Of a DNA stretch of 64,000 nucleotides, positions 1 through 64,000 are shown in pieces. Each line of letters begins with the position of its first letter. Positions within the stretch are counted from its first letter, which is position 1. The notes under the pieces are model-generated. The model was not told the DNA's origin. It ran no database searches and was given only the letters and a program-made list of their open reading frames with translations. The DNA is taken from assembly GCA_043814605.1 (NCBI GenBank), contig JBDRJV010000013.1, positions 34,471 to 98,470 of the forward strand, in the 5' to 3' direction. This DNA is from Candidatus Omnitrophota bacterium. GTDB taxonomy: Bacteria; Omnitrophota; Gorgyraeia; B26-G9. A program made the position numbers and the translations under genes.

Positions 1-411
1 TCCGCAAAAAACAGCATGAAAAAGCCACTCCGCGTATAAAGGCAAATGCCCTCCTGATTCTATATTAATTAGTGCCCAGCCATTAAACCCCATAAACCCA
101 TTGCCTGAGCCAAACATTATTGCGTAACCAAAAAGAAAAAAACCTACACTCGCCATACAGAAATCTAAAAAATTGTTCATAAGCACATTGCAGGTATTTT
201 TTGTACGGATTAGGCCTGCTTCAAGCATGCCAAAACCTGCCTGCATAATGAAAACCATAAATGCGGCAATCATAACCCATAAAGTATCAATCCCTGCATT
301 AGTCGCATAATTTGTTTCTTCTGCAGCATAAGCAACAATCGGTAAAAACACAATTATTACCAAAACAAAAATAATTACCCTTATAAAATACTCAAATATT
401 TTCTTACGCAT
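1..411 (-). CDS. amt: Ammonium transporter (Amt family), N-terminal part; gene runs off window start
   Basis: Minus-strand translation from ATG at 411..409 gives MRKKIFEYFIRVIIFVLVIIVFLPIVAYAAEETNYATNAGIDTLWVMIAAFMVFIMQAGFGMLEAGLIRTKNTCNVLMNNFLDF, the classic Amt/AmtB N-terminal signature. Not in ORF track because truncated by window edge. Confidence 0.7.
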   Translation of the reverse strand, partial: MRKKIFEYFIRVIIFVLVIIVFLPIVAYAAEETNYATNAGIDTLWVMIAAFMVFIMQAGFGMLEAGLIRTKNTCNVLMNNFLDFCMASVGFFLFGYAIMFGSGNGFMGFNGWALINIESGGHLPLYAEWLFHAVFCG

Positions 412-568
412 TTTTACACTCCTTTTTTATTCATTAAAAATAAAAAACGCCTTGAACTATTGTCTTTCATAGATTCAAGACGCCAATGTCTAAAAACTTA
501 TGACTTTAAAACAGTTTTAAATCATACACTTCAATGTGTATCTCCTCACTCTCTTAAAGTAAAAATCA

Positions 569-1144
569 CTACTTTTTGGTAACCTTTTTTTTCCATTTTT
601 TTATTATATTTTTTTTGTATTTTAAAACCATCACATGCGAAATGCCTATTTCTTTGGCAATTTCACGCACGGTTTTTCCCTCAAGCAAGAAAGAAAGCAC
701 TCTTTTTTCTTTAGGGGTAAGGGTTAAATTTTTTATTTCATTAATAGTAATTTTATTAGCTATATCAGAATTAAAATTAACCTTTTCATCTTCCAGAATT
801 TCACCCAGCGTTAACCCTTGAGATGCGATTATCTCATCTAAACTGGAAATAAATCTCTTAGGCCGGCCTTTTCTTAAAAAATTTTGCAGATGAAATTCGC
901 AGGCTTTAACCACATATGCTTCATTTTTGCCTATAGGCAGGCCCGAGGCATAATTCTGCCAAAGAAAAAGACACATTTCCTGAAAAAGGTCTTCTTCGCT
1001 GTAAAAACCTTGCAATACATACTTTCGGGAAATGTATTTAAGCCGGAACGTTATTCTTTCTAATAATATTTTAAAATCCATATTAACCTGCCATTTTAAA
1101 AATAAAAAAGGGTACTTGCTGCCATTTGCTTTGACAGAAAACAC
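569..1144 (-). CDS. RNA polymerase sigma-70 family (ECF-like) sigma factor
   Basis: Region-2-like EDLFQEMCLFLWQNY and C-terminal HTH TVREIAKEIGISHVMVLKYKKNII; ~190 aa size typical of ECF sigma factors. Confidence 0.55.
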   Translation of the reverse strand: MFSVKANGSKYPFLFLKWQVNMDFKILLERITFRLKYISRKYVLQGFYSEEDLFQEMCLFLWQNYASGLPIGKNEAYVVKACEFHLQNFLRKGRPKRFISSLDEIIASQGLTLGEILEDEKVNFNSDIANKITINEIKNLTLTPKEKRVLSFLLEGKTVREIAKEIGISHVMVLKYKKNIIKKWKKKVTKK

Positions 1145-1202
1145 CCTGCTTTGGATTTTTTCTTAAAAAGTTCTTTCTTTTTAAGCTATTTAAAAATAAA
1201 AA

Positions 1203-1240
1203 AAGCGTTCTTGCGAACGCCGCTTTGTTCATAATAAAAA
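1203..1240 (-). terminator. Intrinsic terminator hairpin downstream of the radical SAM gene
   Basis: gcgttcttgcgaacgc hairpin; on minus strand followed by T-run (ttttttt). Confidence 0.45.
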
Positions 1241-1484
1241 CACTAACATTGTGTTTTGCCCCTCAACTTGAGTATACCACAAAACCATTAAATCAACAAA
1301 TTTTTAAGTTTTTTAGTTACTCACAGTTTTTTATTTAGATATTCTAAATTAAATTGAATGATAAATTATGGTTTCTGCTGTTTGTGTTAAGTTGCGGGCA
1401 CAAATCATTATAAAAATTAAAAATTTTTCTGTGATTTTTTCTTCACATCTAGCCTCTTTGTTAAAAAATTACAGAAATTACCGG

Positions 1485-3254
1485 TTATATCGCCTGTTCT
1501 AAAAACAAGGACATCTTCTCCCTTTTTGTTTCTAATAATGAAGTTACATCTTTAATATTTTTTCTTCTCTGTGCTCTTATTTGTTCAGCATTAGCAATAA
1601 ATCCCTCTGCAACCCAATGGTGCAATTTTAAATTACGTAGTTTTGTTATGTATTCTAATGAATAAAAAGACAACATAAATTCCTCTGCCAATTTTTGAAG
1701 CTCACTTGAATCTAAATTATGTGTCTTAATGGGAGGAGCGCTATGCGGGTCATAATTAATCCAATCTTGATTTTGTATTAAACCTGCTTGTTGCATCTGA
1801 GCTGTTAATCTGGTTCCAGGATAAGGAGTTAAGGTAGTTAAATGTAAGATTATCGGCGCGATACTTTTAAGTGAATTAGCATAATCAATACTTTTTTGAA
1901 TAGTCTTTGCATCATCCCCAGGAGCGCCAATCATAAATGCCGCGATAACTGTAATATTTTCTTTATTCAAAAGCTCTACAGCCCTATTAACATTTTCTAA
2001 AACAATATTTTTATCTAAAGACTGAAGTATCCTTTCATCGCCTGATTCAATGCCCATAAATACCGCTCTTATTCCCATTCGCTTTAAATCTTTTACAATA
2101 TTAGGATTCTTGGCGATTATATCTGCCCGAGAATAAATTTCTAATTCTATATCCAACTTCTGTGCTTCGATAATATCTGCAGTTTGAGATACCCATTTTG
2201 CATTACTTGTAAAGTTATCATCTACAACATAAAAATAATTGTATCCACTTTTTTTATTTAAAGCACTCAGCAATTCCGCAAACTGCTCTGGTTTACGTGC
2301 TTTAATTACACGAGAAAAGATTTTTCTTGTTATGCAAAAACTGCATTTACCCGGGCACCCGCGGCTTGCTTCCACGGATATTGCTTTCTTTCCCCTTAAT
2401 CGATATTCTACTGATGATAATAAATCATAAGCTGGTAACGGAAGTCTGGTAAAATCTTCTCTGTCTGCTTCCAGAGTTTTTATAATCTCTATATCTTCTC
2501 CCGTTTGCAATGATTTATTAAAACTTAATCCCGGGATATTTTTTAAATTATTCGCAAATTTATTTCTATTTTTGTGAACATACGCTAAAAGTTTCACGAT
2601 ATTGCACATTGTCCTCTCGCCTTCTCCGTACACAGCAATATCCGCACTCCCTGATTTTAATGCATTTTCAGGCAATACAGTCGCATGTGCTCCGCCCCAA
2701 ACTACAATAGTATCCTTTAATATTTTTTTGATATCATTAGATATTGCAGATGCTATTTTAAAAGATGGGGTAAGAACACTTAATCCTAAAATATCCGGCT
2801 TAAAGTTTTTTATTTTATTTATAACCTCGCTTTTTTTATTTAAATCTGACATGTCTATTACCTGAATTTGCAAATCAATCTTATGCTGCTTTGCCCATTG
2901 CCTAAGTGCACCGGCAATTGAAACTATGCCCAGCGGCAAAAATTTATCTTTATGGTGATGGGTTCCTGCGCCTGCTGTTACAATATCGCTGCGTGGATAC
3001 ACGAGTGATACTTTAATTGTTCCTTTAAAATCTGTAACGCTGATTTCTTTGATATAATTTCTATGCTGATTTTTAAATCCAGAGTTTTTACCAATAATAC
3101 GTTGTAAATTATTTATGTTAAGTTGCGGCGCAAGATATTCTTCCCCCCTGTTTCTTCCCGGAGAAAAATTTTGTGCAAATAAACAATTAGTTAATATAAA
3201 TATTTGCAACATGATAAAAATTGCTGTTTTTTTATATTTAATTTTTTTATACAT
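1485..3254 (-). CDS. B12-binding domain radical SAM protein, with N-terminal hydrophobic leader
   Basis: CPGKCSFC (CxxxCxxC) radical SAM cluster motif, preceding B12-binding-like domain (VSLVYPRSD...GIVSIAGAL); N-terminus LQIFILTNCLFAQNFSPGRNRGEEYLAPQ shared with next gene. Confidence 0.8.
   Translation of the reverse strand: MYKKIKYKKTAIFIMLQIFILTNCLFAQNFSPGRNRGEEYLAPQLNINNLQRIIGKNSGFKNQHRNYIKEISVTDFKGTIKVSLVYPRSDIVTAGAGTHHHKDKFLPLGIVSIAGALRQWAKQHKIDLQIQVIDMSDLNKKSEVINKIKNFKPDILGLSVLTPSFKIASAISNDIKKILKDTIVVWGGAHATVLPENALKSGSADIAVYGEGERTMCNIVKLLAYVHKNRNKFANNLKNIPGLSFNKSLQTGEDIEIIKTLEADREDFTRLPLPAYDLLSSVEYRLRGKKAISVEASRGCPGKCSFCITRKIFSRVIKARKPEQFAELLSALNKKSGYNYFYVVDDNFTSNAKWVSQTADIIEAQKLDIELEIYSRADIIAKNPNIVKDLKRMGIRAVFMGIESGDERILQSLDKNIVLENVNRAVELLNKENITVIAAFMIGAPGDDAKTIQKSIDYANSLKSIAPIILHLTTLTPYPGTRLTAQMQQAGLIQNQDWINYDPHSAPPIKTHNLDSSELQKLAEEFMLSFYSLEYITKLRNLKLHHWVAEGFIANAEQIRAQRRKNIKDVTSLLETKREKMSLFLEQAI
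3121..3230. repeat. ~110-bp direct repeat copy 1 (encodes shared N-terminal leader; second copy 4501..4610)
   Basis: 3121-3200 nearly identical to 4501-4580 (gcggcgcaagatattcttcccccctgtttcttcccggagaaaaattttgtgcaaataaacaattagttaatat). Confidence 0.85.
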
Positions 3255-3274
3255 AATTTTTTTTTAATAAATTT

Positions 3275-4639
3275 TTAAATAGAGCTTGCAATAAATTTAA
3301 AATAATCGACTATATTTTCAGCCAATATTACCGATCCAGAACCAACAGGTTCTTTTAATAATATTTCTCCTTCAAAATTATTAAATATGGAGTCTTTTTT
3401 CGGATTAAGTTGCTTACGTTTATAAATTTTAACCTTACGGCCAATAAGATATTCCGAATAATCAACAATAATATCAGATTTATGTATTTGTGATTCTAAA
3501 ACTAACGGACCTTCTTCTAATTCCGCTAAAGCAAAAACTTCTAGGTTTTCTCTTGGCGTATATCCACGGGTTTGCCGATCGCGTTCTTCCTTTTTAAATA
3601 AACGCGAAAAAGCATCATCAATCACACTAATTTTTAACGCCGCTAATTTTTCCAGTTCTGGCCAAAACCAGGCGTATGCTCCTTCAAGCACAAATGCATC
3701 ATATGCGGCGGCATTAATTGCCAGGGTAAAACTAATTTCTTGTGAAATCTTATCAATTTTTTGCAATCTAACTGGTTCTCCAGCTAATAATTTTTGTACT
3801 TGTTCTAACAAAAATTCTTTATTTAAAGCATCTGCACCTTTGAGGTTTTTCTTCCTACGCATTTGCCTTGAGTGTTTATAATCATCTGTTTCTAGTTTTT
3901 TCCAAAATTTTTGTCTTGTTCTCAATGCTTCTGTAATCAATGCTTTTGTAATCCCGGTTTTTCCGGCAGCTACAATTCCGCAAATCGTAATTAACTTTTT
4001 TATATTATCAGGTTGATCTAATTCATAATACATTTCAATAATCAGCCGTGCAATTTGAGAAGTCACTTGCTTTAGTTCATGATAATAAAATTCAACGCGA
4101 GTCATATTATATAATTCTATCCCCGCTTCTTGCTTAAATATATCTTGCGGCACATCTATTTCTTTGATTAATTTAAATTTATCTTTATTCCACTCTGGCA
4201 CATACATTGGCACCCAAATCCCAGGATAAGATCGACTAATTGACATTTCTGAAATATCTGGAATAAACATAAATCCTTTATCAATCTCTGATAAATTCAC
4301 TTTTCCCTGCTTAAGTGCGAGATTAATTTTATCTGTCATGATATGAAAAATATTTTCTTGAATATTTTTAGCTGAGAGTAAAAGCTGGCGATAATCTTCC
4401 TTGATGCTAGCAACAGCTGCATTAGCAGTATATTGTTTTTCTAAAATTGCACTAATGCGGTCAATCTCAAAATATGCCCGCACATTGTTATTTAGCAGTA
4501 TTATCTGCGGCGCAAGATATTCTTCCCCCCTGTTTCTTCCCGGAGAAAAATTTTGTGCAAATAAACAATTAGTTAATATCAGTATCTGCAAAATAACAAT
4601 AAATAATATTTTTTTTATATAGATTATTTTCATAAACAA
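3275..4639 (-). CDS. P-loop NTPase (kinase-like) protein with the same N-terminal leader
   Basis: Walker A ICGIVAAGKTGITKAL; VIDDAFSRLF...R..R resembles uridine-kinase/zeta-like kinases; N-terminus ILQILILTNCLFAQNFSPGRNRGEEYLAPQ. Confidence 0.45.
   Translation of the reverse strand: MFMKIIYIKKILFIVILQILILTNCLFAQNFSPGRNRGEEYLAPQIILLNNNVRAYFEIDRISAILEKQYTANAAVASIKEDYRQLLLSAKNIQENIFHIMTDKINLALKQGKVNLSEIDKGFMFIPDISEMSISRSYPGIWVPMYVPEWNKDKFKLIKEIDVPQDIFKQEAGIELYNMTRVEFYYHELKQVTSQIARLIIEMYYELDQPDNIKKLITICGIVAAGKTGITKALITEALRTRQKFWKKLETDDYKHSRQMRRKKNLKGADALNKEFLLEQVQKLLAGEPVRLQKIDKISQEISFTLAINAAAYDAFVLEGAYAWFWPELEKLAALKISVIDDAFSRLFKKEERDRQTRGYTPRENLEVFALAELEEGPLVLESQIHKSDIIVDYSEYLIGRKVKIYKRKQLNPKKDSIFNNFEGEILLKEPVGSGSVILAENIVDYFKFIASSI
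4501..4610. repeat. ~110-bp direct repeat copy 2
   Basis: See 3121..3230. Confidence 0.85.
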
Positions 4640-4939
4640 TTACCAAAATAATAATTTTATAATCCCTAGTTAAAAAGTATTAAAGTTTACCATATTTTTA
4701 CTAATAATGCAAAAAAATACTTAAGTTAATATTTTTCTTAATTCATTTAATTACAATAGATTATAAATCAGCTGTAACTTTTTATCTCTTGTTTCTAAAT
4801 AAAAATAACTCTTTTTGTTTCAAAGACTTAAGTAGATTTTCTTGACTTTATGCCTACAAAAGATTTAAAATCAAATCGTAGCCGCGAACTTACCTCGTAA
4901 GTTAAGAAAATTAAAATAAATTCGCAGGTTAAAAAAAAG

Positions 4940-5893
4940 GTGACTCTAATGAAAACAGCATACTGTGAAATCGGTGCTTTTGTTGGTAATCCTAATCATC
5001 GTCCGCCGAATGCAAAGGAAATCCGTGAATATGAACAGTTAATCGCCAGGCATATTCATTCAGTTTTATTTTTTTGGGCCTGGGGTGAGGGGGCTTTTCC
5101 CAAAACTGCTTTAAAGGATATCCGTTACCACGACGGATATGATACAGGGATAAATTTACATGTTACTTGGGAACCCTGGAAACGTAAAGGGTTTAATGAT
5201 AATTCCTACAGCCTTAATAGCATTATTAAGTGTGAACATGACCTATATATTTCAAAGTTTGCTCGTGATTGCCGTGACTGGAGTGATGTTATCCGCCTGC
5301 GCTTTGCGCATGAAATGATCCATTTTAATAATCCATCAACCCAAGGCTGGTACCCCTGGCAAGATAAACCGGAGGAATATGTAAGAGCCTGGAAACATAT
5401 ATACGGTATATTTAAAAATGAAAAAGCAGATAATGTGGAATTTGTCTGGGCACCATTAAATTACCCTGACTGGTTCGATGTCTTAGAGCAATATTATCCG
5501 GGAAAAGAATATGTAGACTGGCTGGGTATTGACGGTTACAACTGGGGCGAAGACGGTAAGCCGGCCTGGCCTTATGATCAAAATTTTAGCGATTTATTTT
5601 ATCCTATGTACCATGCTTTTATTGATCATCCAGAAATTTTCGGACAGAAAAAGATAATGATATCTGAAACAGCCAGCCCTAAAGATAATCAATTTGGGGG
5701 AAATAAATCCACCTGGATTGAGGATATGTTCAAGCGCCTTAAAAACGAATATTCAAAAATTGAAGCATTTTACTGGTTTAATGCAAAAAAGGAAAAAGAT
5801 TGGCGGGTAAACTCATCTCCCCTAAGCCTGGCTGCTTTTAAAAACAGCATCCAAGACCCTTATTTTACTTCTCATATTATTCGCAATCTTTAA
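4940..5893 (+). CDS. Glycoside hydrolase family 26-like (mannanase-like), no signal peptide
   Basis: RFAHEMIHFN matches GH26 acid/base motif (R-x-x-HE-x-N); second glutamate in MISETA; W/Y-rich TIM-barrel motifs WLGIDGYNW. Confidence 0.55.
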   Translation: MTLMKTAYCEIGAFVGNPNHRPPNAKEIREYEQLIARHIHSVLFFWAWGEGAFPKTALKDIRYHDGYDTGINLHVTWEPWKRKGFNDNSYSLNSIIKCEHDLYISKFARDCRDWSDVIRLRFAHEMIHFNNPSTQGWYPWQDKPEEYVRAWKHIYGIFKNEKADNVEFVWAPLNYPDWFDVLEQYYPGKEYVDWLGIDGYNWGEDGKPAWPYDQNFSDLFYPMYHAFIDHPEIFGQKKIMISETASPKDNQFGGNKSTWIEDMFKRLKNEYSKIEAFYWFNAKKEKDWRVNSSPLSLAAFKNSIQDPYFTSHIIRNL

Positions 5894-5960
5894 ATCAGGA
5901 ATCACTGTTTAATTAAAAAGTTTCTCTCTTTGCTTTTAATAAATATTGTTGAAATACTTA

Positions 5961-6671
5961 CTACTGTAAATCCATAATATACTTATTCATCACCCAAAAA
6001 ACACAAAACCCGCCGAGCATCACAAAAACATGCCAGGTTTCATGCGGGCCAAAACCAAAGCCTAAATATAAATTTTTTATACCAAGAATAATCGCCCCTA
6101 AAGTATAAAACAATCCTCCGGCAACCAGCCATCGTATTCCCGGTTTTGGCAATGCTCTGACTAAAGGCCCCCAGGCAATAGTTACCAGCCAACCCATAAT
6201 AATAAAAAAACTGAAAAATATAACGGTTACGGTTTGCGGCGGATGTGATAAAGTCAGTTTCAAACTCATCCCTGCAATTGCCAAAGCCCAATTAACCCCT
6301 AATAAACTCCACCCCCATTTGCCGCGCAGAACGATCAGACAAATTGGCGTATACGTACCCGCGATTAAAAAATAAATCATCGCATGTTCAACCTGGCGTA
6401 ATATTTCAACCGTAGCCAAAGAAACATTCAATGAATGATATATTGCACTCATTGTATATAAAGCAATCTGGCTAACTCCATAAATAATAAATGAGACAAC
6501 ATGCCGTACTTTTCTTTTGGAAACAGCACGCCAGACTAACAGCGCCAAAACCACGATTGATAATGCCGCACCAATAATATGCGTAATGCCATTAACAGGT
6601 TCTCTAAAATTATTTATCCATTCAAACATATTAATAATTATTTGATAAAAAAATGGCCGCAGTAATTTCAA
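5961..6671 (-). CDS. Hemolysin III / PAQR family membrane protein
   Basis: 7-TM profile; conserved IYHSLNVS, HAMIYFLIAGTYTP, HETWHVFVMLG motifs. Confidence 0.8.
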   Translation of the reverse strand: MKLLRPFFYQIIINMFEWINNFREPVNGITHIIGAALSIVVLALLVWRAVSKRKVRHVVSFIIYGVSQIALYTMSAIYHSLNVSLATVEILRQVEHAMIYFLIAGTYTPICLIVLRGKWGWSLLGVNWALAIAGMSLKLTLSHPPQTVTVIFFSFFIIMGWLVTIAWGPLVRALPKPGIRWLVAGGLFYTLGAIILGIKNLYLGFGFGPHETWHVFVMLGGFCVFWVMNKYIMDLQ

Positions 6672-6679
6672 TTACTATT

Positions 6680-7438
6680 TTACGTTTCGATAGATGAGAC
6701 ATTACCTTTAGAGTTTTTCTCTTCGTACATTAACTTATCAGCTTTATCAAGTAATTCTTCAATCGTCTGCGGTTTTTCCGGGTGATAATACATCATGCCC
6801 AGGCTCACAGTAAGCTTATATTTAAAATTAGAATTCCGCATGGCTAATTTAAGATTTTCCTTTACACGCTTACGCAGAATATCTAAACTTTCTGCTTTTA
6901 ACTCTAAGGCTAATATTGCAAACTCATCACCTCCGATTCGCCCAATCACATCTGAGCCGCGGAATGTTTTATGCAGTACTTTGGCTATACACATAAGCGC
7001 TGTATCTCCCTGCTTATGCCCCAATTTATCATTAATATGTTTTAACCCATCTAAGTCTGCATAAATAAGTACCAACCCTCTTTGCATGCGATTGGATAAT
7101 TTTAAAAGATGGTTTGCATATAACAAAAATCCTCTTCGGTTATATAATTTGGTAAGTTCGTCAATAAGCGAAAGTTCTCGTTGGATAACTTCTGCTTTCT
7201 TTAACTTGTCAAACTGTATAGATAATGGTTTATAGAGCAATTGATAGAGCACCGGCGACAATATGATAACCAGCATAATTGACTCTATAAGTATTATATT
7301 GGGAGATTTAGGGATAGGCAGAAGCAAGAATAAATGCCCGATTATTAAATCACATATTAATATCGCAAATATTAATATGAGGAGTAATTTAAGTGGTGAA
7401 TGTTTTCTTTCAAAATCATCCGGCTTTAGTATTTTCAT
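6680..7438 (-). CDS. Membrane-anchored GGDEF diguanylate cyclase
   Basis: N-terminal TM helices; RRGF, DLDGLKHINDKLGH, GRIGGDEFAIL (GGDEF) motifs. Confidence 0.8.
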   Translation of the reverse strand: MKILKPDDFERKHSPLKLLLILIFAILICDLIIGHLFLLLPIPKSPNIILIESIMLVIILSPVLYQLLYKPLSIQFDKLKKAEVIQRELSLIDELTKLYNRRGFLLYANHLLKLSNRMQRGLVLIYADLDGLKHINDKLGHKQGDTALMCIAKVLHKTFRGSDVIGRIGGDEFAILALELKAESLDILRKRVKENLKLAMRNSNFKYKLTVSLGMMYYHPEKPQTIEELLDKADKLMYEEKNSKGNVSSIET

Positions 7439-7564
7439 TATGTTTACATTATACTATTTTTCTTTAAAAACAGTATCCCAGACATTTGTTTTACTTCTCA
7501 TGTTATACTGAAACCGTGAATAAAGTAAAATTCTGTTATTTAAAATTTTAGTTTGTATAGATTC

Positions 7565-8512
7565 TCAAAATCTATAATCTATCCCAAAACTAAAGGAAAG
7601 CTCATCGATAAAACGATACTGGAAATTAAAAGCTGTATAGTTTTTACCCGCATCATTAGTAATAAAAGCTAATCCCGCAACTCCACCGATATTATTCTCT
7701 GCCCTCATTGAACCAAAATCATAATCAATAATCCAGTCTACTGCAAAATAAGGCCATTCCATGCTATTAAATGATGTTCCTTTAGCCGAAGCTTTTACAT
7801 CAGAATATACTGCCCCAGAGAACAGAACTAGCTTTTCTGATTTATTGCTAAACACAAACTCCTTGCTTAAAGCCAAGGCTGTTTGCCACTCTTTATATTC
7901 AGCCTGCGAATTCCACATGGTACTCGTAAGTGTGCCTCCTGAATATAGAGGCGGGTTATTCTCTAAACTTGTTAATTCAAATTTACCAGTGCTGCGAAAA
8001 CGTGTATCGCTAAATATCCGGAATCCGTTTCCCCAGGAAAACGTATTCAGAGTTATGCCTGCACCGTACAAAAAATCCGGTTTGCCTTCAACCGTTGTTT
8101 TTAAGCCAGGTTCAGTTACCTTAAATTTCATATTGTCTGCAATGCCAATTTCTGTGTAAATATCTACATATTCTGCCCAGGAAACAAGCAGCTCAATTGT
8201 ATAAAACTGACTTTCTATTTCCCGTATCAGGCTGTCTCCTTTAACCGCTGTTCCCCGTTCTTCAAGAAAACTAAAAAGAATTTTACTCCCTCCATAAATA
8301 TCCGCAGATTTCTTTGCCTGCGGCCCCCGCAACTGGAAAAATAATTCATATTTTGATGGCTTTTTCTTTTCAGGATTTTCTTTCATAACTGCCGTAGGCA
8401 GGTTTATCGGTGCAGCAACTACTGAATTATTAATTAAGAAACAGCTAGATACAGAGAAAATAATTATTACCGGAAGAATTTTTCTTTTTCTTGTAAAATT
8501 TTTTATGAGCAT
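7565..8512 (-). CDS. Secreted outer-membrane beta-barrel-like protein
   Basis: Signal peptide; alternating beta pattern; C-terminal ...FSFGIDYRF ending in aromatic residue. Confidence 0.4.
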   Translation of the reverse strand: MLIKNFTRKRKILPVIIIFSVSSCFLINNSVVAAPINLPTAVMKENPEKKKPSKYELFFQLRGPQAKKSADIYGGSKILFSFLEERGTAVKGDSLIREIESQFYTIELLVSWAEYVDIYTEIGIADNMKFKVTEPGLKTTVEGKPDFLYGAGITLNTFSWGNGFRIFSDTRFRSTGKFELTSLENNPPLYSGGTLTSTMWNSQAEYKEWQTALALSKEFVFSNKSEKLVLFSGAVYSDVKASAKGTSFNSMEWPYFAVDWIIDYDFGSMRAENNIGGVAGLAFITNDAGKNYTAFNFQYRFIDELSFSFGIDYRF

Positions 8513-8691
8513 GCGATATATTCCATATGCTAATCATAATACTACTGATATTCCCTGTCAGCAAGCAAAAAAACACTTCTCGGAATTGTTCGCCTAAAAA
8601 TAGAAAAATTAGTGGCCGCTATGGTTGATGCAAGCATTATTTATAGTGATTTCTTCTAACTTTCCTTCTTTTAATTAATAAAATACTCATG

Positions 8692-9405
8692 TTATAGTGT
8701 TATTAAATCTCTTACTTTAATATTAATAAATTTATCTTTATAAATTTTTCTAAAAATTTTTTCTGCATGTCTTCCAGAACAATGCGTGGGGCCAACTTTT
8801 TGAACCCCCAGCTCTTTAAACTTGTCCGCAACTGTCTTGATTTCATTTAACGAACTATGCATCAAATGAAAACCGCCTAAAACGGCATAGATTTGTTTGT
8901 TAGGAAATTTTTCTTTTGCATATTCTACAATTTTCATAATTCCCGGATGCGCACATCCAGTGATAATACTTAATCCTTTATTTGTATCAACCATCAAAGC
9001 TTGTTCATAAATTTCTTTATCTTTATAATAACTTTTTATTTCTCCAGTTACATAAATATTTTCAGAGATTTTTTTAAAATCATAACTTTCAATTAAATTA
9101 CCTCTTCGCGCGTTTACATTAGTTTTAAATTGATTACTAAATCCAGGGCAGCTATACACATTTATTCCTGTTTCTTGTGCGAGGATTTCCCATAACCCCC
9201 CGGTATGGTCCCAATGGTCATGCGAAATTACAATGTGTTTTATATTTTTAATATCTATATCCATTTTACGCATATTTGAAAATAATATTTCTGCTTTAGA
9301 AAAAGTATCAAATAATATATTTTCACCGATTAAAAATGCCAGGCCCCAGTTTTTTCTAAATCTTTGCCATGGGGTTGAGCCTTTGGCAATTATTGTTATA
9401 TCCAT
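8692..9405 (-). CDS. MBL-fold metallo-hydrolase
   Basis: HDHWDHTGG (HxHxDH) motif. Confidence 0.8.
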   Translation of the reverse strand: MDITIIAKGSTPWQRFRKNWGLAFLIGENILFDTFSKAEILFSNMRKMDIDIKNIKHIVISHDHWDHTGGLWEILAQETGINVYSCPGFSNQFKTNVNARRGNLIESYDFKKISENIYVTGEIKSYYKDKEIYEQALMVDTNKGLSIITGCAHPGIMKIVEYAKEKFPNKQIYAVLGGFHLMHSSLNEIKTVADKFKELGVQKVGPTHCSGRHAEKIFRKIYKDKFINIKVRDLITL

Positions 9406-9408
9406 TAC

Positions 9409-9792
9409 TTAATCCTTTAATAAATAATTCGCAATTGCTCGATAGAGAGTACTCACAGCTAAAATAAAACAATGCTGATGGTTTTCCGGTAAATCCTTTA
9501 TCATCATTTTTACTTGTTGTGGCGAAATGCTTAATGCCTGATCAACAGTTTTTTTATGCGCTAACCGGGCGGTAGTTTCTGCACAAATAATTGTGGCCAT
9601 ACACCCAAGTTCAGTATAAAATTTTATATCCTCAATAATACCATTCTTAATACATAAATAAAATTCAAGCTCATCTCCGCAAGGGCCTTTTATTATTGCC
9701 GCAGCATCCGGAGCATTCATCCGTCCTGAATATTTTGTATTTTTTGCTATTGCCATTATTGAAGGTGAGTAAATTTGTTGATCTTTTTTCAT
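9409..9792 (-). CDS. NifU/IscU-like Fe-S scaffold domain protein
   Basis: GPCGDELEFYL ... LGCMATIICAE three-Cys pattern of NifU N-terminal domain. Confidence 0.55.
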   Translation of the reverse strand: MKKDQQIYSPSIMAIAKNTKYSGRMNAPDAAAIIKGPCGDELEFYLCIKNGIIEDIKFYTELGCMATIICAETTARLAHKKTVDQALSISPQQVKMMIKDLPENHQHCFILAVSTLYRAIANYLLKD

Positions 9793-9827
9793 TAATTTAT
9801 AATACCTTTATTTTATAAAAAAATTAA

Positions 9828-10445
9828 CTATTTTCTTGCCTGAATAACAATAAATCCCCCCTTACCAAATCCCTTGAGTGGTTTTTGCACTTTGGCTACT
9901 TTTACTGGTAAATCAAATATTGTTTGATAATAATTAAAATTACTAAATCCGTAGTTTTGTAATATTTGTTCTATTCCTGGAATATTAAAAAATTTTGCAT
10001 GTTTATAAAATAGGCTTTGTTTGCCTTGATAAAATTTTCCTAAAAAACTATCTTTATCAATAATACCAACAATAATTTGGCCTTTATTTTTTAATATCCG
10101 GTATACTTCTTCTAATACCCTGCCAGGATTCTGCATAAAACAAAGACTAATAATAATTATCGCATAATCAAAAGTTTTATTTTTAAACGGTAGGCTTTCT
10201 GCTTTAGCTACAGATACCCTTACCCCTTTTTGTGCAGCTTTTTTAAGCATTTTAACTGAAAGATCAATCCCTGTTTTTACATTTAAAGCTGCCGCAAATC
10301 TGCCTGTACCTACACCGATTTCTAATCCCTTGCCCTTTTTGGGCAAAACTCTCATGAGGGCTTCCAATTCAGACAGATAGGCAAATTTATTTCTATCATA
10401 CCAAGAATCATATTTTTTATAATGAGTGTCAAAAATATTTTGCAT
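9828..10445 (-). CDS. Class I SAM-dependent methyltransferase
   Basis: LEIGVGTGRF motif I. Confidence 0.75.
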   Translation of the reverse strand: MQNIFDTHYKKYDSWYDRNKFAYLSELEALMRVLPKKGKGLEIGVGTGRFAAALNVKTGIDLSVKMLKKAAQKGVRVSVAKAESLPFKNKTFDYAIIIISLCFMQNPGRVLEEVYRILKNKGQIIVGIIDKDSFLGKFYQGKQSLFYKHAKFFNIPGIEQILQNYGFSNFNYYQTIFDLPVKVAKVQKPLKGFGKGGFIVIQARK

Positions 10446-10449
10446 GTTT

Positions 10450-10815
10450 TTATTCTGCTTCTGGATTAAATTTCTTTTCTAATTTGGTTAAAAGTTTTAC
10501 TATTTGCTTGTTAATTTTATACAATTGGGACAATCCTGATTCTGCCATAGCGTTATTGTTTTCGTTTTTATCGTGAATGATTTGTTTTACCTGCCAATGC
10601 ATTTGGCAATAAATCTTTTCAAGCTCATTTACCTGAGGTAGATGCGCATATTTTTTCATCCCTTCCTGGTATAACCATTTGCTCAAAATATATTTTTCAC
10701 AGGAAACTGCCTGTTCTTCGCTAATATATTCTCCCCCATCAAGAAAGCATCTTAATCTCACGCTCCAAACTACGTGTTCTGTTAATTGATTCATAAAATT
10801 AATTGTTTTAGCCAT
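10450..10815 (-). CDS. Small His/Cys protein, CZB (chemoreceptor zinc-binding)-like
   Basis: H..W..RL...L.....SCEKYILSKWLYQEG....H resembles CZB H-x3-C-x-L-G-x-W pattern; weak. Confidence 0.3.
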   Translation of the reverse strand: MAKTINFMNQLTEHVVWSVRLRCFLDGGEYISEEQAVSCEKYILSKWLYQEGMKKYAHLPQVNELEKIYCQMHWQVKQIIHDKNENNNAMAESGLSQLYKINKQIVKLLTKLEKKFNPEAE

Positions 10816-10848
10816 ATTCCGAAAAAACCCCTGATCAAGCTTAATAAA

Positions 10849-11208
10849 TTATAAGTCCAAGTTTCCCCACCATCCATCATAGAACCTTTTCAGGTACTCG
10901 TAAAATTCTTCATCCATTGTATTTCTCTTTACATCTTTTTCTTTAAACGAATATTTATAACCAGCGCAATAGCTCATCAGAACATCATTTGCCTGAGCTA
11001 TTTTTTTAAACATTTCCTCGCATTCTTTTTTCTTCTCACCTCTACATTTGTCAGGATGATATTTAATGGCAAGTGTTCGATACGCATCTTTTATTTTATT
11101 CAAAGTTGCATATTCATCTAAGTCCAATATTTTTCTCGATGCATCAATTTGCATAAAATTTGCCATTTTATTTCCTGATTTTATATTTGCATTGCAAAAT
11201 TGAATCAA
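10849..11208 (-). CDS. DnaJ (J-domain) protein
   Basis: YRTLAIKYHPDK (HPD motif). Confidence 0.8.
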   Translation of the reverse strand: MIQFCNANIKSGNKMANFMQIDASRKILDLDEYATLNKIKDAYRTLAIKYHPDKCRGEKKKECEEMFKKIAQANDVLMSYCAGYKYSFKEKDVKRNTMDEEFYEYLKRFYDGWWGNLDL

Positions 11209-11213
11209 TTATT

Positions 11214-12116
11214 TTAATTGTGTTTTCTACTTTTACTATGGTGATATAATAAAACAATATCTCCAATGTTTGAATTAACCTTTTTTGCAATCACCGCACA
11301 TTTAGCTATAAACATAAAAAATACCGGCCTTTTACTGTTTGACAATGCTTCAAAATTCCCCTGCCCCTTACTAATTATCATATCAGCATTATTATAAATT
11401 TTTAAAAACTTTTTTGAACACAATCTAAGGACAGTTCCCGGAGCATCACTGCCGCTGGAAATAACCTCAGCAGTTTTATCAATCCCGCAAACAAGTGCAT
11501 CTTTTATTAAAGCATCATTAATCACTGGTTTTTCTTTTACCGCATATATAATTTCTTTAGTCTCATCCCCTCTCTTTATTTCTTCAATCAAAACACGGTC
11601 AAATACTGTTTCTCCTGCATTATCCGCTAAATAGAGAATAGTTTTTGCACGCTGTAACTGATAAGCAAATTTTCTAAAGCCAAAAATATTCTTGTTCTCT
11701 TTTTTAATAATTTGCTCTTCCTCATAAAGCAATTTATCCAGCTCTTTATCTACTTCTAAATGATTTTTTGCGCCATAGTCTATAATATTACCGATTATAG
11801 CTATCTCAACAGCAGTTAATAGTTTGATTTTCGAACATGCCACCTTTTTTTTTAATTTATCATAAATACGCAGCCCCACATCATTGCTCTTTTGTTTTAT
11901 CTGCGCGTACAAATCTGGGGTTCTAGTATTTTTTTTTAAAATTTTATTAACCATGCGGGCTACTTCCGGAGGAGAAACAGATAAAGACAATTTGGGTAAA
12001 GTCCCGGCTAGGGCATCAATAACTTTTTTCTGTTTTTTTTCGTTAAGGCCTGCCATCCGAGCCATTTCAATCGCTTGTCTAAAAAAACAAGGAATACAAT
12101 CTAAATATATTTTCAT
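11214..12116 (-). CDS. DUF89 (ARMT1-like damage-control phosphatase/methyltransferase family)
   Basis: Size and ISKGQGNFEAL motif typical of DUF89. Confidence 0.55.
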   Translation of the reverse strand: MKIYLDCIPCFFRQAIEMARMAGLNEKKQKKVIDALAGTLPKLSLSVSPPEVARMVNKILKKNTRTPDLYAQIKQKSNDVGLRIYDKLKKKVACSKIKLLTAVEIAIIGNIIDYGAKNHLEVDKELDKLLYEEEQIIKKENKNIFGFRKFAYQLQRAKTILYLADNAGETVFDRVLIEEIKRGDETKEIIYAVKEKPVINDALIKDALVCGIDKTAEVISSGSDAPGTVLRLCSKKFLKIYNNADMIISKGQGNFEALSNSKRPVFFMFIAKCAVIAKKVNSNIGDIVLLYHHSKSRKHN

Positions 12117-12159
12117 TTTTATTTCTCATTATAAAAATTAACATCACTATATGAAAATC

Positions 12160-12768
12160 CTATTCTTTAAAAATTGAAAATAGCCTGCGAGGAATTCCTA
12201 TGGCCAAGCTATCCCTTCTAATATTCGCATACTTACGGGAATCATTACAGCCAAAAGAAATATTAATATCATTCTCTAAATAAGTATTGACAGCAATGCC
12301 TCCGCAAATCGACATCATTGAGGACAAAGAAAAATTTAATCTTTTTCCTGTAAGAATATTATATTTTTTTATCAATTCCATAACATCCTCAGGCGGCAAA
12401 TAAGATATGATCATGTCTGGGAAATCATCTGTGTTTAATCCAATACACTCCACGGATTTTTTTAATGCAGAAATTTGCCGAAACATATCTATAAAAACAA
12501 AATTTTTTGTTTTATGTTTGTTATTACATTTTTTTAAAATATTGTTTTTTAAAGTATTTCCCCATCCAAATACATGTTTTGCACCCAGGCAAGATATACT
12601 TTTTCGATTTAACAACACCGGCTCAAACAATGCTTTATGCGTAGCCTCGCAAAATTTAATATTTTTCAATGGTTTAATTCCATTAAGCTTAGGATTTTTC
12701 TTATAGAATTTAACTTTAATCCAATGATTTCTAAGTCTATCTAAAATATTTTGATTAATTTTTACCAT
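12160..12768 (-). CDS. DUF169-like protein
   Basis: ~200 aa Cys-containing protein; DUF169 is a classical neighbour of MinD/Mrp-ferredoxin ATPases; assignment from memory of family. Confidence 0.35.
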   Translation of the reverse strand: MVKINQNILDRLRNHWIKVKFYKKNPKLNGIKPLKNIKFCEATHKALFEPVLLNRKSISCLGAKHVFGWGNTLKNNILKKCNNKHKTKNFVFIDMFRQISALKKSVECIGLNTDDFPDMIISYLPPEDVMELIKKYNILTGKRLNFSLSSMMSICGGIAVNTYLENDINISFGCNDSRKYANIRRDSLAIGIPRRLFSIFKE

Positions 12769-12783
12769 TATGCTATCCTTCCC

Positions 12784-13665
12784 TTAAGTGTTTATTTCTT
12801 GTTTTAACCTTTCCCAAATATCAATAATTGCTTTTTTTACCGGAGAATTATCATATTCAATGATTGTTTTTCCTTCTACCATTGCCTTAACTACTGATTT
12901 ATCAAAACAAATTTTTCCACTTAGTTTAATGTTATTTTCAAAACAAAATTTTTCAATTTTTTCAGACATATTAATATTTAGATCATATTTATTTATTATC
13001 AACCTTACTGGAACATTAAAGTGCTGTGTAACTTCAATCACACGCATTGCATCATGCAAACCAGAAAGAGTTGGTTCAGTTACTACTAAAGCAAGATCTA
13101 TACCGGATAAAGAAGCAATAACCGGACATCCAATACCTGGAGCTCCATCAATAATAACCCAATTATAATTATTTTCTTCTGCCAATTGCTTTGCTCTATT
13201 CCGTACTAAAGATACAAGCTTTCCTGAATTTTCCTCAGCAATACCCAGCTTCGCATGTACCATGGGACCAAAACGAGTATCCGAAATAAACCAATGCCCG
13301 GAAAGGTTTTCTTGCATAATAATCGCTTTTTTAGGACAGATAAAACTGCAAAACCCGCATCCTTCACAATCAATAGGATCAATCATAAAACTCTTTTCTA
13401 TAGATGCATTATTTTTTACAGCAAAAAAACGACAAACATTAAAACAATTTCCACAATTATTGCATAGGCTTGGGTTAATTCGCGCTGTTTTGCCGCTTCT
13501 AAATTCATACTTTTCTTTTATTTGTGGATGAAGTAAAAGATGCAGATCCGCAGCATCTACATCGCAATCTGCAAAACAAGCGTTTTTAGCTAAAGCTGCT
13601 AATGCTCCGGTAAGAATAGTTTTACCTGTTCCGCCTTTGCCACTAATAATAACTATTTGTTTCAT
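12784..13665 (-). CDS. MinD/Mrp/ParA-type P-loop ATPase with two 4Fe-4S ferredoxin motifs
   Basis: GKGGTGKT deviant Walker A; CNNCGNCFNVC and CEGCGFCSFICP ferredoxin motifs. Confidence 0.8.
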   Translation of the reverse strand: MKQIVIISGKGGTGKTILTGALAALAKNACFADCDVDAADLHLLLHPQIKEKYEFRSGKTARINPSLCNNCGNCFNVCRFFAVKNNASIEKSFMIDPIDCEGCGFCSFICPKKAIIMQENLSGHWFISDTRFGPMVHAKLGIAEENSGKLVSLVRNRAKQLAEENNYNWVIIDGAPGIGCPVIASLSGIDLALVVTEPTLSGLHDAMRVIEVTQHFNVPVRLIINKYDLNINMSEKIEKFCFENNIKLSGKICFDKSVVKAMVEGKTIIEYDNSPVKKAIIDIWERLKQEINT

Positions 13666-14514
13666 TTACTTAGTTCTCAAAATTTTTTGAAACATTGTTA
13701 AAAAACTATTTTTATATTCTGGAAATTTTTCTACTATGGAAATGCCCTGAGAATAGCTTTGAGCAATTTCTTTTTTAAAAGGAATCTGCATCAATACTGG
13801 AATTTTTTCTTTTTCGCAGTATGTTTCTGTTGCCTTATCCCCTAGGTCAGAACGATTGATTAAAACCCCAAATGGTATTTTTAATTTTCTTACAACTTCA
13901 ACTGCTAAAATTAAATCGTTTAAGCCAAAAGGAGTAGGTTCGGTTACCAGTAAACAAAAATCACTCCTTCTTAAAGAAGAAACTACCGGGCATGATGTTC
14001 CCGGGGGGACATCAATAATCACTGTTTTCTCTGGATTAATATATTTTTTAACTTGACGGATTAAAGGCGGAGCCATTGCTTCGCCTACATTAAGTTTTCC
14101 GTGGATAAATTCTATGCCCCGACAAACACCTTTTTCTACAATACCAATTTCCTTATTGACTTCGGTGATTGCTTTTTGAGGGCAAAAAAAACTGCAGGCT
14201 CCGCAACCATGACAGAGATTTGTAAAAACCAGAATACTTCCTTTTCTGTTTTCCTTAGCTGGTAACACAGCGAATGCATTATACGCACATACTTGGCGGC
14301 ACCTGCCGCAGTAAATACATTTTTTTTCATCAATTAGCGGCACTGGAATATATGCTTTTTCCTGCTCTTTTATTTCCGGATTTAAAAAGATATGTGCGTT
14401 AGGCTCTTCTACATCACAATCAAGAAATTGCACATTTTGTATCGACAAAGCTAAATTCACTGCAACTGTAGTTTTTCCGGTTCCGCCTTTGCCACTGGCA
14501 ACAGAAATAATCAT
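13666..14514 (-). CDS. MinD/Mrp/ParA-type ATPase with 4Fe-4S ferredoxin motifs (paralog)
   Basis: GKGGTGKT; CIYCGRCRQVC, CHGCGACSFFCP. Confidence 0.8.
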   Translation of the reverse strand: MIISVASGKGGTGKTTVAVNLALSIQNVQFLDCDVEEPNAHIFLNPEIKEQEKAYIPVPLIDEKKCIYCGRCRQVCAYNAFAVLPAKENRKGSILVFTNLCHGCGACSFFCPQKAITEVNKEIGIVEKGVCRGIEFIHGKLNVGEAMAPPLIRQVKKYINPEKTVIIDVPPGTSCPVVSSLRRSDFCLLVTEPTPFGLNDLILAVEVVRKLKIPFGVLINRSDLGDKATETYCEKEKIPVLMQIPFKKEIAQSYSQGISIVEKFPEYKNSFLTMFQKILRTK

Positions 14515-14525
14515 TTAAATTCCTT

Positions 14526-15131
14526 TTAATGTTTATCCGAAATTATTAAATCCTGATTTTCACCTTTAATTTCTCTTACCCAAAAACCCCTGCGCATTAA
14601 ATAATCCCTTAAATCTTTTAATGTAACAAAACTCTTATTATGATTGCGTCCTTCGGCTTTATGTATCTGGTCTAAAATACTAAATCCATTTTTATTAAAG
14701 TCACTTAAAATAATTTTCCCCCCAGGCAAAACTAAACGTATCATTTCCGCAATTGCTTTGTAAGGATTACTTAAATGGTGAATTGTATTGACCGAAAAAA
14801 TCACATCAAAACTTGAATCATTAAAACCTAAGTTTTCTGCATTAGCAATTTTAAAATTTACTTTTTCTTTAACTTTGAAATATTCTAGATTTAATTTGGC
14901 TAATGCCTGGTCCTCTTTAGATATATCTACACTTGTAAAACTATAGCCCTGTTTTGCTAATGCTAAAGTAAAGTGCCCTTTTCCTGTGCCTATTTCTAAA
15001 ATATTTCCCTTGATCGGTAATGAATTATTTAAAATAAATTCTTTTTCTTTATTTCGGTCTATACCGAATTTTTTAAAAACCTCAATTCTTTCTAAAAATA
15101 TTTGATGATTTTCCAAGACTTTTTTTCGCAT
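14526..15131 (-). CDS. Class I SAM-dependent methyltransferase
   Basis: ILEIGTGKGHFTLALA motif I. Confidence 0.75.
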   Translation of the reverse strand: MRKKVLENHQIFLERIEVFKKFGIDRNKEKEFILNNSLPIKGNILEIGTGKGHFTLALAKQGYSFTSVDISKEDQALAKLNLEYFKVKEKVNFKIANAENLGFNDSSFDVIFSVNTIHHLSNPYKAIAEMIRLVLPGGKIILSDFNKNGFSILDQIHKAEGRNHNKSFVTLKDLRDYLMRRGFWVREIKGENQDLIISDKH

Positions 15132-15135
15132 ATTA

Positions 15136-15372
15136 TTAGCCTCTACTCATGGGGATATTACACTTAGGACAATTCATATGCGTACAGGGCAATCCCGATT
15201 GATGTCCAATTTTCATTCCGCAATTAGCACAAACACAAAATCCTCCCGGGCCTCTACCCTGAATTCCCTTCCTTACAAATCTTCCTTGGCCTGCGCCTAA
15301 ACCTCTTCCTGTTCCAGGGCCTTGTCCCTGAGGGCCTGTTCCATCTCCTCTTGGCATATTGCACCTCCTCAA
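15136..15372 (-). CDS. DUF5320-like small Gly-rich protein with C-terminal Cys/His zinc-ribbon (likely starts at internal Met, MPRGDGTGP)
   Basis: MPRGDGTGPQGQGPGTGRGLG N-terminus; CVCANCG...H...C.H.NCPKC tail. Confidence 0.55.
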   Translation of the reverse strand: MRRCNMPRGDGTGPQGQGPGTGRGLGAGQGRFVRKGIQGRGPGGFCVCANCGMKIGHQSGLPCTHMNCPKCNIPMSRG

Positions 15373-15377
15373 TTATA

Positions 15378-15743
15378 TTAACTCATGCCAAAATGAGACG
15401 TTACGTTAGGTTTATCAATTGTTTTAAACTTATTATTTTTATATTGTTCAATAATTTCTTTTATTTTTCCCGAAGCTCCAGTAATAACTCTTATCCCTCC
15501 AGCTTTTAAAGTGTTAAAAGCATTTGGGCCTACATTCCCGGTAATTACAATTTCTGCTAACTTTTCTGATATTAATTGTCCGGATTGGATTCCTGCCCCG
15601 CCCGAACTATCAATATTAGGATTTTTTATTGCTTCAAATTCCAGAGTATCAGGATTAACAATTATAAAATACTGGCAACGACCAAAATGAGGATCAACCT
15701 GTGATTCTAAATTATCTCCTTGAGACGTAATACATATTTTCAT
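15378..15743 (-). CDS. NifX/NifB-type dinitrogenase FeMo-cofactor domain protein
   Basis: MKICITSQGDNLESQVDPHFGRCQYFIIV typical of Nitro_FeMo-Co family. Confidence 0.8.
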   Translation of the reverse strand: MKICITSQGDNLESQVDPHFGRCQYFIIVNPDTLEFEAIKNPNIDSSGGAGIQSGQLISEKLAEIVITGNVGPNAFNTLKAGGIRVITGASGKIKEIIEQYKNNKFKTIDKPNVTSHFGMS

Positions 15744-15754
15744 TTATTTTCCTC

Positions 15755-16156
15755 CTATTCATGTTCACAATCATCTTCGTGGGGATGATCACAAGCTGTT
15801 TTTTCTACTCCATAACCTTTTCCTGCTCCGGGACTACAAAGGCTTTCTCCTCCTTCAAGCTTTCCATTAATAAAAGCCTCAATCACATTATCAACTTTAC
15901 CGCTAATTCCCATTATGGTTTGGATATTAACTTCGGAAAATAATTCTCTTGCTCTCATTCCCATCCCCCCGGCTACTATTGCCTGCACACCTTTCTCATG
16001 CAAAAAACGCGGTAAAAATCCCGGATGATGTCCCGGATTATTTAAAATTTCTGAGCTTATTATTTTATTCTGCTCTATCTCTACAATTGTAAAAGCTGGA
16101 CAGCGACCAAAATGAGCAGATACTAAATCTCCATCTGTAGAAATTGCAATTTTCAA
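15755..16156 (-). CDS. NifX/NifB-type FeMo-cofactor domain protein with C-terminal CDHPHEDDCEHE tail (TTG start)
   Basis: MKIAISTDGDLVSAHFGRCPAFTIV; His/Cys/acidic C-terminus. Confidence 0.8.
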   Translation of the reverse strand: MKIAISTDGDLVSAHFGRCPAFTIVEIEQNKIISSEILNNPGHHPGFLPRFLHEKGVQAIVAGGMGMRARELFSEVNIQTIMGISGKVDNVIEAFINGKLEGGESLCSPGAGKGYGVEKTACDHPHEDDCEHE

Positions 16157-16204
16157 AATTAACCTCCTTTAATGATCTCGCCTTGGCGGGAGAATTAAAC
16201 CCCG

Positions 16205-16237
16205 AATCGAACTTGTTCTGGTTCGGGGTTAATCCAA
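16205..16237 (-). promoter_or_regulatory. Intercistronic GC stem-loop (aaccccgaa...ttcggggtt)
   Basis: 9-bp perfect stem between DUF5320-like gene and NifX-like gene; no T-run, so probably processing/attenuation rather than terminator. Confidence 0.35.
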
Positions 16238-16246
16238 ATCTCTTCA

Positions 16247-16600
16247 CTATTTAGTTTCTTCCTCTTCTTTTACTGCATTAAGTTCTTTTATCCGCTGATT
16301 TATAGCTTGTATTTCATCTTGCATAAATTTTACCTGTTCTTTTAAAAATTCAGTTTCGGTTCTAGGTGTAATCCCAAAATCATTTACTCCATAAGCATAT
16401 GAAGCCATTCTCCGCCAGCCAAATCCCTGTCCTCTACCATATCCTCTACCAAACCCCCGTCCATAACCAAAACTACCACGTCCAGGCGCTGAATTCATAT
16501 AGCCTGATACAGGATAACCAGCACAATAACCTCTTCCGCCACCTGTAAATGGACCTTGCCCTCTTGGCCCAGTTCCGTCAAAACCTGGCATATCAATCAC
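16247..16600 (-). CDS. DUF5320-like protein (MPGFDGTGPRGQGPFTGGGRGYCAGY...) with C-terminal coiled coil
   Basis: N-terminal motif; Gly/Tyr/Arg-rich middle; EIQAINQRIKELNAVKEEEE. Confidence 0.55.
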   Translation of the reverse strand: MIDMPGFDGTGPRGQGPFTGGGRGYCAGYPVSGYMNSAPGRGSFGYGRGFGRGYGRGQGFGWRRMASYAYGVNDFGITPRTETEFLKEQVKFMQDEIQAINQRIKELNAVKEEEETK

Positions 16601-16624
16601 CTCCTAAATGAGTCCCGCCGTATT

Positions 16625-16662
16625 CTTGCAGAATGCAAGAGTCGGGACGAATTTAGTCTTGC
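16625..16662 (-). promoter_or_regulatory. 5'-UTR hairpin directly upstream of RBS of 16247..16600
   Basis: gtcccg-ccgta-ttcttgca-gaa-tgcaagag-t-cgggac imperfect long hairpin. Confidence 0.35.
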
Positions 16663-16714
16663 CAATGCACACTCCCTTGAATGGACTTGGCAGACAAATA
16701 TTTTAAATCTTTTT

Positions 16715-16741
16715 TATTAATGAAAACCATTTTCATTAATA
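16715..16741. promoter_or_regulatory. Fur-family-box-like perfect palindrome TATTAATGAAAA-cca-TTTTCATTAATA
   Basis: 12-bp inverted repeat, 3-bp spacer, AT-rich (operator-like, not terminator-like), between Fur-family gene and the downstream 14-gene operon. Confidence 0.5.
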
Positions 16742-16753
16742 GGTTAAAAAAAT

Positions 16754-17227
16754 TTAGCTTTTTTTTCTGCATTTATCACATATTCCATAAAATTGAATTA
16801 TGTGACTTGTGATTTCAAAGTTGTATTTATTAGACAATCCCTTCTCAGTTTTTTTCAGTAATTCTATTTCGTCATTTATAAAATCAGTATACTCAATTAT
16901 ACGATTACATTCTTTACATACCAGATGATGGTGATGATGACTTTTCTTTGATCCCTCAACAAGTTCATACCTTGATCTTCCGTCTCCAAAATCAAACTTA
17001 AAAACAAGACTCATGTTAACCAGTATTTCTAGTGTCCTATAAACAGTTGTCAGTCCAACCGCCGGGTAAATTGGATGAATTTTATTATAAATATCTTCTG
17101 CGCTGAGATGTTTATCTGCGATCATTAACGCATCTAAGATAGCCTCTCTGCCTGCTGTAATTCGATAACCGCAGCCTCTGAATCTCCCATGCCACCACAT
17201 TGGGCCTGTTCCATCTCGTCTTGGCAT
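16754..17227 (-). CDS. Fur-family metalloregulator with N-terminal MPRRDGTGP (DUF5320-like) extension
   Basis: ILDALMIADKHLSAEDIYNKI...VGLTTVYRTLEIL wHTH; HHHHH; CKECNRII...CDKCR. Confidence 0.8.
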   Translation of the reverse strand: MPRRDGTGPMWWHGRFRGCGYRITAGREAILDALMIADKHLSAEDIYNKIHPIYPAVGLTTVYRTLEILVNMSLVFKFDFGDGRSRYELVEGSKKSHHHHHLVCKECNRIIEYTDFINDEIELLKKTEKGLSNKYNFEITSHIIQFYGICDKCRKKS

Positions 17228-17393
17228 ATCAAAACTCCTTATTGAAAACTATTCCCATTTATAAATATACCTTATCTTAAAAACTTTGTCAAGTTTTTTT
17301 ACTTATTTTAGTGATATTAGAGGTTAAAAATTATGGATTGTTATAACTTTAAGATATTACTCTTCGCCATCTTAAGTGATATAAAGCGTAATA

Positions 17394-19229
17394 TTATTTT
17401 GATTGCGCACTACGGATAATCCGCTTACGATTTATTTCTGTTAAATGCCATTTCCGAAGCCTGATATGCTTAGGAGTTATCTCCACTAATTCATCATCCT
17501 CGATAAACTCAAGCGCAAACTCCAGGGTCATTTGCCGCGGAGGGATAAGTACAATCGCCTCATCACTTCCGGATGCGCGCATATTCGTTAATTTTTTCCC
17601 CCGTAAAGCATTTACAACCAGATCTGTCCCTTTGTTGTTCACGCCAATGATCATACCCTCATATAATTTTTCTCCTGGTTTAACAAAAATCTCACCCCGT
17701 GCCTGTAAATTATAAAGCGCATAGGCCACTGTATCTCCGCTTCCCTGGGAAATAAGTACGCCGTTTTGCCGTGTCGGCAGAATTCCTTTATAAGTTTGGT
17801 ATTCAAGAAAATTCTGGTACATAATACCACTGCCTCGGGTCATCATCAAGAATTCGCTGCGAAAACCAATTAATGCCCTTGAAGCAATCACAAATTCCAT
17901 GCGAATAGTACCTAAAGATGTTTCTTTTATAACGCGCATTTGAGCCTTGCGAACTCCCAGCGCTTCCATAACAACACCCTGGTACTCATTTTCCACCTCG
18001 ATAATCACCTCTTCAACAGGTTCAAGTGTTTGCTCTCCCATTTTCTTTAAAATAACCTGCGGCCTGGATACTTCCATCTCATACCCTTCACGCCGCATTG
18101 TTTCAATAAGAATAGCCAGATGCAGTTCTCCGCGGCCGGAAACTTTTAACCGCTCAGTTCCTTCAACTGCCTCAACTTTAATACCCACATTGATCATTGC
18201 CTCATGCTCAAGGCGCTCCCGCAAATGTCGTGAAGTTAAAAATCTGCCTCCATCCTTACCGGAAAGAGGGCTTGTATTATGAGAAAAATTCATCGAAATC
18301 GTCGGCTCATCTATTTTAATCGCTGGCAATCCTTTTGGCTCATCAACACATGCAAGTGTCTCACCCACCTCTACGTCTTCTATCCCGGATATTAATATAA
18401 TATCTCCGGCGATTGCTTCATTAACTTCAACTCGGACTAGGCCGCGATACTTCATAATCTTAGTTGCCTTACCTCTGACAATCGTTCCATCCCGTTTAAC
18501 AAGCGCTACAGGATCTCCCACATGCACAGTTCCGTGGAAAACTCTGCCTATCGCAATTCGCCCCACATAAGAATCATAATCAAGCATTGTCACCAGCATT
18601 TGAAAAGGTAAATCAGGGTTAGCTATCGGCGGCAATACTCTATGTAAAATAGTTTCTAAAAGCGGTTTCATTGATTCTTTGGGTTCATCAAGATCAAGAG
18701 TTGCATATCCATCTTTTCCTGATGCATAAACAATCGGAAAATCGAGCTGTTCGTCAGTTGCATTCAGATCACAGAAAAGATCAAATGTCATATCCGCCAC
18801 TTCATCCGGCCGGGAATGGGTACGATCAAGCTTATTGATTACAAGTATGGGTTTTAAATGTAATTCCAGTGACTTTTTCAAAACAAATTTAGTCTGCGGC
18901 ATGGGCCCTTCAAAAGCATCAACAAGCAGAAGCACTCCATCAACCATCTTCAAGATTCGTTCAACCTCACTGCCAAAATCAGCATGACCCGGCGTATCAA
19001 CAATATTGAACTGTACTCCTTTATATTGCAAAGAAGCGTTTTTAGACAGAATAGTTATCCCGCGTTCTTTTTCCAAAGGATTTGAGTCCATTATCGCAGT
19101 TTCGCCTTTTTTAAAATCATAAGCGCCGGTATATTTAAGCAAGGCATCGACAAGCGTAGTTTTCCCATGGTCAACATGCGCGATAATTGCAATGTTCCTT
19201 ACATCTTTTCTTCTTTTTTGATTTAGCAT
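17394..19229 (-). CDS. typA: Translational GTPase TypA/BipA
   Basis: IAIIAHVDHGKTTLVDALL, DTPGHADF, NKLD; EF-G-like domain order; 611 aa. Confidence 0.9.
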   Translation of the reverse strand: MLNQKRRKDVRNIAIIAHVDHGKTTLVDALLKYTGAYDFKKGETAIMDSNPLEKERGITILSKNASLQYKGVQFNIVDTPGHADFGSEVERILKMVDGVLLLVDAFEGPMPQTKFVLKKSLELHLKPILVINKLDRTHSRPDEVADMTFDLFCDLNATDEQLDFPIVYASGKDGYATLDLDEPKESMKPLLETILHRVLPPIANPDLPFQMLVTMLDYDSYVGRIAIGRVFHGTVHVGDPVALVKRDGTIVRGKATKIMKYRGLVRVEVNEAIAGDIILISGIEDVEVGETLACVDEPKGLPAIKIDEPTISMNFSHNTSPLSGKDGGRFLTSRHLRERLEHEAMINVGIKVEAVEGTERLKVSGRGELHLAILIETMRREGYEMEVSRPQVILKKMGEQTLEPVEEVIIEVENEYQGVVMEALGVRKAQMRVIKETSLGTIRMEFVIASRALIGFRSEFLMMTRGSGIMYQNFLEYQTYKGILPTRQNGVLISQGSGDTVAYALYNLQARGEIFVKPGEKLYEGMIIGVNNKGTDLVVNALRGKKLTNMRASGSDEAIVLIPPRQMTLEFALEFIEDDELVEITPKHIRLRKWHLTEINRKRIIRSAQSK

Positions 19230-19319
19230 ATTTTTTCTATTTTTCTTTTTTTTACAGTAAATTAATTGATTTTACTTATAGTAATGTCAAGCAAAGAATA
19301 GTATCGTAAACAGTATTGA

Positions 19320-19380
19320 AAGGTGAATGTTTTTTCAAAATCATCTGGCTTTAATATTTTTATCATGTTTTCATTATGCT
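19320..19380. repeat. Duplicated fragment of the GGDEF gene start (copy of 7390..7450)
   Basis: aggtgaatgttttttcaaaatcatctggctttaatattttt vs 7395-7440; encodes MIKILKPDDFEK.. versus MKILKPDDFERK. Confidence 0.7.
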
Positions 19381-19570
19381 GCTTTTTTTATTTTAAAATA
19401 TTAGCCTTCTTATGCTCCGTGCACATCAGTGCCAGTATTTTTTACTGGCACTAAAGAGAGCAAAATGAGCAACCGCTATCCCTGATAAAAAAGAGCACGC
19501 TGAATCATTTTTCCTTAATCATTTTTCTTAAGAATTTAAAACATTCTGTTCCTTCTGTCTCAACGTTAAC

Positions 19571-20143
19571 TTAAAATTTCATACCGTCTATTTCCGCAAG
19601 CATATTTTCCCGGGCTTCTGGGGAAATTGCCGGCACTGCGTAGAAAAATCTATGCAGGATAACTTTCATCGCGCAAAACTCATATATACCGTTTTTAAAG
19701 ATATTTTCTAGCGCGTCTTTAAAACCGAATTTTAAATAATTCTCTTGTGTCCCGCCGGTGGTATTAATAATCACAACTTTTTTGTCCGATAAAAGCCCTT
19801 TGATGCCTTCCGGCCCAACCTCATAAGCAAACCCATAAGAAAAAACCCGGTCAATATATCCTTTAAGTACCGCCGGCATTCCGAACCACCAGATCGGATG
19901 AATCACAATCAACACCTCGGCTTCTTTGATATATTTTTGTTCGGTCTTGATGTCATCCGGAGTTTTTCCTCCCTGCATTACCTCAAAATCCGCACCGCCT
20001 AAGACCGGATTCCATTCTATTGCATACAATTCACGCACGCTATATTTCTTTTTTTCTTTTTTCAACTTTGCTTCAACGCGATCCTTGATTGCATGATTAA
20101 AACTCTGGGGATTAGGATGCGCATAAATAATTAAATATTTCAT
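19571..20143 (-). CDS. Flavodoxin-like fold NAD(P)H-dependent oxidoreductase (NQO/azoreductase-like)
   Basis: MKYLIIYAHPNPQSFNHAI N-terminus typical of NAD(P)H dehydrogenase (quinone) family. Confidence 0.7.
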   Translation of the reverse strand: MKYLIIYAHPNPQSFNHAIKDRVEAKLKKEKKKYSVRELYAIEWNPVLGGADFEVMQGGKTPDDIKTEQKYIKEAEVLIVIHPIWWFGMPAVLKGYIDRVFSYGFAYEVGPEGIKGLLSDKKVVIINTTGGTQENYLKFGFKDALENIFKNGIYEFCAMKVILHRFFYAVPAISPEARENMLAEIDGMKF

Positions 20144-20295
20144 AAGTCCCTCCTTTTTAAAAATAGTGTGCTTTATCTGCCTACCTTAAAACTCACTTAA
20201 AAACAACTGGAGAATAGATTTTAACTTCCTGGAGATTCTGTGGATTCCTCAGGACAACTGGCTATAAGTAGAATCGGTAAAATGTGCTATTAACT

Positions 20296-20796
20296 TTATT
20301 TATATATATCTAAAATTTGCACTCTCGTTGCTTCAAGCCGCTGAGTGATAACAGTAACAAACCTTTTTAATAAATGATATCCCAAGTCTGTATTTTTTTC
20401 ACATTTATCCCTGAGGCATTTTCCATCTAATGCAATCACGCGGGTATCTTCAAAGGCCCGCGCACTAAACCTATAGCGATGCGGAGGAACAAGCCACGAC
20501 CAGCCCAGGATATCTCCCTCACCAATAGTCTGGATTATAATTGAGGATGGCTTTGCGATATAAATTGCTACTTTACCATGCCGGATAAGATAAAAATTGT
20601 CTGCAGGCTCTCCCTCCTTAAGGATGATCTCTCCCTCTTTAAACCTAACATTAGAAGCACAACCTATTATAATATCAAGGTATTTTTTATCTAAATCTTT
20701 GAAAAAAGAATGCTCCTTCAAAATAGGTTCAAGTGTTTCCATATCTCCTCCTACTTGTTTTTCTTTAATTATACTCTTCTTAGATAACTTCTGCAA
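20296..20796 (-). CDS. Cyclic-nucleotide-binding domain protein (probable true start METLEP at ~20742 with AGGAGG RBS)
   Basis: cNMP-binding beta-barrel motifs FGEGDIL...RSA; strong SD before internal Met. Confidence 0.75.
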   Translation of the reverse strand: MQKLSKKSIIKEKQVGGDMETLEPILKEHSFFKDLDKKYLDIIIGCASNVRFKEGEIILKEGEPADNFYLIRHGKVAIYIAKPSSIIIQTIGEGDILGWSWLVPPHRYRFSARAFEDTRVIALDGKCLRDKCEKNTDLGYHLLKRFVTVITQRLEATRVQILDIYK

Positions 20797-20803
20797 ATAA
20801 AAA

Positions 20804-20830
20804 GGAGAATGCCCGTTCAGGATTTTCTCC
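20804..20830 (-). terminator. Intrinsic terminator (ggagaatgcccgttcaggattttctcc + T-run on minus strand)
   Basis: Hairpin followed by TTTTTATTT on minus strand. Confidence 0.6.
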
Positions 20831-20866
20831 TAATTCTCACGAACCTTTAGTTCGTAAGTACAATAT

Positions 20867-20990
20867 TGGCTCACTGTGTTGGACGAGTTTCACCCTAAGA
20901 AATTGCTAAGCATTTTCAGGGACTAAAGTCCTGGGAATCCAGAGAATTCCACAGGGGCATTTTTTTCAAGAAAAAAAACAATCCTGATTC
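20867..20990 (-). repeat. Repeat unit: TGGCTCAC + three-hairpin module X (copy of 30640..30745)
   Basis: gaaattgctaagcattttcagggactaaagtcctgggaatccagagaattccacagggg ~90% identical to 30648-30706. Confidence 0.8.
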
Positions 20991-20999
20991 CTTTTCTTA

Positions 21000-21713
21000 T
21001 TAACTTGCCCGTCCTAACGTCTTGAACCAGATTCTATTCTTTCCCGTCATCTTAGCTTTATACATCGCCTGATCTGCTTCTTTTACAAATTCTTCAATTG
21101 TCTGCCCTGTTTGATATTCGGCAATGCCAATACTAACTGTTTTGTGCACATAGTATTCTGGGTTTACTTTAGCTTGCGGATAGAATTTCATTGTTTCGAT
21201 TTGTTTACGGATCCTTTCCGCTGGCGTTATAGCAAAATGTACAGCTGTCTCAAGTAATAATATGGTAAATTCTTCTCCGCCGATTCTAAAAGCGTAATCA
21301 GTTTTTCTTAAGTTGCTGGTAAAAATATCTGCCAGTTTTATAAGCACTATATCTCCAGCTCCATGCCCATATTTGTCGTTATAATTCTTAAAATTATCTA
21401 CATCAATATACAAAAGCGACATTGAACGTTCATACCTCTGGCATCGGGGGCATTCCATATTAAGATATTCATAAAAAACGCGGCGGTTATATAATTGGGT
21501 GAGAACATCTGTTCTGCTTAATTTTTCTAATTCTACATTTTTTCTTTCTAATTCCTTATACAGTAATTTAATCCCTTCATTTGTTTTCTTTGTTGCCCAC
21601 ATTTGATCATTAAGTTCCTGCTGGAGCTCATTTATTTGCTGCTGAAGAATTCTATTTTGTCCCATAAGATCAATTTGTTTTTCTTGATCTTTATTGTTTC
21701 CACCTCCAGCCAT
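21000..21713 (-). CDS. GGDEF diguanylate cyclase with N-terminal coiled coil
   Basis: RRVF, DVDNFKNYNDKYGH, RIGGEEFTIL. Confidence 0.8.
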   Translation of the reverse strand: MAGGGNNKDQEKQIDLMGQNRILQQQINELQQELNDQMWATKKTNEGIKLLYKELERKNVELEKLSRTDVLTQLYNRRVFYEYLNMECPRCQRYERSMSLLYIDVDNFKNYNDKYGHGAGDIVLIKLADIFTSNLRKTDYAFRIGGEEFTILLLETAVHFAITPAERIRKQIETMKFYPQAKVNPEYYVHKTVSIGIAEYQTGQTIEEFVKEADQAMYKAKMTGKNRIWFKTLGRAS

Positions 21714-21737
21714 TATATAGATCTCCCTTTTAAAATT

Positions 21738-22097
21738 CTATCCAATAAGCTTTTTTACCGCAAGTACAATCTCTGAACAATCGCTAGTTTTTGCGCAATA
21801 ATCATCTGCTCCGGCTTTTCTTGCCTGTAAAGCATCAAAGGCATCTATTGACCCTGTCATCATAATAACTTTTGGTATTGTTTCTTGTTGCCAGGATTTA
21901 ATTAAACTACAAACTCCAAAACCGTCAATCCCTGGTAATATTGTATCTAAAATAACTACGATCGGTGCTTCAGCCTTAGCTTTTTCTAACGCCTCTTCTC
22001 CTGTTGCCGCAGTTAAAACATCATATTCTTTTTCAAAATTATCTTCTAATATTCTCAAGATTGTGGGGCTATCTTCAACAATAAGAATTTTTTTCAT
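21738..22097 (-). CDS. Response-regulator receiver domain protein (CheY-like)
   Basis: ILIVEDSPTILRIL...ILDTILPGIDGF...K. Confidence 0.85.
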   Translation of the reverse strand: MKKILIVEDSPTILRILEDNFEKEYDVLTAATGEEALEKAKAEAPIVVILDTILPGIDGFGVCSLIKSWQQETIPKVIMMTGSIDAFDALQARKAGADDYCAKTSDCSEIVLAVKKLIG

Positions 22098-22398
22098 ATT
22101 TACCTTTTTCCTATATAAAATGGGTTAGCGCAGCAGGCCTTTGTGCTTATTATTTAAATGATACTATCTAGGTTAGAGTTAGTCAATACTAAATAGCTGC
22201 CTTTCTTCTATTTGTTGCAGTCATGTTTTGCCACAACACCTGGCAAAACAGATGTCCCTTAATAATTGCTGTCCGGACTTCTGCCTAACTTATCCCGTAA
22301 AAGGCGGGAAAAAACCGCGGGACAGGTCATCAACCACATAAGAATCCTCATAACTTTTACTGTGTAGGCTCTTTTGTTTACCCGCTAGTTTTTTTTAA

Positions 22399-22950
22399 CT
22401 ACTGTTTTCTTTTTTCAGCTTTTGCGGATTTTACTGACTTTGATTTTTTTGTAGATTTTGCAGGTTTTACTACCTTTGGCTTTTTTACAGCTTTTACAAT
22501 TTTAACTGATTTTGGCTTTTTAGAAAGCTGAACATTTATTGGTGTTTCTACTTTAGGATTGTCAATTACAAGCGGTTTAAAACTGTTTTTATTTCTGCGT
22601 CTTGCAAAACATTGTTTGCAATATACCTGACGATCGCCCTTTGGCTTGAACGGAACCTCACAGTCCATACCACAATCTGCGCAAACTGCTTTATACATCG
22701 GCCTGTTTTCCCTTGCCGGTTTCGGCCTAGGCAAAGGAATTACCGGCGGTATCGGCGGCTTAAGGACAGCAACAGGTTGCGGCGGGATACGGCTAAGAAC
22801 CGTATCTAACTTTGCTTCAAAAGAAGTGAGCTTCTGTACCAACACCGTAAGCAGGCTAACAATATCCTGTTTAGCAGATGTTGATATTGAAGGTTTTTTC
22901 GGCTTTATACTTTTACTAATAACAGTTTTCTTTTTCGTGCGTTTTTTCAT
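22399..22950 (-). CDS. Lysine-rich (histone H1-like tail) protein with central zinc ribbon
   Basis: CADCGMDCEVPF...YCKQCF; C-terminal KPKSVKIVKAVKKPKVVKPAKSTKKSK. Confidence 0.5.
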   Translation of the reverse strand: MKKRTKKKTVISKSIKPKKPSISTSAKQDIVSLLTVLVQKLTSFEAKLDTVLSRIPPQPVAVLKPPIPPVIPLPRPKPARENRPMYKAVCADCGMDCEVPFKPKGDRQVYCKQCFARRRNKNSFKPLVIDNPKVETPINVQLSKKPKSVKIVKAVKKPKVVKPAKSTKKSKSVKSAKAEKRKQ

Positions 22951-23158
22951 TCTGTCTCCTTTTTTAATTTTTTTTGTTTAAAAAATGAAAAAATTAAATT
23001 TATATTATTATTATAAAATAAAATGGGGCTCACTGCAATCGACTTATAGCGTTTACAGTGAAACTTGTATGGTTAACTGGCTCCTCGCGCAGGCAGATGC
23101 ACATAAATACTATTGTGATTGGGTAAACTTTGTATTTACTTGAGAAAAATGTAACCTC

Positions 23159-24430
23159 TTAGGATTTACTGGGTTTTACTGGTTGAGGGATTATATTCCC
23201 AATGAAAAATTCATCCACTAGATGCCCGAATTTTAGATAAATTTTATCGTTATTTATTTTTAGAATTGTATATTCATTAACTGTTTGTCCGGGGCGATAA
23301 GGCTTACCAGAAATCATCACAAAAGGATCTTCCTGATCGTACATGATACCTTCAATTTTTTCTTGATGAGTAAATGTCAGCAAAGCTGATGATTTATAAT
23401 CTAAAGGGTTTTTTAGCACTTCGTAATAAAACCGTAATCTGGGATATACCGGATTATTTTTATCGCAATATTTTAAAGCCTTTCGTAAAGGCTCTTTTGC
23501 TTGGCTGTACTCACGAATATTCATATAAGCAATCCCTATGTTGACATGGGCTCCCCAGTGTTTTCTTTCAAGTTCTAATGCTTTTTTTGCATAAGCAATT
23601 GATTCTCGAAAATCTCGCACGTCTTTATTACTAACATACACGGGGATACCTTTTTCCATATAACATTCACTCAAGAAGTAATACAAATCCGCCTGCAGCT
23701 TTTTAGTTGGTTCTCGTTCAAGAAGGGATTGAAATACCATAATTGCCTGATCATATCTGCCAATATTATAATATTTTTCTCCCCTATTCACCAAAGCCAT
23801 CTCCTCAGCTGATGTAAAATAGTTTTTAGTATCGTCGCTGTTTTCCTCCTGTGAAAGCCTCTTAACTTCTTCTAAATTAATACTATCTAAAAAAGCATTC
23901 ACCCCTCCATCCCCTTGGAGCTTGGCAAAACTTTCTTTTGTCCCCGCAACATAACATTCAATTAATCGAGGGCTTTTATCTTCCTTGGCCACATATTGTC
24001 TGATTTTAAGGGAAACTTTTTTCCCCTGATAAGAGATGCTATCTTCAGTTTCTAATAGATGCCAATTAAACATTTTTGTCGAGAACGTCATTATCTTTTT
24101 TGTTTCGTATCTCTGCTTCTGTTTAGCCTTTTGTTTATCCCTAAGCCAGGCCATAGCACTTTTTCTCGGAACATAGAGGGTTCTTAAATATATCTCAAAC
24201 AATCCCCCCTGATTTTGAAAACGAAAAGCATAATCATAGGTATAATCATCCTGACTTTCAATCCTTTCCCAATGTACCGGCTTTTTAAAAGTCAGCTTTT
24301 TAAGTGAGGTTATGTCGTACTGTACTGCACAGGAAATCAGGCTGCCAGTAAAAATAATAATTACAAATATGAATAATATTCTTTTCATTGATTTATCCTT
24401 AAAAGAAATTCTTAAAAAAAATTGTAGCAT
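23159..24430 (-). CDS. TPR-repeat protein with N-terminal signal/anchor
   Basis: TPR-like repeats (YNIGRYDQAIMVFQSLLE, ..NIGIAYMNIREYSQAKEPLRKAL). Confidence 0.6.
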   Translation of the reverse strand: MLQFFLRISFKDKSMKRILFIFVIIIFTGSLISCAVQYDITSLKKLTFKKPVHWERIESQDDYTYDYAFRFQNQGGLFEIYLRTLYVPRKSAMAWLRDKQKAKQKQRYETKKIMTFSTKMFNWHLLETEDSISYQGKKVSLKIRQYVAKEDKSPRLIECYVAGTKESFAKLQGDGGVNAFLDSINLEEVKRLSQEENSDDTKNYFTSAEEMALVNRGEKYYNIGRYDQAIMVFQSLLEREPTKKLQADLYYFLSECYMEKGIPVYVSNKDVRDFRESIAYAKKALELERKHWGAHVNIGIAYMNIREYSQAKEPLRKALKYCDKNNPVYPRLRFYYEVLKNPLDYKSSALLTFTHQEKIEGIMYDQEDPFVMISGKPYRPGQTVNEYTILKINNDKIYLKFGHLVDEFFIGNIIPQPVKPSKS

Positions 24431-24491
24431 CTAAGAGCTCTTCTTGTCAATAAAACAAAAGAGTAGGTAGGGAAAATATACAAAGAACTAA

Positions 24492-24701
24492 CTATGTTGC
24501 GCTTGAAATAGCATTGTATTTACATGCTGTTATACAGGCACCGCAATCAATACATTTGTCTGAATAAAAAACCACGGTATTCTTTCTTTCTAAAGCACCA
24601 GCTGGACAGACCTCAACACATCCCTCGCATGTTCCGCTACAACTACAAGTAGTACATTTGCCATCTTTAAAACAACATTTGTCATAGTCAATAACAATCA
24701 T
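24492..24701 (-). CDS. 4Fe-4S ferredoxin
   Basis: CTTCSCSGTCEGCVEVCP and CIDCGACITAC. Confidence 0.8.
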   Translation of the reverse strand: MIVIDYDKCCFKDGKCTTCSCSGTCEGCVEVCPAGALERKNTVVFYSDKCIDCGACITACKYNAISSAT

Positions 24702-24993
24702 TTTAACGTTCCTCTTTACTATATATTATTGCATTCCAAAATAAAACCAGCTATAAGTATTTACTATTTTATCAACATATCCTCATTTTATTGTAGCTAT
24801 TCATCACAGTCAATATAATCTTCTTTTCTTTTTTCTTTTACTATGCTGCTTTATTGTACTGTTTCAGGGAGTTCTACTACGGGAAAATACATAAAAAAAG
24901 CATGGTAACTTTTTATTTAAAAAGCCCAACATCTAAAGACGCTGGGCTTTTTAAAAACTTTCGGAAGATACTTATATCATAAAAATTCTAAAA

Positions 24994-27186
<2,193 letters not shown>

Positions 27187-27196
27187 TTACCCCCAT

Positions 27197-27889
27197 TTAT
27201 TTTAATTTAAGCGGTTTAAAACAAATAAACCAATCCAGGCATTTTATACCTTCTTTTTTTGCGCCATCAACGCGCTCTTTGGCCGAACCGCAGCTCCCCG
27301 GAGGAGGCACAATAACATCATCGCCTGGCTGCCAATCTGCCGGAGTCGCGACATTGTACTTTTCTGCTGTTTGCATCGCAATCAACATGCGCTTGATCTC
27401 CTGAAAATTACGCCCGGTTGATGATGGATAATACATTAATGCACGCACTTTTGCTTGAGGATCAATAAGAAATACCGCTCTTACCGCACTCGAAATACTT
27501 GCCTGCGGCTACACCATACCAAACTTTTTTGCGACATCCATAGTTAAATCGGCAATCACAGGAAAATTGACTTCAATGTTTTTCATTCCTTTATATTCAA
27601 TTTTTTCCTTTATGGTTCTTAGCCAGGCAATATGGCTGTAATGGCTATCGATTGATAGCCCGATAAGTTTACAATTTAATGCTTCAAATTCTTTCTCCAT
27701 CGAAGCAAAGGTCATAAACTCAGTTGTGCAAACAGGCGTAAAATCCGCCGGATGGCTGAAAAGTATTACCCATTTTCCTTTATAATCTTCCGGAAACTTG
27801 ATATGGCCTTGTGTTGTATCTGCCTCAAAAGCAGGGGCAAGCTCACCAATAACCGGCATGTGTGTTCTCTCGCAGCAATTTTGTTCCAT
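27197..27889 (-). pseudogene. Peroxiredoxin (Prx6/1-Cys-like AhpC/TSA) interrupted by in-frame TAG at 27509..27511
   Basis: N-part has FTPVCTTEF; C-part RAVFLIDPQAKVRALMYYPSSTGRNFQEI...ATPADWQPGD; the two ORFs are in the same frame separated only by TAG. Confidence 0.6.
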
Positions 27890-27909
27890 AACTTTCTCCT
27901 TCCTTATTA

Positions 27910-28215
27910 TTATTTTTTCATTTTGGCTATTTCTTCTTCAACTTCTCCGGCGCCTTCATCATAGAACTTCTGCTCATCCGGAGCTAATTCTTTCAATAGT
28001 CTTAAAAATTCTCCGGCATGCACTCTCTCCTCATCTGCAATATCTTGTAATACTTCCTGCGCAAGTTTATTATCAGTTGATTCTGCCAGCTGCATATAAA
28101 GCTGAATCGCTTCATATTCTGCGGCAACCATAAAGCGGATCGCGCGAACCAACTCTGTTTTGCTGATTTTTTTCTCTTTTGCTATCCCTGAAAAAGGTGA
28201 TCCAAATTCCGGCAT
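27910..28215 (-). CDS. Small ferritin-like/rubrerythrin-family diiron protein
   Basis: EYEAIQLY...DEERVHAGEF (E..H motifs). Confidence 0.5.
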   Translation of the reverse strand: MPEFGSPFSGIAKEKKISKTELVRAIRFMVAAEYEAIQLYMQLAESTDNKLAQEVLQDIADEERVHAGEFLRLLKELAPDEQKFYDEGAGEVEEEIAKMKK

Positions 28216-28335
28216 AATTGCCTCCTTTCTTTAAATAAGCGCATGACTTACGGAGCGTTTTAGGATACGTCAAGTCAACCTGCGCGAATTTAGTCCGAAA
28301 TGGCTGCGGCTTAGCAGACATTTTCGTAATCATTA

Positions 28336-28764
28336 TTACCTGCATTTTTCACAGATAAATTCTAATATTACTCGTTTATGCAGTACGTTATATTTCTTTT
28401 CGATACTGCGGGGGATTTTTAAATCATCAAATTCTTTATTATCAAAATCAATAATTTTGCCACATTTTATACAACTTAGATGATGATGATTTTCTATAAA
28501 AGGATCAAATCTTTTTTGTCGGTTATAGCTTTCAGCTATTTTAATAATACCGATATCCGCATAAGACAATAAAGTTCTGTTGACAGTATCAAATGAAATA
28601 TTAGGAAAATTTATTTTTATCTTTTTATAAACATCATCAGCAGAAGGATGCGTTAGATCATCTTTTAATGCTTCATATATCGCTATCCTCTGAGGAGTAA
28701 TGCGTAAATTATTTTCCTTACACCTTAGCTTAAAAACATCAATAGAATTATTTTGCTTATTCAT
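28336..28764 (-). CDS. Fur-family regulator, PerR-like by context (ORF track start 28800 is a TTG inside the -35; ATG at 28764 preferred)
   Basis: QRIAIYEAL...HHHLSCIKCGKI...CEKC; sits upstream of rbr-like/prx/katG. Confidence 0.8.
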   Translation of the reverse strand: MNKQNNSIDVFKLRCKENNLRITPQRIAIYEALKDDLTHPSADDVYKKIKINFPNISFDTVNRTLLSYADIGIIKIAESYNRQKRFDPFIENHHHLSCIKCGKIIDFDNKEFDDLKIPRSIEKKYNVLHKRVILEFICEKCR

Positions 28765-28768
28765 ATTT

Positions 28769-28784
28769 ATTACTATATAGTAAT
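28769..28784. promoter_or_regulatory. Perfect 16-bp palindrome ATTACTATATAGTAAT overlapping -10 of the PerR-like gene promoter (TTGACA-N17-TATAGT)
   Basis: Seen directly; PerR/Fur boxes are AT-rich 7-1-7 palindromes. Confidence 0.5.
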
Positions 28785-28925
28785 TATTCCTATTTGTCAA
28801 GTTGTTTTTACAAATAAAAAACCGTCCGGGTCTCCTCCCTGACGGTCTTAAGTCCTAATTAAATTCTACTCTTCAAAAAGTAACAGGTCAAGAAAAATGA
28901 ATTACCCCCCCCTCCTTTCATAATA

Positions 28926-28959
28926 AAAACCCCCTCACATTTCTGTGAGAGGTTTTTTA
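28926..28959. terminator. Bidirectional intrinsic terminator (aaaaaccccctcacatttctgtgagaggtttttt); identical copies at 33876..33910 and (degraded) 38896..38930
   Basis: 7-bp GC stem flanked by A-run and T-run. Confidence 0.7.
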
Positions 28960-28964
28960 TTATT

Positions 28965-29035
28965 GGCTCCCCGTATTACCTGTCCCCAGCGCTTGATTTG
29001 TAAGCAAATCAGCAGGGGGGACGAGTTTCGCAACT
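28965..29035 (-). repeat. Module Y: TGGCTCCCCGTATTACC + long hairpin (gtcccc-agcgcttgatttg-taa-gcaaatcagc-aggggggac) + gagtttcgcaac; copy at 38935..39010, variant at 30531..30640
   Basis: Near-identical 75-nt sequences at the two loci. Confidence 0.8.
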
Positions 29036-29113
29036 TTTTGGATGAGTTTAGGCAGTGGTGCTTGAGTGAGGAAGCGAGCAGGTTACATAAAGAACTGACT
29101 ATTGCGTAAAATG

Positions 29114-29644
29114 TTATAATTTTATCGCTTTCTTTATCTTATAATTCTTTTTTGTTAAATAATTTCCTAATGCTATCGAAGTTATAATAACCAAAGGCAA
29201 AGATATCAATAGCCTTATTGCTGTAAATTTGAGCCCGACAAAAGACGCTTCAAATACTGTCATCGGTACCCTTGTAATGGCGGATGCTCCGAGAAACGTA
29301 AAAATAACGCTTAACTTTGCGCCTTTGTTGTATAAAGCGTGTGCTATGGGCAAAGCCACATATAAACCGCCGATCATAGTCCCGGCAAGAAGTATAACCC
29401 AAAAATACCCCTTAACGCCTGAATCATCGCCTAAATGCTTTTCAACCGTTTCTTTCTTTACCCACACCTCAAACAACCCAATAAGAACAAACGCAAAAGG
29501 CAATACCTTAAACATATCTATAGCGAAAGATAAAAAATTCCGCCCGATCTCTTTCCCCGGGGCAAAACCAAAAGAAAACGAAATGATTAAAAACAAAAAG
29601 TAAGCACTGATCACAATATTTTTTATGGCATTCTCTTTTTTCAT
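29114..29644 (-). CDS. Membrane permease component (likely starts MKKENAI at 29644)
   Basis: Multi-TM; overlaps upstream gene by ATGA. Confidence 0.45.
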   Translation of the reverse strand: MKKENAIKNIVISAYFLFLIISFSFGFAPGKEIGRNFLSFAIDMFKVLPFAFVLIGLFEVWVKKETVEKHLGDDSGVKGYFWVILLAGTMIGGLYVALPIAHALYNKGAKLSVIFTFLGASAITRVPMTVFEASFVGLKFTAIRLLISLPLVIITSIALGNYLTKKNYKIKKAIKL

Positions 29645-30132
29645 CAGAAAATCTCCCCGAAAAAAATACCGGTCGCCAATGCCACGAGCAATGCGATACC
29701 AAAGCTGATCACATTTCGCATAACAGTCACCTTTAATCCGAAATATTCTTTCTCTATCGGATATGTGAGCACCCCAATCATCATCAAAGTAGTGGTAAAA
29801 GCAGACAAAACCATATAAGAAACTCCTTGTTTCAATAAAATTCCACACAAGGGGAAAACTATGAATCCAGGCACCAGCGTTATAGAGCCAAAAAAAGAGG
29901 CAAAAAGAACACCACGTAATTGGCTACCATCCCCCAGATAACTTAAAAGAACTTTATTAGGAAAAACAAAAAGAACGATTGAGGTAAGAATGAGCATCAT
30001 TAAGAAAGCAGGAAAAATATTTACAAATTTCCTAAAAGCTATTTTAGCCGCTTTAAGCGTTTTCTCGCGACTTGTAATAAAGGAAACCAGCACTATTAAC
30101 CCTGTTATTGCATATAACCCTAATATCCTCAA
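29644..30132 (-). CDS. Membrane permease component (paired with 29114..29644)
   Basis: Multi-TM 162 aa. Confidence 0.45.
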   Translation of the reverse strand: MRILGLYAITGLIVLVSFITSREKTLKAAKIAFRKFVNIFPAFLMMLILTSIVLFVFPNKVLLSYLGDGSQLRGVLFASFFGSITLVPGFIVFPLCGILLKQGVSYMVLSAFTTTLMMIGVLTYPIEKEYFGLKVTVMRNVISFGIALLVALATGIFFGEIF

Positions 30133-30449
30133 AATGTCACAACCTTATCGCTCTCCTTAACAATATAATACATATCTTTCATTGTAGAAATAGGACACAT
30201 TTCAGAACTTTCCTGCTCTCTTGATTTAATACAACTACCGCAGGCATATATTTTCCCGCCAGATTCTATCAGTTTCTCTGCCTGTTCAACTGTGTTAAAC
30301 TTCTCCGTGCCTATTTTTTGATATTCAACCCCCTTACCCATAAAGAAAACCTTAACGTCATCTTTTTGGGACAAGCAAAAATTAGCATATCGCAAAGCAT
30401 TCCAACAAGTCTCAACATCATTGCTTGAAATTATAACACCTATTTTCAT
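30129..30449 (-). CDS. DsrE/DsrF-like (sulfur-relay-like) small protein
   Basis: ~106 aa, MKIGVIISS...KVFFMGKGV...YACGSC. Confidence 0.5.
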   Translation of the reverse strand: MKIGVIISSNDVETCWNALRYANFCLSQKDDVKVFFMGKGVEYQKIGTEKFNTVEQAEKLIESGGKIYACGSCIKSREQESSEMCPISTMKDMYYIVKESDKVVTF

Positions 30450-30485
30450 TGTTCGCCCCTCCTTTTAATGCATTATATCCCAAAC

Positions 30486-30527
30486 AAAAACCCCTTGCAA
30501 CTGAATAAGCCACAAGGGGTTCAAAAA
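30486..30527. terminator. Intrinsic terminator (aaaaaccccttgcaactgaataagccacaaggggttcaaaaa)
   Basis: ccccttg...caagggg stem with flanking A/T runs. Confidence 0.6.
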
Positions 30528-30530
30528 TAC

Positions 30531-30745
30531 TGGCTCCCTGTATTATCTGTCCCCAGCGCTTGATTTGCCTTCCTTTTCCTGTATTAAATTTTATTTATGC
30601 AAAATTTGCAGGAGTCAATCAGCCGGGGAGACTAGTTTCGCCCCTTGAAATTGCTAAGCAATTTCAGGGACTAACGTCCTGGGAATCCAGAGGATTCCAC
30701 AGGGTCAGTTTTTCAAGAAAAAAATAATCCTGACTTTTTATTGTA
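30531..30745 (-). repeat. Composite repeat: Y-module variant (loop insertion) fused to X-module
   Basis: tggctccctgtattatctgtccccagcgcttgatttg...aatcagccggggagactagtttcgcc + gaaattgctaagcaatttcagggactaacgtcctgggaatccagaggattccacaggg. Confidence 0.8.
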
Positions 30746-30816
30746 TCTACCAACAGAAACCATGCAGAAAAGCAGGGTAACTTGATCCAAAACTAAAAAT
30801 TAACAACTAATTCATA

Positions 30817-32778
30817 TTAAATAGCCTGTTCAAAAAACTGGTTTGATTGGAAATTGACAACCTTCGAAAAACTATTCAGTGGAATTTTATTATCCACAAA
30901 TAATTTTTCTAGATACTGCTGTGTATACTTAAGCATCTTTTCGGGGAATTTTTTTCTTCTTAATATCTGCAGAGTATTTGTCTCTTCCCATTTTAAAGAA
31001 CCTGGACGTAATTTATAATCGCGTATTGCTTCTCCATCTTGGGTTGATCCTTCCTTAAAGTGCATATTTTTAATATTTTTAATTTCATCAACTAAAGTTA
31101 TAATACTCAAATCCTGCGTAGCTACCAGTCCCAACACATTCTGTTCAGCAAGAAGCTTTATTGCTGCTTTCTGGGTAACTGTTCTGTTTGTCGGTTCTGT
31201 CCCTTCAAACATCTCATCCCCCACAAAAGCAAAAATTGTCTTTTTCCCCTGCATTGCAGCCATAATATGATCAAGCATACGGTCAGATTCAACATCAAAT
31301 TTACTCATATCCTCAGCCAAAGAATCTTCGGTATTAATATGAGTACGGATATATACAGGAGTAAAATCCATGTTTTCTGCTGTGACAGGACTTCCAATCT
31401 GAGCCATAACTAAAAGCAATGCATACATTTTTAAAATAGTTGTCTTCCCGTTCATGTTCGGACCAGTAATGGTTAAAAAACTAGTTTCATCAGGATCAAG
31501 AACAATAGAGTTTGGCTCGATTAATTGCCTTAAAACATGTAGGGGGTGTATCGCATTTTGAATATTAACGTAAGGATTATCCTGTTCTAGAACTTTAGGA
31601 AATATATTAATTTGATGGTCTACTGCATTCTGCGCTATTGCTGTATAAGCATCTAATTCTGCTACTGCCCCAAAAATTCGTTTAAATTCATCCTCTTTTT
31701 TATTAAGCAACCGGCTTAATCCCTCATAACTTCTATTCTTAATACAATCTACCAAGCTAAAAGCATGTTTTTTATCTCTTAAAGCACTTAAAGTTTCTAC
31801 AATCTCTTCTAACAAAGGTAATCCCTCTATTTGAGGATATTCTTTTAAAACTTTCTTAAGTAAATATGCTTTATCTGTAAAATTAAGTAGGGCTGATTTT
31901 GCGTCCTTCATCTCCATAAGCATAGGGAAAAAAACAAATATCGCAAACATGGATATTGCAAAAATAAATATGTTGATATGTAAAGATACTGCTAATATGC
32001 CTAAATAAACATACATTATTTTAACAAAACTCTTGATTGACGGCTTTTTCTTTAAAATATTAAAAGCATACTTATCATCTGTATTTTTTAAAATTTCATT
32101 TAATGATTGCCGCAGTTCTTCATTTTTTATCAAAAAAGCCACTACTTTTTGACGCTGTTTTATATGTTCTGTATCTAAAAAAGGATTGCATAATAACCGC
32201 TTAAACCGCAGATCTCCAAGATAAGTCTTTGTCCGGTTAAAATAATTATACAAAGAAAATTCTCCTTTACTGATTATCTCTAAATCTAAAATATCACGTA
32301 TACTTAAGGGATCATGTAAAAATTCTTTTCGGTAAACAATTCCGCCATTTTCAAGCGCAGGATAATCTTCTACTTGTGGTTTTTTGTACAAGGCGGTTTT
32401 TCCTTTTCCTTTATCAATCTTTAGAGGAGCTGGCATATGTTTCTCTAATTCGTTCTGTAAATCAATTTCTCCTTCTTTTTTGCGAAATTTATACCAAGTT
32501 GTACCCACCATAAACGCAAATATAAAAATAGATATATTAATCAATCCGAAAGTCATTATTTGCATAACTAATAATGCTATCGTGCCAGACGAAATAAAAG
32601 CAAATTTCAAATATAAAAATGATACAGAAACCATCATTAACCCAGGAATCAAAAAAAACCATTTCTTTTTCTTTTTTGTCTGAGTAATATGATCTTTTAA
32701 CTTTTTCTCAGCTCGAGCAATATCATTCATTTTTAATTCTGTAACTTCTTCAGCAGTTAACGCAAGTAATTTGTCCAT
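30817..32778 (-). CDS. MutS-related protein (MutS domain V ATPase) with N-terminal TM segments
   Basis: ITGPNMNGKTTILKMYALLLVMAQIGSPV Walker A; DE...Walker B. Confidence 0.75.
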   Translation of the reverse strand: MDKLLALTAEEVTELKMNDIARAEKKLKDHITQTKKKKKWFFLIPGLMMVSVSFLYLKFAFISSGTIALLVMQIMTFGLINISIFIFAFMVGTTWYKFRKKEGEIDLQNELEKHMPAPLKIDKGKGKTALYKKPQVEDYPALENGGIVYRKEFLHDPLSIRDILDLEIISKGEFSLYNYFNRTKTYLGDLRFKRLLCNPFLDTEHIKQRQKVVAFLIKNEELRQSLNEILKNTDDKYAFNILKKKPSIKSFVKIMYVYLGILAVSLHINIFIFAISMFAIFVFFPMLMEMKDAKSALLNFTDKAYLLKKVLKEYPQIEGLPLLEEIVETLSALRDKKHAFSLVDCIKNRSYEGLSRLLNKKEDEFKRIFGAVAELDAYTAIAQNAVDHQINIFPKVLEQDNPYVNIQNAIHPLHVLRQLIEPNSIVLDPDETSFLTITGPNMNGKTTILKMYALLLVMAQIGSPVTAENMDFTPVYIRTHINTEDSLAEDMSKFDVESDRMLDHIMAAMQGKKTIFAFVGDEMFEGTEPTNRTVTQKAAIKLLAEQNVLGLVATQDLSIITLVDEIKNIKNMHFKEGSTQDGEAIRDYKLRPGSLKWEETNTLQILRRKKFPEKMLKYTQQYLEKLFVDNKIPLNSFSKVVNFQSNQFFEQAI

Positions 32779-33313
32779 ACTGGGATTAATTGCTGGCTTA
32801 TTTTTTCTTGAAGAAAAACTATCTCAATGGTTTGCTAAGAATTATTCTTTGGTTAATATCTATTACTACGGGGGAATCCATTCTGAAAAATCATTCTTTG
32901 ATTCTCACTCCGAATATAAAAACAATACCAGCTCTGTAAACCATTTTCTCCTCAAACAATACAGAAAAGATAAAGAAAGATTTTTCAAAAAATTAAAAAG
33001 CTATAATATTATTGTGAGACAAAAAGAAATCTGGAGTGTTTATGATAATACAAAAGGAACTTATAACCTAAAATGTAATTGTGATGTTGAACTAACAGTT
33101 GATGCTCTCGACAGAATTCAAGATTATCAACAAATAATTCTTTGTAGTGGAGACGGAGATTTTGCGAGATTAATACGCTACTTAAAAAATAAAGGTAAGA
33201 TTACAACCGTTTTATCAATAAAGCAAAGAACTTCTGGAATACTCAAAAAGGCTACAAATAACTTGATTTATCTTCATACGCTAAAACACTTAATCGAGTT
33301 TACCCGTCCTTAA
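32771..33313 (+). CDS. NYN-domain (LabA-like PIN-fold) protein, possibly N-terminally degenerate
   Basis: CDVELTVDALDRIQDYQQIILCSGDGDFARLIRYLKNKGKITTVLS matches NYN C-terminal half. Confidence 0.5.
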   Translation: MSILGLIAGLFFLEEKLSQWFAKNYSLVNIYYYGGIHSEKSFFDSHSEYKNNTSSVNHFLLKQYRKDKERFFKKLKSYNIIVRQKEIWSVYDNTKGTYNLKCNCDVELTVDALDRIQDYQQIILCSGDGDFARLIRYLKNKGKITTVLSIKQRTSGILKKATNNLIYLHTLKHLIEFTRP

Positions 33314-33711
33314 ACACAGAAAGCTCTACTTTCGTAGAGCCTCCGCATTCGCCATCACAAGATGGCTTTAGTCCTGTAATATAAGTATATCATAGTATAC
33401 TATTTAATTCAATTATGTCAATTAATTTTTTACTATGCTAACGACAATTATTATTTTACACTTGATTACAAATAGTTAATCCCCAAAAAGACAAGTTTCT
33501 CAACTAGTTGATAGCTATCAAATAAGATAATTTTGTGAAAACATTTAATTCTTCTGTTTATCTATAAATCCTTTCAGCAATTTTACTGAAGTAGCATAGA
33601 ATAGGACGAAATAGGGGACGTAGTTAGATAATTAGATATTAATTTCCCCGCCCCAATTTTCTTAACTTAATATATCTTAATAATACTCCTGAGATGGAGA
33701 GATTTCAAGAT

Positions 33712-33860
33712 TATTCTGATTCCCACTCGGACTCGGCGCCTCCGCCTACGCAGAAGCTCCGGCTCCGGTCGGCCAGTCAACCGCTGACAGCCGGTCTTCG
33801 ACTTACGGCCTTTTCCTCCCTTAGGTCGGCGCGGTCTCAATTCGAGTCCTCACAGCAGTG
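33712..33860. repeat. GC-rich ~145-bp repeat Z (copy of 42215..42357), ends with tRNA-Asn T-arm-like ttcgagtcctc
   Basis: cgctcggactcggcgcctccgcctacgcag...ggtcggcgcggtctcaattcgagtcctcacagca ~93% identical between copies. Confidence 0.8.
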
Positions 33861-34128
33861 AAAACCAAACAATAATAAAAAACCCCTCACATTTCTGTGA
33901 GAGGTTTTTTATTATTGGCTCCCCGTGCCCCCTAAAAGACCGAACTTTTCTGTGATTTTTTACGCAGGACTTACACTTTCACGACAAGGAAATAGGTTTA
34001 AGGTAGTCTTTCCAACCGAATAAGATTATGATTAAATGTAAATTTTTAAAAGGTTTTTATTGAAATTGCTTTCAGTAAGGTAGACATCCTTTCTGATGTC
34101 CTTTTATTTTTATACATAGATACGTCAT

Positions 34129-36999
34129 CTAACTCTGCTTATGCATGTCTATACCTTGCATAAGTTCATACGCTATATTTCCACTCACCAAACGCATAAT
34201 ACTTTCTTCCGAACTGCCAAAACTTAGTAAATTAATACTGCCATACCAAACAATCTTTTGATCTATAACCGCAAATTTCTGATGTATCTTCGGCCGGAAC
34301 ATGATAGTAATCCCGACAGCTTGAAGTACTTTGCATGCCTGTTGTGACGCTAATCTATTGTCTTCTTTTAACTCCTCGGCTGGTCTCGTTATTATTGTAA
34401 TTCCAACCTGTCTGGTTAAGGGATCAGAGAGATTTTGCATAATTTGATTAACCCGTCGCTGAGTAATAAAAGGACTCACAATTACAATTTCTTTTTTTGC
34501 ACTTATTAAGTCATTGCAATAAACAGGGAAAAATGAGCTCTTATCAAAAATAATATCAGTAGTTTGCCCAATACTTTCCCCTTGAGACTTATACCCGATA
34601 GCAGCATAACCAGTTAATCTTTTAGCATACATTTTCTCAAGCATTCTAACTCTGACATCAACATAATCGTAAATTTGAACATGTTTTTTAGTCTCATATA
34701 TTCTATGCAGTCTTCCCGCGTATTGATGCAAAGTTCCTTTCCATGAAATAGGCATAGCAAGAAACAATGTATCCAATCGAGGAGCATCAAACCCTTCTCC
34801 AATAAACGTACCTGTTGCAACTATGGTTAACTGCTTTTCCTGAGACATTGCGGCTATCCGCCTCAATAAGTCATTTGTTTCTTTAGCCCCTAAGCCCCCT
34901 CTCAATACGACAACATCAGGAATTTTCATTGCCAATTTTTTTGCCAGCAGTTCCACATGTGCTGTCCGTCCTGTAAGTACCACGCAATTCCGGCCATTTT
35001 CATAACTATTAATCACATCATCAACAATCAATTGATTGCGCATTTCATCAACTGTCATCTCAGCGTATAATTCTTGAATAGATACTGTTGTATCATCAGA
35101 GGCCGCGATCCTGAAACCGGTGAATCGTGGGATAACGTAATGCTCGAAAGGCCTTTGTTCCGCTTGTTTTTTTGCGTCAACTTTATAACGGATCGGCCCG
35201 CAATGCATAAATAGTATAGGCTGGTGACCATCCTGTCTTGTAGGAGTTGCCGTTAAGCCATACACATATTTAGCGTTCACCTTTTTAAGTATCTGCTCAA
35301 AACTGAATGCCGGAATATGATGGCACTCATCAACAATGACCATTCCGTAGTTTTTGACAGTTTCCTTTACCTCTCCAGCATCATTTAGTGACTGCATTAT
35401 GGCAATATCAATAATACCCGACAGAGCATCTCTTCCTCCGCCCAATTGGCCAATAACACTTTGTTTTTTCTTTCTCCCTCTCTTTTTTTCTGGAACAGGT
35501 AATTTTTCATCAATGATTAAGAACTCCAGCAACCGGACAATCCATTGTAATAATAACTGATGGCGATGAACTAAAATAAGCGTGTTTACTTTTCGCTCGG
35601 CAATCAGCTTAGCGGCAATAACTGTTTTACCAAACGCTGTCGTTGCGGAAAGAATCCCGTTATTGAATTTCAGGAGCTCATCAACTGCTTGCTGTTGCTC
35701 TTCCTTTAAGACTCCTTTGAATTTAACCTTAATATCCTTTCCGCGATTAGTCTGATCATCCCAACACATTTCCACAGCATACTCATTAAGTAAAACATTA
35801 ATATCCTCCTCGCAACCTCTCGGCAAACACAAATAATTATTCTTATCTTCAAAACATGAGATTACTCGCGGTTTATTATAGGTAGGCATTCTCATTGCTT
35901 GAGCTTTGTAAAATTCCGGATTTCTAAAAGCAGATAACCTTTTCAAAGCATTTAAGGCGCGCGAAGAAAATCCCTCTTTATTAATATACAGCATGTCTGC
36001 TTTTACAATAACCGTCTGCTTAGGATGGCCTGCTTTGGTCAATCTGATCCTGTTTTTCAACCACGGCTTTTCTTCATCTTCAGCTTCTCTAAGCACGCCC
36101 AATTCATTACCCGCGCAAAGTTTACTTATGAATGATTCTACGGTATCTCCTGAGAGCTTCTTTATCAAGGACAAAAATCCCCATTGATCTTCATAGGGGT
36201 TAAATTTCTCATCAATAAAAATACTGTGACCGGCTTTCCTGGCATCCAGTTGAAGTGGAAGTGCGATTAAATTTCCCATACCGCCTTTCGGCATTGTATC
36301 TTGATTTGGGAAAAACCTGTCATATGATGCAAAGGCTATTTCATGGCGTTTATTCATCGCATAGGTGATCACTGCGCTGCCAAATTTTCTGGCCAGTGCT
36401 GCAGGCAGGCACTCTTCAAAAAGAAACCACACATGCGCGCCATTTCCTGATCGTGAACGTTCTACCGCCATGGGAATATTGAATTCTCGACAAACTTCTC
36501 TTACTACCGAAACATCCTTCTCCCATCCGGTATCATCAAAATCAATCACCAGAAAATAACAATTTTCATCTGGAAGCAGCGGATAAATGCCGATAACCAG
36601 ACCGCCTCGCAAATGATTTTCAATGGCCTGCGCATCTAATTGTGCGTACAATTTATATTCACAATCTGCACACCTGGTCTTTGGTTTACCACATATTACT
36701 CTTTGCCATTCATTCAAACAGACCGGAGAATATCCTGACCTTCCCGCTTTATTCTGCCAGCGCTTAGCATATACATCATCACGGCCTCTAAATAAACTGC
36801 GAAATAACTGTATTTTTTCATTATTTGATAGCTGTTGAGAAATCAAAGGATTTTTTACAATAGTTGGCGAAGTAGGGGGCAGGCTTGATAGCTTTTTAAT
36901 AAGCTTATGTTTCTTTTCTTTTAACGATGAAATCTGAGTATCAATATCATTTATTTCATTTACAATATTCTTCTTGATATCGTCATAACTATAATTCAT
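34129..36999 (-). CDS. Three-domain fusion: N-terminal AEP primase-polymerase (PrimPol)-like domain + SF2 helicase (ResIII/DEAH) + C-terminal PLD-family nuclease
   Basis: AEP motif I LVIDFDD, motif II SGNGAHVWFLF, Zn-finger C..C...C..C; helicase Walker A ATTAFGKTV and VIVDECHH; PLD HxK motif KIHQKFAVID..GSINL. Confidence 0.65.
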   Translation of the reverse strand: MNYSYDDIKKNIVNEINDIDTQISSLKEKKHKLIKKLSSLPPTSPTIVKNPLISQQLSNNEKIQLFRSLFRGRDDVYAKRWQNKAGRSGYSPVCLNEWQRVICGKPKTRCADCEYKLYAQLDAQAIENHLRGGLVIGIYPLLPDENCYFLVIDFDDTGWEKDVSVVREVCREFNIPMAVERSRSGNGAHVWFLFEECLPAALARKFGSAVITYAMNKRHEIAFASYDRFFPNQDTMPKGGMGNLIALPLQLDARKAGHSIFIDEKFNPYEDQWGFLSLIKKLSGDTVESFISKLCAGNELGVLREAEDEEKPWLKNRIRLTKAGHPKQTVIVKADMLYINKEGFSSRALNALKRLSAFRNPEFYKAQAMRMPTYNKPRVISCFEDKNNYLCLPRGCEEDINVLLNEYAVEMCWDDQTNRGKDIKVKFKGVLKEEQQQAVDELLKFNNGILSATTAFGKTVIAAKLIAERKVNTLILVHRHQLLLQWIVRLLEFLIIDEKLPVPEKKRGRKKKQSVIGQLGGGRDALSGIIDIAIMQSLNDAGEVKETVKNYGMVIVDECHHIPAFSFEQILKKVNAKYVYGLTATPTRQDGHQPILFMHCGPIRYKVDAKKQAEQRPFEHYVIPRFTGFRIAASDDTTVSIQELYAEMTVDEMRNQLIVDDVINSYENGRNCVVLTGRTAHVELLAKKLAMKIPDVVVLRGGLGAKETNDLLRRIAAMSQEKQLTIVATGTFIGEGFDAPRLDTLFLAMPISWKGTLHQYAGRLHRIYETKKHVQIYDYVDVRVRMLEKMYAKRLTGYAAIGYKSQGESIGQTTDIIFDKSSFFPVYCNDLISAKKEIVIVSPFITQRRVNQIMQNLSDPLTRQVGITIITRPAEELKEDNRLASQQACKVLQAVGITIMFRPKIHQKFAVIDQKIVWYGSINLLSFGSSEESIMRLVSGNIAYELMQGIDMHKQS

Positions 37000-37008
37000 A
37001 ATTTAAAG

Positions 37009-38454
37009 TTAAAGGACTTCCCAATACCCGCCTTTTGCCGGGCCGATGCGCTTTAATAATTTTGCCTTCTTTAGTTTGGCAATAGCATTTTCTACTGTCC
37101 TTTGGGATAAGTTGGTTGCACCAGCTATTTCATGTGTTTTGATGAAATAGTTTTTCTGAATACATCGCAAAACTTTCTCCGCATTTTCTCCGCATTTTCT
37201 CCGTATTTCCACCGTAATTTTTAACTCTTTTCCCGCAACCTTTTTAACAGGCTTATCTTGTGGTTTATCTTTTTTCTCCAAATAAAATGTTATCTTATAA
37301 TAGTCAAAATCTCCTTCGACTTTAGGTTTTCCTTCATAATAAGCAGCCCAGCCCTTAAACATCTTATGAAAGCCTGAGCCGATATTCTCGGAAAGTTTTA
37401 TTGTCCTAAAAATCCTTGCGATGGTATTGTTTCTCGGCATGGAGAATTCTTCTTTTAAGATATACTTTATGTCCTTAGGTAATGAGCCCGGATTGAAAAA
37501 CTCTATCCTGTTGGAAAGAATTCTTATTCTCGGTTTGGCATTTGAAAAATAATCAGTGTGCATAAGAAGATTAACAAGAGCTTCGCGGATAGCTATAAAC
37601 TGCGGCGGATTCTCATCCCGAGACATTCCTTTAAGCTTAAATGGAATATTAATATGTTTTTTTAATTTTTCAAGAATTGAAAAATAATACTCATACAAAT
37701 TCTTTTGAACAGGCATACGATATTCATATCGGTTATCCGCATCAGAAAAAGAAGTGCCCGACACCTCAAGATATTCCACCCTGAAATCTGAAGCTGCCGC
37801 ATTTACGATTTCTTCTGTGCCAAAAACAAGCGCTCCTCCCACAGTTACTTTGCCCTTTATAATGATCCTCATAAGCTCAAGCATTTTCTCTGCCGAAACA
37901 TCATTATATCGGTGCTCGGGGTCAACCGATTCCAAATATGTCCTGTATCGGGAAATAGTTTCTTTATCAAGATCTTTAAATCTATACCCGGTAAGTTCTT
38001 CATCTTTTTTATCAAAAGAAGAATTCCTGTATAATGCATCTATCTCTTCTTTCGTTGCCCGCTGATCGCCGCTGCCTGTACGAACAAACGTGTTTGCAAG
38101 AGAGTTGAAATAAATTGGCTTGTCTTTGGAATACACAGAAGGAATACGAAAAGCCAATATTGTATTCCCTGCAATTGAATATTTCTTGGACTCAACTGTT
38201 ATTTTTTTATTAAATTTATCGCCTCTTAACGTGGTAAGAAAATCCTGCTCTATTTTTTCCGGATTATTAACTCCAACAACAGAATATTCCTTGCCTTTCT
38301 TTGCTATGCCAAAAATCAGCCAGCCTCCGGCTGTATTGCAAAAAGCGCTTACTGTTTCCCATGCGTTTTTAGGAATAGCAGATTTGGCCTCCTTTACCTC
38401 AAAGTCCTGCCATTCAATATCCTGCAACCTCTTAATCAATTCCTGTTTTTTCAT
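37009..38454 (-). CDS. Schlafen/AlbA_2 (divergent AAA-4) DNA-binding domain + HATPase_c_4-like + C-terminal wHTH transcriptional regulator
   Basis: FEVKEAKSAIPKN...NTAGGWLIFGI; C-terminal RTVENAIAKLKKAKLLKRIGPAKGGYWEV. Confidence 0.6.
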   Translation of the reverse strand: MKKQELIKRLQDIEWQDFEVKEAKSAIPKNAWETVSAFCNTAGGWLIFGIAKKGKEYSVVGVNNPEKIEQDFLTTLRGDKFNKKITVESKKYSIAGNTILAFRIPSVYSKDKPIYFNSLANTFVRTGSGDQRATKEEIDALYRNSSFDKKDEELTGYRFKDLDKETISRYRTYLESVDPEHRYNDVSAEKMLELMRIIIKGKVTVGGALVFGTEEIVNAAASDFRVEYLEVSGTSFSDADNRYEYRMPVQKNLYEYYFSILEKLKKHINIPFKLKGMSRDENPPQFIAIREALVNLLMHTDYFSNAKPRIRILSNRIEFFNPGSLPKDIKYILKEEFSMPRNNTIARIFRTIKLSENIGSGFHKMFKGWAAYYEGKPKVEGDFDYYKITFYLEKKDKPQDKPVKKVAGKELKITVEIRRKCGENAEKVLRCIQKNYFIKTHEIAGATNLSQRTVENAIAKLKKAKLLKRIGPAKGGYWEVL

Positions 38455-38606
38455 AATTAATCAATCTTAATCCTATGTATTAATAAACTTTTCTGCGGCT
38501 TTTACCTGTGCCTGAAATGGATATCCATGATAAAATTTTATCATCAACTTAAAAAAGATTCAATTTATTTCATCTAAAAACGCAACAATAGCAAATAGAT
38601 ATGATT

Positions 38607-38825
38607 TTACTCTTCGCTATGCTTTTTATTTTTATTCTTTTCATCTTCGCTTTCTTTTTCCTTTTTGCTTTTAAAATAAAGATATGCCCCTTTGGCGAGC
38701 AGTTCGCCAATTCTATTGATCCGTTCATCTATTGTTAAACAAAAATATTTATTCATCACAACCCCTGTAAAATCATATTTGTTTAAAAAGTTCGAATTTT
38801 CATCGACTCCCTCAATTGCCCTCAA
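38607..38825 (-). CDS. Small hypothetical protein
   Basis: ORF only. Confidence 0.2.
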   Translation of the reverse strand: MRAIEGVDENSNFLNKYDFTGVVMNKYFCLTIDERINRIGELLAKGAYLYFKSKKEKESEDEKNKNKKHSEE

Positions 38826-39161
38826 TATCCGAACTTTTTATATCTCTTCCCAAATGCACATTATAACTCATTATATTACAGCAAGTAAGCATAAATAAAA
38901 AGCCCCTCCCATTTCTGTGAGAGGTTTATTATTTTGGCTCCCCGTATTACCTGTCCCCAGCGCTTGATTTGTAAGCAAATCAGCATGGGGGACGGACGAG
39001 TTTCGCAACTGGATACAACTGAATAAAATACCGCAAGAGATAAACTGCCTCTAGATTATAAGAATGGCAAATGAACTGGAAAAATTAAATATAATTCGAC
39101 TCTGAGCGAAGTGATTAAGCATTATTGTCGACAAAGAATTTTGAAAATGAAAAATGAAAAT

Positions 39162-40217
39162 TTATATAGATTTTTCCGGACTTAATGAATTAATTATTTC
39201 TTTAGATTGTTTCCTGAGCCTAATAGTACTCTCTTGCTCTTTGTCAACCCCTAAAGCTTTGAACAGACTTATATTTTTGTACCAAACAGCCGTTCTCCCT
39301 AAGCCATCATCGAGCGTTATTTGCTGCGCTCCACTCTCGACTGCTGCAAGAAAGTTGCGCCGCAAATTTTCGCTATGCCAATCATTCCACATCTCTTGAT
39401 CCAGCCTCACAAATCCAACGTCAAATAAAGGAGCAAAAACTCCTTCTACTTTTCTCCTACTACCCAAACTATTGCCCTTATCAAAGATTATCTGATTTTT
39501 ATACATTCCCTTTTTCCGATCATAATTTGTCGAATATTCAATATAAACCCTATCTAAAGGATTGTACACATAGTTTCTTCCAGCTAGCAAAAACAAATCC
39601 GGATTTTTTTCCATATCCAGAAAGTCAAAGGCGGACGGTAAATACGAACCACGATTTTTAAATTTATAAGGATGGTTGTGCAGATTAAAAACCCCTCTGC
39701 CTTTAAATTGGTCCAGCACCGACAAAAGGAGCTTTTCTCCTGCCACAAACCCTTCTCTCTCAGATTCGTTTATAGCAAACAAAATATATTTATCCCCATG
39801 TCTTACCATAAAAAAGAAATATTCTTTATCGACTGTATCCATAAAATTTCTTATTTCCTTTTCGAGCGGCAATGCTTTGAATATGTATACAGAATTTGGC
39901 GGGTCTTTTACGTGGTCAAACAGGTCCTTAATGCCTACAAGTTTAACAAAATCGTTCTTGTCGACAATCTTTAACTCATTTTTTTTGAGGTCGCTAATCA
40001 TTTTCTGCAAAGACTCTGAATCTTCTTGAATTTTATCGAAGGATTCTGCAACATCTACTAACGAAATAGCGGGCGCTAAAAAACTTTGATCCGTTCCTTG
40101 CTCCAATGATGCCGCAAACAATCCATTCGTATGCGCAATCGCTTGAATTAACAACCAGATAAATACGCTACGCCATTCTAATCTCTTAATTATAATCCTA
40201 TGCTTGTTCCAATCCAA
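39162..40217 (-). CDS. Hypothetical protein with N-terminal signal/anchor
   Basis: ORF with hydrophobic N-terminus; no recognised motif. Confidence 0.3.
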   Translation of the reverse strand: MDWNKHRIIIKRLEWRSVFIWLLIQAIAHTNGLFAASLEQGTDQSFLAPAISLVDVAESFDKIQEDSESLQKMISDLKKNELKIVDKNDFVKLVGIKDLFDHVKDPPNSVYIFKALPLEKEIRNFMDTVDKEYFFFMVRHGDKYILFAINESEREGFVAGEKLLLSVLDQFKGRGVFNLHNHPYKFKNRGSYLPSAFDFLDMEKNPDLFLLAGRNYVYNPLDRVYIEYSTNYDRKKGMYKNQIIFDKGNSLGSRRKVEGVFAPLFDVGFVRLDQEMWNDWHSENLRRNFLAAVESGAQQITLDDGLGRTAVWYKNISLFKALGVDKEQESTIRLRKQSKEIINSLSPEKSI

Positions 40218-49308: not shown

Positions 49309-50089
49309 TAGTAATGATTTTCCATCGTTTATTGATAGAGCCTTTGCGAGAATCCGATAAAGAAATAAGCGAAGTATTCTTCACGCATTTTTCTATCGGT
49401 TTTAGCATATTGTCTGAAACGCCAGCCAGCTCGAGATTAAAACCAATTGCCTTTTTCGTTTTAACTGCCGAGAATTTAATAGTATATTCAATCAGCTTTT
49501 TTATATCGCATTTCTTTTCTGAGACAAATCGCCTTAAGATTTCACCAGCTGCTTTTATACCGCCAACAGGGCGATTAAAATAAATAAGATCGATCAAAGT
49601 CCTCTCTTTTGAGCTGACAATTATTTCTTTTCCCTTTATGTTTATTTTTTCTAAACCATAAAACCTGTTTGATGGTATTTTTACAAATTTAAATGATACC
49701 CCCGCTATCGTTTTTTTCATACAACGAGTGGTATTAAGAACATAAACTATCTGAAACTGCTGATCAGTAAAACCATAATAATTAAACATAGTTGAATAAC
49801 CGATATAATAATTATCCTTTGGGAAGAATATTGGCGGGATTAAAAATTCACTCACTCTTCGGCCGGTTGGCACAGACTCTAAAGGCACATAGATATAAAC
49901 TCCCCTTTTAACGGGTTTCAAGATTCCCTTCTTTTTCAGATTATAAACCAGCTGCTTTCGATAAGAAAAATCCCCAGGCAAAAAGGAATCCAGCTCTTGC
50001 GCCGTTACAATATCCTTCTCCTCATAAGAGAGCCGGGCAACAATTTCAGCCTCTTTTTGGTTCAAAGCACTTATTGTATTTTTCTTCAT
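49298..50089 (-). CDS. AbiEi-family antitoxin/transcriptional regulator
   Basis: Position, 11-nt overlap with AbiEii, ~260 aa size, N-terminal wHTH-like region. Confidence 0.6.
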   Translation of the reverse strand: MKKNTISALNQKEAEIVARLSYEEKDIVTAQELDSFLPGDFSYRKQLVYNLKKKGILKPVKRGVYIYVPLESVPTGRRVSEFLIPPIFFPKDNYYIGYSTMFNYYGFTDQQFQIVYVLNTTRCMKKTIAGVSFKFVKIPSNRFYGLEKINIKGKEIIVSSKERTLIDLIYFNRPVGGIKAAGEILRRFVSEKKCDIKKLIEYTIKFSAVKTKKAIGFNLELAGVSDNMLKPIEKCVKNTSLISLSDSRKGSINKRWKIITNDT

Positions 50090-50330
50090 AATAAGTAACT
50101 CCTACGGTTACCTTTGTATAACATTTATACATAAGCTAGAATACCATATTTTTGGTTATTGTCAATACTATTATTTAAGCCTGAATTCCATATTTTCATT
50201 TTCGAAAATACCTTCAGAAGGGATTTACAGGAAGGAAAATTACAACAAAACAACTTAAAAGGCCCTAAAAATACAAAGAGCGAACAACGCAATGAAGCAT
50301 TATTCGCTCAGAGTATGAATTGGCTCCCCT

Positions 50331-50555
50331 ACCCATAGTTTTGATTCTCAAAACAGGCATGGGCACAGGCGCGAGGACTCGGCTACTACACTCCCAACAT
50401 CGTGTTGGTCTATTGCGTAGCCTCCCCTACATTCACTAAATTTGCAGTCCACGCCCAGTACCGTCCCGCCTTGGCGGGACTGGTTCTGGGCTGCAAATTT
50501 GAGCTCCCACTTGGTCGCTCCGTTCACTCCGCTTCGATTCCTAGCCCGGGATGAT
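50331..50555 (-). ncRNA. ~235-nt GC-rich structured repeat element, copy G
   Basis: See 40309..40545; lies between AbiEi promoter region and tRNA-Asn terminator. Confidence 0.4.
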
Positions 50556-50557
50556 GC

Positions 50558-50599
50558 AAAAAAAAATCGGGAGTCCGTTTTGGACTCCCGTATTTTTTT
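50558..50599 (-). terminator. Intrinsic terminator immediately after tRNA-Asn CCA
   Basis: aaaaaaaaa-cgggagtcc-gtttt-ggactcccg-tattttttt. Confidence 0.8.
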
Positions 50600-50640
50600 T
50601 GGCTCCCCCGCGAGGACTCGAACCTCGGACAAATTGGTTA

Positions 50641-51212
50641 CAGGTAATCTCTAAGTTTCCTTAAAGCCTGGACTATCTCATCTCCATATTTGCAAAAGCA
50701 AGTTTAGGAGCTGGGCGCTTCGTACCGCTCTCGCGGAACTACTTCCTTCCGGAATAGTCTCTGCACCTTTCCGCCAAAAAACTTGGCGGACTTGGCTCAG
50801 GATTCCCTTATGGTTTTCTAACTTACCACTTAGGCTTTCCTGAGTTCACCCAGTTTTTCATCTTAATGTTTCCATTAAGCGCTGCTATTTTTGGCATGAA
50901 TTTCTCGATGACAATTAGCACAAACTAATTCACATTTTTCAATTTCATCCTTAACTTTTTTCCAAGAACGAGTATACCCTTTTTGGGATATACCAAAATC
51001 CTTGTCTGATTCGTTAATATGATGAAATTCTAATGCTTCAGGACAATTATTGTAACCGCAAATTTTACATTTTCCGCCTTTATATTCAACAGCTTTAATG
51101 CGTAAATTTTTACGGCGTTTGCGCACAGCTTCGATTAAATAATCTCTTCTATCCGCATATTTCCTTTTGTCCTTAATTAGCGCCAAAAGCACCTCCTTTT
51201 CACACCCTGACT
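50641..51212 (-). mobile_element. Group-I-like intron with HNH homing-endonuclease ORF inserted in tRNA-Asn anticodon loop
   Basis: Exon 1 ends in U, intron ends in G; 3' part has P7-like CAGAGACUA...UAGUUCC and GNRA (GGAA) P8-like hairpin; ORF with RBS inside. Confidence 0.5.
50875..51192 (-). CDS. HNH endonuclease (intron-encoded, GTG start)
   Basis: CKICGYNNCPEALEFHHINE...CANCHREIH. Confidence 0.8.
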   Translation of the reverse strand: MLLALIKDKRKYADRRDYLIEAVRKRRKNLRIKAVEYKGGKCKICGYNNCPEALEFHHINESDKDFGISQKGYTRSWKKVKDEIEKCELVCANCHREIHAKNSSA

Positions 51213-51385
51213 ACAGCCAATCGCTCTACCAACTGAGCTACAGGGGAACCGATAAATCAGCTATTAGCTCATGGCTTATAGCTCATAGATAAAAAGAACA
51301 ATACTTCTAAAAATCATGGGGGAACCTAAAAACAGTCTTAAGTTTTAAGACTTGAGTTTTAAGTTATAAAAAGAACAAATTACAA

Positions 51386-52225
51386 CTATTCTAACTTTTC
51401 ATCAATACTGGGAAGATCGGTCTGCTCATTAGCAGCCTGAGGTTCCGCTTGATTAAGAATCGCAAATAATAATGTTAAAATTACACAGCTGGCAAATACA
51501 CTGAAAAAAGCATTGAGAGTTGATGTTAATAAAATATTTATGATTGATAATCCCCAGCCTTTTACGACATTTCCAACCAACACACCCAAAATATTAACAA
51601 CCAAAGAAAGCCCACCCAGACAAAAGCCTAAAATTATAAATACAAGAACTGCTTTGCCAAAATATTTTTTAATAAGCCCAAAACCTTTTTTTAAAGAATC
51701 GATTGCCTTACCATCTTGAGATACAGCTAAATACTGGCTCATTAATAACGGCATTGCTACAAGAAAAGCTATAATTAAAGTGAGGAATAAAATAATACCG
51801 CCAATAATATTAAAAAATATGTTATTCCCTCCGCCTAAAGCAATAAATATTCCGCTTAAAAATGCACCAATAAACCAAATAATAAGAGAAATCATCGCTC
51901 CCATAATGTTTATTGCCACAAGCCGGGTAAAAAATTTAACACAATTTCCCGGAAACTCATTTAAATCAACATTGTTACCCTTTATCCCGGAAGTACAGGC
52001 CGCAATTATACCGCCTTCCATTAAAAACCAAAGTAACATTAATACTACAAATAATATTAATAATATTCCTGTAATACTGGTTATCTTCTCCGGAGTAGGT
52101 TCAACCCCAATAACCATAAGCAGCCCGGTCGCAGTTACAAAATTAAAGGCAAAGACAACAACCATGACTGAAAGCAAATTTTTTGAAGCTTCCCAACTCT
52201 TTTTAACCATTTCAATTACGCCCAT
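51386..52225 (-). CDS. Polytopic membrane protein, unknown function
   Basis: Multiple TM helices; Gly-rich loops. Confidence 0.4.
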   Translation of the reverse strand: MGVIEMVKKSWEASKNLLSVMVVVFAFNFVTATGLLMVIGVEPTPEKITSITGILLILFVVLMLLWFLMEGGIIAACTSGIKGNNVDLNEFPGNCVKFFTRLVAINIMGAMISLIIWFIGAFLSGIFIALGGGNNIFFNIIGGIILFLTLIIAFLVAMPLLMSQYLAVSQDGKAIDSLKKGFGLIKKYFGKAVLVFIILGFCLGGLSLVVNILGVLVGNVVKGWGLSIINILLTSTLNAFFSVFASCVILTLLFAILNQAEPQAANEQTDLPSIDEKLE

Positions 52226-52304
52226 AATTTTTCTCCTTTGTCTGCGGTTTATGCAGATTTGCTTAATTAGTAAAAACGAATTGTAGCAAGAATACAGCCC
52301 CTTG

Positions 52305-52910
52305 TCAAGCTCTAACTTCCCTTCTTCCCTCTAAAGCTTCAGAAATTGTCGCCGAATCAATATGCCCAATATTACTGCCCACCGGAATGCCTTGCGCAAT
52401 CCGGGTAATTTTTACATTTAAAGGAGTTAAGATGTGATTTAAATATTGCGCAGTCGTCTGTCCCTCCCGGCCGGAACTTGTGGCAATAATCACTTCTTTT
52501 ATATTATTTTCTTTGATACGCAATATCAGCTTTTTCAAAGGTAAATCATCCGGCCCTGTACCGTCCAAAGGAGATAATTTACCCCAAAGTACATGATATA
52601 ATCCATTATATCTGCCTGTAGTTTCTATGGCAATAACATCTTGCGGGTCTTCAACCACACAAATTACTTTATCTTTTGTTTGAGCATTCTGACAAATAGG
52701 GCAAAGCTTGCTTTCGGCAAAATAATTACAGTGCGCACAACGCTGGGTATTTTCCCGGGCATTAATAATTGCCTCGGCTAAAGCCTTGGCTCTTAAAGGA
52801 GATGTCTTTAATAAATGTAATGCCATTCTTTCTGCTGATTTCGGCCCGATTGTCGGAAGTTTAGCCAATTCTTCAATAAGTTTTTCTAAAAATTTTGTGT
52901 ATCCGCGCAT
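52305..52910 (-). CDS. recR: Recombination protein RecR
   Basis: CxxC...CxxC zinc finger (CAHCNYF...CPIC) + Toprim; 201 aa. Confidence 0.9.
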   Translation of the reverse strand: MRGYTKFLEKLIEELAKLPTIGPKSAERMALHLLKTSPLRAKALAEAIINARENTQRCAHCNYFAESKLCPICQNAQTKDKVICVVEDPQDVIAIETTGRYNGLYHVLWGKLSPLDGTGPDDLPLKKLILRIKENNIKEVIIATSSGREGQTTAQYLNHILTPLNVKITRIAQGIPVGSNIGHIDSATISEALEGRREVRA

Positions 52911-52927
52911 TTTATTTTCGTTGCTGC

Positions 52928-54727
52928 CTACGTAATTATCTTGCCGTTAAACGTATCCATAGCCGATTGAATAAAGCTGTTTATTTCATCAGCATCTTCG
53001 TTAAAATTTTCTTCCGGATCTAAAATGTAGTTTTCGTCATCAAAAGATTCTGCTTGAGAATCATTAACATTAATATTTTCCGGTATTTCCTTGCAATTAA
53101 TTAAATCAAGCTTTATCCCCTTTCCTAATATATCTTCTGTAGATTCCTCAATTATTTTCAGGTTTTGGCTTGCTACTAAATTCTCCCGGTGGAATTCATA
53201 CTCATCTAAAAACCCCACTTCAATAATTCTTCCCCGGACATTTATCGGTTTTCCTTCGGCTAAATACATGCCTAGGCTGATTTTCTTCTTTTTTATAGAT
53301 TTTATTATTTGCGGCCATACTTTATATATTTGATCTAAAGAAATTGTTACCGGAACCGGATTTTTCGGAACATCTAAAACCGTGGTTTTAGACATGTTAT
53401 CTTCTGCTTGCTTGATCCCCTGGGCTGATTGATCCGGATGGATAATTTTAGGTTCAATAATTTTTATTGCTTTGGATTCTTTTGTTAAGCTTGATGGGTT
53501 CGAGTGGTAAGCAGTCACAGAATTTTTCGTATGATTGATTGTTTCTTTTATTTCCGCTGCGCTTTGAGATAAATTGCTTTGTTTTTTTTCTAACTTTTCT
53601 TCAATCATTTGCAGTTTTTTTAATAATACATCTGCAGGCAATAAACAATCCTGCTTGCATAATTTTATTAACGCCATTTCTGTTAATAACCTCGCTAAGC
53701 CCTGTCGTTTTAGGCGTTCCTGAGTCTGTGATAAAACGCTCAAACAATATAATATGTTTTCAATATCAAATTTCTCACTTTGCTTTTTTAAGCGCTCCTT
53801 ATCTTCTTTCGGCCGAGTCACAAGACTCTCACAGCCAGTTTTAATCAGCATCAGCTCTCTAAAATGCTCAATAAATAGAATAATTAATTGCCCCGGATCT
53901 TTTCCTTCTTTAATTAACGCATCTAAAAAAACCAGGTTTTCAGAGATGTGCTCAGAGTCAAGATTATCAGTTATTTTAAAAACTGTTTCGCTGCTCACTA
54001 ACCCCAAAACAGAATTTACTGTTTCCTGGGTAATCTTACCTTTTGCAAAACTGTTCATTTGATCTAGAATTACTTCAGCATCACGCAAGCTTCCATCGGC
54101 ACTTTTTGCAATCGCATATAATGCATTTTCTTCACATTTTATTTTTTCCAACTGGATTAAATTTTTAAGTTTAGCAATAATTCCTGGGGTTGTTATCTTA
54201 CGAAAATCAAATCTTTGACAACGTGAAAGTATTGTGGGTAATACTTTATGCGGTTCTGTTGTCGCAAAAATAAATTTTACATGTGCCGGCGGCTCCTCTA
54301 GAGTCTTGAGTAACGCATTAAAAGCTTCGGTTGTTAGCATATGCACTTCATCAATGATATAAATTTTAAACCGGCTGGCTGTGGGAGAAAATTTTACATT
54401 TTCCCGTAAGGTGCGGATTTCATCAATACCGCGATTAGAAGCACCGTCAATTTCCAAAACATCCAGACTTCTGCCTTCTGTTATCTCTAAACAAGAAATA
54501 CAGCTATGACAAGGTGTTGCGGTTAATCCCTTTTTGCAATTTAGGGCTTTGGCTAAAATTCGTGCTGTAGATGTTTTGCCAATTCCCCGGGGGCCGGAAA
54601 AAAGATAGGCATGGGCTAAATTATCTTGCGTGATTGCATTTTTAAGGGTGGTGGAAATATGCTCCTGATCAACAATTTCATCAAAATCTTTTGGCCGGTA
54701 TTTCCGGGCGTAAGCTAAATGAGACAT
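52928..54727 (-). CDS. dnaX: DNA polymerase III subunit gamma/tau
   Basis: YRPKDFDEIVDQEH, GPRGIGKTSTARILAKALNC, zinc module CHSCISC. Confidence 0.9.
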   Translation of the reverse strand: MSHLAYARKYRPKDFDEIVDQEHISTTLKNAITQDNLAHAYLFSGPRGIGKTSTARILAKALNCKKGLTATPCHSCISCLEITEGRSLDVLEIDGASNRGIDEIRTLRENVKFSPTASRFKIYIIDEVHMLTTEAFNALLKTLEEPPAHVKFIFATTEPHKVLPTILSRCQRFDFRKITTPGIIAKLKNLIQLEKIKCEENALYAIAKSADGSLRDAEVILDQMNSFAKGKITQETVNSVLGLVSSETVFKITDNLDSEHISENLVFLDALIKEGKDPGQLIILFIEHFRELMLIKTGCESLVTRPKEDKERLKKQSEKFDIENILYCLSVLSQTQERLKRQGLARLLTEMALIKLCKQDCLLPADVLLKKLQMIEEKLEKKQSNLSQSAAEIKETINHTKNSVTAYHSNPSSLTKESKAIKIIEPKIIHPDQSAQGIKQAEDNMSKTTVLDVPKNPVPVTISLDQIYKVWPQIIKSIKKKKISLGMYLAEGKPINVRGRIIEVGFLDEYEFHRENLVASQNLKIIEESTEDILGKGIKLDLINCKEIPENINVNDSQAESFDDENYILDPEENFNEDADEINSFIQSAMDTFNGKIIT

Positions 54728-54796
54728 AACTATCCTTTTTAAGTAGCGAGTAGCAAGTAGAGAGTAGCGAGAAAAATACCTTCCCTAATTACTACC

Positions 54797-55747
54797 TTAT
54801 TTATAGGCGAACTTTACAATGTATAAAATATATCCGCTATATAAAACTAAATACATCAGACCTTCAATCTTACTTAAAACAAGATCTTTGTACGTAAATA
54901 ACAATAAAACCACTGAAAACATTATTACCAGAGGCATAGTAACAATTTTTGTCTGCAGATCAATAGTTACCGGATTAATGATTGATGATGCACCTAAAAC
55001 CCACAGCAGATTTAATATGTTTGCACCGATTATATTGCCGGCAGCTAAGTCACCCATTTTTTTTATGCTGGAAATAACCGCAGTAACCAGCTCCGGCAAA
55101 GATGTCCCAACCGCAATCATCGTAACTCCGATGACAATTTCCGGTACTTTTAAAAATTTTGCAATTGCCATTCCTGAAGGAATGATCGCCAACCGTGCAG
55201 ACAAAACCACTCCCGCCGCTCCTAATAAAAATTTTACACCGCTTAATTTTATATTAATTACCTGCTTTATACCAGGTTTATTTTCTTTTCTCGCGCCAAT
55301 TCCCCGGTGTACGACATAGACAAGAAATCCAGAAAAAACACCGCAAAGAATAACCCCATCCAGAAAACTCAATACTCCGTCATACATCAATAAAAAACAA
55401 AAACCGCTAATCATGATTAAAAAAGGTAATTCTTTTCTTACTGTTAAAGCATCAAAATGCACAGCATTAATTAATGCCGCAACTGCTAAAATCAAGCCAA
55501 TATTTGCCAAGCAAGAACCAGTAGCATTGCCCAATGCAATACCAGGAACTTTCATATAGGATGAAAATGCAGAAACTGCAAATTCAGGCATAGTTGTGGC
55601 AAAACTGACAATGGTTAACCCAATAATTGTACGCGGAATATTAAAAAAAAGAGCAATTGATTCCGCAGCAGTTGTAAATAAATCCGCACTTTTTATAATT
55701 ACGATAATCCCTATTACAAGAATAATAATATCTGTATAAATGGTCAA
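54797..55747 (-). CDS. Na+/Ca2+ antiporter, CaCA family
   Basis: Alpha-repeat motifs GNATGSCLANIGL and GNIIGANILNLLWVLG. Confidence 0.8.
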   Translation of the reverse strand: MTIYTDIIILVIGIIVIIKSADLFTTAAESIALFFNIPRTIIGLTIVSFATTMPEFAVSAFSSYMKVPGIALGNATGSCLANIGLILAVAALINAVHFDALTVRKELPFLIMISGFCFLLMYDGVLSFLDGVILCGVFSGFLVYVVHRGIGARKENKPGIKQVINIKLSGVKFLLGAAGVVLSARLAIIPSGMAIAKFLKVPEIVIGVTMIAVGTSLPELVTAVISSIKKMGDLAAGNIIGANILNLLWVLGASSIINPVTIDLQTKIVTMPLVIMFSVVLLLFTYKDLVLSKIEGLMYLVLYSGYILYIVKFAYK

Positions 55748-55969
55748 TAATTTTCCTTTATTTTCTTTCTGGAATGAAAAAAGTAAAAAATCTAAGGAAT
55801 AGTTAATTATGTGATAATATTAGCTCAAAATTTAAATAAAGTCAACCAGCATCAAAATACTTTTGAGTTTAAGTAAAATCTTTTTTTTATTAATTTTATT
55901 TGCCTTCTTGACATTAATATAAGTAGCCGTTATTATAAAGGCAACAAATAAAAGAAAGGGGGAATTATT

Positions 55970-56545
55970 ATGGGTAAGATTTTTAGAAGTGCGGTGTTAA
56001 TAGCAGTGTTTCTTTCTATTGCATCTTTAGCAATAGCCGGAGAAAACTCCAAACCTTTACAATTGTCTTTATTTAGCCCAGTAGCAATTCTTAGTGAAGA
56101 TCAATCAGTGCACGGATTACGTTTGAATTTTATCTATGGGTCAAACCAGGATGTGGTGGGCCTAGATATTGGTCTGGTAAACCGTGTAAATGGCAACCTT
56201 CATGGATATGAATATGGCGCAATAAACTATGTTGAAGGTGATGTTATTGGCGGTCAAAATGGTATTCTCAACTGGGTAAAAGGAAGCGTTAACGGCGGAC
56301 AAGGCGGTTTCGTAAATATCATTGATGGAGATATTAACGGTATCCAAGGCGGAGCAGTAAACTGGGCCAAAGAAGTTTACGGCGCACAGATTGGCGGCGT
56401 AAATATTGCTGATTCAGTCGAAGGCTTTCAGCTCGGGATTGTTAACTGGACCGGAGATTTAGACGGGCTGCAAATCGGGTTAGTTAACGTAGCTACGAGA
56501 AAAGAAATCTTAAAAGGCATGGTTTTTGTTAATGCTGCCTGGTAA
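55970..56545 (+). CDS. Secreted Gly/Asn-rich repeat protein (predicted beta-solenoid)
   Basis: Signal peptide; ~10-11-residue repeats G.VN..G...G (VNGNLHGYEYG, INYVEGDVIGG, ...). Confidence 0.5.
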   Translation: MGKIFRSAVLIAVFLSIASLAIAGENSKPLQLSLFSPVAILSEDQSVHGLRLNFIYGSNQDVVGLDIGLVNRVNGNLHGYEYGAINYVEGDVIGGQNGILNWVKGSVNGGQGGFVNIIDGDINGIQGGAVNWAKEVYGAQIGGVNIADSVEGFQLGIVNWTGDLDGLQIGLVNVATRKEILKGMVFVNAAW

Positions 56546-56815
56546 TTAATACCGTTAGTTTATTATTATAAAAGGGGCCATTTTTTAATAGAATGGTTCC
56601 TTTTTTATCTAACCATTTTTACATACCTGCACAATTCATAATTATATAGCTAAATAATTTGATGACTAATTATGTCATAACTTCTTTTTTTTCAATAAAA
56701 TATGTATATTTATTCCGTCTTTTAAACTAAAATACATAAAAAATTTATAAAAAAATTGTTGATATTTTTTTTTGTTATGTTAAAATTCTTTTATCTTTAA
56801 AAAAAGGAGGGATAT

Positions 56816-56986
56816 TATGAAAATAAATAATAAAACTAAAAATTCAACAAAGTCATCCAGAACTAAATCTGCTACAGACAATTACAATCAGATTAAAGAC
56901 CGCGCCTATTTTATTTGGCTAGAAAAACAATTACCTGAACTAGATTGCTGGTTACAGGCAGAAGCAGAATTCAGTTCAAAAAAATA
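56816..56986 (+). CDS. Unannotated DUF2934-like small protein (56 aa)
   Basis: AAAGGAGGG RBS; IKDRAYFIWLEKQLPELDCWLQAEAEF matches DUF2934 core (RAY.IWE...G.D..DWL.AE). Confidence 0.5.
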
Positions 56987-57348
56987 AATCTTGATAATTT
57001 AAAGAAAAATTAAATTATCTGTAAAATAGGTTTATCTTAAGTTAATTCTTTTCCCTAACTTTTTCTGAATAAAGCAATTAGAGAAAATGCATAATTAGCT
57101 GAAGCATTTGTATTGCCACAGTTAAAAAGTTTAGTATTGTCTATTTCTCCCCTATGTTCAATAAATAATCATTCAAATTTTCTAATCTAATAACAAATAA
57201 TATACTGTAACTAGATTACAAATAGTATCTCGCCATCCCTCTATTTTGTGGGTAATATATGGTTATGTATTAGCAAAAGTTATATTATTATGATATACTT
57301 TTTTGAATTATTTTATTTAGAATATTAATAAAAAATTAGATATTTAAT

Positions 57349-59409
57349 ATGGCACGCATAACAAATCATAACCTGTTGATAAATAAAAAGATAGCAATAT
57401 TTTTAATCCAGGCTATTTTATTAGGAAATATTGCCTTTGTAAAGCCGTCCAGTACTTTGGCTGCAGAAAACCAGAACTGTCTTTCCCCTCAGATTCTTGT
57501 GGGCTCAGAAATTTTAGCTCCAGCTTTTAATAAGCATAATGCGATTATTGATTATATATTTAACCGGGATATTATTCTGGTTAAAGATGTGCCTGATTTT
57601 GTGAATATTTTACAAAACGCACAAATAACAAATAGAGAAAAAATGCACGGTATTATTCAATATTACACAAAAGAGCTTAACATAATTTCAGAAAAATTAT
57701 TTATTCTATCTGACTATGCTCAAGTAAATAATATTAATCTGCCCGATTTCTTTCATAAAATAGGCGTTATTCAAGGGCAAATATCTATGATCAATGAAGC
57801 TTTGCAACAAGCCAAGCAATATACTGACTCTCGAGAATTAGCCAAACTCTTAACCAATATAACCACTTATTTAAACAATCATAAATATAATTATCAGGAT
57901 TTACCCCGGCTTTTATATGAGCACAATAAACTTTTTACAGAACAGGAACAAACACAAAATTTAATCAAAGAAATTTTTGTACGCATTCTTTCTTTAGAAA
58001 CAGTGGAGTTATTTTATTCTATAAGCAGTGATTCTTGCAATCTTAGTGAAACTATTAAAGCAGTTTTTCCTATCTTGGCGGATTTATCTGCTCAAGACAA
58101 TACTACGGATTGGGTAAAACCTCATCTAGACAAAATTGATAAAACCATTACTTTACCCTCAGAACCTGTAATTATTCCGGGGTTTAAAGAAAACTGGATT
58201 GTTTTTATACTTGAGATCGTAAAGAATAGCCTAATGTCAACATTACATACCCCCAATCCACAAATAGAAATTATTCTTGAGCAGGACGATAAAAAAGTTA
58301 CGCTTTCAATTAAAGATAATGGCGCAGGATTTCAAAACCAGGAAATATATTTTGGTAAAAGCACAAAATCCAATTTAAGCCGGGGAATTTTTCTGGCCAC
58401 AATTAAATCATACCTTGAACAAAACTATAACGGGAGCCTTATGATAACTTCATCAAAGAATACAACAAAAGTAAAAATTGAAATTCCTAAATCAAGCTTA
58501 CTCCAAATAAATGAAAATATTCCCCTAAAACAGCTTTCTAAAATTTCTCTTAATACAGAACTCTCTCGGCAATTTGAATATGATGAATTTGGCCAGCCAA
58601 TTATTTATACAATAAAAGATAAAAACAATGGAAATCATAAAGCAAAAATATCCTTTGATTATGAAATTTTTGCAAAAGAAAATGAAAATTACGAGGTATT
58701 AATAACTGGGTATTTAAGGGAATCTCTTGGTTTTCCCGCATTAGCCAATCAGGCCCAAAGCACATCCCCGGTTCTAATATCATTTTTTACGATAAACAAA
58801 TCCGGTATTATCCAGGATGTTACCGAAATTCGTAACGAAATTTTACAAAAAAACGGCATCGCAAATTTTATTAATCAAAAAATCAAAGATATCGCCAGGG
58901 TTTTTACAAAAGCCCATCGACAATCTTTAAATATTATCAACCTTCCCACAATAGAAGCATTATGCACTGTATTATTAAAATACGGAAGGTATTTTCCGGA
59001 AAATAAAATCATTAAAAATCATTTTAGAATATATGATAAAATCTACAACTTAAAAACCGGTAAAATAAATAAAAAAATGGTCGAAGGATATGTAGGTAAA
59101 AATCTTGTTCCAGCTAATGATTTTGAAGAAAATCTCAGAAGAAGTTTTATCCATCGGTTAGCGCAAAGCTTGGAAGAATTAGAAAAATATGGGATAAACA
59201 TAAGCGCACTGCTAGAAATTCAAAACACTCCGATTATAAAACTTTACAAAAAAATGGGGGCGGAAAACATCCGGGTAATTTTTTCCCAAAAAATTAATAC
59301 AAAATATAATAAAATATTTAATAGCATTGAAATTCACGCACAATTAGTATTTACCAAAATCGAGATTGAAAAAAATGGCTATAACTCATTGATTGATCAA
59401 GCGATATAA
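57349..59409 (+). CDS. Large protein with N-terminal signal/anchor and central GHKL (HATPase_c)-like ATP-binding domain
   Basis: KKVTLSIKDNGAGFQNQE...G.G.GLF-like. Confidence 0.45.
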   Translation: MARITNHNLLINKKIAIFLIQAILLGNIAFVKPSSTLAAENQNCLSPQILVGSEILAPAFNKHNAIIDYIFNRDIILVKDVPDFVNILQNAQITNREKMHGIIQYYTKELNIISEKLFILSDYAQVNNINLPDFFHKIGVIQGQISMINEALQQAKQYTDSRELAKLLTNITTYLNNHKYNYQDLPRLLYEHNKLFTEQEQTQNLIKEIFVRILSLETVELFYSISSDSCNLSETIKAVFPILADLSAQDNTTDWVKPHLDKIDKTITLPSEPVIIPGFKENWIVFILEIVKNSLMSTLHTPNPQIEIILEQDDKKVTLSIKDNGAGFQNQEIYFGKSTKSNLSRGIFLATIKSYLEQNYNGSLMITSSKNTTKVKIEIPKSSLLQINENIPLKQLSKISLNTELSRQFEYDEFGQPIIYTIKDKNNGNHKAKISFDYEIFAKENENYEVLITGYLRESLGFPALANQAQSTSPVLISFFTINKSGIIQDVTEIRNEILQKNGIANFINQKIKDIARVFTKAHRQSLNIINLPTIEALCTVLLKYGRYFPENKIIKNHFRIYDKIYNLKTGKINKKMVEGYVGKNLVPANDFEENLRRSFIHRLAQSLEELEKYGINISALLEIQNTPIIKLYKKMGAENIRVIFSQKINTKYNKIFNSIEIHAQLVFTKIEIEKNGYNSLIDQAI

Positions 59410-59550
59410 TTTTTTGTTTGTTATCGTGCGGAATAAATAATATTCAAAGCTAAAACACGCTTATAATATATTATGTTGGTAAAAAAAATAAACATGCACT
59501 TTATCAGTACATGTTTATTTAAATCACAACACTGTTCTTTGATTAATAAA

Positions 59551-59754
59551 TTAACTTTTTTTGGTCAAAGAAATTTTATAATCGTCATCCCCTGTTAGTA
59601 TTATATGCCCTTCACGAGCCAGCCAGCCAATACTCATCATCATAAGTCTTTCTGGCTTGCCAATATCACGAAGTAAATTCGACAAGGAGACTTCGCCGTG
59701 TTCATCCAAGTAATGCCAAATATCTCCTGCGGTTATTCCGATATCTATTTTCAT
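59551..59754 (-). CDS. Small hypothetical protein (wHTH-like)
   Basis: ORF only. Confidence 0.25.
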   Translation of the reverse strand: MKIDIGITAGDIWHYLDEHGEVSLSNLLRDIGKPERLMMMSIGWLAREGHIILTGDDDYKISLTKKS

Positions 59755-59769
59755 GTTTACTCCTCTGCT

Positions 59770-59970
59770 TTAAGAATGTATATCATCATCGACATCCTCA
59801 CTATCCTTCTCATCATCCTCAACCACTTTAAATTCTCTTAATCTTAATGGATCAGAATCAACAATCTCAAGCTCAATATCACAAGTTGGGCAGTAAACAA
59901 TATCTCCTTCTTCAAAATGATCGCTTTCCTCAAGTACAGCACGGCATTCAGGACACCGTATAACCTTCAT
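59770..59970 (-). CDS. LysW-like zinc-ribbon amino-group carrier-type small protein with acidic C-tail
   Basis: CPECRAVLEE...GDIVYCPTCDIELEIVDSDPLRL + EDDEKDSEDVDDD. Confidence 0.45.
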   Translation of the reverse strand: MKVIRCPECRAVLEESDHFEEGDIVYCPTCDIELEIVDSDPLRLREFKVVEDDEKDSEDVDDDIHS

Positions 59971-60018
59971 TTCTTCCTCCTGATAAAATTAAACTGGGAT
60001 TTAAATAAATTAAAAAAA

Positions 60019-60303
60019 CTACATATAATTGTAATCAACTGCAACCGGGCCATTTTCAGTTTCTTTAATGATTAATTCTACTTCATCCCCTTCTTCTAAA
60101 TCCATACCCTCAATTTCATCAGAGATCATAATTTTTTGACCTTCAATTACTACATAAGCACCATCTTCCGCTACTTCCTGGACAATCCCCTTTAATGTGT
60201 TTTCTTCCTGTGCAAATATCGGACTGCAAACAATTGCCATCAAAAAACACACGCAAACTATACTGCTAATCTTTTTTAACATTTTCCCTCCATTTTTTAC
60301 CAT
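60019..60303 (-). CDS. Small secreted hypothetical protein
   Basis: Signal peptide. Confidence 0.3.
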   Translation of the reverse strand: MVKNGGKMLKKISSIVCVCFLMAIVCSPIFAQEENTLKGIVQEVAEDGAYVVIEGQKIMISDEIEGMDLEEGDEVELIIKETENGPVAVDYNYM

Positions 60304-60677
60304 TAATCACAAAACCCTACATTTTCTAACTACCTACTGACACAACTAATTACAACTATTTATATATCATCCTGCAACTTTAAGCCGCTGCATTATTTTT
60401 CTTAGCTTTTACTTTGCCGCCGGTTTTGCGGCCTTCCCAGCCCCTGTTTCCCACCTCCTTAATTTCAAATTTGAACAATTTAATATGCTTATTTTACCAT
60501 ATTACTAAGTATCTATATACTATAGTTAAAATACTTTGTCAATATAATTTTGATGAAGTTACAAGTTATAAGTGATAAGTTAAAAGTAAAAAACTAATCT
60601 GTGTTCATCAAGAAAAAATCCTTATTTATCCCTATTTCAAATCTGTCCTTTCCCGTTTTCATTTATATCATCTAGGG

Positions 60678-61976
60678 TTAAAACCCTTTTTTAAACTTTA
60701 ACCAGATATTGGTTTCTCCGTCTGCTTCTTTTTTATCATTTTCTGCCTGATTTTCTTTCCCATTAATTTGTATGTTTTTTTCTGCTTCCACAGCAAAAGA
60801 TTCTGTGATTTTTTGCTCAACCGCAATTTTTTGATTAATCACAGCCTTGTCTTTTTCTAATTTTGTCTGTTCAATCCCGTATTTTAACTCTGTTTTTCCG
60901 GAAACTTCTTTGGTTATTTGGGCTTCTTTGGTATTACCATTATATTTTAATAAAACAGAATTTAACCCCAGCCGCTTGGCCAGCCGATTACCCGCGCCGC
61001 CAAAAATAAAATAATCCACTAAATCCGCAGCGATGTCCGGACTCACGCGGCTATTTTCCAAACTGCCAAAAATACTCATCCAGCTTTTTCCTGTTGCCAG
61101 CATTACAGTAAGTTTATCTTCGGATAAAAAAGGCTCAGAACTCAGCTTTACTTCCGGAGTATCTAATTCCCCTTTAACCGTAATATTTATTTTTGTTTTT
61201 TCAACAACCGAAATGCCGTACAAATCAAAATTTGGCTGTTTTGGTTTACCCGAAAATATAATTTTACTCTCCTGCAGTTTAACCAAAGCCGTTTTCTCCC
61301 CAGAAATTTCTCCGCTTTTGAGTACTATTTCTCCGTAAATTTTAATATCTTTTTTAATATCACTAACATTCAAATTCAAAGCAATTGGACACTGCCGCAT
61401 AACAAATTTATGCCACTTTAATTCATTAACAAAAAATTCACCTATGAGATTAGGTTCGGATATTTTCCCTTTAATAATAATATCAAAACCCTCAATTAGT
61501 CCGGAAATGCTTTTGGGGATTTGTATCCCGGGTAATAAATTAAATAAGGAACGTACATGTATGCCCTTGGAATAAACCGACAAATCCAGCGTTTTGTTTT
61601 CATAAGAACCGTAAAAAAGTATTGTATCCATATTGGGTAAAAATAATCTTGCATTCTGAACTTTTACCTGTAGCCCATCAAAATTTAAAGAGTCAAGGTT
61701 TAGGTCAAGCTGTTGAATCTTGACTACGCTTCCTTCCGGAAGGATTTTAATATCATTAAGCTCAAGATTATAATAGGTTATGCCTTTGGCTAAGCTGCCT
61801 TGGGATTTATTTATTTCCACGGTATCTGTCTGAGCATAATTTTTAATCCCAAAACGCGCAATCATGAGAGCGCCTTGTCCGGTAAAAATAAAAAAATAAA
61901 GCAATCCTGCCGTAAGCAGAATGCTTGCCATAAAAATTAAAATTATTGTTTTAGTTTTCACTTTCAGGCTAATCAT
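60678..61976 (-). CDS. AsmA-like/TamB-like outer-membrane-assembly-related protein
   Basis: N-terminal TM anchor then beta-rich periplasmic region. Confidence 0.3.
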   Translation of the reverse strand: MISLKVKTKTIILIFMASILLTAGLLYFFIFTGQGALMIARFGIKNYAQTDTVEINKSQGSLAKGITYYNLELNDIKILPEGSVVKIQQLDLNLDSLNFDGLQVKVQNARLFLPNMDTILFYGSYENKTLDLSVYSKGIHVRSLFNLLPGIQIPKSISGLIEGFDIIIKGKISEPNLIGEFFVNELKWHKFVMRQCPIALNLNVSDIKKDIKIYGEIVLKSGEISGEKTALVKLQESKIIFSGKPKQPNFDLYGISVVEKTKINITVKGELDTPEVKLSSEPFLSEDKLTVMLATGKSWMSIFGSLENSRVSPDIAADLVDYFIFGGAGNRLAKRLGLNSVLLKYNGNTKEAQITKEVSGKTELKYGIEQTKLEKDKAVINQKIAVEQKITESFAVEAEKNIQINGKENQAENDKKEADGETNIWLKFKKGF

Positions 61977-62210
61977 GTTTTACAATTACTATTTGTTATA
62001 TTTTTCTATATTCTATAGTGTTTTTGCCTTTAAACCAGGAACCCAATACAATCGGCAGAAGATAAAATAAGGATAAGCTTATTCTGTAGCCAGTTATATA
62101 ATCTAAAAAACCTATTGTCAAAAGAAGGCATACACTCAGGCAAACCAATGTTTTTTTTGGCAGTTTCCCTATTATTTTTAAAATATTACCTCCGACTACC
62201 TTCCCTCCTT

Positions 62211-62969
62211 TTAAGACAGATCATTACCAGTTGTCTGCACAAAATCATTTTTTAATTTTTTAGCTCTTATACACTGTCCCGTAGATACAATATCTGTCAC
62301 TTTAATTTTTATTATCACTGCATCCTTCATGTTTGAAAACTCAAAAGGACGATGAGCTTTTTCCCGGCGGATTCCTTCAATAATTCTTTTTGTTGAAAAT
62401 TGCAGTTCCCGGGCTGTTAATTGTTCAACCAACTGATCATGCATAATACCTTTATCCAGCAATTCTGCTCTTCCGGAAATTTGATAGTCTATTAAATTTT
62501 CCAGATCAATTATAGGGAAAGCTACCGCGTGATTTTGTTGAATATTTTCCCATGTTTTCTCCTGCATGTAATCAACCAGAAAAATTTCACTTTGTTCGCA
62601 TTTTATTAAAAATTTATTCGCCACATTTGGCCGGCCTTGAGAATCGCTTGTTGCCACAGCAATCCAATCTGCTTCTTCTAAGTATTTTTTTATCTTTAAG
62701 GGAATGATAATATTAGCCTTTTTTTTTATTTTCTTAGCGGCATAAAATACATTAGACTCAGCTAATTTAATTTTTAATCTTCCTGTTAGCTCATCCAAAC
62801 TGATTTTAAAAACATCAGCCAATTTTACCAGTGTTTTTAATGTGGGGTGTTTTGCTTTACCCTGCTCAATTTTCGTTATCGCGTTAAAAGACAACCCGGC
62901 TTCCTGAGCCAGCTTTTGCTGAGACCAGCCTTTTTTCTTGCGAAGTGCTTTAACTTTTTGTAACAACAT
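62211..62969 (-). CDS. XRE-family HTH transcriptional regulator with C-terminal unknown domain
   Basis: LRKKKGWSQQKLAQEAGLSFNAITKIEQGK. Confidence 0.7.
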   Translation of the reverse strand: MLLQKVKALRKKKGWSQQKLAQEAGLSFNAITKIEQGKAKHPTLKTLVKLADVFKISLDELTGRLKIKLAESNVFYAAKKIKKKANIIIPLKIKKYLEEADWIAVATSDSQGRPNVANKFLIKCEQSEIFLVDYMQEKTWENIQQNHAVAFPIIDLENLIDYQISGRAELLDKGIMHDQLVEQLTARELQFSTKRIIEGIRREKAHRPFEFSNMKDAVIIKIKVTDIVSTGQCIRAKKLKNDFVQTTGNDLS

Positions 62970-63240
62970 TTTTGTTAGCCTCTTGCTCTTATTGTAGTAT
63001 TATTCTTGTGGTATCTTTTAGTTATATTGTATCAGTTTGGCCATATTTTTCAAGACAATAATAAACCTAGTGATTTACATTTAAAAACCATATTTCCACC
63101 GCGTAGGTGTTAGATAGGTGTTAGAATGGTTGAGATAAAAATTTTTGGCAAAGATTAAATTATTGTGATATACTTTTACGAATAATTTTATATCTAAGAT
63201 TAATAACTAAATAAGGTTGCATCTAAGAAGTTAAATAAAT

Positions 63241-63999
63241 TTATTTTACAATTTGCCGCACAAATCTATCAATTTCCGGTGAAAAAATATCTTTATTACT
63301 TTTAATATTACAATCAATCAAATATCCATTATTTATCATTATAAAAGGCTCTGCTGAAGCCGGATGATCCACTTCTAAGCATAAGTCACCGCATTCCCGA
63401 GAACAAAATTTATCTGCTGTGTTAATTTCAGGTTCTGGCCTAAAAACACAATTTCTAGTCATTGTTACAACAGCATAAGGATAATATAAAGATATTTTAG
63501 TATATTTTGGCAATATGTAGGCATGAGTATGGGGTAAAGATGATATTTCAAAACGATTAACATCATAATTTTTTTTAAAAAAATCTACTTTGTTCTTATC
63601 TAGTACCTGTATAATTTTTTTTTGCGCTAAAGAATCTTTTTCTGATGAATTTCCATTTCTGTAAGGTAATTTAAATAATAAAGTAAAATGACAAATCATT
63701 CGTCCCATAACCGCCGGAAATTTTCTTTTCTTTTGCCTGTACCACTCAAGCATGCCAAAACTATTTATAACTAATTCAAAATCTTTCTGAATCGAATTAA
63801 GTTCATCTATAATTTTTTCCATTTTTCCAAAATATTGAGGTGTTATTATTGCAGGCAATACGAAACTGATTGGCTTAATTTTAGCAATTTCTTTGTAAAA
63901 CCGTACATCATGTACAAATTTATACTGACAAAATTCATTACCGCAATATATTCTTTTACAGCCTTTATTTGCTTTAATAATATCGGAATACTTTTCCAC
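63241..63999 (-). CDS. Hypothetical protein; start may lie beyond window end
   Basis: ORF abuts window edge. Confidence 0.3.
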   Translation of the reverse strand: MEKYSDIIKANKGCKRIYCGNEFCQYKFVHDVRFYKEIAKIKPISFVLPAIITPQYFGKMEKIIDELNSIQKDFELVINSFGMLEWYRQKKRKFPAVMGRMICHFTLLFKLPYRNGNSSEKDSLAQKKIIQVLDKNKVDFFKKNYDVNRFEISSLPHTHAYILPKYTKISLYYPYAVVTMTRNCVFRPEPEINTADKFCSRECGDLCLEVDHPASAEPFIMINNGYLIDCNIKSNKDIFSPEIDRFVRQIVK

Positions 64000-64000
64000 T

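What the first reader, a model, noticed from the sequence alone, without database searches (positions are those of the whole stretch)
1485..4639. Adjacent radical SAM/B12 enzyme and P-loop kinase-like protein share an identical 35-aa hydrophobic N-terminal leader via a 110-bp direct repeat
Positions 3121-3230 and 4501-4610 are near-identical. They encode ...ILQI(F/L)ILTNCLFAQNFSPGRNRGEEYLAPQ at the start of two functionally unrelated, normally cytoplasmic enzyme types. Neither ORF has an alternative Met before residue ~100. So either both enzymes are membrane-anchored or secreted through a shared signal-anchor (LTNC is lipobox-like but atypical), or a promoter/5'-leader cassette was duplicated and the true starts are non-ATG. 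A B12-rSAM plus kinase pair with a common targeting peptide could mark a compartmentalised or periplasmic modification pathway.
Basis: seen in the sequence. Interest (0 to 1): 0.55.

Follow-up and report, generated by a model that had tools for sequence, protein, structure and literature searches.

The report
Shared signal-peptide leader on two Omnitrophota enzymes
Two neighbouring genes of an uncultured Omnitrophota bacterium, a B12/radical-SAM enzyme and a kinase-like protein, start with the same export-type leader peptide, which also occurs in diverged form on two unrelated proteins nearby, so enzymes that normally stay inside the cell look addressed to the membrane or beyond.

Summary
The repeat is real. 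A 74-nt stretch (3124-3197 = 4506-4579) is 100% identical. It encodes ILTNCLFAQNFSPGRNRGEEYLAPQ at the 5' end of two adjacent minus-strand genes: a class-B radical SAM (589 aa) and a PRK/uridine-kinase-like protein (452 aa). The 19 codons upstream differ at 33% of positions.

The leader is translated. The rSAM has no start codon between codon 16 and codon 85, which lies inside its B12 domain, and NCBI annotates both proteins with it.

It has the three parts of a Sec signal peptide: a Lys-rich start, a 12-residue hydrophobic core and a TNCLFA|Q end. A polar spacer and the motif [YFC]L[AS]P[QA][IL] follow. It is not a lipobox, Tat signal or prepilin leader. No RNA family or significant fold was found.

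Two other proteins in the window carry diverged relatives of the leader (ORF 39162-40217, and an HATPase protein at 57349-59409), similar as protein but not as DNA. So it is not specific to this gene pair. The perfect identity is best explained by recent gene conversion.

The kinase-like part matches an internal module of a giant Omnitrophota protein. Whether the leader is cleaved, and where the enzymes end up, was not tested.

The parts
3124..3197 (-). Perfect-repeat core, copy 1 (74 nt). It covers codons 20-43 plus 2 nt of codon 44 of the rSAM gene and encodes ILTNCLFAQNFSPGRNRGEEYLAP(Q).
4506..4579 (-). Perfect-repeat core, copy 2 (74 nt), at the same codon phase in the PRK/uridine-kinase-like gene.
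3123..3254 (-). Whole leader 1 (aa 1-44). Start region MYKKIKYKK, hydrophobic core TAIFIMLQIFIL, end region TNCLFA, predicted signal-peptidase I site LFA|QN (after aa 27), polar spacer, then YLAPQ.
   Evidence: the cleavage site is an inference from the -3/-1 rule
4505..4633 (-). Whole leader 2 (aa 1-43 from ATG 4633). Start region MKIIYIKK, hydrophobic core ILFIVILQILIL, end region TNCLFA, then the identical spacer and YLAPQ.
1485..3254 (-). Class-B (B12-binding) radical SAM gene, 589 aa (NCBI MFH1459397.1). B12-binding domain aa 105-219, Radical_SAM aa 295-458, cluster motif CPGKCSFC. Homology to leaderless relatives starts at aa 79.
3275..4633 (-). PRK/uridine-kinase-like P-loop protein, 452 aa (MFH1459398.1). 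Walker A GIVAAGKT. Residues 58-432 (numbered from the 454-aa ORF starting at TTG 4639) are 39% identical to residues 828-1197 of a giant Omnitrophota protein.
40065..40217 (-). Diverged member of the same leader family on ORF 39162-40217 (351 aa, no Pfam family): ...RSVFIWLLIQAIAHTNGLFAASLEQGTDQSFLAPAI.
57349..57495 (+). Diverged member of the same leader family on ORF 57349-59409 (686 aa, HATPase_c; MFH1459455.1): ...NKKIAIFLIQAILLGNIAFVKPSSTLAAENQNCLSPQI.
1204..1221 (-). Terminator-like hairpin followed by a T run, downstream of the rSAM gene. This is the likely end of a two-gene transcript.
4654..4683 (-). Promoter-like site (TTAATA-18-TAAAAT) just upstream of the kinase-like gene. This is a consensus match only.

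Best explanation
The repeat is the 3' two-thirds of a translated N-terminal leader of about 44 codons. The leader has the three parts of a Sec-type signal peptide: a Lys-rich start, a 12-residue hydrophobic core and the end region TNCLFA, with a plausible signal-peptidase I site LFA|Q. A polar spacer of about 13 residues and a conserved [YFC]-L-[AS]-P-[QA]-[IL] motif follow.

The leader belongs to a sequence-specific family with at least four members in this 64-kb window. All four sit on proteins that are unrelated to one another. Three of these are of cytoplasmic enzyme type: a B12-radical SAM, a P-loop kinase-like protein and an HATPase protein. The fourth has no recognised domain.

It most likely delivers these proteins to the Sec translocon, and so to or across the cytoplasmic membrane. 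This step is inferred, not shown.

The 100% nucleotide identity of the adjacent pair is a secondary effect. It is best explained by recent gene conversion (or a recent copy) between two leader segments 1.38 kb apart that had already diverged.

The two genes probably form one operon. They look like stand-alone counterparts of the enzyme modules found in the giant, membrane-associated multi-enzyme proteins of Omnitrophota.
For: Shown:
- The repeat and its sharp boundaries: 0 differences in 74 nt, against 18 in 54 nt upstream. The synonymous codon pairs CAA/CAG flank the tract on both sides.
- Translation of the leader is required. There is no start codon in rSAM codons 17-84, the domain homology begins at aa 79, and NCBI calls both proteins with the leader.
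- Leave-out profile tests. A profile built from ORF39+ORF57 finds the two leaders at E 2.5e-5 and 3.4e-5. A profile built from the pair alone ranks ORF39 first (E 0.013). Profiles leaving out ORF57 or ORF39 recover the omitted one as the best non-training hit (E 0.032, 0.0025). Ordinary signal peptides of the window score below 6 bits.
- There is no DNA similarity to ORF39 or ORF57, so conservation there is at the protein level.
- The motif L[AS]P[QA][ILF] occurs 6 times in 16,929 residues, where 0.14 is expected. Five of the six are at aa 41-56 of the four leader proteins (the pattern was chosen after seeing the data).
- The hydrophobic core is 11-12 residues, and the same type of FA|Q site occurs on an ordinary small secreted protein at 60019-60303.
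- Among the 120 best rSAM homologues, only the Omnitrophota ones (P0002/P0146, P0003) have a hydrophobic N-terminal leader. In that pair the leader is the best-conserved 30-residue block of the protein: 22/30 identical, against 39.5% overall.
- The kinase-like module is homologous to an internal module of giant Omnitrophota protein P0122 (E 9e-54).

From the literature: Omnitrophota giant proteins are multi-enzyme chains containing radical SAM, kinase, HATPase and SecA_DEAD domains. 94% carry a signal peptide or transmembrane helices (bioRxiv 10.64898/2026.06.07.730766; bioRxiv 10.1101/2023.11.21.568195).

Operon: a 20-nt gap between the genes, no terminator between them, and a terminator after the rSAM.
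Against: - Radical SAM enzymes need a cytoplasmically assembled [4Fe-4S] cluster, SAM and a reductant, and P-loop kinases need ATP. Sec export of either has no precedent known to me. The rSAM keeps CX3CX2C and the kinase-like protein keeps its Walker A motif, so they do not look like dead enzymes.
- No signal-peptide predictor was available. Position -3 is Leu, which is allowed but not typical, and ORF57 has a poor -1 residue (Val).
- The leaders of P0002/P0003 are not detectably homologous to the window leaders.
- Gene conversion is inferred from a single genome. A nucleotide-level constraint cannot be excluded, and a second case of leader-limited DNA conservation exists elsewhere: L004 vs L002, 75 of 87 nt identical.
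- None of the four leader genes has a Shine-Dalgarno site, while 27 of 60 genes do.
- The rest of the genome could not be scanned.
Confidence: 0.6

Rival explanations
1. The leader is an uncleaved membrane tether. The hydrophobic helix is not cut off and holds the enzymes at the cytoplasmic membrane. They would work there on a membrane or envelope substrate, either at the cytoplasmic face or, as a type II anchor, outside.
For: From T10 to A27 the stretch is 18 mostly apolar residues, just long enough to span a bilayer. Cofactor needs argue for a cytoplasmic catalytic domain. Several class-B rSAM relatives act on lipids; partial NCBIfam matches include HpnR, HpnJ and the ladderane-lipid rSAM, all far below their cut-offs. 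46% of Omnitrophota giant proteins are predicted to have transmembrane helices and no signal peptide.
Against: The N-terminal flank has 5 Lys (3 in the kinase-like protein) and the C-terminal flank is net neutral. The positive-inside rule therefore puts the N-terminus inside and the enzyme outside, not in the cytoplasm. The strictly apolar core is only 11-12 residues and is followed by polar T-N-C and a small -1 residue, which is the layout of a cleavable signal peptide. A generic anchor would not need the conserved spacer and LAPQ motif.
Confidence: 0.25
2. The conserved 74 nt act as nucleic acid, for example as an mRNA element that controls translation, pausing or localisation, or as a DNA site for recombination. 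The peptide identity would then be a by-product.
For: There are zero synonymous differences in 24 codons, while the flanking conserved codons do differ synonymously. The 3' half of the core is 58% G+C in a 35% G+C genome and contains a GGGGGGAAG run that resembles a Shine-Dalgarno site. In another Omnitrophota pair, DNA conservation also ends exactly at the end of the leader.
Against: No Rfam family matches at E up to 1. Folding energies are not better than shuffled sequence (z from -0.5 to -1.2). The related leaders of ORF39 and ORF57 share the peptide pattern but no DNA similarity. The Gln after the tract and the LQI before it are conserved as amino acids despite codon changes.
Confidence: 0.08
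3. The repeat is a duplicated untranslated 5' leader or promoter cassette, and the real starts lie downstream at non-ATG codons.
For: Neither gene has a Shine-Dalgarno site at the annotated start. The kinase-like gene has a GTG at codon 53, five codons before the homology to P0122 begins.
Against: The rSAM has no ATG/GTG/TTG between codons 16 and 85, and starting at codon 85 would remove the first strand of the B12 domain. The rSAM leader starts 20 nt after the preceding stop codon, which leaves no room for a promoter. Similarity does not extend upstream of the ATG. Both reading frames stay open through the leader and linker. Protein-level relatives exist on two other genes.
Confidence: 0.03
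4. The repeat is an assembly or binning artefact that produced a false duplication.
For: The window comes from a metagenome-assembled genome. No independent reads were available for the repeat region.
Against: The two copies sit in different and diverged contexts, with about 67% identity immediately 5' of the core and unrelated sequence 3' of it. Both reading frames are intact. Independent ENA contigs from another assembly match the neighbouring sequence at 99.8-100%: window 1177-2044 and 58229-59435.
Confidence: 0.02

Closest known systems
Sec-type (signal peptidase I) signal peptides of Gram-negative bacteria
   Same: Basic start region, hydrophobic core of 11-12 residues, polar end region of about 6 residues with Ala at -1, total length 26-27 aa. 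An ordinary secreted protein in the same window ends its signal peptide with IFA|Q.
   Different: The sequence is conserved across unrelated passenger proteins (LxQ in the core, N-x-Phi-F-A at the end). The conserved post-cleavage motif LAPQ(I/L) lies 13-14 residues further on. The passengers are a radical SAM enzyme, a P-loop kinase-like protein and an HATPase protein.
Giant multi-enzyme membrane-associated proteins of Omnitrophota ('Archaeovorins' and related; bioRxiv 10.1101/2023.11.21.568195 and 10.64898/2026.06.07.730766)
   Same: Same phylum. Same kinds of enzyme domains (radical SAM, kinases, HATPase) combined with predicted signal peptides or transmembrane helices. The kinase-like protein is homologous to an internal module of one such protein, P0122.
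   Different: Here each enzyme is a normal-sized separate gene with its own leader. There is no SecA_DEAD or C39 peptidase domain. P0122 joins its modules by Ser runs, not by hydrophobic helices. The papers do not describe a conserved leader sequence in the parts I read.
Sequence-specific leader families shared by unrelated passengers (Tat RR signals, YSIRK-G/S signal peptides, double-glycine leaders, prepilin leaders); from my own knowledge
   Same: A recognisable, conserved N-terminal address placed on otherwise unrelated proteins within one genome.
   Different: None of their defining motifs is present: no RR, no YSIRK, no GG cleavage motif, no G|F...E5. Pfam and NCBIfam models give no match to the leader.
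Viperin (RSAD2), a radical SAM enzyme with an N-terminal membrane-binding helix; from my own knowledge
   Same: A radical SAM enzyme carrying an N-terminal membrane-targeting segment in front of the catalytic domain.
   Different: The viperin helix is amphipathic and binds the cytosolic face of the endoplasmic reticulum. Here the segment is uniformly hydrophobic with a basic N-flank, which is the signal-peptide layout.
Class-B radical SAM enzymes (OxsB, TokK, CysS, AprD4) and uridine-cytidine kinases (UCK2, Udk)
   Same: Domain content and catalytic motifs. These are the nearest solved relatives.
   Different: All NCBIfam matches are far below their cut-offs, so no specific function can be assigned. 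None of these relatives has an N-terminal hydrophobic leader.

Membership tests
Sec/signal peptidase I signal peptide | Positively charged start region | tested here: met
   MYKKIKYKK (5 Lys) and MKIIYIKK (3 Lys); ORF39 has KRLEWR and ORF57 has INKK.
Sec/signal peptidase I signal peptide | Hydrophobic core of about 7-15 residues | tested here: met
   TAIFIMLQIFIL and ILFIVILQILIL. The best 12-residue Kyte-Doolittle means are 2.56 and 3.43.
Sec/signal peptidase I signal peptide | Polar end region with small uncharged residues at -1 and -3 | tested here: inconclusive
   In TNCLFA|Q, -1 is Ala (typical) and -3 is Leu (tolerated, not typical). ORF39 has LFA|A. ORF57 has AFV|K, which is poor.
Sec/signal peptidase I signal peptide | Called by a trained predictor, or cleavage shown experimentally | not testable with these tools
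   SignalP, DeepTMHMM and proteomic data were not available.
Lipoprotein signal peptide (lipobox) | [LVI][ASTVI][GAS]C with an invariant Cys at +1 | tested here: not met
   LTNC has Asn at -1. The Cys is replaced by Gly (ORF39) and Ile (ORF57) in the related leaders.
Tat signal peptide | Twin-arginine motif (S/T)RRxFLK in the start region | tested here: not met
   No RR in any of the four leaders. No NCBIfam or Pfam match.
Prepilin (type IV pilin) leader | Short basic leader, G at -1, F/M at +1, E at +5 | tested here: not met
   No G|F junction and no Glu in the hydrophobic segment. No match to prepilin models.
Signal-anchor (uncleaved N-terminal transmembrane helix) | Apolar stretch of about 18-20 residues or more, and no usable cleavage site | tested here: inconclusive
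   An 18-residue stretch if T, Q, T, N and C are counted; the strictly apolar core is 11-12 residues, and a plausible cleavage site is present.
Class-B (cobalamin-binding) radical SAM | N-terminal B12-binding domain, radical SAM core and a CX3CX2C motif | tested here: met
   PF02310 at 67 bits (cut-off 32.1), PF04055 at 74 bits (cut-off 29.5), motif CPGKCSFC.
PRK / uridine kinase family | PF00485 above its gathering score, and a Walker A motif | tested here: met
   26.6 bits against a cut-off of 22; GIVAAGKT. The udk equivalog scores 39 bits against a cut-off of 220, so it is not a uridine kinase orthologue.
Omnitrophota giant multi-enzyme proteins | A single polypeptide of 10,000 aa or more tiled with many enzyme domains | tested here: not met
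   The two genes encode 589 and 452 aa. Only the kinase-like module is homologous to part of such a protein.
Cis-regulatory RNA or known RNA family | Match to a covariance model, or a fold more stable than shuffled sequence | tested here: not met
   No relevant Rfam match at E up to 1. z-scores from -0.47 to -1.20 on both strands.

The most novel reading that the evidence does not exclude
The leader is a sequence-specific address of an Omnitrophota-specific route. This route would take cytoplasmic-type enzymes (radical SAM, kinases, HATPases) to the cell envelope or out of the cell, for example as effectors of these host-dependent or predatory ultra-small bacteria. It might be served by the divergent SecA-like domains of their giant proteins.

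On this reading the stand-alone 'leader + enzyme' genes are the unfused building blocks of the giant multi-enzyme proteins. The leader-coding DNA would also act as a portable homology arm through which enzyme bodies are exchanged. Two observations fit this: the perfect 74-nt repeat here, and DNA conservation that ends exactly at the leader's end on a tRNA-integrated mini-element in another Omnitrophota genome.
Probability: 0.15. Interest if true: 0.8.

Novelty: new variant of a known kind. Interest (0 to 1): 0.5.

Why it matters
Two preprints report that the giant proteins of Omnitrophota string together metabolic and regulatory enzymes that are predicted to be membrane-bound or extracellular, and both call these predictions uncertain. 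The genes here show the same paradox in small form: a 45-residue leader in front of an ordinary-sized radical SAM enzyme and a kinase-like protein.

That makes the question testable with simple reporter fusions, metaproteomic N-termini or heterologous expression, which is hard to do with 10,000-100,000-residue proteins.

If export were confirmed, a Sec-exported radical SAM enzyme would be unprecedented to my knowledge. It would point to enzymes that act in the envelope or in another cell.

If instead the leader is only a tether, the finding is a modest addition: a phylum-specific leader family homogenised locally by gene conversion.

Tried and rejected
- Lipobox, Tat and prepilin readings: their defining motifs are absent.
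- RNA element: no Rfam match and no significant fold.
- Promoter/UTR cassette: rejected from the start-codon map and the extent of similarity.
- Suspected pseudogene. The rSAM had no self-hit, so I suspected NCBI treated it as a pseudogene. This was wrong. The exact 589-aa protein is MFH1459397.1; its 90% cluster is simply represented by a 197-aa fragment.
- The exact motif elsewhere. A degenerate DNA pattern for FSPGRNRGEEY found nothing in genome contigs or metagenome contigs.
- The protein word-index search with the 51-aa leader found nothing, but it also failed to return P0001, which contains the motif. That negative is therefore uninformative. Two earlier attempts failed on input limits.
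- Relatives of the kinase-like protein. There is only a self-hit in the 5.8-billion-protein index. The exhaustive search found 24 hits, of which only P0122 and P0123 go beyond the generic kinase fold. Locus scans returned only the P0122 contig or nothing.
- Homology between the window leaders and the leaders of the Omnitrophota rSAM homologues P0002/P0003 is not supported by cross-profile searches. Only the general layout and a look-alike LAPPL/LGPSL are shared.
- The AlphaFold model of the kinase-like protein was unusable (mean pLDDT 40), so no fold search was run.
- The C-terminal and N-terminal extra domains of P0002/P0003 are not present in the window in any frame.
- There is no tRNA or integrase next to the window pair and no compositional anomaly.
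- Codon rarity in the core is unremarkable.
- A literature search for membrane-anchored radical SAM enzymes gave nothing useful.


Full report
**1. The observation**

The window is A+T-rich (35.4% G+C). It comes from a metagenome-assembled genome labelled Candidatus Omnitrophota bacterium, on a contig of 111,642 bp.

Two co-directional minus-strand ORFs lie 20 nt apart. ORF 1485-3254 (589 aa) has a B12-binding domain, a Radical_SAM domain and a CPGKCSFC cluster motif. ORF 3275-4639 (454 aa; NCBI start at ATG 4633, 452 aa) has a PRK/uridine-kinase domain and a GIVAAGKT Walker A motif.

The repeat finder reports 3124-3248 vs 4506-4630 at 86% identity over 125 nt. blastn and a local alignment show that this consists of two parts. 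One is a 74-nt core (3124-3197 = 4506-4579) without a single mismatch. The other is a more diverged 5' part that reaches the start codons.

Codon by codon, codons 1-19 have 18 differences in 54 nt and a one-codon indel. Codons 20-43 plus two bases of codon 44 have none. Codon 44 is Gln in both genes but CAA in one and CAG in the other, and after that the proteins are unrelated.

The similarity does not extend upstream of the ATG.

**2. Is the leader translated?**

Yes, as far as sequence can show.
- The rSAM has in-frame ATG, GTG or TTG only at codons 1, 15, 16 and then 85. Its homology to leaderless B12-rSAM relatives begins at residue 79, so starting at codon 85 would cut into the B12 domain.
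- The rSAM leader begins 20 nt after the stop of the upstream gene, so it cannot be a promoter cassette.
- NCBI annotates both proteins, and the ORF57 protein described below, with the leader.
- I first suspected the rSAM was treated as a pseudogene because it had no self-hit. This was wrong. Its cluster is represented by a 197-aa fragment.
- The kinase-like gene does have a GTG at codon 53, just before its conserved module starts, so a leaderless isoform is conceivable for that gene only.

**3. What kind of leader is it?**

The layout is: a basic start (MYKKIKYKK or MKIIYIKK), a 12-residue apolar core (TAIFIMLQIFIL or ILFIVILQILIL), a polar end region TNCLFA with Ala at -1 and Leu at -3, then Gln.

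This is the three-part layout and the length (27 and 26 aa) of a Sec/signal-peptidase I signal peptide. A small, ordinary secreted protein in the same window (60019-60303) ends its signal peptide with IFA|QEEN.

Other readings fail:
- It is not a lipobox. Asn is at -1, and the Cys is not conserved in the related leaders.
- It has no twin arginine and no prepilin junction.
- It matches no curated N-terminal signal family in Pfam or NCBIfam.

No trained predictor was available, so cleavage is an inference.

**4. It is a leader family, not a feature of this gene pair**

A tblastn search of the window with the leader picked up the N-termini of two further ORFs:
- 39162-40217 (351 aa, no Pfam family), with ...WLLIQAIAHTNGLFAASLEQGTDQSFLAPAISL.
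- 57349-59409 (686 aa, HATPase_c; MFH1459455.1 'ATP-binding protein'), with ...IFLIQAILLGNIAFVKPSSTLAAENQNCLSPQILV.

The four align almost without gaps from the 'LxQ' in the hydrophobic core to a [YFC]L[AS]P[QA][IL] motif at residues 41-51.

Leave-out profile searches against all 667 ORFs of the window and the fetched loci support real relatedness:

| Profile built from | Best hit outside the training set | E-value |
|---|---|---|
| the pair only | ORF39 | 0.013 |
| pair + ORF39 | ORF57 | 0.032 |
| pair + ORF57 | ORF39 | 0.0025 |
| ORF39 + ORF57 | the two leaders of the pair | 2.5e-5 and 3.4e-5 |

Ordinary signal peptides of the window score below 6 bits.

The motif L[AS]P[QA][ILF] occurs six times in the 16,929 residues of the window's 60 likely proteins, where 0.14 is expected. 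Five of the six are at residues 41-56 of these four proteins. The pattern was chosen after seeing the data, so the formal probability is optimistic.

The ORF39 and ORF57 leaders share no DNA similarity with the pair. The family is therefore conserved as peptide.

Ordinary signal peptides in the window sit on envelope-type proteins: a TPR lipoprotein, a TamB-like protein and small unknown proteins. The leader family sits on enzyme-type proteins.

**5. Why 74 perfect nucleotides?**

Conserved residues outside the tract differ at synonymous sites in three of eight cases. At that rate, about 20 synonymous sites without any change is unlikely (roughly 1e-3, my estimate).

The family as a whole shows no nucleotide conservation, no RNA family matches, and predicted folds are no better than shuffled sequence. 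Recent gene conversion, or a recent patch copy, between two already diverged leader segments 1.38 kb apart is therefore the simplest account.

A nucleotide-level role is not excluded. The 3' half of the tract is 58% G+C with a GGGGGGAAG run.

The two copies are in the same codon phase. Recombination between them would therefore delete the body of the kinase-like gene and leave an intact leader-rSAM gene.

**6. Relatives elsewhere**

- rSAM. The nearest homologues, P0002/P0146 (46% identity) and P0003 (39%), are also from Omnitrophota. They also begin with a signal-like peptide, M..YVRNMFIRAV..GL...PLQGVSAS, followed by ...TLAPPLF or ...CLGPSLI. None of the other 118 best homologues has an N-terminal hydrophobic leader.
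- Leader homology. Profile searches do not show these leaders to be homologous to the window's leaders.
- Leader conservation. In that pair the leader is the best-conserved 30-residue block of the protein (22/30 identical against 39.5% overall). For a signal peptide that is unusual.
- Kinase-like protein. It is nearly an orphan. Only itself was found in the indexed search and nothing in two locus scans.
- Giant-protein match. The exhaustive search found that residues 58-432 match residues 828-1197 of P0122 (39% identity, E 9e-54). P0122 is an Omnitrophota protein of more than 2,459 aa that fills its whole contig. A second match is to part of P0123, which also carries a methyltransferase and a SecA_DEAD domain.

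**7. Context from the literature**

Two preprints describe Omnitrophota giant proteins as chains of enzyme domains, including radical SAM, kinases, HATPase, methyltransferases and divergent SecA_DEAD. 94% carry a predicted signal peptide or transmembrane helices, at roughly one helix per 370-1,000 residues. Both preprints note that the predicted extracellular position of cytoplasmic-type domains is doubtful.

The window shows the same combination at the scale of single, normal-sized genes. One of them is homologous to a module of such a giant protein.

My inference is that these genes are stand-alone counterparts of giant-protein modules. I could not test whether the hydrophobic segments inside giant proteins are of the same leader type. 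P0122 has none and joins its modules by Ser runs.

**8. Mechanism, with steps marked**

Shown: a shared, translated, signal-peptide-like leader; family membership of four proteins; the sharp identity tract.

Likely: the two genes form one operon. The gap is 20 nt, a promoter-like site lies at 4683-4654 and a terminator at 1221-1204.

Inferred:
- The leader takes the proteins to the Sec machinery.
- It is probably cut after LFA.
- The polar spacer plus LAPQ(I/L) is a second signal or docking motif of unknown partner.

Main difficulty: a radical SAM enzyme and an ATP-dependent kinase have no obvious way to work outside the cytoplasm. An uncleaved tether is the main rival. However, the positive-inside rule would still place the enzyme outside.

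**9. Verdict**

The 'shared targeting peptide' reading is supported. The lipobox, UTR-cassette and pathway-specific readings are not.

It is a new variant of a known kind: a sequence-specific signal-peptide family on cytoplasmic-type enzymes. It fits a puzzle already reported for this phylum and offers a small, testable model for it.

The function of the rSAM and kinase-like pair remains unknown. Its nearest characterised relatives are only generic: OxsB, TokK, CysS, AprD4 and UCK2.

Noticed in passing
L004 9343-12672 (ENA ERZ27247128 k141_1758029); also L001, L005 and L002: The Omnitrophota rSAM homologue P0146 sits on what looks like a 3.2-kb element integrated in a tRNA gene. The order is tRNA-Ser(GGA) 9343-9431, an integrase-like ORF (to 9959), the leader-bearing rSAM 10001-12598, then an exact 19-nt repeat of the tRNA 3' end (TCCCTGCCTCTCCGCCATT) at 9415-9433 and 12654-12672.
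   Followed up: partly
L002 786-1035 vs L004 9838-10087; L002 3584-3653 vs L004 12601-12670: P0003 and P0146 are only 39.5% identical as proteins, but the DNA from 163 nt upstream of the ATG to the last codon of the signal-like leader is 84% identical (75 of 87 nt within the leader). The 70 nt after the stop codon are 96% identical. Conservation collapses exactly after ...VSAS, as if the enzyme body had been exchanged between conserved flanks.
   Followed up: partly
L003/L008 (P0122, NCBI MFH1768279.1, contig JBDRDG010000136.1): The partial giant Omnitrophota protein has runs of 3-4 Ser, encoded by mixed codons, at aa 178, 349, 582, 836, 1198, 1269, 1763, 1936, 2170 and 2216. The module homologous to the window's kinase-like protein (828-1197) lies exactly between the runs at 836 and 1198, so the Ser runs look like module junctions. 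The window protein has GSGS at the corresponding C-terminal place.
   Followed up: partly
L007 (ENA ERZ1286166 contig_3503), 10001-14784: P0123 fuses a kinase-like fragment, a methyltransferase and a SecA_DEAD domain. The other SecA parts follow as separate small ORFs. The neighbours are coenzyme A biosynthesis genes (CoaBC parts, CoaE, a PPAT-like gene, PanB). This could be a real giant-type fusion or frameshift errors in a long-read assembly.
   Followed up: no
window 5837-5923 vs 7463-7549: An 87-nt direct repeat at 72% identity. The first copy is the 3' end of the GH26-like gene (…FKNSIQDPYFTSHIIRNL*). The second copy lies in the gap between the GGDEF gene and the next gene and reads FKNSIPDICFTSHVILKP*. 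It looks like the remnant of a second copy of that gene.
   Followed up: no
window 4940-5893 (+): The divergently oriented neighbour has a partial GH26 glycoside-hydrolase match but no N-terminal hydrophobic segment, while the rSAM and the kinase-like protein next to it do have one. This is the reverse of the usual expectation.
   Followed up: no
window 34129-41657: A defence-type island: a TOTE-system protein (AEP-TOTE + ResIII helicase + PLD nuclease, 956 aa), a Schlafen AlbA_2/HATPase_c_4 protein, the leader-bearing ORF39, and a nucleotidyltransferase + HEPN pair. ORF39 contains HNHP...PSAFD, which faintly resembles a JAB/MPN metalloprotease motif; I did not test this.
   Followed up: no
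window: starts of 1485-3254, 3275-4633, 39162-40217 and 57349-59409: None of the four leader-bearing genes has a Shine-Dalgarno-like sequence; their upstream 25 nt are almost pure A/T. By contrast, 27 of the 60 likely genes in the window have one. With four genes this is not significant.
   Followed up: no
L009 and L010 (ENA ERZ928008, run ERR2191545, PRJEB10519): Short contigs from another metagenome assembly are 100% and 99.8% identical to window 1177-2044 and 58229-59435, so the same population was sampled independently. They do not cover the leaders.
   Followed up: yes
tool behaviour: The word-index protein search with the 51-aa leader reported no candidate sharing three 5-residue words, although P0001 in the same database contains 25 identical consecutive residues. 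Negative results from that index for short queries should not be trusted.
   Followed up: no

What the first reader, a model, noticed from the sequence alone, without database searches (positions are those of the whole stretch)
8692..17227. 14-gene Fur-controlled operon combining DUF5320-like, NifX-like, MinD/Mrp-ferredoxin ATPases, DUF169, DUF89, DnaJ, two methyltransferases, NifU-like and an MBL hydrolase
All genes are on the minus strand with 1-44-nt gaps (one 91-nt gap holding a GC stem-loop), so they are very likely co-transcribed from 16600 to 8692. The content points to metallocofactor or Fe-S handling: two FeMo-co-type carrier domains (one with a CDHPHEDDCEHE tail), two Mrp/MinD ATPases with embedded 2x[4Fe-4S] motifs, a NifU-like scaffold and Zn-ribbon DUF5320-like proteins. 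The organism has no nitrogenase here. Pieces of this neighbourhood (DUF5320/DUF134/NifB-like/Mrp) recur in anaerobes but the function is unknown. This version is unusually complete and sits under a dedicated Fur-family regulator, arguing for a metal-responsive cofactor maturation or trafficking pathway.
Basis: partly seen in the sequence, partly recalled or inferred. Interest (0 to 1): 0.7.

Follow-up and report, generated by a model that had tools for sequence, protein, structure and literature searches.

The report
Fur/PerR-controlled orange-protein-type metal-cluster operon
This is a real 15-gene operon-like string from an uncultured Omnitrophota bacterium: a widespread but undescribed version of the poorly understood "orange protein" metal-sulfur cluster system of anaerobes, here headed by its own Fur/PerR-type repressor and always accompanied by glycine/arginine-rich DUF5320 proteins.

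Summary
They lie behind one strong promoter-like site.

The core is not an orphan. NifX2, the two MinD/ferredoxin ATPases, NifX1 and NifU-like match, in the same order, gene clusters recovered from metagenomes with the Desulfovibrio gigas orange protein (ORP). [quoted passage not shown]

New here:
- DUF5320 is a near-obligate partner of this core across more than 20 phyla (30 of 37 well-flanked loci).
- A distinct Fur-family clade sits directly upstream in 20 loci from 7 named phyla. A classical Fur-box-like palindrome is kept at fixed positions. The clade has the PerR-type Asp in 18 of 19 orthologues, but Glu in the window.
- A structured spacer follows DUF5320L in most loci.
- Both ATPases keep an invariant Cys seven residues after the Walker B Asp.

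Best reading: a stress-derepressed (low iron or oxidant) machine that carries and delivers Fe-S or metal-sulfide clusters. The mechanism is inferred. Verdict: new variant of a known kind, moderate interest.

The parts
17264..17292 (-). Sigma-70-type promoter-like site, TTGACA-17-TATATT (11 of 12 matches), upstream of fur
   Evidence: The same GGTATATT -10 box is followed by the operator in L001, L003 and L004.
17241..17259 (-). Operator O1: Fur-box-like 9-1-9 palindrome (AATGGGAATAGTTTTCAAT), directly after the -10 box and about 15 nt before the fur ATG
   Evidence: A site with at most 4 mismatches lies at -29 to -42 from the fur ATG in 14 of 20 related loci (17 of 20 anywhere in the 200 nt upstream), against 57 of 1000 random 200-nt pieces.
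16754..17227 (-). Fur-family regulator (157 aa) with a conserved N-terminal extension, MPRRDGTGPMWWHGRFRGCGYR
   Evidence: Pfam FUR 106 bits. Closest named families are Fur, then PerR. Orthologues with the same extension sit directly upstream of DUF5320L in 20 loci from 7 named phyla. The PerR-type Asp is present in 18 of 19 orthologues, Glu here.
16719..16737 (-). Operator O2: perfect palindrome AATGAAAATGGTTTTCATT, 17 nt after the fur stop codon
   Evidence: A second site 14-22 nt after the fur stop, with at most 3 mismatches, occurs in 8 further loci and in L001, L003 and L004.
16601..16700 (-). Structured leader in front of DUF5320L (two hairpins; the last abuts the ribosome-binding site)
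   Evidence: The whole 156-nt spacer folds at -49.8 kcal/mol, z -5.8. No Rfam family matches. Similar CCCGNC...GNCGGGA hairpins appear in L089, L091, L099 and L001. Function unknown.
16247..16591 (-). DUF5320L (114 aa): invariant N-motif MPxxDGTGPxGxGPxTGxGxGYC, then a Gly/Arg/aromatic repeat region, then a C-terminal coiled-coil-like helix
   Evidence: Pfam DUF5320 96 bits. The family has 3906 representative clusters. Alignment. Composition of residues 1-75: G 24, aromatic 14, K/R 8, one Cys, pI 10.1.
16193..16235 (-). Stem-loop in the 90-nt spacer after DUF5320L
   Evidence: Across related loci this junction is the long one (median 62 nt, against -22 to 24 nt at every other junction except fur->DUF5320L, which is 60 nt) and it is structured (median z -3.4; 73% below -2, against 31% of other spacers).
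15755..16156 (-). NifX1 (133 aa): NifX-like domain with AHFGRCP and HHPGFLP motifs and a conserved Cys/His tail, C-x16-CDHPHEDDCEHE
   Evidence: Pfam 81 bits. It matches the Di-Nase part of the NCBIfam MrpORP model, positions 265-365, 104 bits. The tail is conserved in L001, L003 and L004. The motifs resemble those reported for MrpORP (PMC6345978).
15378..15743 (-). NifX2 (121 aa): tail-less NifX-like protein of the orange-protein/MTH1175 type
   Evidence: Best solved relatives are MTH1175 (1eo1, E 9e-17) and the D. gigas ORP (2wfb, E 1e-15). It is the best match to the ORP gene in the ORP-seeded loci.
15136..15357 (-). DUF5320S (73 aa): the same N-motif, a Gly/Arg stretch, and a C-terminal ribbon with six Cys
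   Evidence: Pfam DUF5320 28.6 bits. Orthologues. It is present in 29 of 37 well-flanked loci, often just upstream of the first ATPase.
14526..15131 (-). Class I SAM methyltransferase MT1
   Evidence: Pfam Methyltransf_11 83 bits. Same position in L001, L003 and L004. Present in 10 of 37 loci.
13666..14514 (-). MinD1: deviant-Walker-A ATPase with a 2x[4Fe-4S] ferredoxin insert and an invariant Cys seven residues after the Walker B Asp (first ATPase of ORP clusters, Orp3/4 type)
   Evidence: It scores 254 bits against the first ATPase and 126 against the second in ORP-seeded loci. Motifs are kept in 92 of 93 orthologues. It is 70-79% identical across Omnitrophota.
12784..13665 (-). MinD2: paralogous ATPase with the same features (second ATPase of ORP clusters)
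   Evidence: It scores 284-296 bits against the second ATPase and 111-130 against the first. Motifs are kept in 73-74 of 74 orthologues.
12160..12768 (-). DUF169 protein (accessory)
   Evidence: Pfam 87 bits. Same position in Omnitrophota and Planctomycetota strings, but only 4 of 37 loci overall.
11214..12116 (-). DUF89/ARMT1-type metal-dependent phosphatase (a frequent accessory gene)
   Evidence: Pfam 212 bits. NCBIfam damage-control phosphatase 177 bits, below the cut-off. Present in 15 of 37 loci.
10849..11208 (-). Small J-domain protein (HPD motif present)
   Evidence: Pfam DnaJ 56 bits. Orthologues are paired with MT2 in L001, L003 and L004 and in Planctomycetota and Endomicrobiales.
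10450..10815 (-). CZB-like four-helix protein (weak match)
   Evidence: Pfam CZB 22.5 bits, below the cut-off. A 70% identical orthologue in L001 sits between DnaJ and MT2.
9828..10445 (-). Class I SAM methyltransferase MT2
   Evidence: Pfam Methyltransf_11 67 bits. It always follows DnaJ (and CZB where present) in relatives.
9409..9792 (-). NifU_N/IscU-type scaffold with the three Cys and the His intact
   Evidence: Pfam 67 bits. Best NCBIfam match is NifU_clost, below the cut-off. A NifU-like gene also ends the ORP-seeded clusters.
8692..9405 (-). Metallo-beta-lactamase-fold hydrolase (accessory)
   Evidence: Pfam Lactamase_B 37 bits. Orthologues in L001, L003 and L004. Present in 13 of 37 loci.

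Best explanation
The locus is the Omnitrophota form of a widespread, anaerobe-specific gene cluster of the orange-protein (ORP) type. I propose that it handles an inorganic Fe-S or metal-sulfide cluster and is repressed by its own Fur/PerR-type regulator.

Shown by comparison:
- The regulator gene heads the string. A classical Fur-box-like palindrome sits right after its -10 box and again just after its stop codon, in many phyla.
- The core genes co-occur in a fixed order across phyla: DUF5320L, NifX1, NifX2, DUF5320S, and two paralogous ATPases that each carry 2x[4Fe-4S] motifs and an invariant Cys seven residues after the Walker B Asp. A NifU-type scaffold, DUF89, MBL, DnaJ and the methyltransferases are frequent add-ons.

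Inferred mechanism:
1. With its metal bound (probably Fe2+), the regulator occupies the operators and shuts the promoter. Iron scarcity, or oxidation of the PerR-like site, releases it.
2. The NifX-like proteins hold cluster species. [quoted passage not shown] NifX2 would bind non-covalently, as the orange protein does.
3. The cationic, disordered DUF5320 proteins, each with one invariant Cys, bind or bridge the anionic cluster and the carriers. DUF5320L is made in excess because of the stem-loop after its gene.
4. The MinD1/MinD2 pair uses ATP, and electrons from its ferredoxin inserts, to load, reduce or release the cluster, much as NifH does.
5. The NifU-type scaffold, with the J-protein, passes [Fe-S] on to apo-proteins.
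For: - Gene content and order.
- Orthology to ORP clusters: NifX2 against the D. gigas ORP, E 1e-15. NifX1 against the MrpORP Di-Nase domain, 104 bits. MinD1 and MinD2 each pair with the first or second ATPase of 73 ORP-seeded loci, which also end in NifX1-like and NifU-like genes.
- Published biochemistry: the Orp proteins form a complex, Orp3/4 are Fe-S proteins matured by MrpORP, and the Di-Nase domain binds Fe-S (PMC6345978).
- Conservation: the same string in four Omnitrophota loci at 40-85% identity, and in Planctomycetota and Endomicrobiales. In 37 well-flanked DUF5320-seeded loci, 30 have NifX2 plus both ATPases.
- Regulation: promoter-like site. Operator conserved at a fixed distance, against a random control. 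No other strong site in the 64-kb window.
- Physical link between DUF5320 and NifX: a recurrent fusion family.
- Excess DUF5320L: the spacer after its gene is long and structured across phyla.
- ATPase features kept in 165 of 167 orthologues.
- NifU ligand residues are intact (read from the sequence).
Against: - No experiment exists for this organism, and co-transcription is not shown.
- The physiological role of the ORP complex is itself unresolved. A cell-division role has been proposed (PMC8359166).
- In D. vulgaris the orp operons are switched on at very low redox potential and off when it rises (PMC8359166). A PerR/Fur-type repressor would predict the opposite.
- The Mrp/NBP35 ATPase domain of Orp9 is absent from the window.
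- The metal or oxidant sensed is undetermined: Glu in the window against Asp in 18 of 19 orthologues.
- AlphaFold2 gave no confident contact between the DUF5320 motif and the NifX domain; the motif had pLDDT of about 35-51.
- The parallel with NifH Cys132 rests on my memory of NifH numbering. NifH was not among the PDB sequence hits.
- The roles of DUF169, DUF89, MBL, the CZB-like protein and the two methyltransferases are unexplained.
Confidence: 0.55

Rival explanations
1. Split IssA-like iron-sulfur storage. DUF5320 proteins would be the free-standing counterpart of the cationic Gly/Arg/aromatic tail of Pyrococcus IssA. Together with the tail-less NifX-like proteins they would nucleate a thioferrate-like Fe-S polymer or particle. 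The redox ATPases would later mobilise it onto the NifU scaffold.
For: - IssA is an IPR003731 (NifX-like) domain plus an unstructured tail of 70 residues with 15 Gly, 14 aromatic and 7 cationic residues, the protein's only Cys, and pI 10.7 (PMC5524996).
- DUF5320L residues 1-75 have 24 Gly, 14 aromatic and 8 K/R residues, one Cys, and pI 10.1.
- Natural NifX+DUF5320 fusions with Gly/Arg tails are common.
- The region is predicted to be disordered.
- DUF5320L appears to be over-expressed because of a downstream stem-loop.
- Ferritin or EncFtn-like genes lie next to or inside related strings.
Against: - The IssA sequence (Q8TZG9) could not be obtained, so homology of its tail to DUF5320 is untested.
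- IssA is made when iron and sulfide are abundant. A classical Fur-box overlapping the promoter predicts expression when iron is scarce.
- IssA's tail has a Pro-rich segment that is not evident here.
- No particle or metal data exist.
Confidence: 0.2
2. A MinD-like positioning or cell-division system. The two ATPases would act as membrane- or pole-associated organisers, as proposed for the ORP complex in D. vulgaris, and the metal-binding proteins would be redox-sensing accessories.
For: - The ATPases are MinD/ParA-family proteins with a deviant Walker A.
- Loss of orp expression (orpR inactivation) in D. vulgaris alters cell morphology, MrpORP is polar, and Orp3/4 have MinD-like C-terminal amphipathic helices (PMC6345978, PMC8359166).
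- By eye, the C-termini of both window ATPases look amphipathic.
Against: - No MinC, MinE, FtsZ or other division genes appear in any of the roughly 150 loci examined.
- The constant partners are NifX-like carriers, NifU-type scaffolds and Mrp-type ATPases.
- A Fur/PerR-type repressor is an odd controller for a division system.
Confidence: 0.08
3. Handling or detoxification of molybdenum/tungsten-copper thiometallates. NifX2 would bind a [S2MoS2CuS2MoS2]3- type cluster, as the isolated orange protein does, and the system would sequester thiomolybdate or copper in sulfidic habitats.
For: - NifX2 is about as close to the D. gigas orange protein as to MTH1175.
- The orange protein binds a Mo-Cu sulfide cluster non-covalently (cited in PMC6345978).
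- Cationic DUF5320 regions would suit any anionic thiometallate.
- One related locus ends beside a heavy-metal P-type ATPase.
Against: - No mod, tup, copper or molybdopterin genes are among the recurrent neighbours.
- The operator is a classical Fur box, not a ModE or CsoR type.
- The NifU-type scaffold and the Fe-S-binding Di-Nase-like NifX1 point to iron.
Confidence: 0.07
4. A chance co-linear set of unrelated genes, with several independent transcripts and a Fur gene that regulates other targets.
For: - Promoter-like hexamers occur inside the string at the rate expected by chance (42 found, 42.3 expected).
- Accessory genes come and go between relatives.
- In L001 the DnaJ-CZB-MT2 triplet lies 5 kb away.
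Against: - The order and orientation are kept across phyla.
- Operators are kept at fixed positions.
- Gaps are 0-43 nt.
- NifX-DUF5320 fusions exist.
Confidence: 0.03

Closest known systems
Orange protein (ORP) complex cluster of Desulfovibrio (Orp3, Orp4, Orp5, Orp7, Orp8, Orp9/MrpORP; regulator OrpR)
   Same: - Two paralogous MinD-type ATPases with 2x[4Fe-4S] motifs.
- An ORP/MTH1175-type NifX-like protein.
- A second NifX-like protein with the Di-Nase motifs of MrpORP.
- A small Cys-rich protein ahead of the ATPases.
- A dedicated regulator, and restriction to anaerobes (PMC6345978, PMC8359166).
   Different: - The regulator is a Fur/PerR-type repressor, not the sigma-54 activator OrpR with its Fe-S PAS domain.
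- One co-directional string rather than two divergent operons.
- The Di-Nase domain stands alone and no Mrp/NBP35 domain is in the window.
- DUF5320L, NifU-like, DUF89, DUF169, MBL, DnaJ, a CZB-like protein and two methyltransferases are added.
- The predicted regulatory logic is opposite: derepressed by low iron or oxidant, against activated at very low redox potential.
IssA, the thioferrate iron-sulfur storage protein of Pyrococcus furiosus
   Same: - A NifX-like (IPR003731) domain.
- A disordered cationic Gly/Arg/aromatic segment with a single Cys.
- Fused NifX+DUF5320 relatives exist.
   Different: - Here the two parts are separate genes.
- DUF5320 has a sharply conserved N-terminal motif, and a coiled-coil or Cys ribbon, neither described for IssA.
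- Sequence homology to the IssA tail is not tested.
- IssA is induced by abundant iron and sulfide.
NifX/NafY/NifB-C carriers with the NifH ATPase in nitrogenase cofactor assembly
   Same: - Small NifX-fold proteins that carry complex Fe-S species.
- They work with a dimeric deviant-Walker-A ATPase that has a redox cluster. The window ATPases keep a Cys seven residues after the Walker B Asp, the spacing I recall for NifH Asp125-Cys132.
   Different: - No nitrogenase, NifEN or NifB radical-SAM domain.
- The ATPases carry an inserted 2x[4Fe-4S] ferredoxin domain and are MinD-like by sequence.
- The NifH parallel is inference.
Stress-responsive Fe-S assembly systems (SUF under Fur/OxyR; Mrp/NBP35/ApbC carriers)
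   Same: - An IscU/NifU-type scaffold.
- P-loop carrier ATPases (Mrp-type genes are present in many related strings).
- A J-domain co-chaperone.
- Repression by a Fur-family protein.
   Different: - No cysteine desulfurase and no SufBCD.
- The carriers are NifX-fold proteins.
- The ATPases have ferredoxin inserts.
PerR and Fur regulators (Bacillus type)
   Same: - Structural CxxC...CxxC zinc site and a His-rich regulatory site.
- A 7-1-7 core, TGAAAATnATTTTCA or TGGTAATcATTATCA, close to the Fur box TGATAATnATTATCA.
- An autoregulatory position over the promoter.
   Different: - A conserved N-terminal extension of about 20 residues (MPRGxGxGPxWWHGRFRGCGYR) with its own Cys.
- The clade has the PerR-type Asp but a Fur-type box. 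The window protein has Glu (PMC4866751).

Membership tests
ORP (orange protein) complex gene cluster | Two paralogous MinD-like ATPases, each with two [4Fe-4S] ferredoxin motifs (Orp3/Orp4) | tested here: met
   Each window ATPase matches one specific ATPase of the ORP-seeded loci (254 against 126 bits; 284 against 117 bits).
ORP (orange protein) complex gene cluster | An orange-protein-type single-domain NifX-like protein (Orp8) | tested here: met
   NifX2 against D. gigas ORP 2wfb, E 1.1e-15 over 104 residues. It is the best match to the ORP gene in 73 loci. Binding of a Mo-Cu cluster is not testable here.
ORP (orange protein) complex gene cluster | MrpORP (Orp9): an Mrp/NBP35 P-loop domain fused to a Di-Nase domain | tested here: not met
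   Only the Di-Nase part is present, as the stand-alone NifX1 (model positions 265-365, 104 bits against a cut-off of 450). There is no Mrp domain in the string. Mrp-type genes are present in related strings.
ORP (orange protein) complex gene cluster | A small Cys-rich [2Fe-2S]-binding protein ahead of the ATPases (Orp5 / Dde_3197) | tested here: inconclusive
   DUF5320S has six C-terminal Cys and lies upstream of the ATPases, separated from them here by MT1. The Orp5 and Dde_3197 sequences could not be obtained for comparison.
ORP (orange protein) complex gene cluster | Control by the sigma-54 enhancer-binding protein OrpR at a GGGCGYRTTTTGCGCCC site | tested here: not met
   No enhancer-binding protein is present. 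A Fur-family gene and Fur-box-like operators are there instead. Sigma-54 activators do occur next to some DUF5320/ORP loci (L072, L013, L033).
IssA-type iron-sulfur storage | An IPR003731 domain joined to a cationic, Gly-rich, aromatic tail (pI at least 9, fewer than 5 Cys, at least 20% Gly in the last 40 residues) | tested here: not met
   NifX1 has an acidic Cys/His tail (pI 4.5) and NifX2 has no tail. The cationic Gly-rich part is a separate gene. Fused forms exist elsewhere.
IssA-type iron-sulfur storage | Formation of thioferrate-containing particles | not testable with these tools
   This needs metal analysis, XAS and electron microscopy.
DUF5320 (PF17253) | Match to the family profile above the gathering score | tested here: met
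   DUF5320L 96.1 bits and DUF5320S 28.6 bits, against a cut-off of 27.
Fur (iron-sensing) as opposed to PerR | A Glu (Fur) or an Asp (PerR) at the O-donor ligand after the first CxxC (B. subtilis Fur Glu108 / PerR Asp104) | tested here: inconclusive
   The window has Glu (CNRIIEY). 18 of 19 orthologues have Asp. The rule is taken from PMC4866751. Best profile matches are Fur 126 bits, PerR 92 and Zur 36, all below their cut-offs.
Nitrogenase cofactor carriers (NifX/NafY) | Association with nifEN, nifB and nifHDK | tested here: not met
   Homologues of nif genes were not searched for directly. No nitrogenase domain is recorded among the genes of the three Omnitrophota loci with Pfam annotation, and none of the 15 genes of the string is a nitrogenase component. 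The recurrent neighbours in the other loci were scored only against the window's own proteins.

The most novel reading that the evidence does not exclude
DUF5320 proteins are the missing, free-standing equivalent of the IssA tail. Under this reading the whole ORP-type cluster (NifX-like carriers, DUF5320, two redox ATPases and a NifU scaffold) builds and mobilises a protein-bound inorganic iron-sulfur store in more than 20 anaerobic phyla. In many of them it would be governed by a dedicated Fur/PerR-type sensor whose N-terminal Cys-containing extension reads the state of that store. This would give the long-enigmatic orange protein complex a function and extend thioferrate-type storage far beyond Thermococcales.
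Probability: 0.2. Interest if true: 0.8.

Novelty: new variant of a known kind. Interest (0 to 1): 0.55.

Why it matters
The ORP complex has been studied for over a decade without an agreed function, and DUF5320 has essentially no literature (two incidental mentions).

This analysis adds several things:
- DUF5320 is a constant, sometimes fused, partner of the ORP core.
- A dedicated Fur/PerR-type repressor with a recognisable operator controls the cluster in at least seven phyla.
- The two ATPases keep an invariant Cys seven residues after the Walker B Asp.

These points turn a vague "metallocofactor" neighbourhood into testable hypotheses: which signal derepresses it, what the NifX/DUF5320 pair binds, and what the ATPases do. 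They also tie the system to iron-sulfur economy in uncultured anaerobes such as Omnitrophota and anaerobic Planctomycetota. If the IssA-like reading holds, it points to a widespread non-ferritin way of storing iron in sulfidic habitats.

Tried and rejected
1. Exact-sequence look-ups of window proteins found nothing on record. The organism was instead identified from a 100% identical NCBI cluster named Candidatus Omnitrophota.
2. I asked whether the regulator's N-terminal extension is homologous to the DUF5320 N-motif. A profile of the motif hit only 1 of 23 regulators, at E 5. This is a resemblance only; in the window and L001 the first nine residues happen to match.
3. AlphaFold2 on a natural NifX+DUF5320 fusion with 78 sequences gave a confident NifX domain. 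The DUF5320 part had pLDDT of about 35-51, so there is no evidence of docking.
4. Rfam found no known RNA family in the leaders or spacers.
5. The IssA sequence (Q8TZG9) and the Orp5/Dde_3197 sequences were not retrievable from papers or supplements. NCBIfam has no IssA model that hits. Both comparisons stay open.
6. The first 69-sequence DUF5320 alignment was too diverse to seed a scan. A 10-sequence subset worked.
7. Other weak operator matches in the window (4342, 12150 and 22080) lie inside or at the start of unrelated genes, and their number is what chance gives.
8. The 315-aa outer-membrane-like gene downstream (7565-8512) is not conserved with the cluster, so it is left out.
9. A Zur reading was considered, because I recalled a similar actinobacterial Zur box. 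It was rejected: the Zur profile score is low (36 bits), the Asp85-equivalent ligand is present, and there are no zinc-sparing genes.
10. A RiPP or peptide-modification reading of DUF5320 plus the methyltransferases was rejected. There is no protease or exporter, the methyltransferases are present in only 10-14 of 37 loci, and the fusion partners are NifX domains.

Full report
**1. What is in the sequence**

Between 8692 and 17227 the minus strand carries 15 consecutive ORFs. In order of transcription, Pfam assigns them as follows:
- a Fur-family regulator
- DUF5320 (long form, "DUF5320L")
- two Nitro_FeMo-Co (NifX-like) proteins, NifX1 and NifX2
- a short DUF5320 with a Cys-rich C-terminus ("DUF5320S")
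- a class I methyltransferase (MT1)
- two CbiA/ParA-type ATPases with inserted 2x[4Fe-4S] motifs (MinD1, MinD2)
- DUF169
- a DUF89/ARMT1 phosphatase
- a small J-domain protein
- a weak CZB-like protein
- a second methyltransferase (MT2)
- a NifU_N/IscU-type scaffold with its three Cys and His intact
- an MBL-fold hydrolase

Gaps are 0-43 nt, apart from 153 nt between fur and DUF5320L and 90 nt after DUF5320L. The family-wide invariant "MP" start moves the true starts of the two DUF5320 genes to 16591 and 15357. The best promoter-like site in the 10-kb region, TTGACA-17-TATATT, lies just upstream of fur.

**2. Whose genome**

The first ATPase is 100% identical to an NCBI protein from a Candidatus Omnitrophota metagenome-assembled genome. 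It is 70-79% identical to more than 100 other clusters; every hit that carries an organism name is Omnitrophota.

**3. The string is conserved, first within the phylum**

Three other Omnitrophota contigs keep the same order (L001/L002, L003, L004):

Fur - DUF5320L - NifX1 - NifX2 - (small ferredoxin or EncFtn-like) - DUF5320S - MT1 - MinD1 - (a CoA-disulfide-reductase-like flavoprotein) - MinD2 - DUF169 or DUF2099 - (Mrp-type ATPase, radical SAM, NifU) - DUF89 - ... - MBL - DnaJ - MT2

Most window genes have an orthologue at 40-85% identity in all three loci. The exceptions are CZB-like (L001 only), NifU-like (absent from L003) and DUF169 (replaced by DUF2099 in L004). The DnaJ-CZB-MT2 triplet is a movable module; in L001 it sits 5 kb upstream beside OsmC, a rhodanese-flavoprotein and ferritin.

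**4. The core is the known orange-protein (ORP) cluster**

- NifX2's best solved relatives are MTH1175 and the Desulfovibrio gigas orange protein (E 9e-17 and 1e-15).
- NifX1 matches the C-terminal "Di-Nase" part of NCBI's MrpORP model (104 bits). It carries motifs like those reported for that domain (xHFGxC, HxPGxxP and a terminal CDH; PMC6345978). Its Cys/His tail is conserved.
- A metagenome scan seeded with the D. gigas ORP gave 73 loci whose common string is ORP - ATPase - ATPase - NifX1-like - NifU-like. Window MinD1 and MinD2 each match one specific ATPase of that pair (about 254 against 126 bits, and 284 against 117 bits). The paralogue pair is therefore ancient.

In D. vulgaris these proteins form a complex (Orp3, 4, 5, 8 and 9). 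MrpORP matures the Fe-S clusters of Orp3/4. The operons are activated by the sigma-54 regulator OrpR only at very low redox potential. The physiological role is still described as unclear, possibly linked to cell division (PMC6345978, PMC8359166).

**5. DUF5320 belongs to this system**

DUF5320 has virtually no literature, but it is a large family: 3906 representative clusters at E <= 1e-3.

Its architecture is an invariant N-terminal motif (MPxGDGTGPxGxGPxTGRGxGYC, one invariant Cys), then GRG-aromatic repeats, then an amphipathic C-terminal helix. The short form replaces the helix with a ribbon of six Cys. A third form is only the motif plus a Gly/Arg/Gln tail.

About 20 of the ORP-seeded loci have a DUF5320 gene just upstream of ORP.

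A genome scan seeded with DUF5320 returned 80 loci from more than 20 phyla. These include Planctomycetota, Verrucomicrobiota, Atribacterota, Bacillota, Chloroflexota, Desulfobacterota, Spirochaetota, Elusimicrobiota, Zixibacteria and archaea. Among the 37 loci with enough flanking DNA:

| Neighbour | Loci (of 37) |
|---|---|
| NifX2 plus both ORP-type ATPases | 30 |
| DUF5320S | 29 |
| NifX1 | 27 |
| DUF89 | 15 |
| MT2 | 14 |
| MBL | 13 |
| MT1 | 10 |
| the Fur clade | 9 |
| NifU | 7 |
| DnaJ | 7 |
| DUF169 | 4 |

Gene callers in several sources also predict a family of 190-230-aa proteins made of a NifX-like domain, a linker, the DUF5320 motif and a cationic Gly/Arg tail. Of the top 120 clusters, about 30 carry both Pfam domains. 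Such fusions argue for direct cooperation between the two parts.

**6. Regulation**

A gene of one Fur-family clade (140-266 bits to the window protein) lies directly upstream of DUF5320L, in the same orientation, in 20 of the 80 loci. These come from Omnitrophota, Planctomycetota, Verrucomicrobiota, Atribacterota, Clostridia, Endomicrobiales and Poribacteria. Nearly all have the N-terminal extension MPRGxGxGPxWWHGRFRGCGYR.

In the window and the three Omnitrophota relatives, a 9-1-9 palindrome (consensus AATGAAAAT-N-ATTTTCATT) occurs twice: right after the -10 box of fur, and 14-22 nt after the fur stop codon. Across the 20 loci:
- A site with at most 4 mismatches lies in the 200 nt upstream of fur in 17, and at -29 to -42 from the fur ATG in 14.
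- A second site with at most 3 mismatches lies 14-22 nt after the fur stop in 8 further loci.
- Only 57 of 1000 random 200-nt pieces from the same loci reach 4 mismatches or fewer, and some of those overlap the real sites.

The core (TGAAAATnATTTTCA or TGGTAATcATTATCA) is a close variant of the classical Fur box. This comparison is from my own knowledge. No other strong site exists in the 64-kb window, so the regulator looks dedicated.

By profile the protein is nearest to Bacillus-type Fur, then PerR, and far from Zur. At the ligand position that distinguishes PerR (Asp104) from Fur (Glu108) (PMC4866751), 18 of 19 orthologues have Asp while the window protein has Glu.

The conservative conclusion is a Fur/PerR-type repressor that is released by loss of its metal and, in most relatives, probably by oxidation. 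No separate promoter was detected for DUF5320L. The second operator may act as a roadblock or a co-operative site. This is inference.

**7. Further conserved features**

The junction after DUF5320L is one of the two long ones in these operons. Its median is 62 nt; the fur-DUF5320L junction has a median of 60 nt, and all others range from -22 to 24 nt. It is also strongly structured: median z -3.4, with 73% below -2, against 31% for other spacers. This is what a partial terminator or a 3' stabiliser would look like, and it suggests that DUF5320L (with the regulator) is made in excess of the downstream proteins.

In 165 of 167 orthologues, the two ATPases keep three features:
- the deviant Walker A, GKGGxGK[ST]
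- two CxxCxxCxxxC motifs
- a Cys seven residues after the Walker B Asp (DxPPGxxCP)

The weaker Mrp-type hits have DxPPGTGDE instead. As I recall NifH (Asp125...Cys132), this is the spacing of its cluster ligand. The comparison is not confirmed by alignment here, and no ATPase of this kind has a solved structure.

**8. How it most likely works**

Shown: the gene content, the conservation, the fusions, the operators and the sequence features above.

Inferred:
- The regulator keeps the promoter shut while its metal site is filled and reduced.
- On iron scarcity or oxidant exposure the string is expressed.
- NifX1 (Cys/His tail) and NifX2 (orange-protein-like, non-covalent) hold cluster species.
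- The cationic, disordered DUF5320 proteins bind or bridge the anionic cluster and the carriers.
- The MinD1/MinD2 pair couples ATP hydrolysis and electron input to loading, reduction or release.
- The NifU-type scaffold, with the J-protein, passes clusters on to client proteins.

This resembles SUF-type logic (stress-induced Fe-S supply) built from NifX-fold carriers. I give it 0.55.

The main tension is with D. vulgaris, where the orp genes are on at very low redox potential and off when it rises (PMC8359166). The roles of DUF169, DUF89, MBL, the CZB-like protein and the methyltransferases remain unexplained.

**9. The more novel reading**

IssA of Pyrococcus is a NifX-like domain with an unstructured tail that holds the protein's only Cys and is cationic, Gly-rich and aromatic (70 residues: 15 Gly, 14 aromatic, 7 cationic; pI 10.7). 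The tail is proposed to wrap anionic thioferrate (PMC5524996).

DUF5320L residues 1-75 have 24 Gly, 14 aromatic and 8 K/R residues, one Cys and pI 10.1. The natural NifX+DUF5320 fusions reproduce the IssA layout. The region is predicted to be disordered. The cluster may therefore be a split IssA-like store with its own mobilising ATPases.

Against this reading:
- I could not obtain the IssA sequence, so homology is untested.
- IssA is induced by plentiful iron and sulfide, whereas a Fur box over the promoter predicts the reverse.

I put this at about 0.2.

**10. Rivals with less support**

- A MinD-like positioning or division role: no division genes in about 150 loci.
- Mo/W-Cu thiometallate handling: no Mo, W or Cu genes recur, and the operator is Fur-type.
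- Chance co-linearity: contradicted by the cross-phylum order, the operators and the fusions.

**11. Verdict**

The locus is a member of a widespread variant of the ORP-type system that I could not find described in the searchable literature. The variant is headed by a Fur/PerR-type regulator and contains DUF5320. It is a new variant of a known kind, not a new category.

Its value lies in concrete, testable leads to the function of the ORP complex and of DUF5320. Interest: 0.55.

Noticed in passing
window 50649-50926 (-), with ORF 50875-51192 (-): A group I intron (Rfam RF00028, 72 bits, full-length model) overlaps or abuts a 105-aa ORF with an HNH-like motif (CxxC...HH...CANCH). ARAGORN found no tRNA gene anywhere in the window, so the host gene of the intron is unclear.
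   Followed up: partly
window 16601-16700 (-); L089 9690-9985; L099 882-1048; L091 5227-5399; L001 7445-7602: Leaders in front of DUF5320L hold a recurring hairpin with a CCCGNC...GNCGGGA stem, often next to AATTCG. It is duplicated in tandem in the Planctomycetia locus L089. No Rfam family matches. It could be a cis-regulatory RNA or a repeat element.
   Followed up: partly
L004 7581-8102; about 15 proteins of 157-187 aa (e.g. P0121, P0126, P0133): Some DUF5320L proteins carry the N-terminal motif twice in tandem, each copy still beginning with Met-Pro. The fused NifX+DUF5320 proteins also keep the 'MP'. This raises the possibility of internal translation starts.
   Followed up: no
L146 2256-2750 (Methanosarcinales); L009 7602-8360: DUF134-type helix-turn-helix proteins run, without a stop codon, into a DUF5320 motif (L146) or into the ORP gene (L009). 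DUF134 seems to take the regulator's place in some lineages, as sigma-54 activators do in others (L072, L013, L033).
   Followed up: partly
L001 10866-12212 and 1-782; L003 10868-12214 and 8356-8607; L001 3014-3493: Related Omnitrophota strings insert a 448-aa CoA-disulfide-reductase/NSR-like flavoprotein between the two ATPases. They also carry an EncFtn-like gene (L003), or ferritin and a rhodanese-flavoprotein nearby (L001). These hint at sulfane-sulfur reduction and iron storage, but are absent from the window.
   Followed up: no
window 13666-14514 and 12784-13665 (-): Both ATPases have an invariant Cys in DxPPGxxCP, kept in 165 of 167 orthologues. The Mrp-type ATPases of the same loci have DxPPGTGDE instead. 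No solved structure exists for this ATPase type.
   Followed up: partly
window 6680-7438 (-), 21000-21713 (-), 21738-22097 (-): Two GGDEF diguanylate cyclase-like genes lie in the window, one directly downstream of a stand-alone receiver-domain gene. They are unrelated to the cluster.
   Followed up: no
P0123: A 4060-aa protein scored 118 bits against DUF5320L through 17 separate stretches that match only the C-terminal helix region. This is almost certainly a coiled-coil or low-complexity artefact, not a relative.
   Followed up: no

What the first reader, a model, noticed from the sequence alone, without database searches (positions are those of the whole stretch)
15136..17227. Three proteins share an MPR(G/R)DGTGP N-terminus, including a Fur-family regulator
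15136..15372 (internal start), 16247..16600 and the Fur-family protein 16754..17227 all begin M-P-R/G-x-D-G-T-G-P. In the first two this is the DUF5320-type Gly-rich head. In the third it is grafted in front of a canonical Fur DNA-binding/metal-binding body (MPRRDGTGPMWWHGRFRGCGY|RITAGREAILDAL...). A Fur sensor sharing an N-terminal tag with the small proteins of the operon it presumably controls is unusual. It suggests a shared interaction partner, a degron, or metal/cofactor hand-off between regulator and operon products.
Basis: seen in the sequence. Interest (0 to 1): 0.6.

Follow-up and report, generated by a model that had tools for sequence, protein, structure and literature searches.

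The report
Fur repressor sharing its operon's tag
A metal-sensing Fur-type repressor in an uncultured anaerobe has swapped its first helix for a conserved 21-residue head, and the first nine residues of that head are the same N-terminal tag carried by two small Arg/Gly-rich proteins of the iron-sulfur-handling operon it appears to control, a recurring but undescribed arrangement.

Summary
Three minus-strand genes begin MP(R/G)xDGTGP, each behind a strong ribosome-binding site, and there are no others in the 64 kb. The Fur head is translated and conserved: about 114 of 120 database homologues keep exactly 10 residues before an almost invariant WWHG(R/K)F(R/K)GCGYR. Third codon positions vary freely. 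In 40 of 50 related genome loci from at least 12 phyla, this Fur sits directly upstream of DUF5320, two NifX-like genes, a small tag-plus-zinc-ribbon gene and two MinD-ferredoxin ATPase genes. Only 1 of 30 ordinary Fur/PerR loci does. The cluster resembles the Desulfovibrio ORP complex and Pyrococcus IssA. A Fur-box-like palindrome (AATGAAAAYNRTTTTCATT) lies over the fur promoter and again before DUF5320, and these are the only two sites in the window. Fur is therefore a dedicated, autoregulated local repressor. The shared element is only the first 9-10 residues, predicted disordered and less conserved in Fur than in DUF5320. I favour a shared docking or hand-off tag that ties repression to the operon's machinery. 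This is untested. Rivals are a Cys/His ligand sensor, an evolutionary relic, or a processing signal. I found no literature on it. It is a new variant of a known kind.

The parts
17264..17292 (-). Sigma-70-type promoter of fur (TTGACA-17-TATATT, 11 of 12 matches)
   Evidence: The same TTGACA-N17-TATAAT layout lies upstream of fur in most related loci.
17241..17259 (.). Operator 1: Fur-box-like palindrome, 2 mismatches to AATGRAAAYNRTTTYCATT, between the -10 hexamer and the RBS of fur. Autoregulation is inferred.
   Evidence: In 29 of 35 distinct loci a site with <=3 mismatches lies within 100 nt upstream of fur, typically ending 10-20 nt before the ATG, against 0.3% of background 100-nt windows.
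16754..17227 (-). Fur-family repressor, 157 aa, with a non-canonical N-terminal head
   Evidence: Pfam FUR 1.5e-30 over residues 20-147. 1904 homologues at E<=1e-10. AF2 mean pLDDT 78.6 with a normal Fur body. Best PDB relative is 9ire, with the alignment starting at residue 17.
17201..17227 (-). Codons 1-9 of Fur: the shared N-terminal tag MPRRDGTGP
   Evidence: AF2 pLDDT <50 for residues 1-7. Column identities are P2 0.74, G8 0.80, P9 0.71 and others 0.2-0.5.
17162..17197 (-). Codons 11-22 of Fur: WWHGRFRGCGYR, the most conserved stretch of the protein. It occupies the position of helix alpha-1.
   Evidence: Mean pairwise identity 0.90, against 0.73 for the DNA-binding domain. Third codon positions vary freely. 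Short helix at residues 13-17 in AF2. Ordinary Fur/PerR controls have an amphipathic helix here.
16719..16737 (.). Operator 2: perfect palindrome AATGAAAACCATTTTCATT in the fur-DUF5320 spacer
   Evidence: 0 mismatches; one of only two sites in the 64 kb. 22 of 35 loci have a site with <=3 mismatches in this spacer.
16592..16715 (-). Structured 5' leader between operator 2 and the DUF5320 start (two hairpins)
   Evidence: RNA fold -38 kcal/mol, z = -2.7. No Rfam family. Other loci with long spacers also carry GC-rich hairpins, but their sequences are not conserved.
16247..16591 (-). DUF5320 protein, 114 aa: tag MPGFDGTGP, Cys23, an Arg/Gly/aromatic-rich region, and a C-terminal coiled-coil-like segment
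   Evidence: Pfam PF17253 96.2 bits. Residues 10-66 contain 19 G, 8 R, 11 aromatic and no acidic residues. No PDB relative.
15755..16156 (-). NifX-like / Di-Nase domain protein 1 (PF02579)
   Evidence: Pfam 81.5 bits. NCBIfam MrpORP Di-Nase domain 104.5 bits over model positions 265-365.
15378..15743 (-). NifX-like / Di-Nase domain protein 2 (PF02579)
   Evidence: Pfam 88.2 bits.
15136..15357 (-). 73-aa protein: tag MPRGDGTGP, a Gly/Arg-rich linker, and a Cys-rich zinc-ribbon-like tail (CxCxxCG...PC....CPxC)
   Evidence: Pfam DUF5320 28.9 bits over residues 1-47 only. This was the commonest tag-bearing class in a metagenome sample, 45 of 133. No PDB relative.
14526..15131 (-). Class I SAM-dependent methyltransferase. 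It recurs in the Fur-linked clusters, where it is an accessory gene.
   Evidence: Pfam Methyltransf_11 83 bits. Present in about half of the Fur-linked loci and 3 of 58 metagenome contigs.
12784..14514 (-). Two MinD/ParA-type P-loop ATPases, each with an inserted 2x[4Fe-4S] ferredoxin domain (Orp3/Orp4-like)
   Evidence: Pfam ParA/CbiA plus Fer4. NCBIfam MinD and MrpORP partial hits. Deviant Walker A motifs SGKGGTGKT are visible in the translations.
10849..12768 (-). Downstream genes on the same strand: DUF169, DUF89/ARMT1-like and a J-domain protein. They recur in related clusters.
   Evidence: Pfam and NCBIfam DnaJ J-domain. They recur in L014, L023, L026, L028, L035, L036 and L055.

Best explanation
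This is the regulatory head of an ORP/IssA-type iron-sulfur (metal-sulfide) cluster-handling operon in an anaerobic Omnitrophota/PVC-group bacterium.

The first gene encodes a dedicated, autoregulated Fur-family repressor. It recognises a Fur-box-like 19-bp palindrome, present once over its own promoter and once in front of the DUF5320 gene. It probably uses a divalent metal as co-repressor, as other Fur proteins do.

In this Fur clade the N-terminal helix alpha-1 is replaced by a 21-residue head with two parts. The first is a flexible 9-10-residue tag, MP(R/G)xDGTGP. The second is a nearly invariant aromatic/basic segment, WWHG(R/K)F(R/K)GCGY.

The tag is the same strictly N-terminal motif carried by the small Arg/Gly-rich proteins of the operon, DUF5320 and the 73-aa zinc-ribbon protein. 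My favoured mechanism is inferred, not shown. The tag would be a short linear recognition motif for a common partner encoded in the operon, either the pair of MinD/ParA-type ferredoxin ATPases or the NifX-like proteins. By carrying its clients' tag, the repressor would be engaged by the same machinery, possibly receiving the same cargo at His13/Cys19. Transcription would then respond to the load of the machinery as well as to free metal.

What is shown: the genes, the conservation, the synteny and the operator sequences. What is inferred: DNA binding, the metal dependence, the partner and the feedback.
For: - The tag is present and exactly N-terminal in all three genes, each behind a strong RBS.
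- The head is conserved at the protein level with free synonymous change. Across 152 loci only about 50% of same-amino-acid tag codons are identical.
- There are exactly 10 residues before WW in 114 of 121 sequences, with P2, G8 and P9 conserved.
- The Fur tag matches a profile of operon-protein tags far above control N-termini.
- Fur is followed by DUF5320-NifX-NifX-(small Zn)-(MTase)-MinD/Fer4 x2 in 40 of 50 related loci from at least 12 phyla, against 1 of 30 ordinary Fur/PerR loci.
- Operators sit at both positions, and they are the only two sites in the window.
- The tag is predicted disordered, as docking motifs are.
- In the tag-bearing proteins the sequence is conserved, not merely the composition. 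133 sampled ORFs all start MPRxDGTGP by construction, but nearly all are preceded by an SD sequence, and 58 of 79 non-zinc-ribbon ones carry a Cys at exactly position 23. This argues for a specific binding site rather than diffuse electrostatics.
- Both ATPases have the deviant Walker A of ParA/MinD enzymes. Partners of such enzymes typically act through flexible N-terminal peptides. The precedent is ParG, a repressor whose mobile N-terminal tail contacts and stimulates the ParA-type ATPase ParF (PMC3130281).
- ORP-type clusters elsewhere also have a dedicated regulator whose regulon is just the orp operons (OrpR, PMC8359166).
Against: - No interaction was or could be tested here.
- The tag is much less conserved in Fur (mean pairwise identity 0.50) than the adjacent WWHG segment (0.90).
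- In many species-level representatives the Fur tag has drifted beyond recognition while DUF5320 in the same locus keeps the canonical tag.
- Sister Fur lineages linked to the same cluster have shorter R/G/W-rich N-termini without the tag.
- Other regulators found next to such clusters (sigma-54 activators, DUF134, DtxR-like) carry no tag, so a tagged regulator is not required for the system.
- No sigma-70-type promoter was detected in the fur-DUF5320 spacer, so how operator 2 acts is unclear.
Confidence: 0.4

Rival explanations
1. The head is a ligand sensor. The conserved His13/Cys19, together with Asp5 or, in a sister variant, Cys6, would bind a metal, an Fe-S cluster or an anionic metal-sulfide species. 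Two heads in the Fur dimer could bridge a cluster. Fur would then sense cluster status directly, as Irr senses haem through an N-terminal Cys/His motif or OrpR senses redox through an Fe-S cluster. The resemblance to DUF5320 would reflect a common ligand, not a common protein partner. This rival is partly compatible with the favoured model as a cofactor hand-off.
For: - WWHGRFRGCGYR is the most conserved stretch of the protein. Column identities are C19 0.90 and H13 0.83.
- Many Omnitrophota variants carry Cys at position 6, as in MPRGECRGQG.
- 58 of 79 non-zinc-ribbon tag proteins have a Cys at exactly position 23.
- The DUF5320 mid-region (19 G, 8 R, 11 aromatic, 0 acidic in 57 residues) has the chemistry that the IssA paper assigns to thioferrate binding (PMC5524996).
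- The ORP regulator OrpR senses through a [4Fe-4S] cluster (PMC8359166).
- The Irr analogy is from my own knowledge and was not checked here.
Against: - Cys19 is replaced by H, A, R, G or Y in several cluster-linked orthologues, and His13 by Q, R or Y.
- W11, W12, G14, F16 and G20 are more invariant than the candidate ligands, which suggests packing rather than ligation.
- One Cys plus one His per chain is a thin ligand set.
- The 73-aa protein has the tag but no Cys at the equivalent position.
Confidence: 0.25
2. The tag on Fur is an evolutionary relic or a structural filler. The clade's N-terminus was remodelled, perhaps by capturing the RBS and first codons of the neighbouring DUF5320 gene. 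The functional part is the WWHG segment, which replaces alpha-1 and may serve as a basic arm towards DNA. The tag is now drifting and has no function in common with the operon proteins.
For: - The tag has low conservation relative to the rest of the protein (0.50 against a body median of 0.87) and is degenerate in many species.
- The canonical tag is confined to one clade of >=67% body identity, and sister lineages lack it.
- Residues 1-7 are disordered in AF2.
- Basic residues R3, R4, R15 and R17 lie next to a DNA-binding domain.
Against: - The length is fixed at 10 residues in 114 of 121 sequences, where a neutral disordered tail would accumulate indels.
- P2, G8 and P9 are conserved at 0.71-0.80.
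- The family consensus across at least 12 phyla is still MPRRDGxGP.
- There is no excess of synonymous identity between tags of one genome, so recent gene conversion does not maintain it.
- The acidic D5 is an odd choice for a DNA arm.
Confidence: 0.22
3. The tag is an N-terminal processing, modification or stability signal. After Met removal the N-terminal Pro (P-R-G-D...) would be recognised by a modifying enzyme, such as the operon's SAM methyltransferase, or by a protease adaptor. The repressor and the small proteins would then be co-modified or co-degraded.
For: - The motif is strictly N-terminal and always starts Met-Pro.
- A class I methyltransferase sits in the operon and recurs in about half of the Fur-linked clusters.
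Against: - The methyltransferase is absent from most tag-protein clusters, being present in 3 of 58 metagenome contigs.
- No protease or adaptor gene recurs in the cluster.
- No known bacterial N-degron or N-methylation motif matches this sequence (my own knowledge).
Confidence: 0.1
4. The feature is an artefact. Either the Fur gene really starts downstream and the motif is translated 5' UTR, or the shared sequence is an RNA or DNA element rather than a peptide.
For: The first 27 nt of fur and of the 73-aa gene are 25/27 identical in this window.
Against: - There is a strong RBS at the annotated ATG and none before codon 10.
- About 1900 homologues carry the head, with the amino acids conserved and third positions free.
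- Across loci, tags share only about 50% of synonymous codons, the same within and between genomes.
- No Rfam family matches.
Confidence: 0.02

Closest known systems
Fur family metalloregulators (Fur, PerR, Zur, Irr)
   Same: It has the winged-helix DNA-binding domain, the dimerisation domain, two CxxC pairs, a His-rich regulatory motif, and an AT-rich palindromic operator close to the classical Fur box. The half-site is TGAAAAT, against TGATAAT as I recall the B. subtilis Fur box. It is autoregulated and sits at the head of a metal-related operon. The logic resembles Fur control of suf (my own knowledge).
   Different: Helix alpha-1 is replaced by MPxxDGTGPx-WWHGRFRGCGYR. It scores below the curated cut-off of every NCBIfam Fur/PerR/Zur/Irr equivalog, the best being Bacillus-type Fur at 126 bits against 220. 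No solved Fur structure covers residues 1-16. In this window it looks like a local regulator of a single operon.
[quoted passage not shown]
   Same: The gene content matches: MinD-like ATPases with two [4Fe-4S] motifs (Orp3/Orp4) and Di-Nase/NifX-like proteins (Orp8 and the Orp9 domain). It is restricted to anaerobes and has a dedicated regulator whose regulon is just these operons (PMC6345978, PMC8359166). Sigma-54 activators of the OrpR type flank some tag-protein clusters.
   Different: The regulator here is a Fur-family repressor, not a sigma-54 activator. There is no full-length MrpORP in the operon. The tag-bearing small proteins have not been described as ORP components in the papers I could read. 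Whether Orp7 or Orp5 is a DUF5320 protein was not checked.
IssA (Pyrococcus furiosus thioferrate storage protein)
   Same: It has a NifX-like IPR003731/PF02579 domain, plus a cationic, aromatic, glycine-rich disordered segment proposed to bind anionic iron-sulfide polymer (PMC5524996). The DUF5320 mid-region has the same composition.
   Different: Here the globular domain and the Arg/Gly/aromatic segment are on separate polypeptides. IssA tails conserve composition but not sequence, whereas the tag is a sequence motif. No tag is described for IssA.
ParG/ParF of plasmid TP228 (type Ib partition): a repressor with a flexible N-terminal tail acting on a ParA/MinD-type ATPase
   Same: A small dimeric DNA-binding autorepressor is encoded next to a deviant-Walker-A ATPase. 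Its disordered N-terminal tail contacts the ATPase, stimulates it and also modulates operator binding (PMC3130281). This is the closest known logic for a regulator that carries a peptide aimed at the operon's ATPase.
   Different: The fold differs (RHH against Fur) and there is no sequence similarity. This is not a DNA segregation system. Here the same tag is also on non-DNA-binding client proteins. No interaction has been shown.
FlgM / flagellar type III secretion checkpoint
   Same: A regulator shares the recognition signal of the machine's substrates, so gene expression reports the state of the machine (my own knowledge). This is the same logic as the favoured model.
   Different: It is an analogy only. 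The proteins are unrelated, and there is no secretion system here.

Membership tests
Fur family (PF01475) | Significant match to the family profile over the DNA-binding and dimerisation domains | tested here: met
   Pfam FUR 106.2 bits (cut-off 23.1), residues 20-147 against profile positions 3-121. PDB Fur chains match down to 3e-27.
Fur family (PF01475) | Structural zinc site (two CxxC pairs) and a His-rich regulatory motif | tested here: met
   C104, C107, C150, C153, H98-H101, H40 and H142 are invariant or >=90% conserved in alignments of 29 and 142 sequences. Metal binding itself was not tested.
Fur family (PF01475) | N-terminal helix alpha-1 preceding the winged helix | tested here: not met
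   It is replaced by MPRRDGTGPM-WWHGRFRGCGY. AF2 gives residues 1-7 disordered and only a short helix at 13-17. Control Fur/PerR proteins have MEERLNRVKQQLQQSSYKLTPQR-type helices.
Fur family (PF01475) | AT-rich palindromic operator overlapping the regulated promoters | tested here: met
   Sequence level only: AATGRAAAYNRTTTYCATT at 16719-16737 and 17241-17259, conserved in related loci. Binding was not tested.
Curated Fur / PerR / Zur / Irr functional subfamilies (NCBIfam equivalogs) | Score above the curated cut-off of an equivalog model | tested here: not met
   Best scores: Bacillus-type Fur 126.2 against 220; PerR 92.5 against 180; Zur 35.9 against 167; Irr 29-31 against 150-170.
DUF5320 (PF17253) | Match above the gathering score over the whole profile (head, Gly/Arg-rich region and C-terminal helix) | tested here: met
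   Protein 16591..16247 scores 96.2 bits over profile positions 1-99 of 99.
DUF5320 (PF17253) | The same criterion, applied to the 73-aa protein | tested here: inconclusive
   28.9 bits against a cut-off of 27, matching profile positions 1-51 only. The C-terminal half is a Cys-rich zinc-ribbon-like tail, not the DUF5320 helix.
DUF5320 (PF17253) | The same criterion, applied to the Fur protein | tested here: not met
   No DUF5320 hit at E<=0.01. My own 24-position head HMM aligns only to residues 1-10 of one Fur. Fur shares the tag but is not a member of the family.
ORP complex (D. vulgaris Orp3/4/5/8/9 plus OrpR) | MinD-like ATPases with two [4Fe-4S] ferredoxin motifs (Orp3/Orp4) | tested here: met
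   Both ATPases hit ParA/CbiA plus Fer4 families. The ORP description is from PMC6345978. No direct comparison with the DvH sequences was possible.
ORP complex (D. vulgaris Orp3/4/5/8/9 plus OrpR) | Di-Nase (PF02579) protein(s) of the Orp8 type | tested here: met
   Two PF02579 proteins. One matches the Di-Nase domain of the MrpORP model at 104.5 bits.
ORP complex (D. vulgaris Orp3/4/5/8/9 plus OrpR) | Sigma-54-dependent activator OrpR and a full-length MrpORP (Orp9) | tested here: not met
   The regulator here is Fur. The MrpORP model is matched only domain-wise and far below its cut-off of 450. OrpR-like activators occur in other tag-protein loci.
ORP complex (D. vulgaris Orp3/4/5/8/9 plus OrpR) | Physical complex and bound Mo-Cu or Fe-S clusters | not testable with these tools
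   Needs biochemistry.
IssA-type thioferrate storage protein | PF02579 domain with a cationic, aromatic, Gly-rich C-terminal tail on the same chain | tested here: not met
   The two NifX-like proteins end in short acidic/His/Cys or neutral tails. Tail-like composition is found in trans on DUF5320.
ParG/ParF-like repressor-ATPase pair (logic, not homology) | Deviant Walker A ParA/MinD ATPase encoded with a repressor that has a disordered N-terminal tail | tested here: met
   SGKGGTGKT motifs are present in both ATPases. Fur residues 1-7 have pLDDT <50.
ParG/ParF-like repressor-ATPase pair (logic, not homology) | The tail contacts and stimulates the ATPase | not testable with these tools
   Multimer prediction and ATPase assays were not available.

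The most novel reading that the evidence does not exclude
A Fur-family repressor reads the state of an iron-sulfur / metal-sulfide cluster machine by carrying the same N-terminal client tag as the machine's small Arg/Gly-rich substrates. The MinD-ferredoxin ATPases or NifX-like proteins would engage the repressor, or load a cluster onto its His13/Cys19 head. Transcription would then be set by machine load as well as by free metal. This would be a FlgM/ParG-style checkpoint in metallocofactor metabolism and a new sensing mode for the Fur family. It would also give the first functional handle on DUF5320 and on the ORP-type clusters of anaerobes.
Probability: 0.3. Interest if true: 0.8.

Novelty: new variant of a known kind. 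Interest (0 to 1): 0.55.

Why it matters
ORP-type clusters (MinD-ferredoxin ATPases plus NifX-like proteins) are widespread in anaerobes. They are important for anaerobic growth in Desulfovibrio, yet their biochemical role is still unclear. I found no paper that discusses DUF5320.

This analysis defines three things. The first is a taxonomically broad Fur clade dedicated to such clusters. The second is its operator. The third is a short N-terminal motif that links the repressor to two families of small disordered proteins. Together these give concrete experiments: operator binding and its metal dependence, tag-dependent interactions, and Cys/His ligation. Those experiments could show what the cluster handles and how it is controlled.

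For Fur biology, it would be a rare case of a family member whose N-terminus has been rebuilt into a possible second sensory input. If the tag turns out to be a relic, the result is still a useful annotation: a new Fur subfamily, its regulon and its binding site.

Tried and rejected
1. Mis-called start or translated 5' UTR. Rejected on the RBS positions, the conservation in about 1900 homologues and the free third codon positions.
2. RNA- or DNA-level element, or gene conversion between the three heads. The 25/27 nt identity between fur and the 73-aa gene looked suggestive. Across 152 loci, however, within-genome tag pairs share synonymous codons no more often (0.50) than GC3-matched between-genome pairs (0.48).
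3. Homology of the whole 21-residue Fur head to the DUF5320 head. I had noticed a shared RGxGY with a one-residue shift. It is not supported: the HMM alignment covers positions 1-10 only.
4. A riboswitch in the DUF5320 leader. Rfam finds nothing, only moderately stable hairpins.
5. Other globular protein families carrying the tag. A metagenome DNA-pattern scan yielded 133 tagged ORFs. All are small Arg/Gly-rich, coiled-coil or zinc-ribbon proteins, plus one Fur.
6. Tags on other regulators of such clusters (sigma-54 activator, DUF134, DtxR-like). None were found.
7. Solved structures for DUF5320 or the 73-aa protein. None exist.
8. Literature on DUF5320, the motif string, or COG1149/COG1433. 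Nothing relevant was found. The 2011 ORP paper (PMC3133258) is not held, so I could not check whether Orp7 or Orp5 is a DUF5320 protein.
9. A sigma-70 promoter or a terminator in the fur-DUF5320 spacer. The simple scan found neither.

Full report
**1. What is in the sequence**

All relevant genes lie on the minus strand.

- Fur runs 17227..16754 and begins MPRRDGTGPMWWHGRFRGCGYRITAGREAILDAL. AAGGAG lies 7 nt before the ATG.
- The DUF5320 gene really starts at ATG 16591 (MPGFDGTGPRGQGPFTGGGRGYCAG...), behind GGAGGTG.
- The third gene really starts at ATG 15357 (MPRGDGTGPQGQGPGTGRG...), behind GAGGAGGTG.

A six-frame scan of all 64 kb finds the N-terminal motif only at these three sites.

Pfam assigns the genes as follows:

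| Gene | Assignment |
|---|---|
| 17227..16754 | FUR, 106 bits, residues 20-147 |
| 16591..16247 | DUF5320, 96 bits |
| 16156..15755 and 15743..15378 | two PF02579 NifX-like proteins |
| 15357..15136 | marginal DUF5320 hit, residues 1-47 only, 28.9 bits |
| 15131..14526 | SAM methyltransferase |
| 14514..13666 and 13665..12784 | two ParA/MinD-type ATPases with inserted 4Fe-4S ferredoxin domains |
| 12768..11214 | DUF169, then DUF89 |

A J-domain protein follows.

**2. Is the Fur head real?**

A search of 5.8 billion proteins returned 1904 homologues at E<=1e-10. The best 120 are nearly all about 157 aa and cover the query end to end. Their N-termini keep the head.

In a 121-sequence alignment, 114 sequences have exactly 10 residues before a WW pair. 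The segment WWHGRFRGCGYR has a mean pairwise identity of 0.90, higher than the DNA-binding domain at 0.73. The tag (positions 2-9) scores 0.50, with P2, G8 and P9 at 0.71-0.80.

In DNA from related loci the conserved residues use all synonymous codons (CAT/CAC 11:10, all four Gly codons, TTT/TTC 10:12). Selection therefore acts on the peptide.

The only in-frame ATG between the annotated start and the DNA-binding domain is codon 10. It has no Shine-Dalgarno sequence, and that position is P/M/L/V in homologues.

**3. Is the tag really shared?**

I built a position matrix from 45 distinct DUF5320/small-protein heads in loci that were fetched through Fur, not through the motif. It scores 76% of 119 Fur N-termini above the maximum of 2014 control N-termini.

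The consensus for Fur is M-P-R/G-R/G-D/N-G-T/R/M-G-P. For the operon proteins it is M-P-G/R-G/F-D-G/R-T-G-P.

The similarity stops at residue 10. A 24-position head HMM aligns to Fur only over positions 1-10, and Pfam DUF5320 does not hit Fur.

The canonical tag is concentrated in one Fur clade with >=67% body identity. More distant cluster-linked relatives have shorter R/G/W-rich N-termini such as MPGRHHWHHRFRENVSRWT. Among species representatives the Fur tag is often degenerate (MPRGECRGQG, MPNRFKMRPP) while the adjacent DUF5320 keeps MPGFDGTGP.

There is no sign of gene conversion. Tags within one genome share synonymous codons no more often (0.50) than GC3-matched tags from different genomes (0.48).

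**4. Context**

Contigs encoding close homologues from Nitrospirae and WOR-3 show the same order. It runs Fur, DUF5320, NifX-like x2, a 74-79-aa tagged protein, MinD-ferredoxin x2, with Zn_ribbon_8 and methyltransferase as variable extras.

A scan of species-representative genomes gave 80 loci. Of the 50 with >=45% identity to the window Fur, 40 have DUF5320 and/or NifX-like genes directly downstream on the same strand. Three of the remaining ten are truncated contigs. Of the 30 more distant Fur/PerR loci, which are mostly Bacillota with a normal alpha-1 helix, only one has such a cluster.

The record titles span Omnitrophota, Planctomycetia, Atribacterota, WOR-3, Nitrospirota, Elusimicrobiota, Lentisphaerae, Calditrichota, Desulfobacterota, Clostridia, Aminicenantes, Actinomycetes, Verrucomicrobiota and Zixibacteria.

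**5. Operators**

Upstream of fur in nearly every related locus there is a TTGACA-N17-TATAAT promoter. It is followed by a palindrome (consensus TAATGRAAAYNRTTTYCATTA) that ends 10-20 nt before the ATG. A second copy lies in the fur-DUF5320 spacer.

In 35 distinct loci, 29 have a site with <=3 mismatches upstream of fur and 22 have one in the spacer. The background is 0.3% of 100-nt windows.

In the window the promoter is at 17292-17264. The only two matches in 64 kb are 16719-16737 (perfect) and 17241-17259 (2 mismatches).

The half-site TGAAAAT differs by one base from the TGATAAT half-site that I recall for Bacillus Fur boxes, and some loci carry the TGATAAT form. I infer a dedicated, autoregulated local repressor. 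Binding itself is not shown. No separate sigma-70 promoter or terminator was detected in the spacer, so operator 2 may overlap a weak promoter or act as a roadblock.

**6. What kind of Fur?**

- The body keeps the two CxxC pairs, the His run and other conserved His/Glu positions.
- NCBIfam places it nearest to Bacillus-type Fur (126 bits), then PerR (92 bits). It is below the cut-off of every curated equivalog.
- AF2 with 142 sequences gives a normal Fur fold (mean pLDDT 78.6). Residues 1-7 are below 50, and there is a short helix at 13-17.
- The best solved relative (9ire, 3e-27) aligns only from residue 17.

**7. What is the operon?**

The gene content matches the ORP complex of Desulfovibrio vulgaris. 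Orp3/Orp4 are MinD-like proteins with two [4Fe-4S] motifs. Orp8 is a Di-Nase 'orange protein', and MrpORP is an Fe-S carrier (PMC6345978). One NifX-like protein here matches the Di-Nase domain of the MrpORP model. In D. vulgaris the cluster has its own regulator, OrpR, whose regulon is just the orp operons and which senses redox through an Fe-S cluster (PMC8359166).

The DUF5320 mid-region has 19 Gly, 8 Arg, 11 aromatic and no acidic residues in 57. This is the chemistry that the IssA study assigns to binding of anionic thioferrate by the tail of a NifX-like protein (PMC5524996).

**8. How widespread is the tag?**

The 133 tagged ORFs recovered are nearly all preceded by a Shine-Dalgarno sequence. 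They break down as follows:

| Class | Count |
|---|---|
| Classical DUF5320 | 34 |
| Tag + zinc ribbon | 45 |
| Other small Arg/Gly-rich or coiled-coil proteins | 53 |
| Fur | 1 |

No other globular family appeared. 58 of 79 non-zinc-ribbon proteins have a Cys at exactly position 23.

Of 58 contigs >=4 kb, 32 carry NifX-like genes, 30 carry MinD-ferredoxin genes and 3 carry Fur. Other flanking regulators (sigma-54 activators, DUF134, a DtxR-like protein) carry no tag.

**9. Mechanism**

The following are shown at sequence level:
- the genes and a conserved peptide head;
- tight synteny across phyla;
- two conserved operators;
- a disordered tag shared with two families of small proteins.

The rest is inferred. 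The tag is strictly N-terminal, its sequence rather than its composition is conserved in the small proteins, it is disordered, and it co-occurs with ParA/MinD-type ATPases. For these reasons I favour a short linear recognition motif for a partner in the operon.

On the repressor it would couple transcription to the machinery. The closest precedents are ParG, whose mobile N-terminal tail contacts and stimulates the ParA-type ATPase ParF while ParG represses the operon (PMC3130281), and FlgM (my own knowledge). A cofactor hand-off onto His13/Cys19 is a plausible specific version.

The main counter-evidence is the weak and lineage-dependent conservation of the tag in Fur. That observation supports two rivals: a Cys/His ligand-sensing head, and a drifting relic attached to a functionally important WWHG segment.

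**10. Verdict**

I found no paper on DUF5320 beyond two incidental mentions, none on the motif, and none on this Fur clade. It is a new variant of a known kind: a Fur subfamily with a rebuilt N-terminus, dedicated to ORP/IssA-type clusters. Interest is moderate to good, 0.55. It would be higher if the tag proves to be a functional link between the repressor and the machinery.

Noticed in passing
window 16198-16230 (minus strand), between DUF5320 and the first NifX-like gene: A perfect 9-bp stem (AACCCCGAA ... TTCGGGGTT) with a 15-nt loop, with no T-run after it. The terminator scan did not call it. It could be an attenuator, a processing site or a stabilising hairpin inside the operon.
   Followed up: no
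window 16592-16715 (minus strand): The 5' leader of DUF5320, downstream of operator 2, folds into two hairpins (-38 kcal/mol, z = -2.7) and has no Rfam match. Other loci with long fur-DUF5320 spacers (L001, L023, L028, L037, L055) also contain GC-rich hairpins with different sequences.
   Followed up: partly
L009, L010, L012, L016, L020, L021 (Omnitrophota), Fur residues 1-10: A sister variant of the Fur head reads MPRGECRGQG-WWHGKFRGCGYR, with Cys at position 6 where the window has Gly. Together with His13 and Cys19 this could be a small metal or cluster site.
   Followed up: partly
L001 5316-5660, L004 6320-6763, L200 6889-7335: A CGGC-domain protein (PF08821) recurs a few genes upstream of the Fur or sigma-54 regulator of tag-protein clusters in Nitrospirae, WOR-3 and a deltaproteobacterium-like contig. 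It is not present next to the window's fur.
   Followed up: no
L100 1290-1931, L115 3397-3879, L200 4777-5214: In sigma-54-regulated (OrpR-like) clusters, a NifX-like protein ends in an 'MPGC...' motif followed by a basic Arg/Gly-rich tail. This is an IssA-like domain-plus-tail arrangement in cis, and it sits directly before a DUF5320 gene.
   Followed up: no
L009 1989-2135 (fur-DUF5320 spacer): An extra small tagged ORF (MPCFDGTGPRSGSKGARVGKGQGKGK...) lies between fur and DUF5320. Several metagenome contigs carry two or three tagged genes in tandem (L190, L196, L203), so the tag family expands locally.
   Followed up: no
L091 7830-8270; L203 406-873: Other regulators flank tag-protein clusters: a DtxR/MntR-like metal repressor in a high-GC contig, and a DUF134-like protein beginning MARPVKLR. 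This suggests repeated recruitment of metal-responsive or dedicated regulators to these clusters.
   Followed up: partly
window about 52565 (minus strand): The only other DGTGP in the window is internal to an unrelated ORF (...LDGTGPDDLPLKKLILRIKENNIKEVIIATS...). It looks like RecR from memory, which I did not check.
   Followed up: no
window 10849-12768 and 14526-15131: The methyltransferase, DUF169, DUF89/ARMT1-like and J-domain genes recur in the Fur-linked clusters of several phyla (L014, L023, L026, L028, L035, L036, L055). They are rare near tag proteins in the general metagenome sample, so they look like an accessory module specific to the Fur-regulated version.
   Followed up: partly

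What the first reader, a model, noticed from the sequence alone, without database searches (positions are those of the whole stretch)
16601..16753. Operator-like perfect palindrome plus leader hairpin between the Fur-family gene and the operon
TATTAATGAAAA-cca-TTTTCATTAATA (16715..16741) is a perfect 12-3-12 inverted repeat. It is AT-rich, so operator-like rather than a terminator. It lies 13 nt after the Fur-family stop and ~115 nt before the first operon start. A 38-nt imperfect hairpin (16625..16662) abuts the RBS. Together they look like a Fur/Zur/PerR-type box with a possible additional leader structure.
Basis: seen in the sequence. Interest (0 to 1): 0.5.

Follow-up and report, generated by a model that had tools for sequence, protein, structure and literature searches.

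The report
Fur-box operator inside a fur–metallocluster operon
The palindrome is a real, strongly conserved binding site (Fur box) for the Fur-family repressor encoded just upstream. It most likely lets that repressor shut off a long operon of metal-cluster assembly genes, so it is a well-supported but fairly ordinary kind of regulatory element seen here in a little-studied bacterial lineage.

Summary
The 12-3-12 palindrome at 16715..16741 is real and not chance: 0.07 perfect palindromes of this size are expected per shuffled window. All genes here lie on the minus strand. The site sits 12 nt after the fur-family stop codon and 127 nt before the ATG of a DUF5320 gene. That gene heads a tightly packed ~8 kb array of genes like those of the orange-protein (ORP) complex and Fe-S cluster assembly.

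The core ATGAAAATGGTTTTCAT matches the published delta-proteobacterial Fur box WTGAAAATNATTTTCAW at 15 of 16 specified positions. A second, degenerate copy (17239..17261) lies between the -10 element and the ribosome-binding site of fur's own near-consensus promoter. In about 100 related loci from many anaerobic phyla, the same box recurs at exactly these two places: 49 of 56 testable loci at the fur promoter and 41 of 56 after the fur stop. Where the DUF5320 gene is unlinked, the box lies behind that gene's own promoter.

So the operator reading is supported. Binding, the sensed metal and the transcription starts remain untested.

The "38-nt hairpin" is mis-bounded. The real structures are two stem-loops (16695..16656 and 16656..16604) in a leader that is hypervariable between relatives and matches no Rfam family.

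One feature is unexplained: a conserved T7 run 7-8 nt upstream of the box, with no recognisable -35 element.

The parts
16715..16741 (-). Operator O2: a perfect 12-3-12 palindrome. The conserved 23-mer is 16739..16717 (TTAATGAAAATGGTTTTCATTAA on the minus strand). The 19-bp Fur-box core is 16737..16719, centred on G16728.
   Evidence: Searches confirm the palindrome (0.07 expected by chance). One search gives a PWM score of 32.0 bits. One search gives the published consensus WTGAAAATNATTTTCAW, matched at 15 of 16 specified positions. Searches show the box 13-34 nt after the fur stop in 41 of 56 testable loci.
17239..17261 (-). Operator O1: a degenerate Fur box (TAAATGGGAATAGTTTTCAATAA) lying between the -10 element of the fur promoter and the fur ribosome-binding site (GGAG, 17238..17235). 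It probably covers the transcription start.
   Evidence: locate it. One search scores it at 20.2 bits, the only other PWM hit in 64 kb. Searches find a box at this position in 49 of 56 testable loci.
17264..17292 (-). The fur promoter (P_fur): TTGACA (17292..17287), a 17-nt spacer, then TATATT (17269..17264). It matches the sigma-70 consensus at 11 of 12 positions.
   Evidence: One search identifies it. It is conserved in orthologues, where the mean best score is 11.0 of 12. It is the best promoter-like site on the minus strand in 9.5-17.5 kb.
16754..17227 (-). Fur-family repressor gene (157 aa). It carries an HHHHH motif and two CxxC motifs, plus a 21-residue N-terminal extension (MPRRDGTGPMWWHGRFRGCGY) typical of a widespread subfamily.
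   Evidence: Pfam FUR, E = 1.5e-30. The best NCBIfam match is Bacillus-type Fur at 126 bits, below its cutoff; PerR scores 92 bits. PDB 9ire matches at 3e-27. There are 1904 homologues, 66-94% identical among the best 120 listed, from several candidate phyla; the alignment is. The AlphaFold model shows a canonical Fur fold with residues 1-21 at pLDDT below 50.
16746..16752 (-). T7 run, starting 2 nt after the fur stop codon and ending 8 nt before the AATG of the box. It belongs to a conserved composite, (T)ATA-T7-N7/8-box, whose role is unexplained.
   Evidence: the T-run is 7 nt long in 24 of 38 loci and the gap is 7 nt in 25 of 38. One search finds no -35 element. One search finds no preceding hairpin in the window (MFE 0).
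16656..16695 (-). Leader stem-loop 1 (GUCUGCCAAG...UUGGCAAGAC).
   Evidence: centroid structures. Its basal stem is shared with L020. It is absent from L002 and L021.
16604..16656 (-). Leader stem-loop 2, a compound hairpin (CUAAAU..GUCCCG..CUUGCA-uuc-UGCAAG..CGGGAC..AUUUAG). It ends inside the first 2 nt of the ribosome-binding site.
   Evidence: -20.3 kcal/mol, z -4.69. There is no Rfam match. No homologue was found in the window or in the 19 genome loci held; later showed the identical copy L022 and partial similarity in L020.
16700..16726 (-). Candidate weak internal promoter. The right arm of the box, TTTTCA (16726..16721), would serve as a -35-like hexamer, followed by a 15-nt spacer and TAAAAT (16705..16700). 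A start near G16695 would make stem-loop 1 the 5' end of the mRNA. This is inference only.
   Evidence: Read directly from the sequence. The 15-nt spacer is outside the 16-18 nt range of the promoter scan, which did not report it.
16247..16605 (-). First regulated gene, encoding a DUF5320 protein (ATG at 16591, 114 aa), together with its ribosome-binding site AGGAGG at 16605..16600.
   Evidence: Pfam DUF5320, E = 2.8e-27. A DUF5320 gene is the gene downstream of the box in nearly all related loci.
8692..16246 (-). The rest of the tightly packed minus-strand gene array behind O2. It encodes two NifX-like proteins (Nitro_FeMo-Co), a short DUF5320 protein, a SAM methyltransferase, two MinD-type ATPases with 2x[4Fe-4S] domains (like the ORP-complex subunits Orp3/Orp4), a DUF169 protein, an ARMT1-like phosphatase, a DnaJ-domain protein, a second methyltransferase, an IscU-like protein (NifU_N) and a metallo-beta-lactamase-fold protein.
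   Evidence: The NifX-like proteins match the C-terminal domain of MrpORP. The composition of the ORP complex is described in PMC6345978.

Best explanation
The palindrome is the second of two DNA operators (Fur boxes) for the Fur-family repressor encoded immediately upstream. In its metal-loaded form (most likely Fe2+, by analogy), the repressor dimer binds O1 and O2. O1 overlaps the start of its own near-consensus promoter and gives autoregulation. O2 sits in the spacer between fur and the DUF5320 gene.

O2 blocks expression of the downstream ~8 kb gene array, which resembles the orange-protein (ORP) complex and Fe-S cluster assembly genes. It would do so by stopping RNA polymerase that reads through from the fur promoter (a roadblock), by occluding weak internal promoters that overlap or abut the box, or both. 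When the co-repressor signal falls, both sites clear and the operon is expressed. This is analogous to Fur control of the suf Fe-S assembly operon in E. coli.

Shown: the palindrome itself, the second copy, the promoter context, the match to the published consensus, and conservation at both positions across many lineages.

Inferred: binding by this particular protein, the identity of the co-repressor, and which of the roadblock and promoter-occlusion routes dominates (roughly even odds).

The leader hairpins are most likely lineage-specific stabilising or processing stem-loops of the kind that recur in intercistronic gaps of this operon. They are not a sensor.
For: 1. The palindrome is real and improbable by chance (0.07 expected; 32.0 bits, 0.03 hits expected per shuffled window).

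2. Only two PWM hits occur in the 64-kb window, and they flank the fur gene. O1 lies between the -10 of TTGACA-17-TATATT and the ribosome-binding site.

3. The core matches the delta-proteobacterial Fur box WTGAAAATNATTTTCAW, which was derived from feoAB and fur upstream regions (PMC545781), at 15 of 16 specified positions.

4. The footprint is conserved across lineages. Of 56 testable loci encoding this Fur subfamily, 49 have a box just downstream of a near-consensus promoter (mean 11.0 of 12), and 41 have a box 13-34 nt after the fur stop. Where the DUF5320 gene is separated from fur (L011, L013, L015, L016), it has its own TTGACA-17-TATATA promoter followed by the box and the ribosome-binding site. 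In 409 kb of related loci, every PWM hit of at least 20 bits whose neighbouring gene could be read lies directly upstream of a fur-family gene or a DUF5320 gene, with one exception (L039); about ten further hits had no readable gene beside them.

5. Conservation is of sequence, not of pairing. Nine positions are essentially invariant, there is no covariation, and O1-type sites keep only 6.2 of 9 complementary pairs. This points to protein-DNA recognition rather than an RNA stem.

6. No terminator separates fur from O2 in the window, so read-through from the fur promoter is expected. In L003, L005, L006 and L025 the DUF5320 gene abuts or overlaps the fur stop, which shows that co-transcription is an accepted state in this family.

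7. The neighbouring protein is a bona fide Fur-family member, closest to Bacillus-type Fur.
Against: - There is no experimental binding, footprint or transcription-start data for any member of this subfamily.
- No sigma-70-like promoter precedes O2 (best scores average 7.2 of 12, the same as shuffled sequence at 7.1). The classical picture of an operator overlapping a promoter therefore holds only for O1. For O2 the mechanism, roadblock or weak promoter, is inferred.
- The Fur protein scores below every NCBIfam equivalog cutoff, so iron versus peroxide, zinc or another signal is open.
- No feoAB or other classical iron-uptake target with a box was seen in the window or the loci, so a link to iron rests on the box type and on sequence similarity only.
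- O2 is not systematically stronger than O1 across loci (Wilcoxon p = 0.26), so no general hierarchy of the two sites can be claimed.
- The conserved T7 run upstream of O2 is not explained by the model.
Confidence: 0.8

Rival explanations
1. The element works mainly at the RNA level. The transcribed palindrome forms an AU-rich hairpin that, with the preceding U7 tract, acts as an RNase E or RNase Y type processing site. After cleavage, the hairpin serves as a 5' stabiliser for the downstream mRNA. This would uncouple the levels of fur mRNA and operon mRNA.
For: - The box lies downstream of the -10 element, so it is transcribed in all three contexts.
- The RNA hairpin folds at -7.4 kcal/mol, z -4.9.
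- The U7 run occurs only in the context that follows the fur stop codon.
- G:U-compatible substitutions slightly outnumber A:C ones in O1-type sites (1.1 against 0.6 per site).
Against: - Strict base identity is kept at 9 positions with no compensatory changes, and O1 sites keep only about 6 of 9 pairs.
- The sequence equals a published Fur-box consensus.
- The element always travels with a fur-family gene.
- An RNA role could exist alongside the DNA operator, but it does not explain the sequence conservation.
Confidence: 0.08
2. The DNA operator and the adjacent repressor are as described, but the signal is not iron. This Fur subfamily would sense peroxide or redox state (like PerR), another metal, or the loading state of the ORP-like cluster machinery, through its conserved Cys-containing N-terminal extension.
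For: - The protein is below every Fur, PerR and Zur equivalog cutoff; PerR models score 92 bits against 126 for Fur.
- The N-terminal motif WWHGRFRGCGY, with a nearly invariant Cys19, is absent from characterised Furs.
- Its first 10 residues match the N-terminus of DUF5320 proteins (hhalign P = 4.3e-4).
- The visible regulon is only fur plus the DUF5320 operon.
- In Desulfovibrio vulgaris the orp operons respond to a redox-sensing Fe-S regulator, OrpR (PMC8359166).
Against: - The box type is the one tied to feoAB and fur in delta-proteobacteria.
- The best sequence and structural matches are iron Furs.
- The canonical His-rich and CxxC motifs are intact.
- The N-terminus is predicted with low confidence, which gives no hint of a metal site.
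Confidence: 0.25
3. The palindrome is the intrinsic terminator of the fur gene, or an attenuator.
For: It lies 12 nt after the stop codon, it can form a hairpin, and a T7 run is nearby.
Against: - The stem is entirely A/U apart from 2 G-C pairs, and AAAAAAG rather than a T-run follows it.
- The T7 run lies upstream of the hairpin.
- The terminator scan does not call it.
- No hairpin precedes the T7 run in the window (MFE 0.0), and in only 6 of 38 loci does the segment before the T-run fold markedly better than shuffled copies (z below -2).
- The same box also sits at 5' ends downstream of promoters.
Confidence: 0.02
4. The palindrome is a chance product of AT-rich sequence, or the target of an unrelated regulator encoded elsewhere.
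For: The window has 35% G+C. The bare half-site with 2 mismatches is common: 67 hits against 47.5 expected.
Against: - The full palindrome is expected 0.07 times and the PWM hit 0.03 times per window.
- The position is conserved across more than 40 loci and several phyla while the flanks diverge.
- The element is strictly linked to fur-family genes.
Confidence: 0.01

Closest known systems
Delta-proteobacterial Fur box (dFUR-box, WTGAAAATNATTTTCAW; Rodionov et al. 2004, PMC545781)
   Same: It is the same 17-bp inverted repeat; the window site matches at 15 of 16 specified positions and the family consensus TTAATGAAAATGATTTTCATTAA matches fully. It is found upstream of fur genes themselves, indicating autoregulation. 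Overlapping boxes shifted by 6 bp also occur in some related loci (L016, L049, L056, L070, L089), as described for Desulfovibrio.
   Different: The host lineage differs: Omnitrophota / PVC-group and other candidate phyla. The target is a DUF5320/ORP-like operon rather than feoAB, and no feoAB site was seen here. One of the two sites lies after the regulator's stop codon with no recognisable promoter. The regulator carries an N-terminal extension.
Bacillus subtilis Fur 7-1-7 box (TGATAATnATTATCA) and the classical 19-bp E. coli Fur box (GATAATGATNATCATTATC)
   Same: The architecture is the same 7-1-7 inverted repeat, with one base different per half-site (TGAaAAT against TGAtAAT; from my own knowledge of the Baichoo and Helmann model). 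The protein's best family match is Bacillus-type Fur.
   Different: Position 4 of each half-site differs. According to PMC545781, the E. coli profile does not detect boxes of this type.
Fur repression of the suf Fe-S cluster assembly operon in E. coli (from my own knowledge)
   Same: A Fur-family repressor controls genes for metal-cluster assembly and carrier proteins. Here these include IscU-like, Mrp/MinD-like and NifX-like proteins.
   Different: The gene set is different and non-orthologous. The operator here is intra-operonic. The direction of the physiological response is untested.
orp operons of Desulfovibrio vulgaris Hildenborough (orange-protein complex; PMC6345978, PMC3897727, PMC8359166)
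   Same: The downstream genes have the same domain types as the complex subunits: MinD-type ATPases with two [4Fe-4S] motifs (Orp3/Orp4-like) and NifX-like 'Di-Nase' domain proteins (Orp8 and the C-terminal domain of MrpORP).
   Different: In D. vulgaris the operons are driven by sigma-54 with the activator OrpR and IHF. Here a sigma-70-type promoter and a Fur-family repressor are used. Orthology of individual genes was not tested.
Operators placed downstream of the promoter or inside operons that act as transcriptional roadblocks (for example B. subtilis CodY, CcpA and PerR sites; from my own knowledge)
   Same: O2 is transcribed and lies between the regulator gene and its targets, with no terminator and no strong promoter.
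   Different: Roadblock action is inferred here and not shown. Weak internal promoters cannot be excluded.

Membership tests
Fur box / Fur-family operator (dFUR type) | A 17-19 bp AT-rich inverted repeat matching WTGAAAATNATTTTCAW | tested here: met
   The minus-strand 17-mer ATGAAAATGGTTTTCAT matches at 15 of 16 specified positions. The PWM score is 32.0 bits.
Fur box / Fur-family operator (dFUR type) | A cognate Fur-family regulator is encoded in the genome, typically with an autoregulatory site | tested here: met
   The fur-family gene lies 12 nt upstream (Pfam E = 1.5e-30). The second box sits in its own promoter.
Fur box / Fur-family operator (dFUR type) | The site is conserved in front of orthologous genes in other genomes (phylogenetic footprint) | tested here: met
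   A box is present at the fur promoter in 49 of 56 testable loci and after the fur stop in 41 of 56, and it lies behind the separate DUF5320 promoters. The flanks diverge.
Fur box / Fur-family operator (dFUR type) | The site overlaps the promoter or transcription start of the regulated gene | tested here: inconclusive
   This is met for O1, which lies between the -10 element and the ribosome-binding site of an 11-of-12 promoter. For the palindrome O2, no sigma-70-like promoter lies upstream (7.2 of 12, equal to shuffled sequence). Only weak candidates exist: TAAATT next to the T-run, and TTTTCA-15-TAAAAT.
Fur box / Fur-family operator (dFUR type) | Metal-dependent binding by the Fur protein, and derepression on metal limitation | not testable with these tools
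   This needs EMSA or footprinting and expression data.
Fur protein family (PF01475), iron-sensing Fur in the strict sense | A winged-helix DNA-binding domain plus a dimerisation domain with a His-rich regulatory site and a structural CxxC...CxxC site | tested here: met
   The Pfam match covers the full length. HHHHH, CKEC and CDKC are conserved. The AlphaFold model shows a canonical fold for residues 22-157.
Fur protein family (PF01475), iron-sensing Fur in the strict sense | Assignment to the Fur (iron) orthologue group rather than PerR, Zur or Irr | tested here: not met
   The best hit is NF051892 (Bacillus Fur) at 126 bits against a cutoff of 220. PerR scores 92 bits against 180. All are below their cutoffs, so the subfamily is unassigned.
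Intrinsic (Rho-independent) terminator | A G+C-rich stem-loop followed directly by a T-run | tested here: not met
   The stem is AT-rich, an A-run follows it and the T-run is upstream. The scan does not call it. No hairpin precedes the T7 run.
Known cis-regulatory RNA (riboswitch or leader) for the 16600..16714 leader | A match to a curated covariance model, or a conserved structure with covariation | tested here: not met
   There is no Rfam match even at E up to 10 and none in the related long leaders. The leader is absent from L002 and L021 and is non-homologous in L004, L007, L012 and L103.
ORP (orange-protein complex) gene cluster | Orp3/Orp4-type MinD ATPases with 2x[4Fe-4S] motifs, plus NifX-like (Orp8 / MrpORP C-terminal domain) proteins | tested here: met
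   The domain architectures match. There are NCBIfam MrpORP C-terminal-domain hits at 7e-30 and 1e-10. The complex is described in PMC6345978. This is similarity of domains only; orthology and complex formation were not tested.
ORP (orange-protein complex) gene cluster | A sigma-54/OrpR-dependent promoter | tested here: not met
   The only strong promoter is sigma-70-like, and the operator is a Fur box. No enhancer-binding-protein gene lies in the cluster.

The most novel reading that the evidence does not exclude
This would be a dedicated Fur subfamily ('WWHG-Fur') whose gene was inserted into the 5' end of its own target operon. In doing so it copied the promoter-proximal module of box, ribosome-binding site and the first ~10 codons (MPRGDGTGP) of the DUF5320 gene.

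The regulator would then carry the same N-terminal tag as the first product of the operon it controls. It could sense the state of the ORP-like metallocluster machinery through a partner that binds that tag, rather than (or as well as) sensing free iron.

The second box, with its rigidly spaced T7 tract and no promoter, would be a purpose-built intra-operon roadblock or processing module that uncouples regulator and target expression.
Probability: 0.15. Interest if true: 0.7.

Novelty: new member of a known kind. Interest (0 to 1): 0.4.

Why it matters
This gives a concrete, testable regulatory link for two poorly understood things. One is the DUF5320 family together with the ORP-like, anaerobe-specific metallocluster gene clusters, whose function is still unclear even in Desulfovibrio. 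The other is metal homeostasis in uncultured phyla such as Omnitrophota, Nitrospirota and WOR-3.

A single 23-bp motif and a recognisable Fur subfamily now mark this operon across many metagenomes. That allows regulon prediction and interpretation of metatranscriptomes.

The operator itself is a conventional Fur box, so its mechanistic novelty is modest. The promoter-less second site, with its fixed T7-N7 spacing, and the N-terminal tag shared by the regulator and its target are the parts a specialist might find unexpected.

Tried and rejected
1. Terminator reading. It is rejected because the terminator scan is negative, the stem is AT-rich, the T-run is on the wrong side, and no hairpin precedes the T-run.

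2. Known RNA family for the leader or the box. Rfam at E up to 10 on 16100..17500, on five related loci and at the gathering threshold on the whole window gave nothing relevant.

3. The leader as a repeated element (REP- or MITE-like). BLAST of the leader against the window and the 19 genome loci held at that point found nothing beyond 14-nt chance matches. Later comparisons showed an identical copy in L022 and partial similarity in L020. A related hairpin-plus-ribosome-binding-site module does recur at 16176..16193 and in L020.

4. A conserved leader structure. Leaders in L004, L007, L012, L020 and L103 each fold into 2-3 stable hairpins but are not alignable beyond short stretches. There are too few sequences for covariation, so no covariance model was built.

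5. A sigma-70 promoter upstream of O2. Scores are no better than shuffled sequence. Anchoring on the T-run showed no -35 or extended -10 signal.

6. A general affinity hierarchy with O2 stronger than O1. This is not supported across loci (p = 0.26), although in this window the scores are 32.0 against 20.2 bits.

7. Half-site enrichment in the window. It is marginal and uninformative in 35% G+C DNA.

8. Other regulon members. There are no further PWM hits in the 64-kb window. In the related loci, the only clear non-canonical target is a small Cys-rich protein gene in L039.

9. Structure of the N-terminal extension. AlphaFold2 gives pLDDT below 50 for residues 1-21, which is uninformative.

10. 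Literature. No paper in the searchable library links DUF5320 or ORP-like clusters to Fur.
Full report
**Observation.** All genes around the finding lie on the minus strand. Read on that strand, the order of features is as follows.

1. A near-consensus sigma-70 promoter: TTGACA (17292..17287), a 17-nt spacer, then TATATT (17269..17264).
2. A degenerate palindrome, TAAATGGGAATAGTTTTCAATAA (17261..17239).
3. The ribosome-binding site GGAG, then a 157-aa Fur-family gene (17227..16754; Pfam FUR E = 1.5e-30).
4. The stop codon TAA (16756..16754), one A, and a T7 run (16752..16746).
5. Four bases (aacc), then the perfect 12-3-12 palindrome TATTAATGAAAA-tgg-TTTTCATTAATA (16741..16715).
6. A structured leader, the ribosome-binding site AGGAGG (16605..16600), and the ATG at 16591 of a DUF5320 gene.

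Perfect palindromes with arms of at least 12 nt occur 0.07 times per shuffled window. The distances are 12 nt from the stop codon and 114 nt (to the GTG) or 127 nt (from the core to the ATG) to the next start.

The "38-nt hairpin 16625..16662" is not a discrete hairpin on the transcribed strand (z -1.3). The leader actually forms two stem-loops: 16695..16656, and a 53-nt compound one at 16656..16604 (-20.3 kcal/mol, z -4.7). The second ends inside the first two bases of the ribosome-binding site.

**What the palindrome is.** Its 19-bp core, AATGAAAATGGTTTTCATT, matches the Fur-box consensus that Rodionov et al. derived for delta-proteobacteria from feoAB and fur upstream regions, WTGAAAATNATTTTCAW (PMC545781). 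It matches 15 of 16 specified positions; the single mismatch is the innermost base of one arm.

I built a position weight matrix from orthologous sites, excluding the window itself. It gives only two hits of at least 17.7 bits in the 64 kb: the palindrome (32.0 bits, near the maximum) and the site in the fur promoter (20.2 bits). In shuffled sequence 0.03 hits are expected.

**Comparative evidence.** The Fur protein belongs to a large, highly conserved subfamily. It has 1904 homologues at E up to 1e-10, and the best 120 listed are 66-94% identical over their full length. They come from Omnitrophota / PVC group, Nitrospirota, WOR-3, Endomicrobiales, Auribacterota and unclassified metagenome bins.

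I fetched 19 genome loci, 80 metagenome loci and 7 further contigs that encode close homologues. Of the 56 loci of this subfamily with enough flanking DNA (the window and an identical metagenome contig, L022, are among them):

- 49 have a box with at most 5 mismatches within 70 nt upstream of fur. It always lies 2-3 nt downstream of a TTGACA-17-TATAnT promoter (mean match 11.0 of 12) and abuts the ribosome-binding site.
- 41 have a box 13-34 nt after the fur stop, in front of a DUF5320 gene.

Two other arrangements occur.

- In L011, L013, L015 and L016 other genes separate fur from the DUF5320 gene. There the DUF5320 gene has its own TTGACA-17-TATATA promoter, then 3 to 10 nt, the box and the ribosome-binding site.
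- In L003, L005, L006 and L025 the DUF5320 gene abuts or overlaps the fur stop and there is no second box.

In 409 kb of loci, nearly all of the remaining PWM hits of at least 20 bits turned out to lie directly upstream of a fur-family or DUF5320 gene that my first heuristic had missed. One hit lies before a small Cys-rich protein gene (L039), about ten had no readable gene next to them, and none lies inside a credible long coding region.

Both site classes carry 33-34 bits of information, with nine essentially invariant positions (A.TG..AA...TT..CA). There is no covariation, and the promoter-proximal sites keep only about 6 of 9 complementary pairs. This is the signature of protein-DNA recognition rather than of an RNA stem.

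**The regulator.** Its best family match is Bacillus-type Fur (NF051892, 126 bits), ahead of PerR (92 bits) and Zur (36 bits), but every match is below its equivalog cutoff. The best solved structure is a Fur (9ire, 3e-27). The His-rich HHHHH motif and two CxxC motifs are conserved.

The subfamily has a 21-residue N-terminal extension, MPRxDGxGPxWWHG(R/K)F(R/K)GCGY. AlphaFold2 predicts it with low confidence, while the rest of the protein is a canonical Fur fold. The first ~10 residues of the extension are the same motif that opens DUF5320 proteins (MPRGDGTGP...). A profile-profile comparison gives P = 4.3e-4 for that decapeptide only.

**The regulated genes.** Behind the palindrome lies an uninterrupted minus-strand array running to about 8692. 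It encodes:

- a DUF5320 protein;
- two NifX-like (Nitro_FeMo-Co) proteins;
- a short DUF5320 protein;
- a SAM methyltransferase;
- two MinD-type ATPases with 2x[4Fe-4S] inserts;
- a DUF169 protein and an ARMT1-like phosphatase;
- a DnaJ-domain protein;
- a second methyltransferase;
- an IscU-like (NifU_N) protein;
- a metallo-beta-lactamase-fold protein.

The NifX-like proteins match the C-terminal domain of MrpORP. The MinD/ferredoxin proteins have the architecture described for Orp3 and Orp4 of the Desulfovibrio orange-protein (ORP) complex (PMC6345978). In Desulfovibrio those operons are controlled by sigma-54, OrpR and IHF (PMC3897727 and PMC8359166); here they would be controlled by a Fur-family repressor. 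This comparison rests on domain similarity. Orthology was not tested.

**How O2 most likely works.** O1 is a textbook autoregulatory operator covering the start region of a strong promoter. O2 is different.

- No sigma-70-like promoter precedes it. The best scores average 7.2 of 12, indistinguishable from shuffled sequence at 7.1.
- No terminator separates it from fur in the window. The 33 nt before the T-run have an MFE of 0.0.

Read-through from the fur promoter is therefore expected, and Fur bound at O2 would act as a roadblock between the regulator gene and its targets. That arrangement lets an autoregulated, never fully silent promoter coexist with tight repression of the operon.

Two weak internal promoters cannot be excluded in the window.

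- A -10-like TAAATT that runs into the T-run (TATATT in most relatives).
- TTTTCA (the right arm of the box) followed by a 15-nt spacer and TAAAAT (16705..16700). Its predicted start, near G16695, coincides with the first base of leader stem-loop 1.

Fur at O2 would block both. I put the operator reading at about 0.8, and roadblock against promoter occlusion at roughly even odds. The identity of the co-repressor is an inference: probably Fe2+, given the box type and the protein similarity. About 0.25 goes to a different signal.

**The leader.** The 127-nt leader of the window is identical in one metagenome contig (L022), is partly shared with L020 (the basal stem of stem-loop 1), and is absent from the two other closest relatives (L002 and L021, with 94% and 91% Fur identity). 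In those the box lies 25 nt from the ATG.

Other relatives with long leaders (L004, L007, L012, L020, L103) have different sequences. Each folds into two or three stable hairpins, and the last hairpin ends 6-12 nt before the ribosome-binding site. There are no Rfam matches.

A near-identical module of hairpin plus ribosome-binding site (TCTCCCGCCAAGGCGAGA...AGGAGG) precedes the next gene in the window (16176..16193) and forms the last leader hairpin in L020. I therefore read the leader hairpins as variable intercistronic stabilising or processing stem-loops, with low confidence, and not as a conserved sensor.

**Unexplained.** Between the fur stop and O2, nearly all loci share (T)ATA-T7-N7/8-AATG. 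The T-run is exactly 7 nt in 24 of 38 loci and the gap exactly 7 nt in 25 of 38. The composite is absent where the DUF5320 gene has a full promoter or overlaps fur. In only 6 of 38 loci does the sequence just before the T-run fold markedly better than shuffled copies (z below -2), and in about five of these the hairpin abuts the T-run and would make it terminator-like. Candidate roles are a -10-only promoter, an AU-rich RNase site in front of the box hairpin, or a DNA bend. None was testable here.

**Verdict.** The palindrome is a genuine Fur-family operator of a published type, validated by a second local copy and by strong phylogenetic footprinting. It is a new member of a known kind, in a new lineage and with a new target operon. 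Its placement is unusual, and the N-terminal motif shared by the regulator and its target is curious. Interest is moderate (0.4).

Noticed in passing
window 16754..17227 (residues 1-21 of the Fur protein) versus 16247..16591 and 15136..15372: The Fur protein's N-terminus (MPRRDGTGP-MWWHGRFRGCGY) begins with the same decapeptide as the DUF5320 proteins of the operon it appears to control (MPGFDGTGP..., MPRGDGTGP...). The extension is conserved throughout this Fur subfamily (57 N-termini listed). Together with the duplicated module of box and ribosome-binding site, this suggests that fur captured the 5' end of a DUF5320 gene.
   Followed up: partly
window 16746..16752, and the equivalent position in about 38 related loci: A rigidly spaced T7 run lies 7-8 nt upstream of the second Fur box, directly after the fur stop codon. 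It has no -35 element and usually no hairpin before it. Its function is unexplained.
   Followed up: partly
window 50649..50926 (-), with 50600..50640 and 50875..51192: There is a group I intron (Rfam RF00028, 72.3 bits, E = 2e-16). Directly after it comes what looks like the 3' end of a tRNA (…GGTTCGAGTCCTCGCGGGGGAGCCA) and a terminator hairpin. An HNH-like ORF (CANCHREIH) overlaps the upstream end of the intron. ARAGORN finds no intact tRNA in the window, which fits an intron-interrupted tRNA gene.
   Followed up: partly
window 16176..16193 (-), and L020 1638..1655: The hairpin TCTCCCGCCAAGGCGAGA, followed by a ribosome-binding site, precedes the first NifX-like gene. The same module forms the last leader hairpin in front of the DUF5320 gene in relative L020. 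It is a recurring intercistronic hairpin-plus-ribosome-binding-site cassette. A related hairpin (AGTCCCGCCAAGGCGGGA) lies at 50464..50481.
   Followed up: partly
L030, L032, L033, L063, L067: In one sub-clade (Fur N-terminus MPRGNCxGQGWWHGKF) and a few other loci, the 3' end of fur forms a short hairpin that directly abuts the T7 run (down to -9 kcal/mol; z below -2 in these five loci). This makes a weak terminator-like element just before the second box. The window's clade lacks it.
   Followed up: partly
L016 5168/5174, L049 2461/2467, L056 2469/2475, L070 2442/2448, L089 2452/2458: [quoted passage not shown] This is the arrangement Rodionov et al. described for Desulfovibrio.
   Followed up: no
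window 8692..12116 (-): The operon behind the box continues well beyond the ORP-like genes. It includes an ARMT1-like damage-control phosphatase, a DnaJ-domain protein, a 121-aa protein with no Pfam match, a second methyltransferase, an IscU-like (NifU_N) protein and a metallo-beta-lactamase-fold protein. A 10-of-12 promoter-like site (12157..12128) and a weak box-like sequence (12148..12170) lie in the gap between the DUF169 and ARMT1-like genes.
   Followed up: partly
window 7353..7379, 30646..30666, 38527..38544, 41930..41958: Other perfect palindromes are present: CATATTAATAT-cgcaa-ATATTAATATG (11-5-11), TGAAATTGCT-a-AGCAATTTCA (10-1-10), ATGATAAAATTTTATCAT (9-0-9, loosely Fur-box-like) and AAAGACCCAGTT-taatt-AACTGGGTCTTT (12-5-12, terminator-like). 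None was examined.
   Followed up: no
L039 1772..1794: This is the only clear non-canonical target of the box in the related loci. A 26-bit site lies 15 nt upstream of the start of a 122-aa Cys-rich protein gene (MEKKRIAVIACKNIKGISCVGGCLKCFKG...).
   Followed up: no
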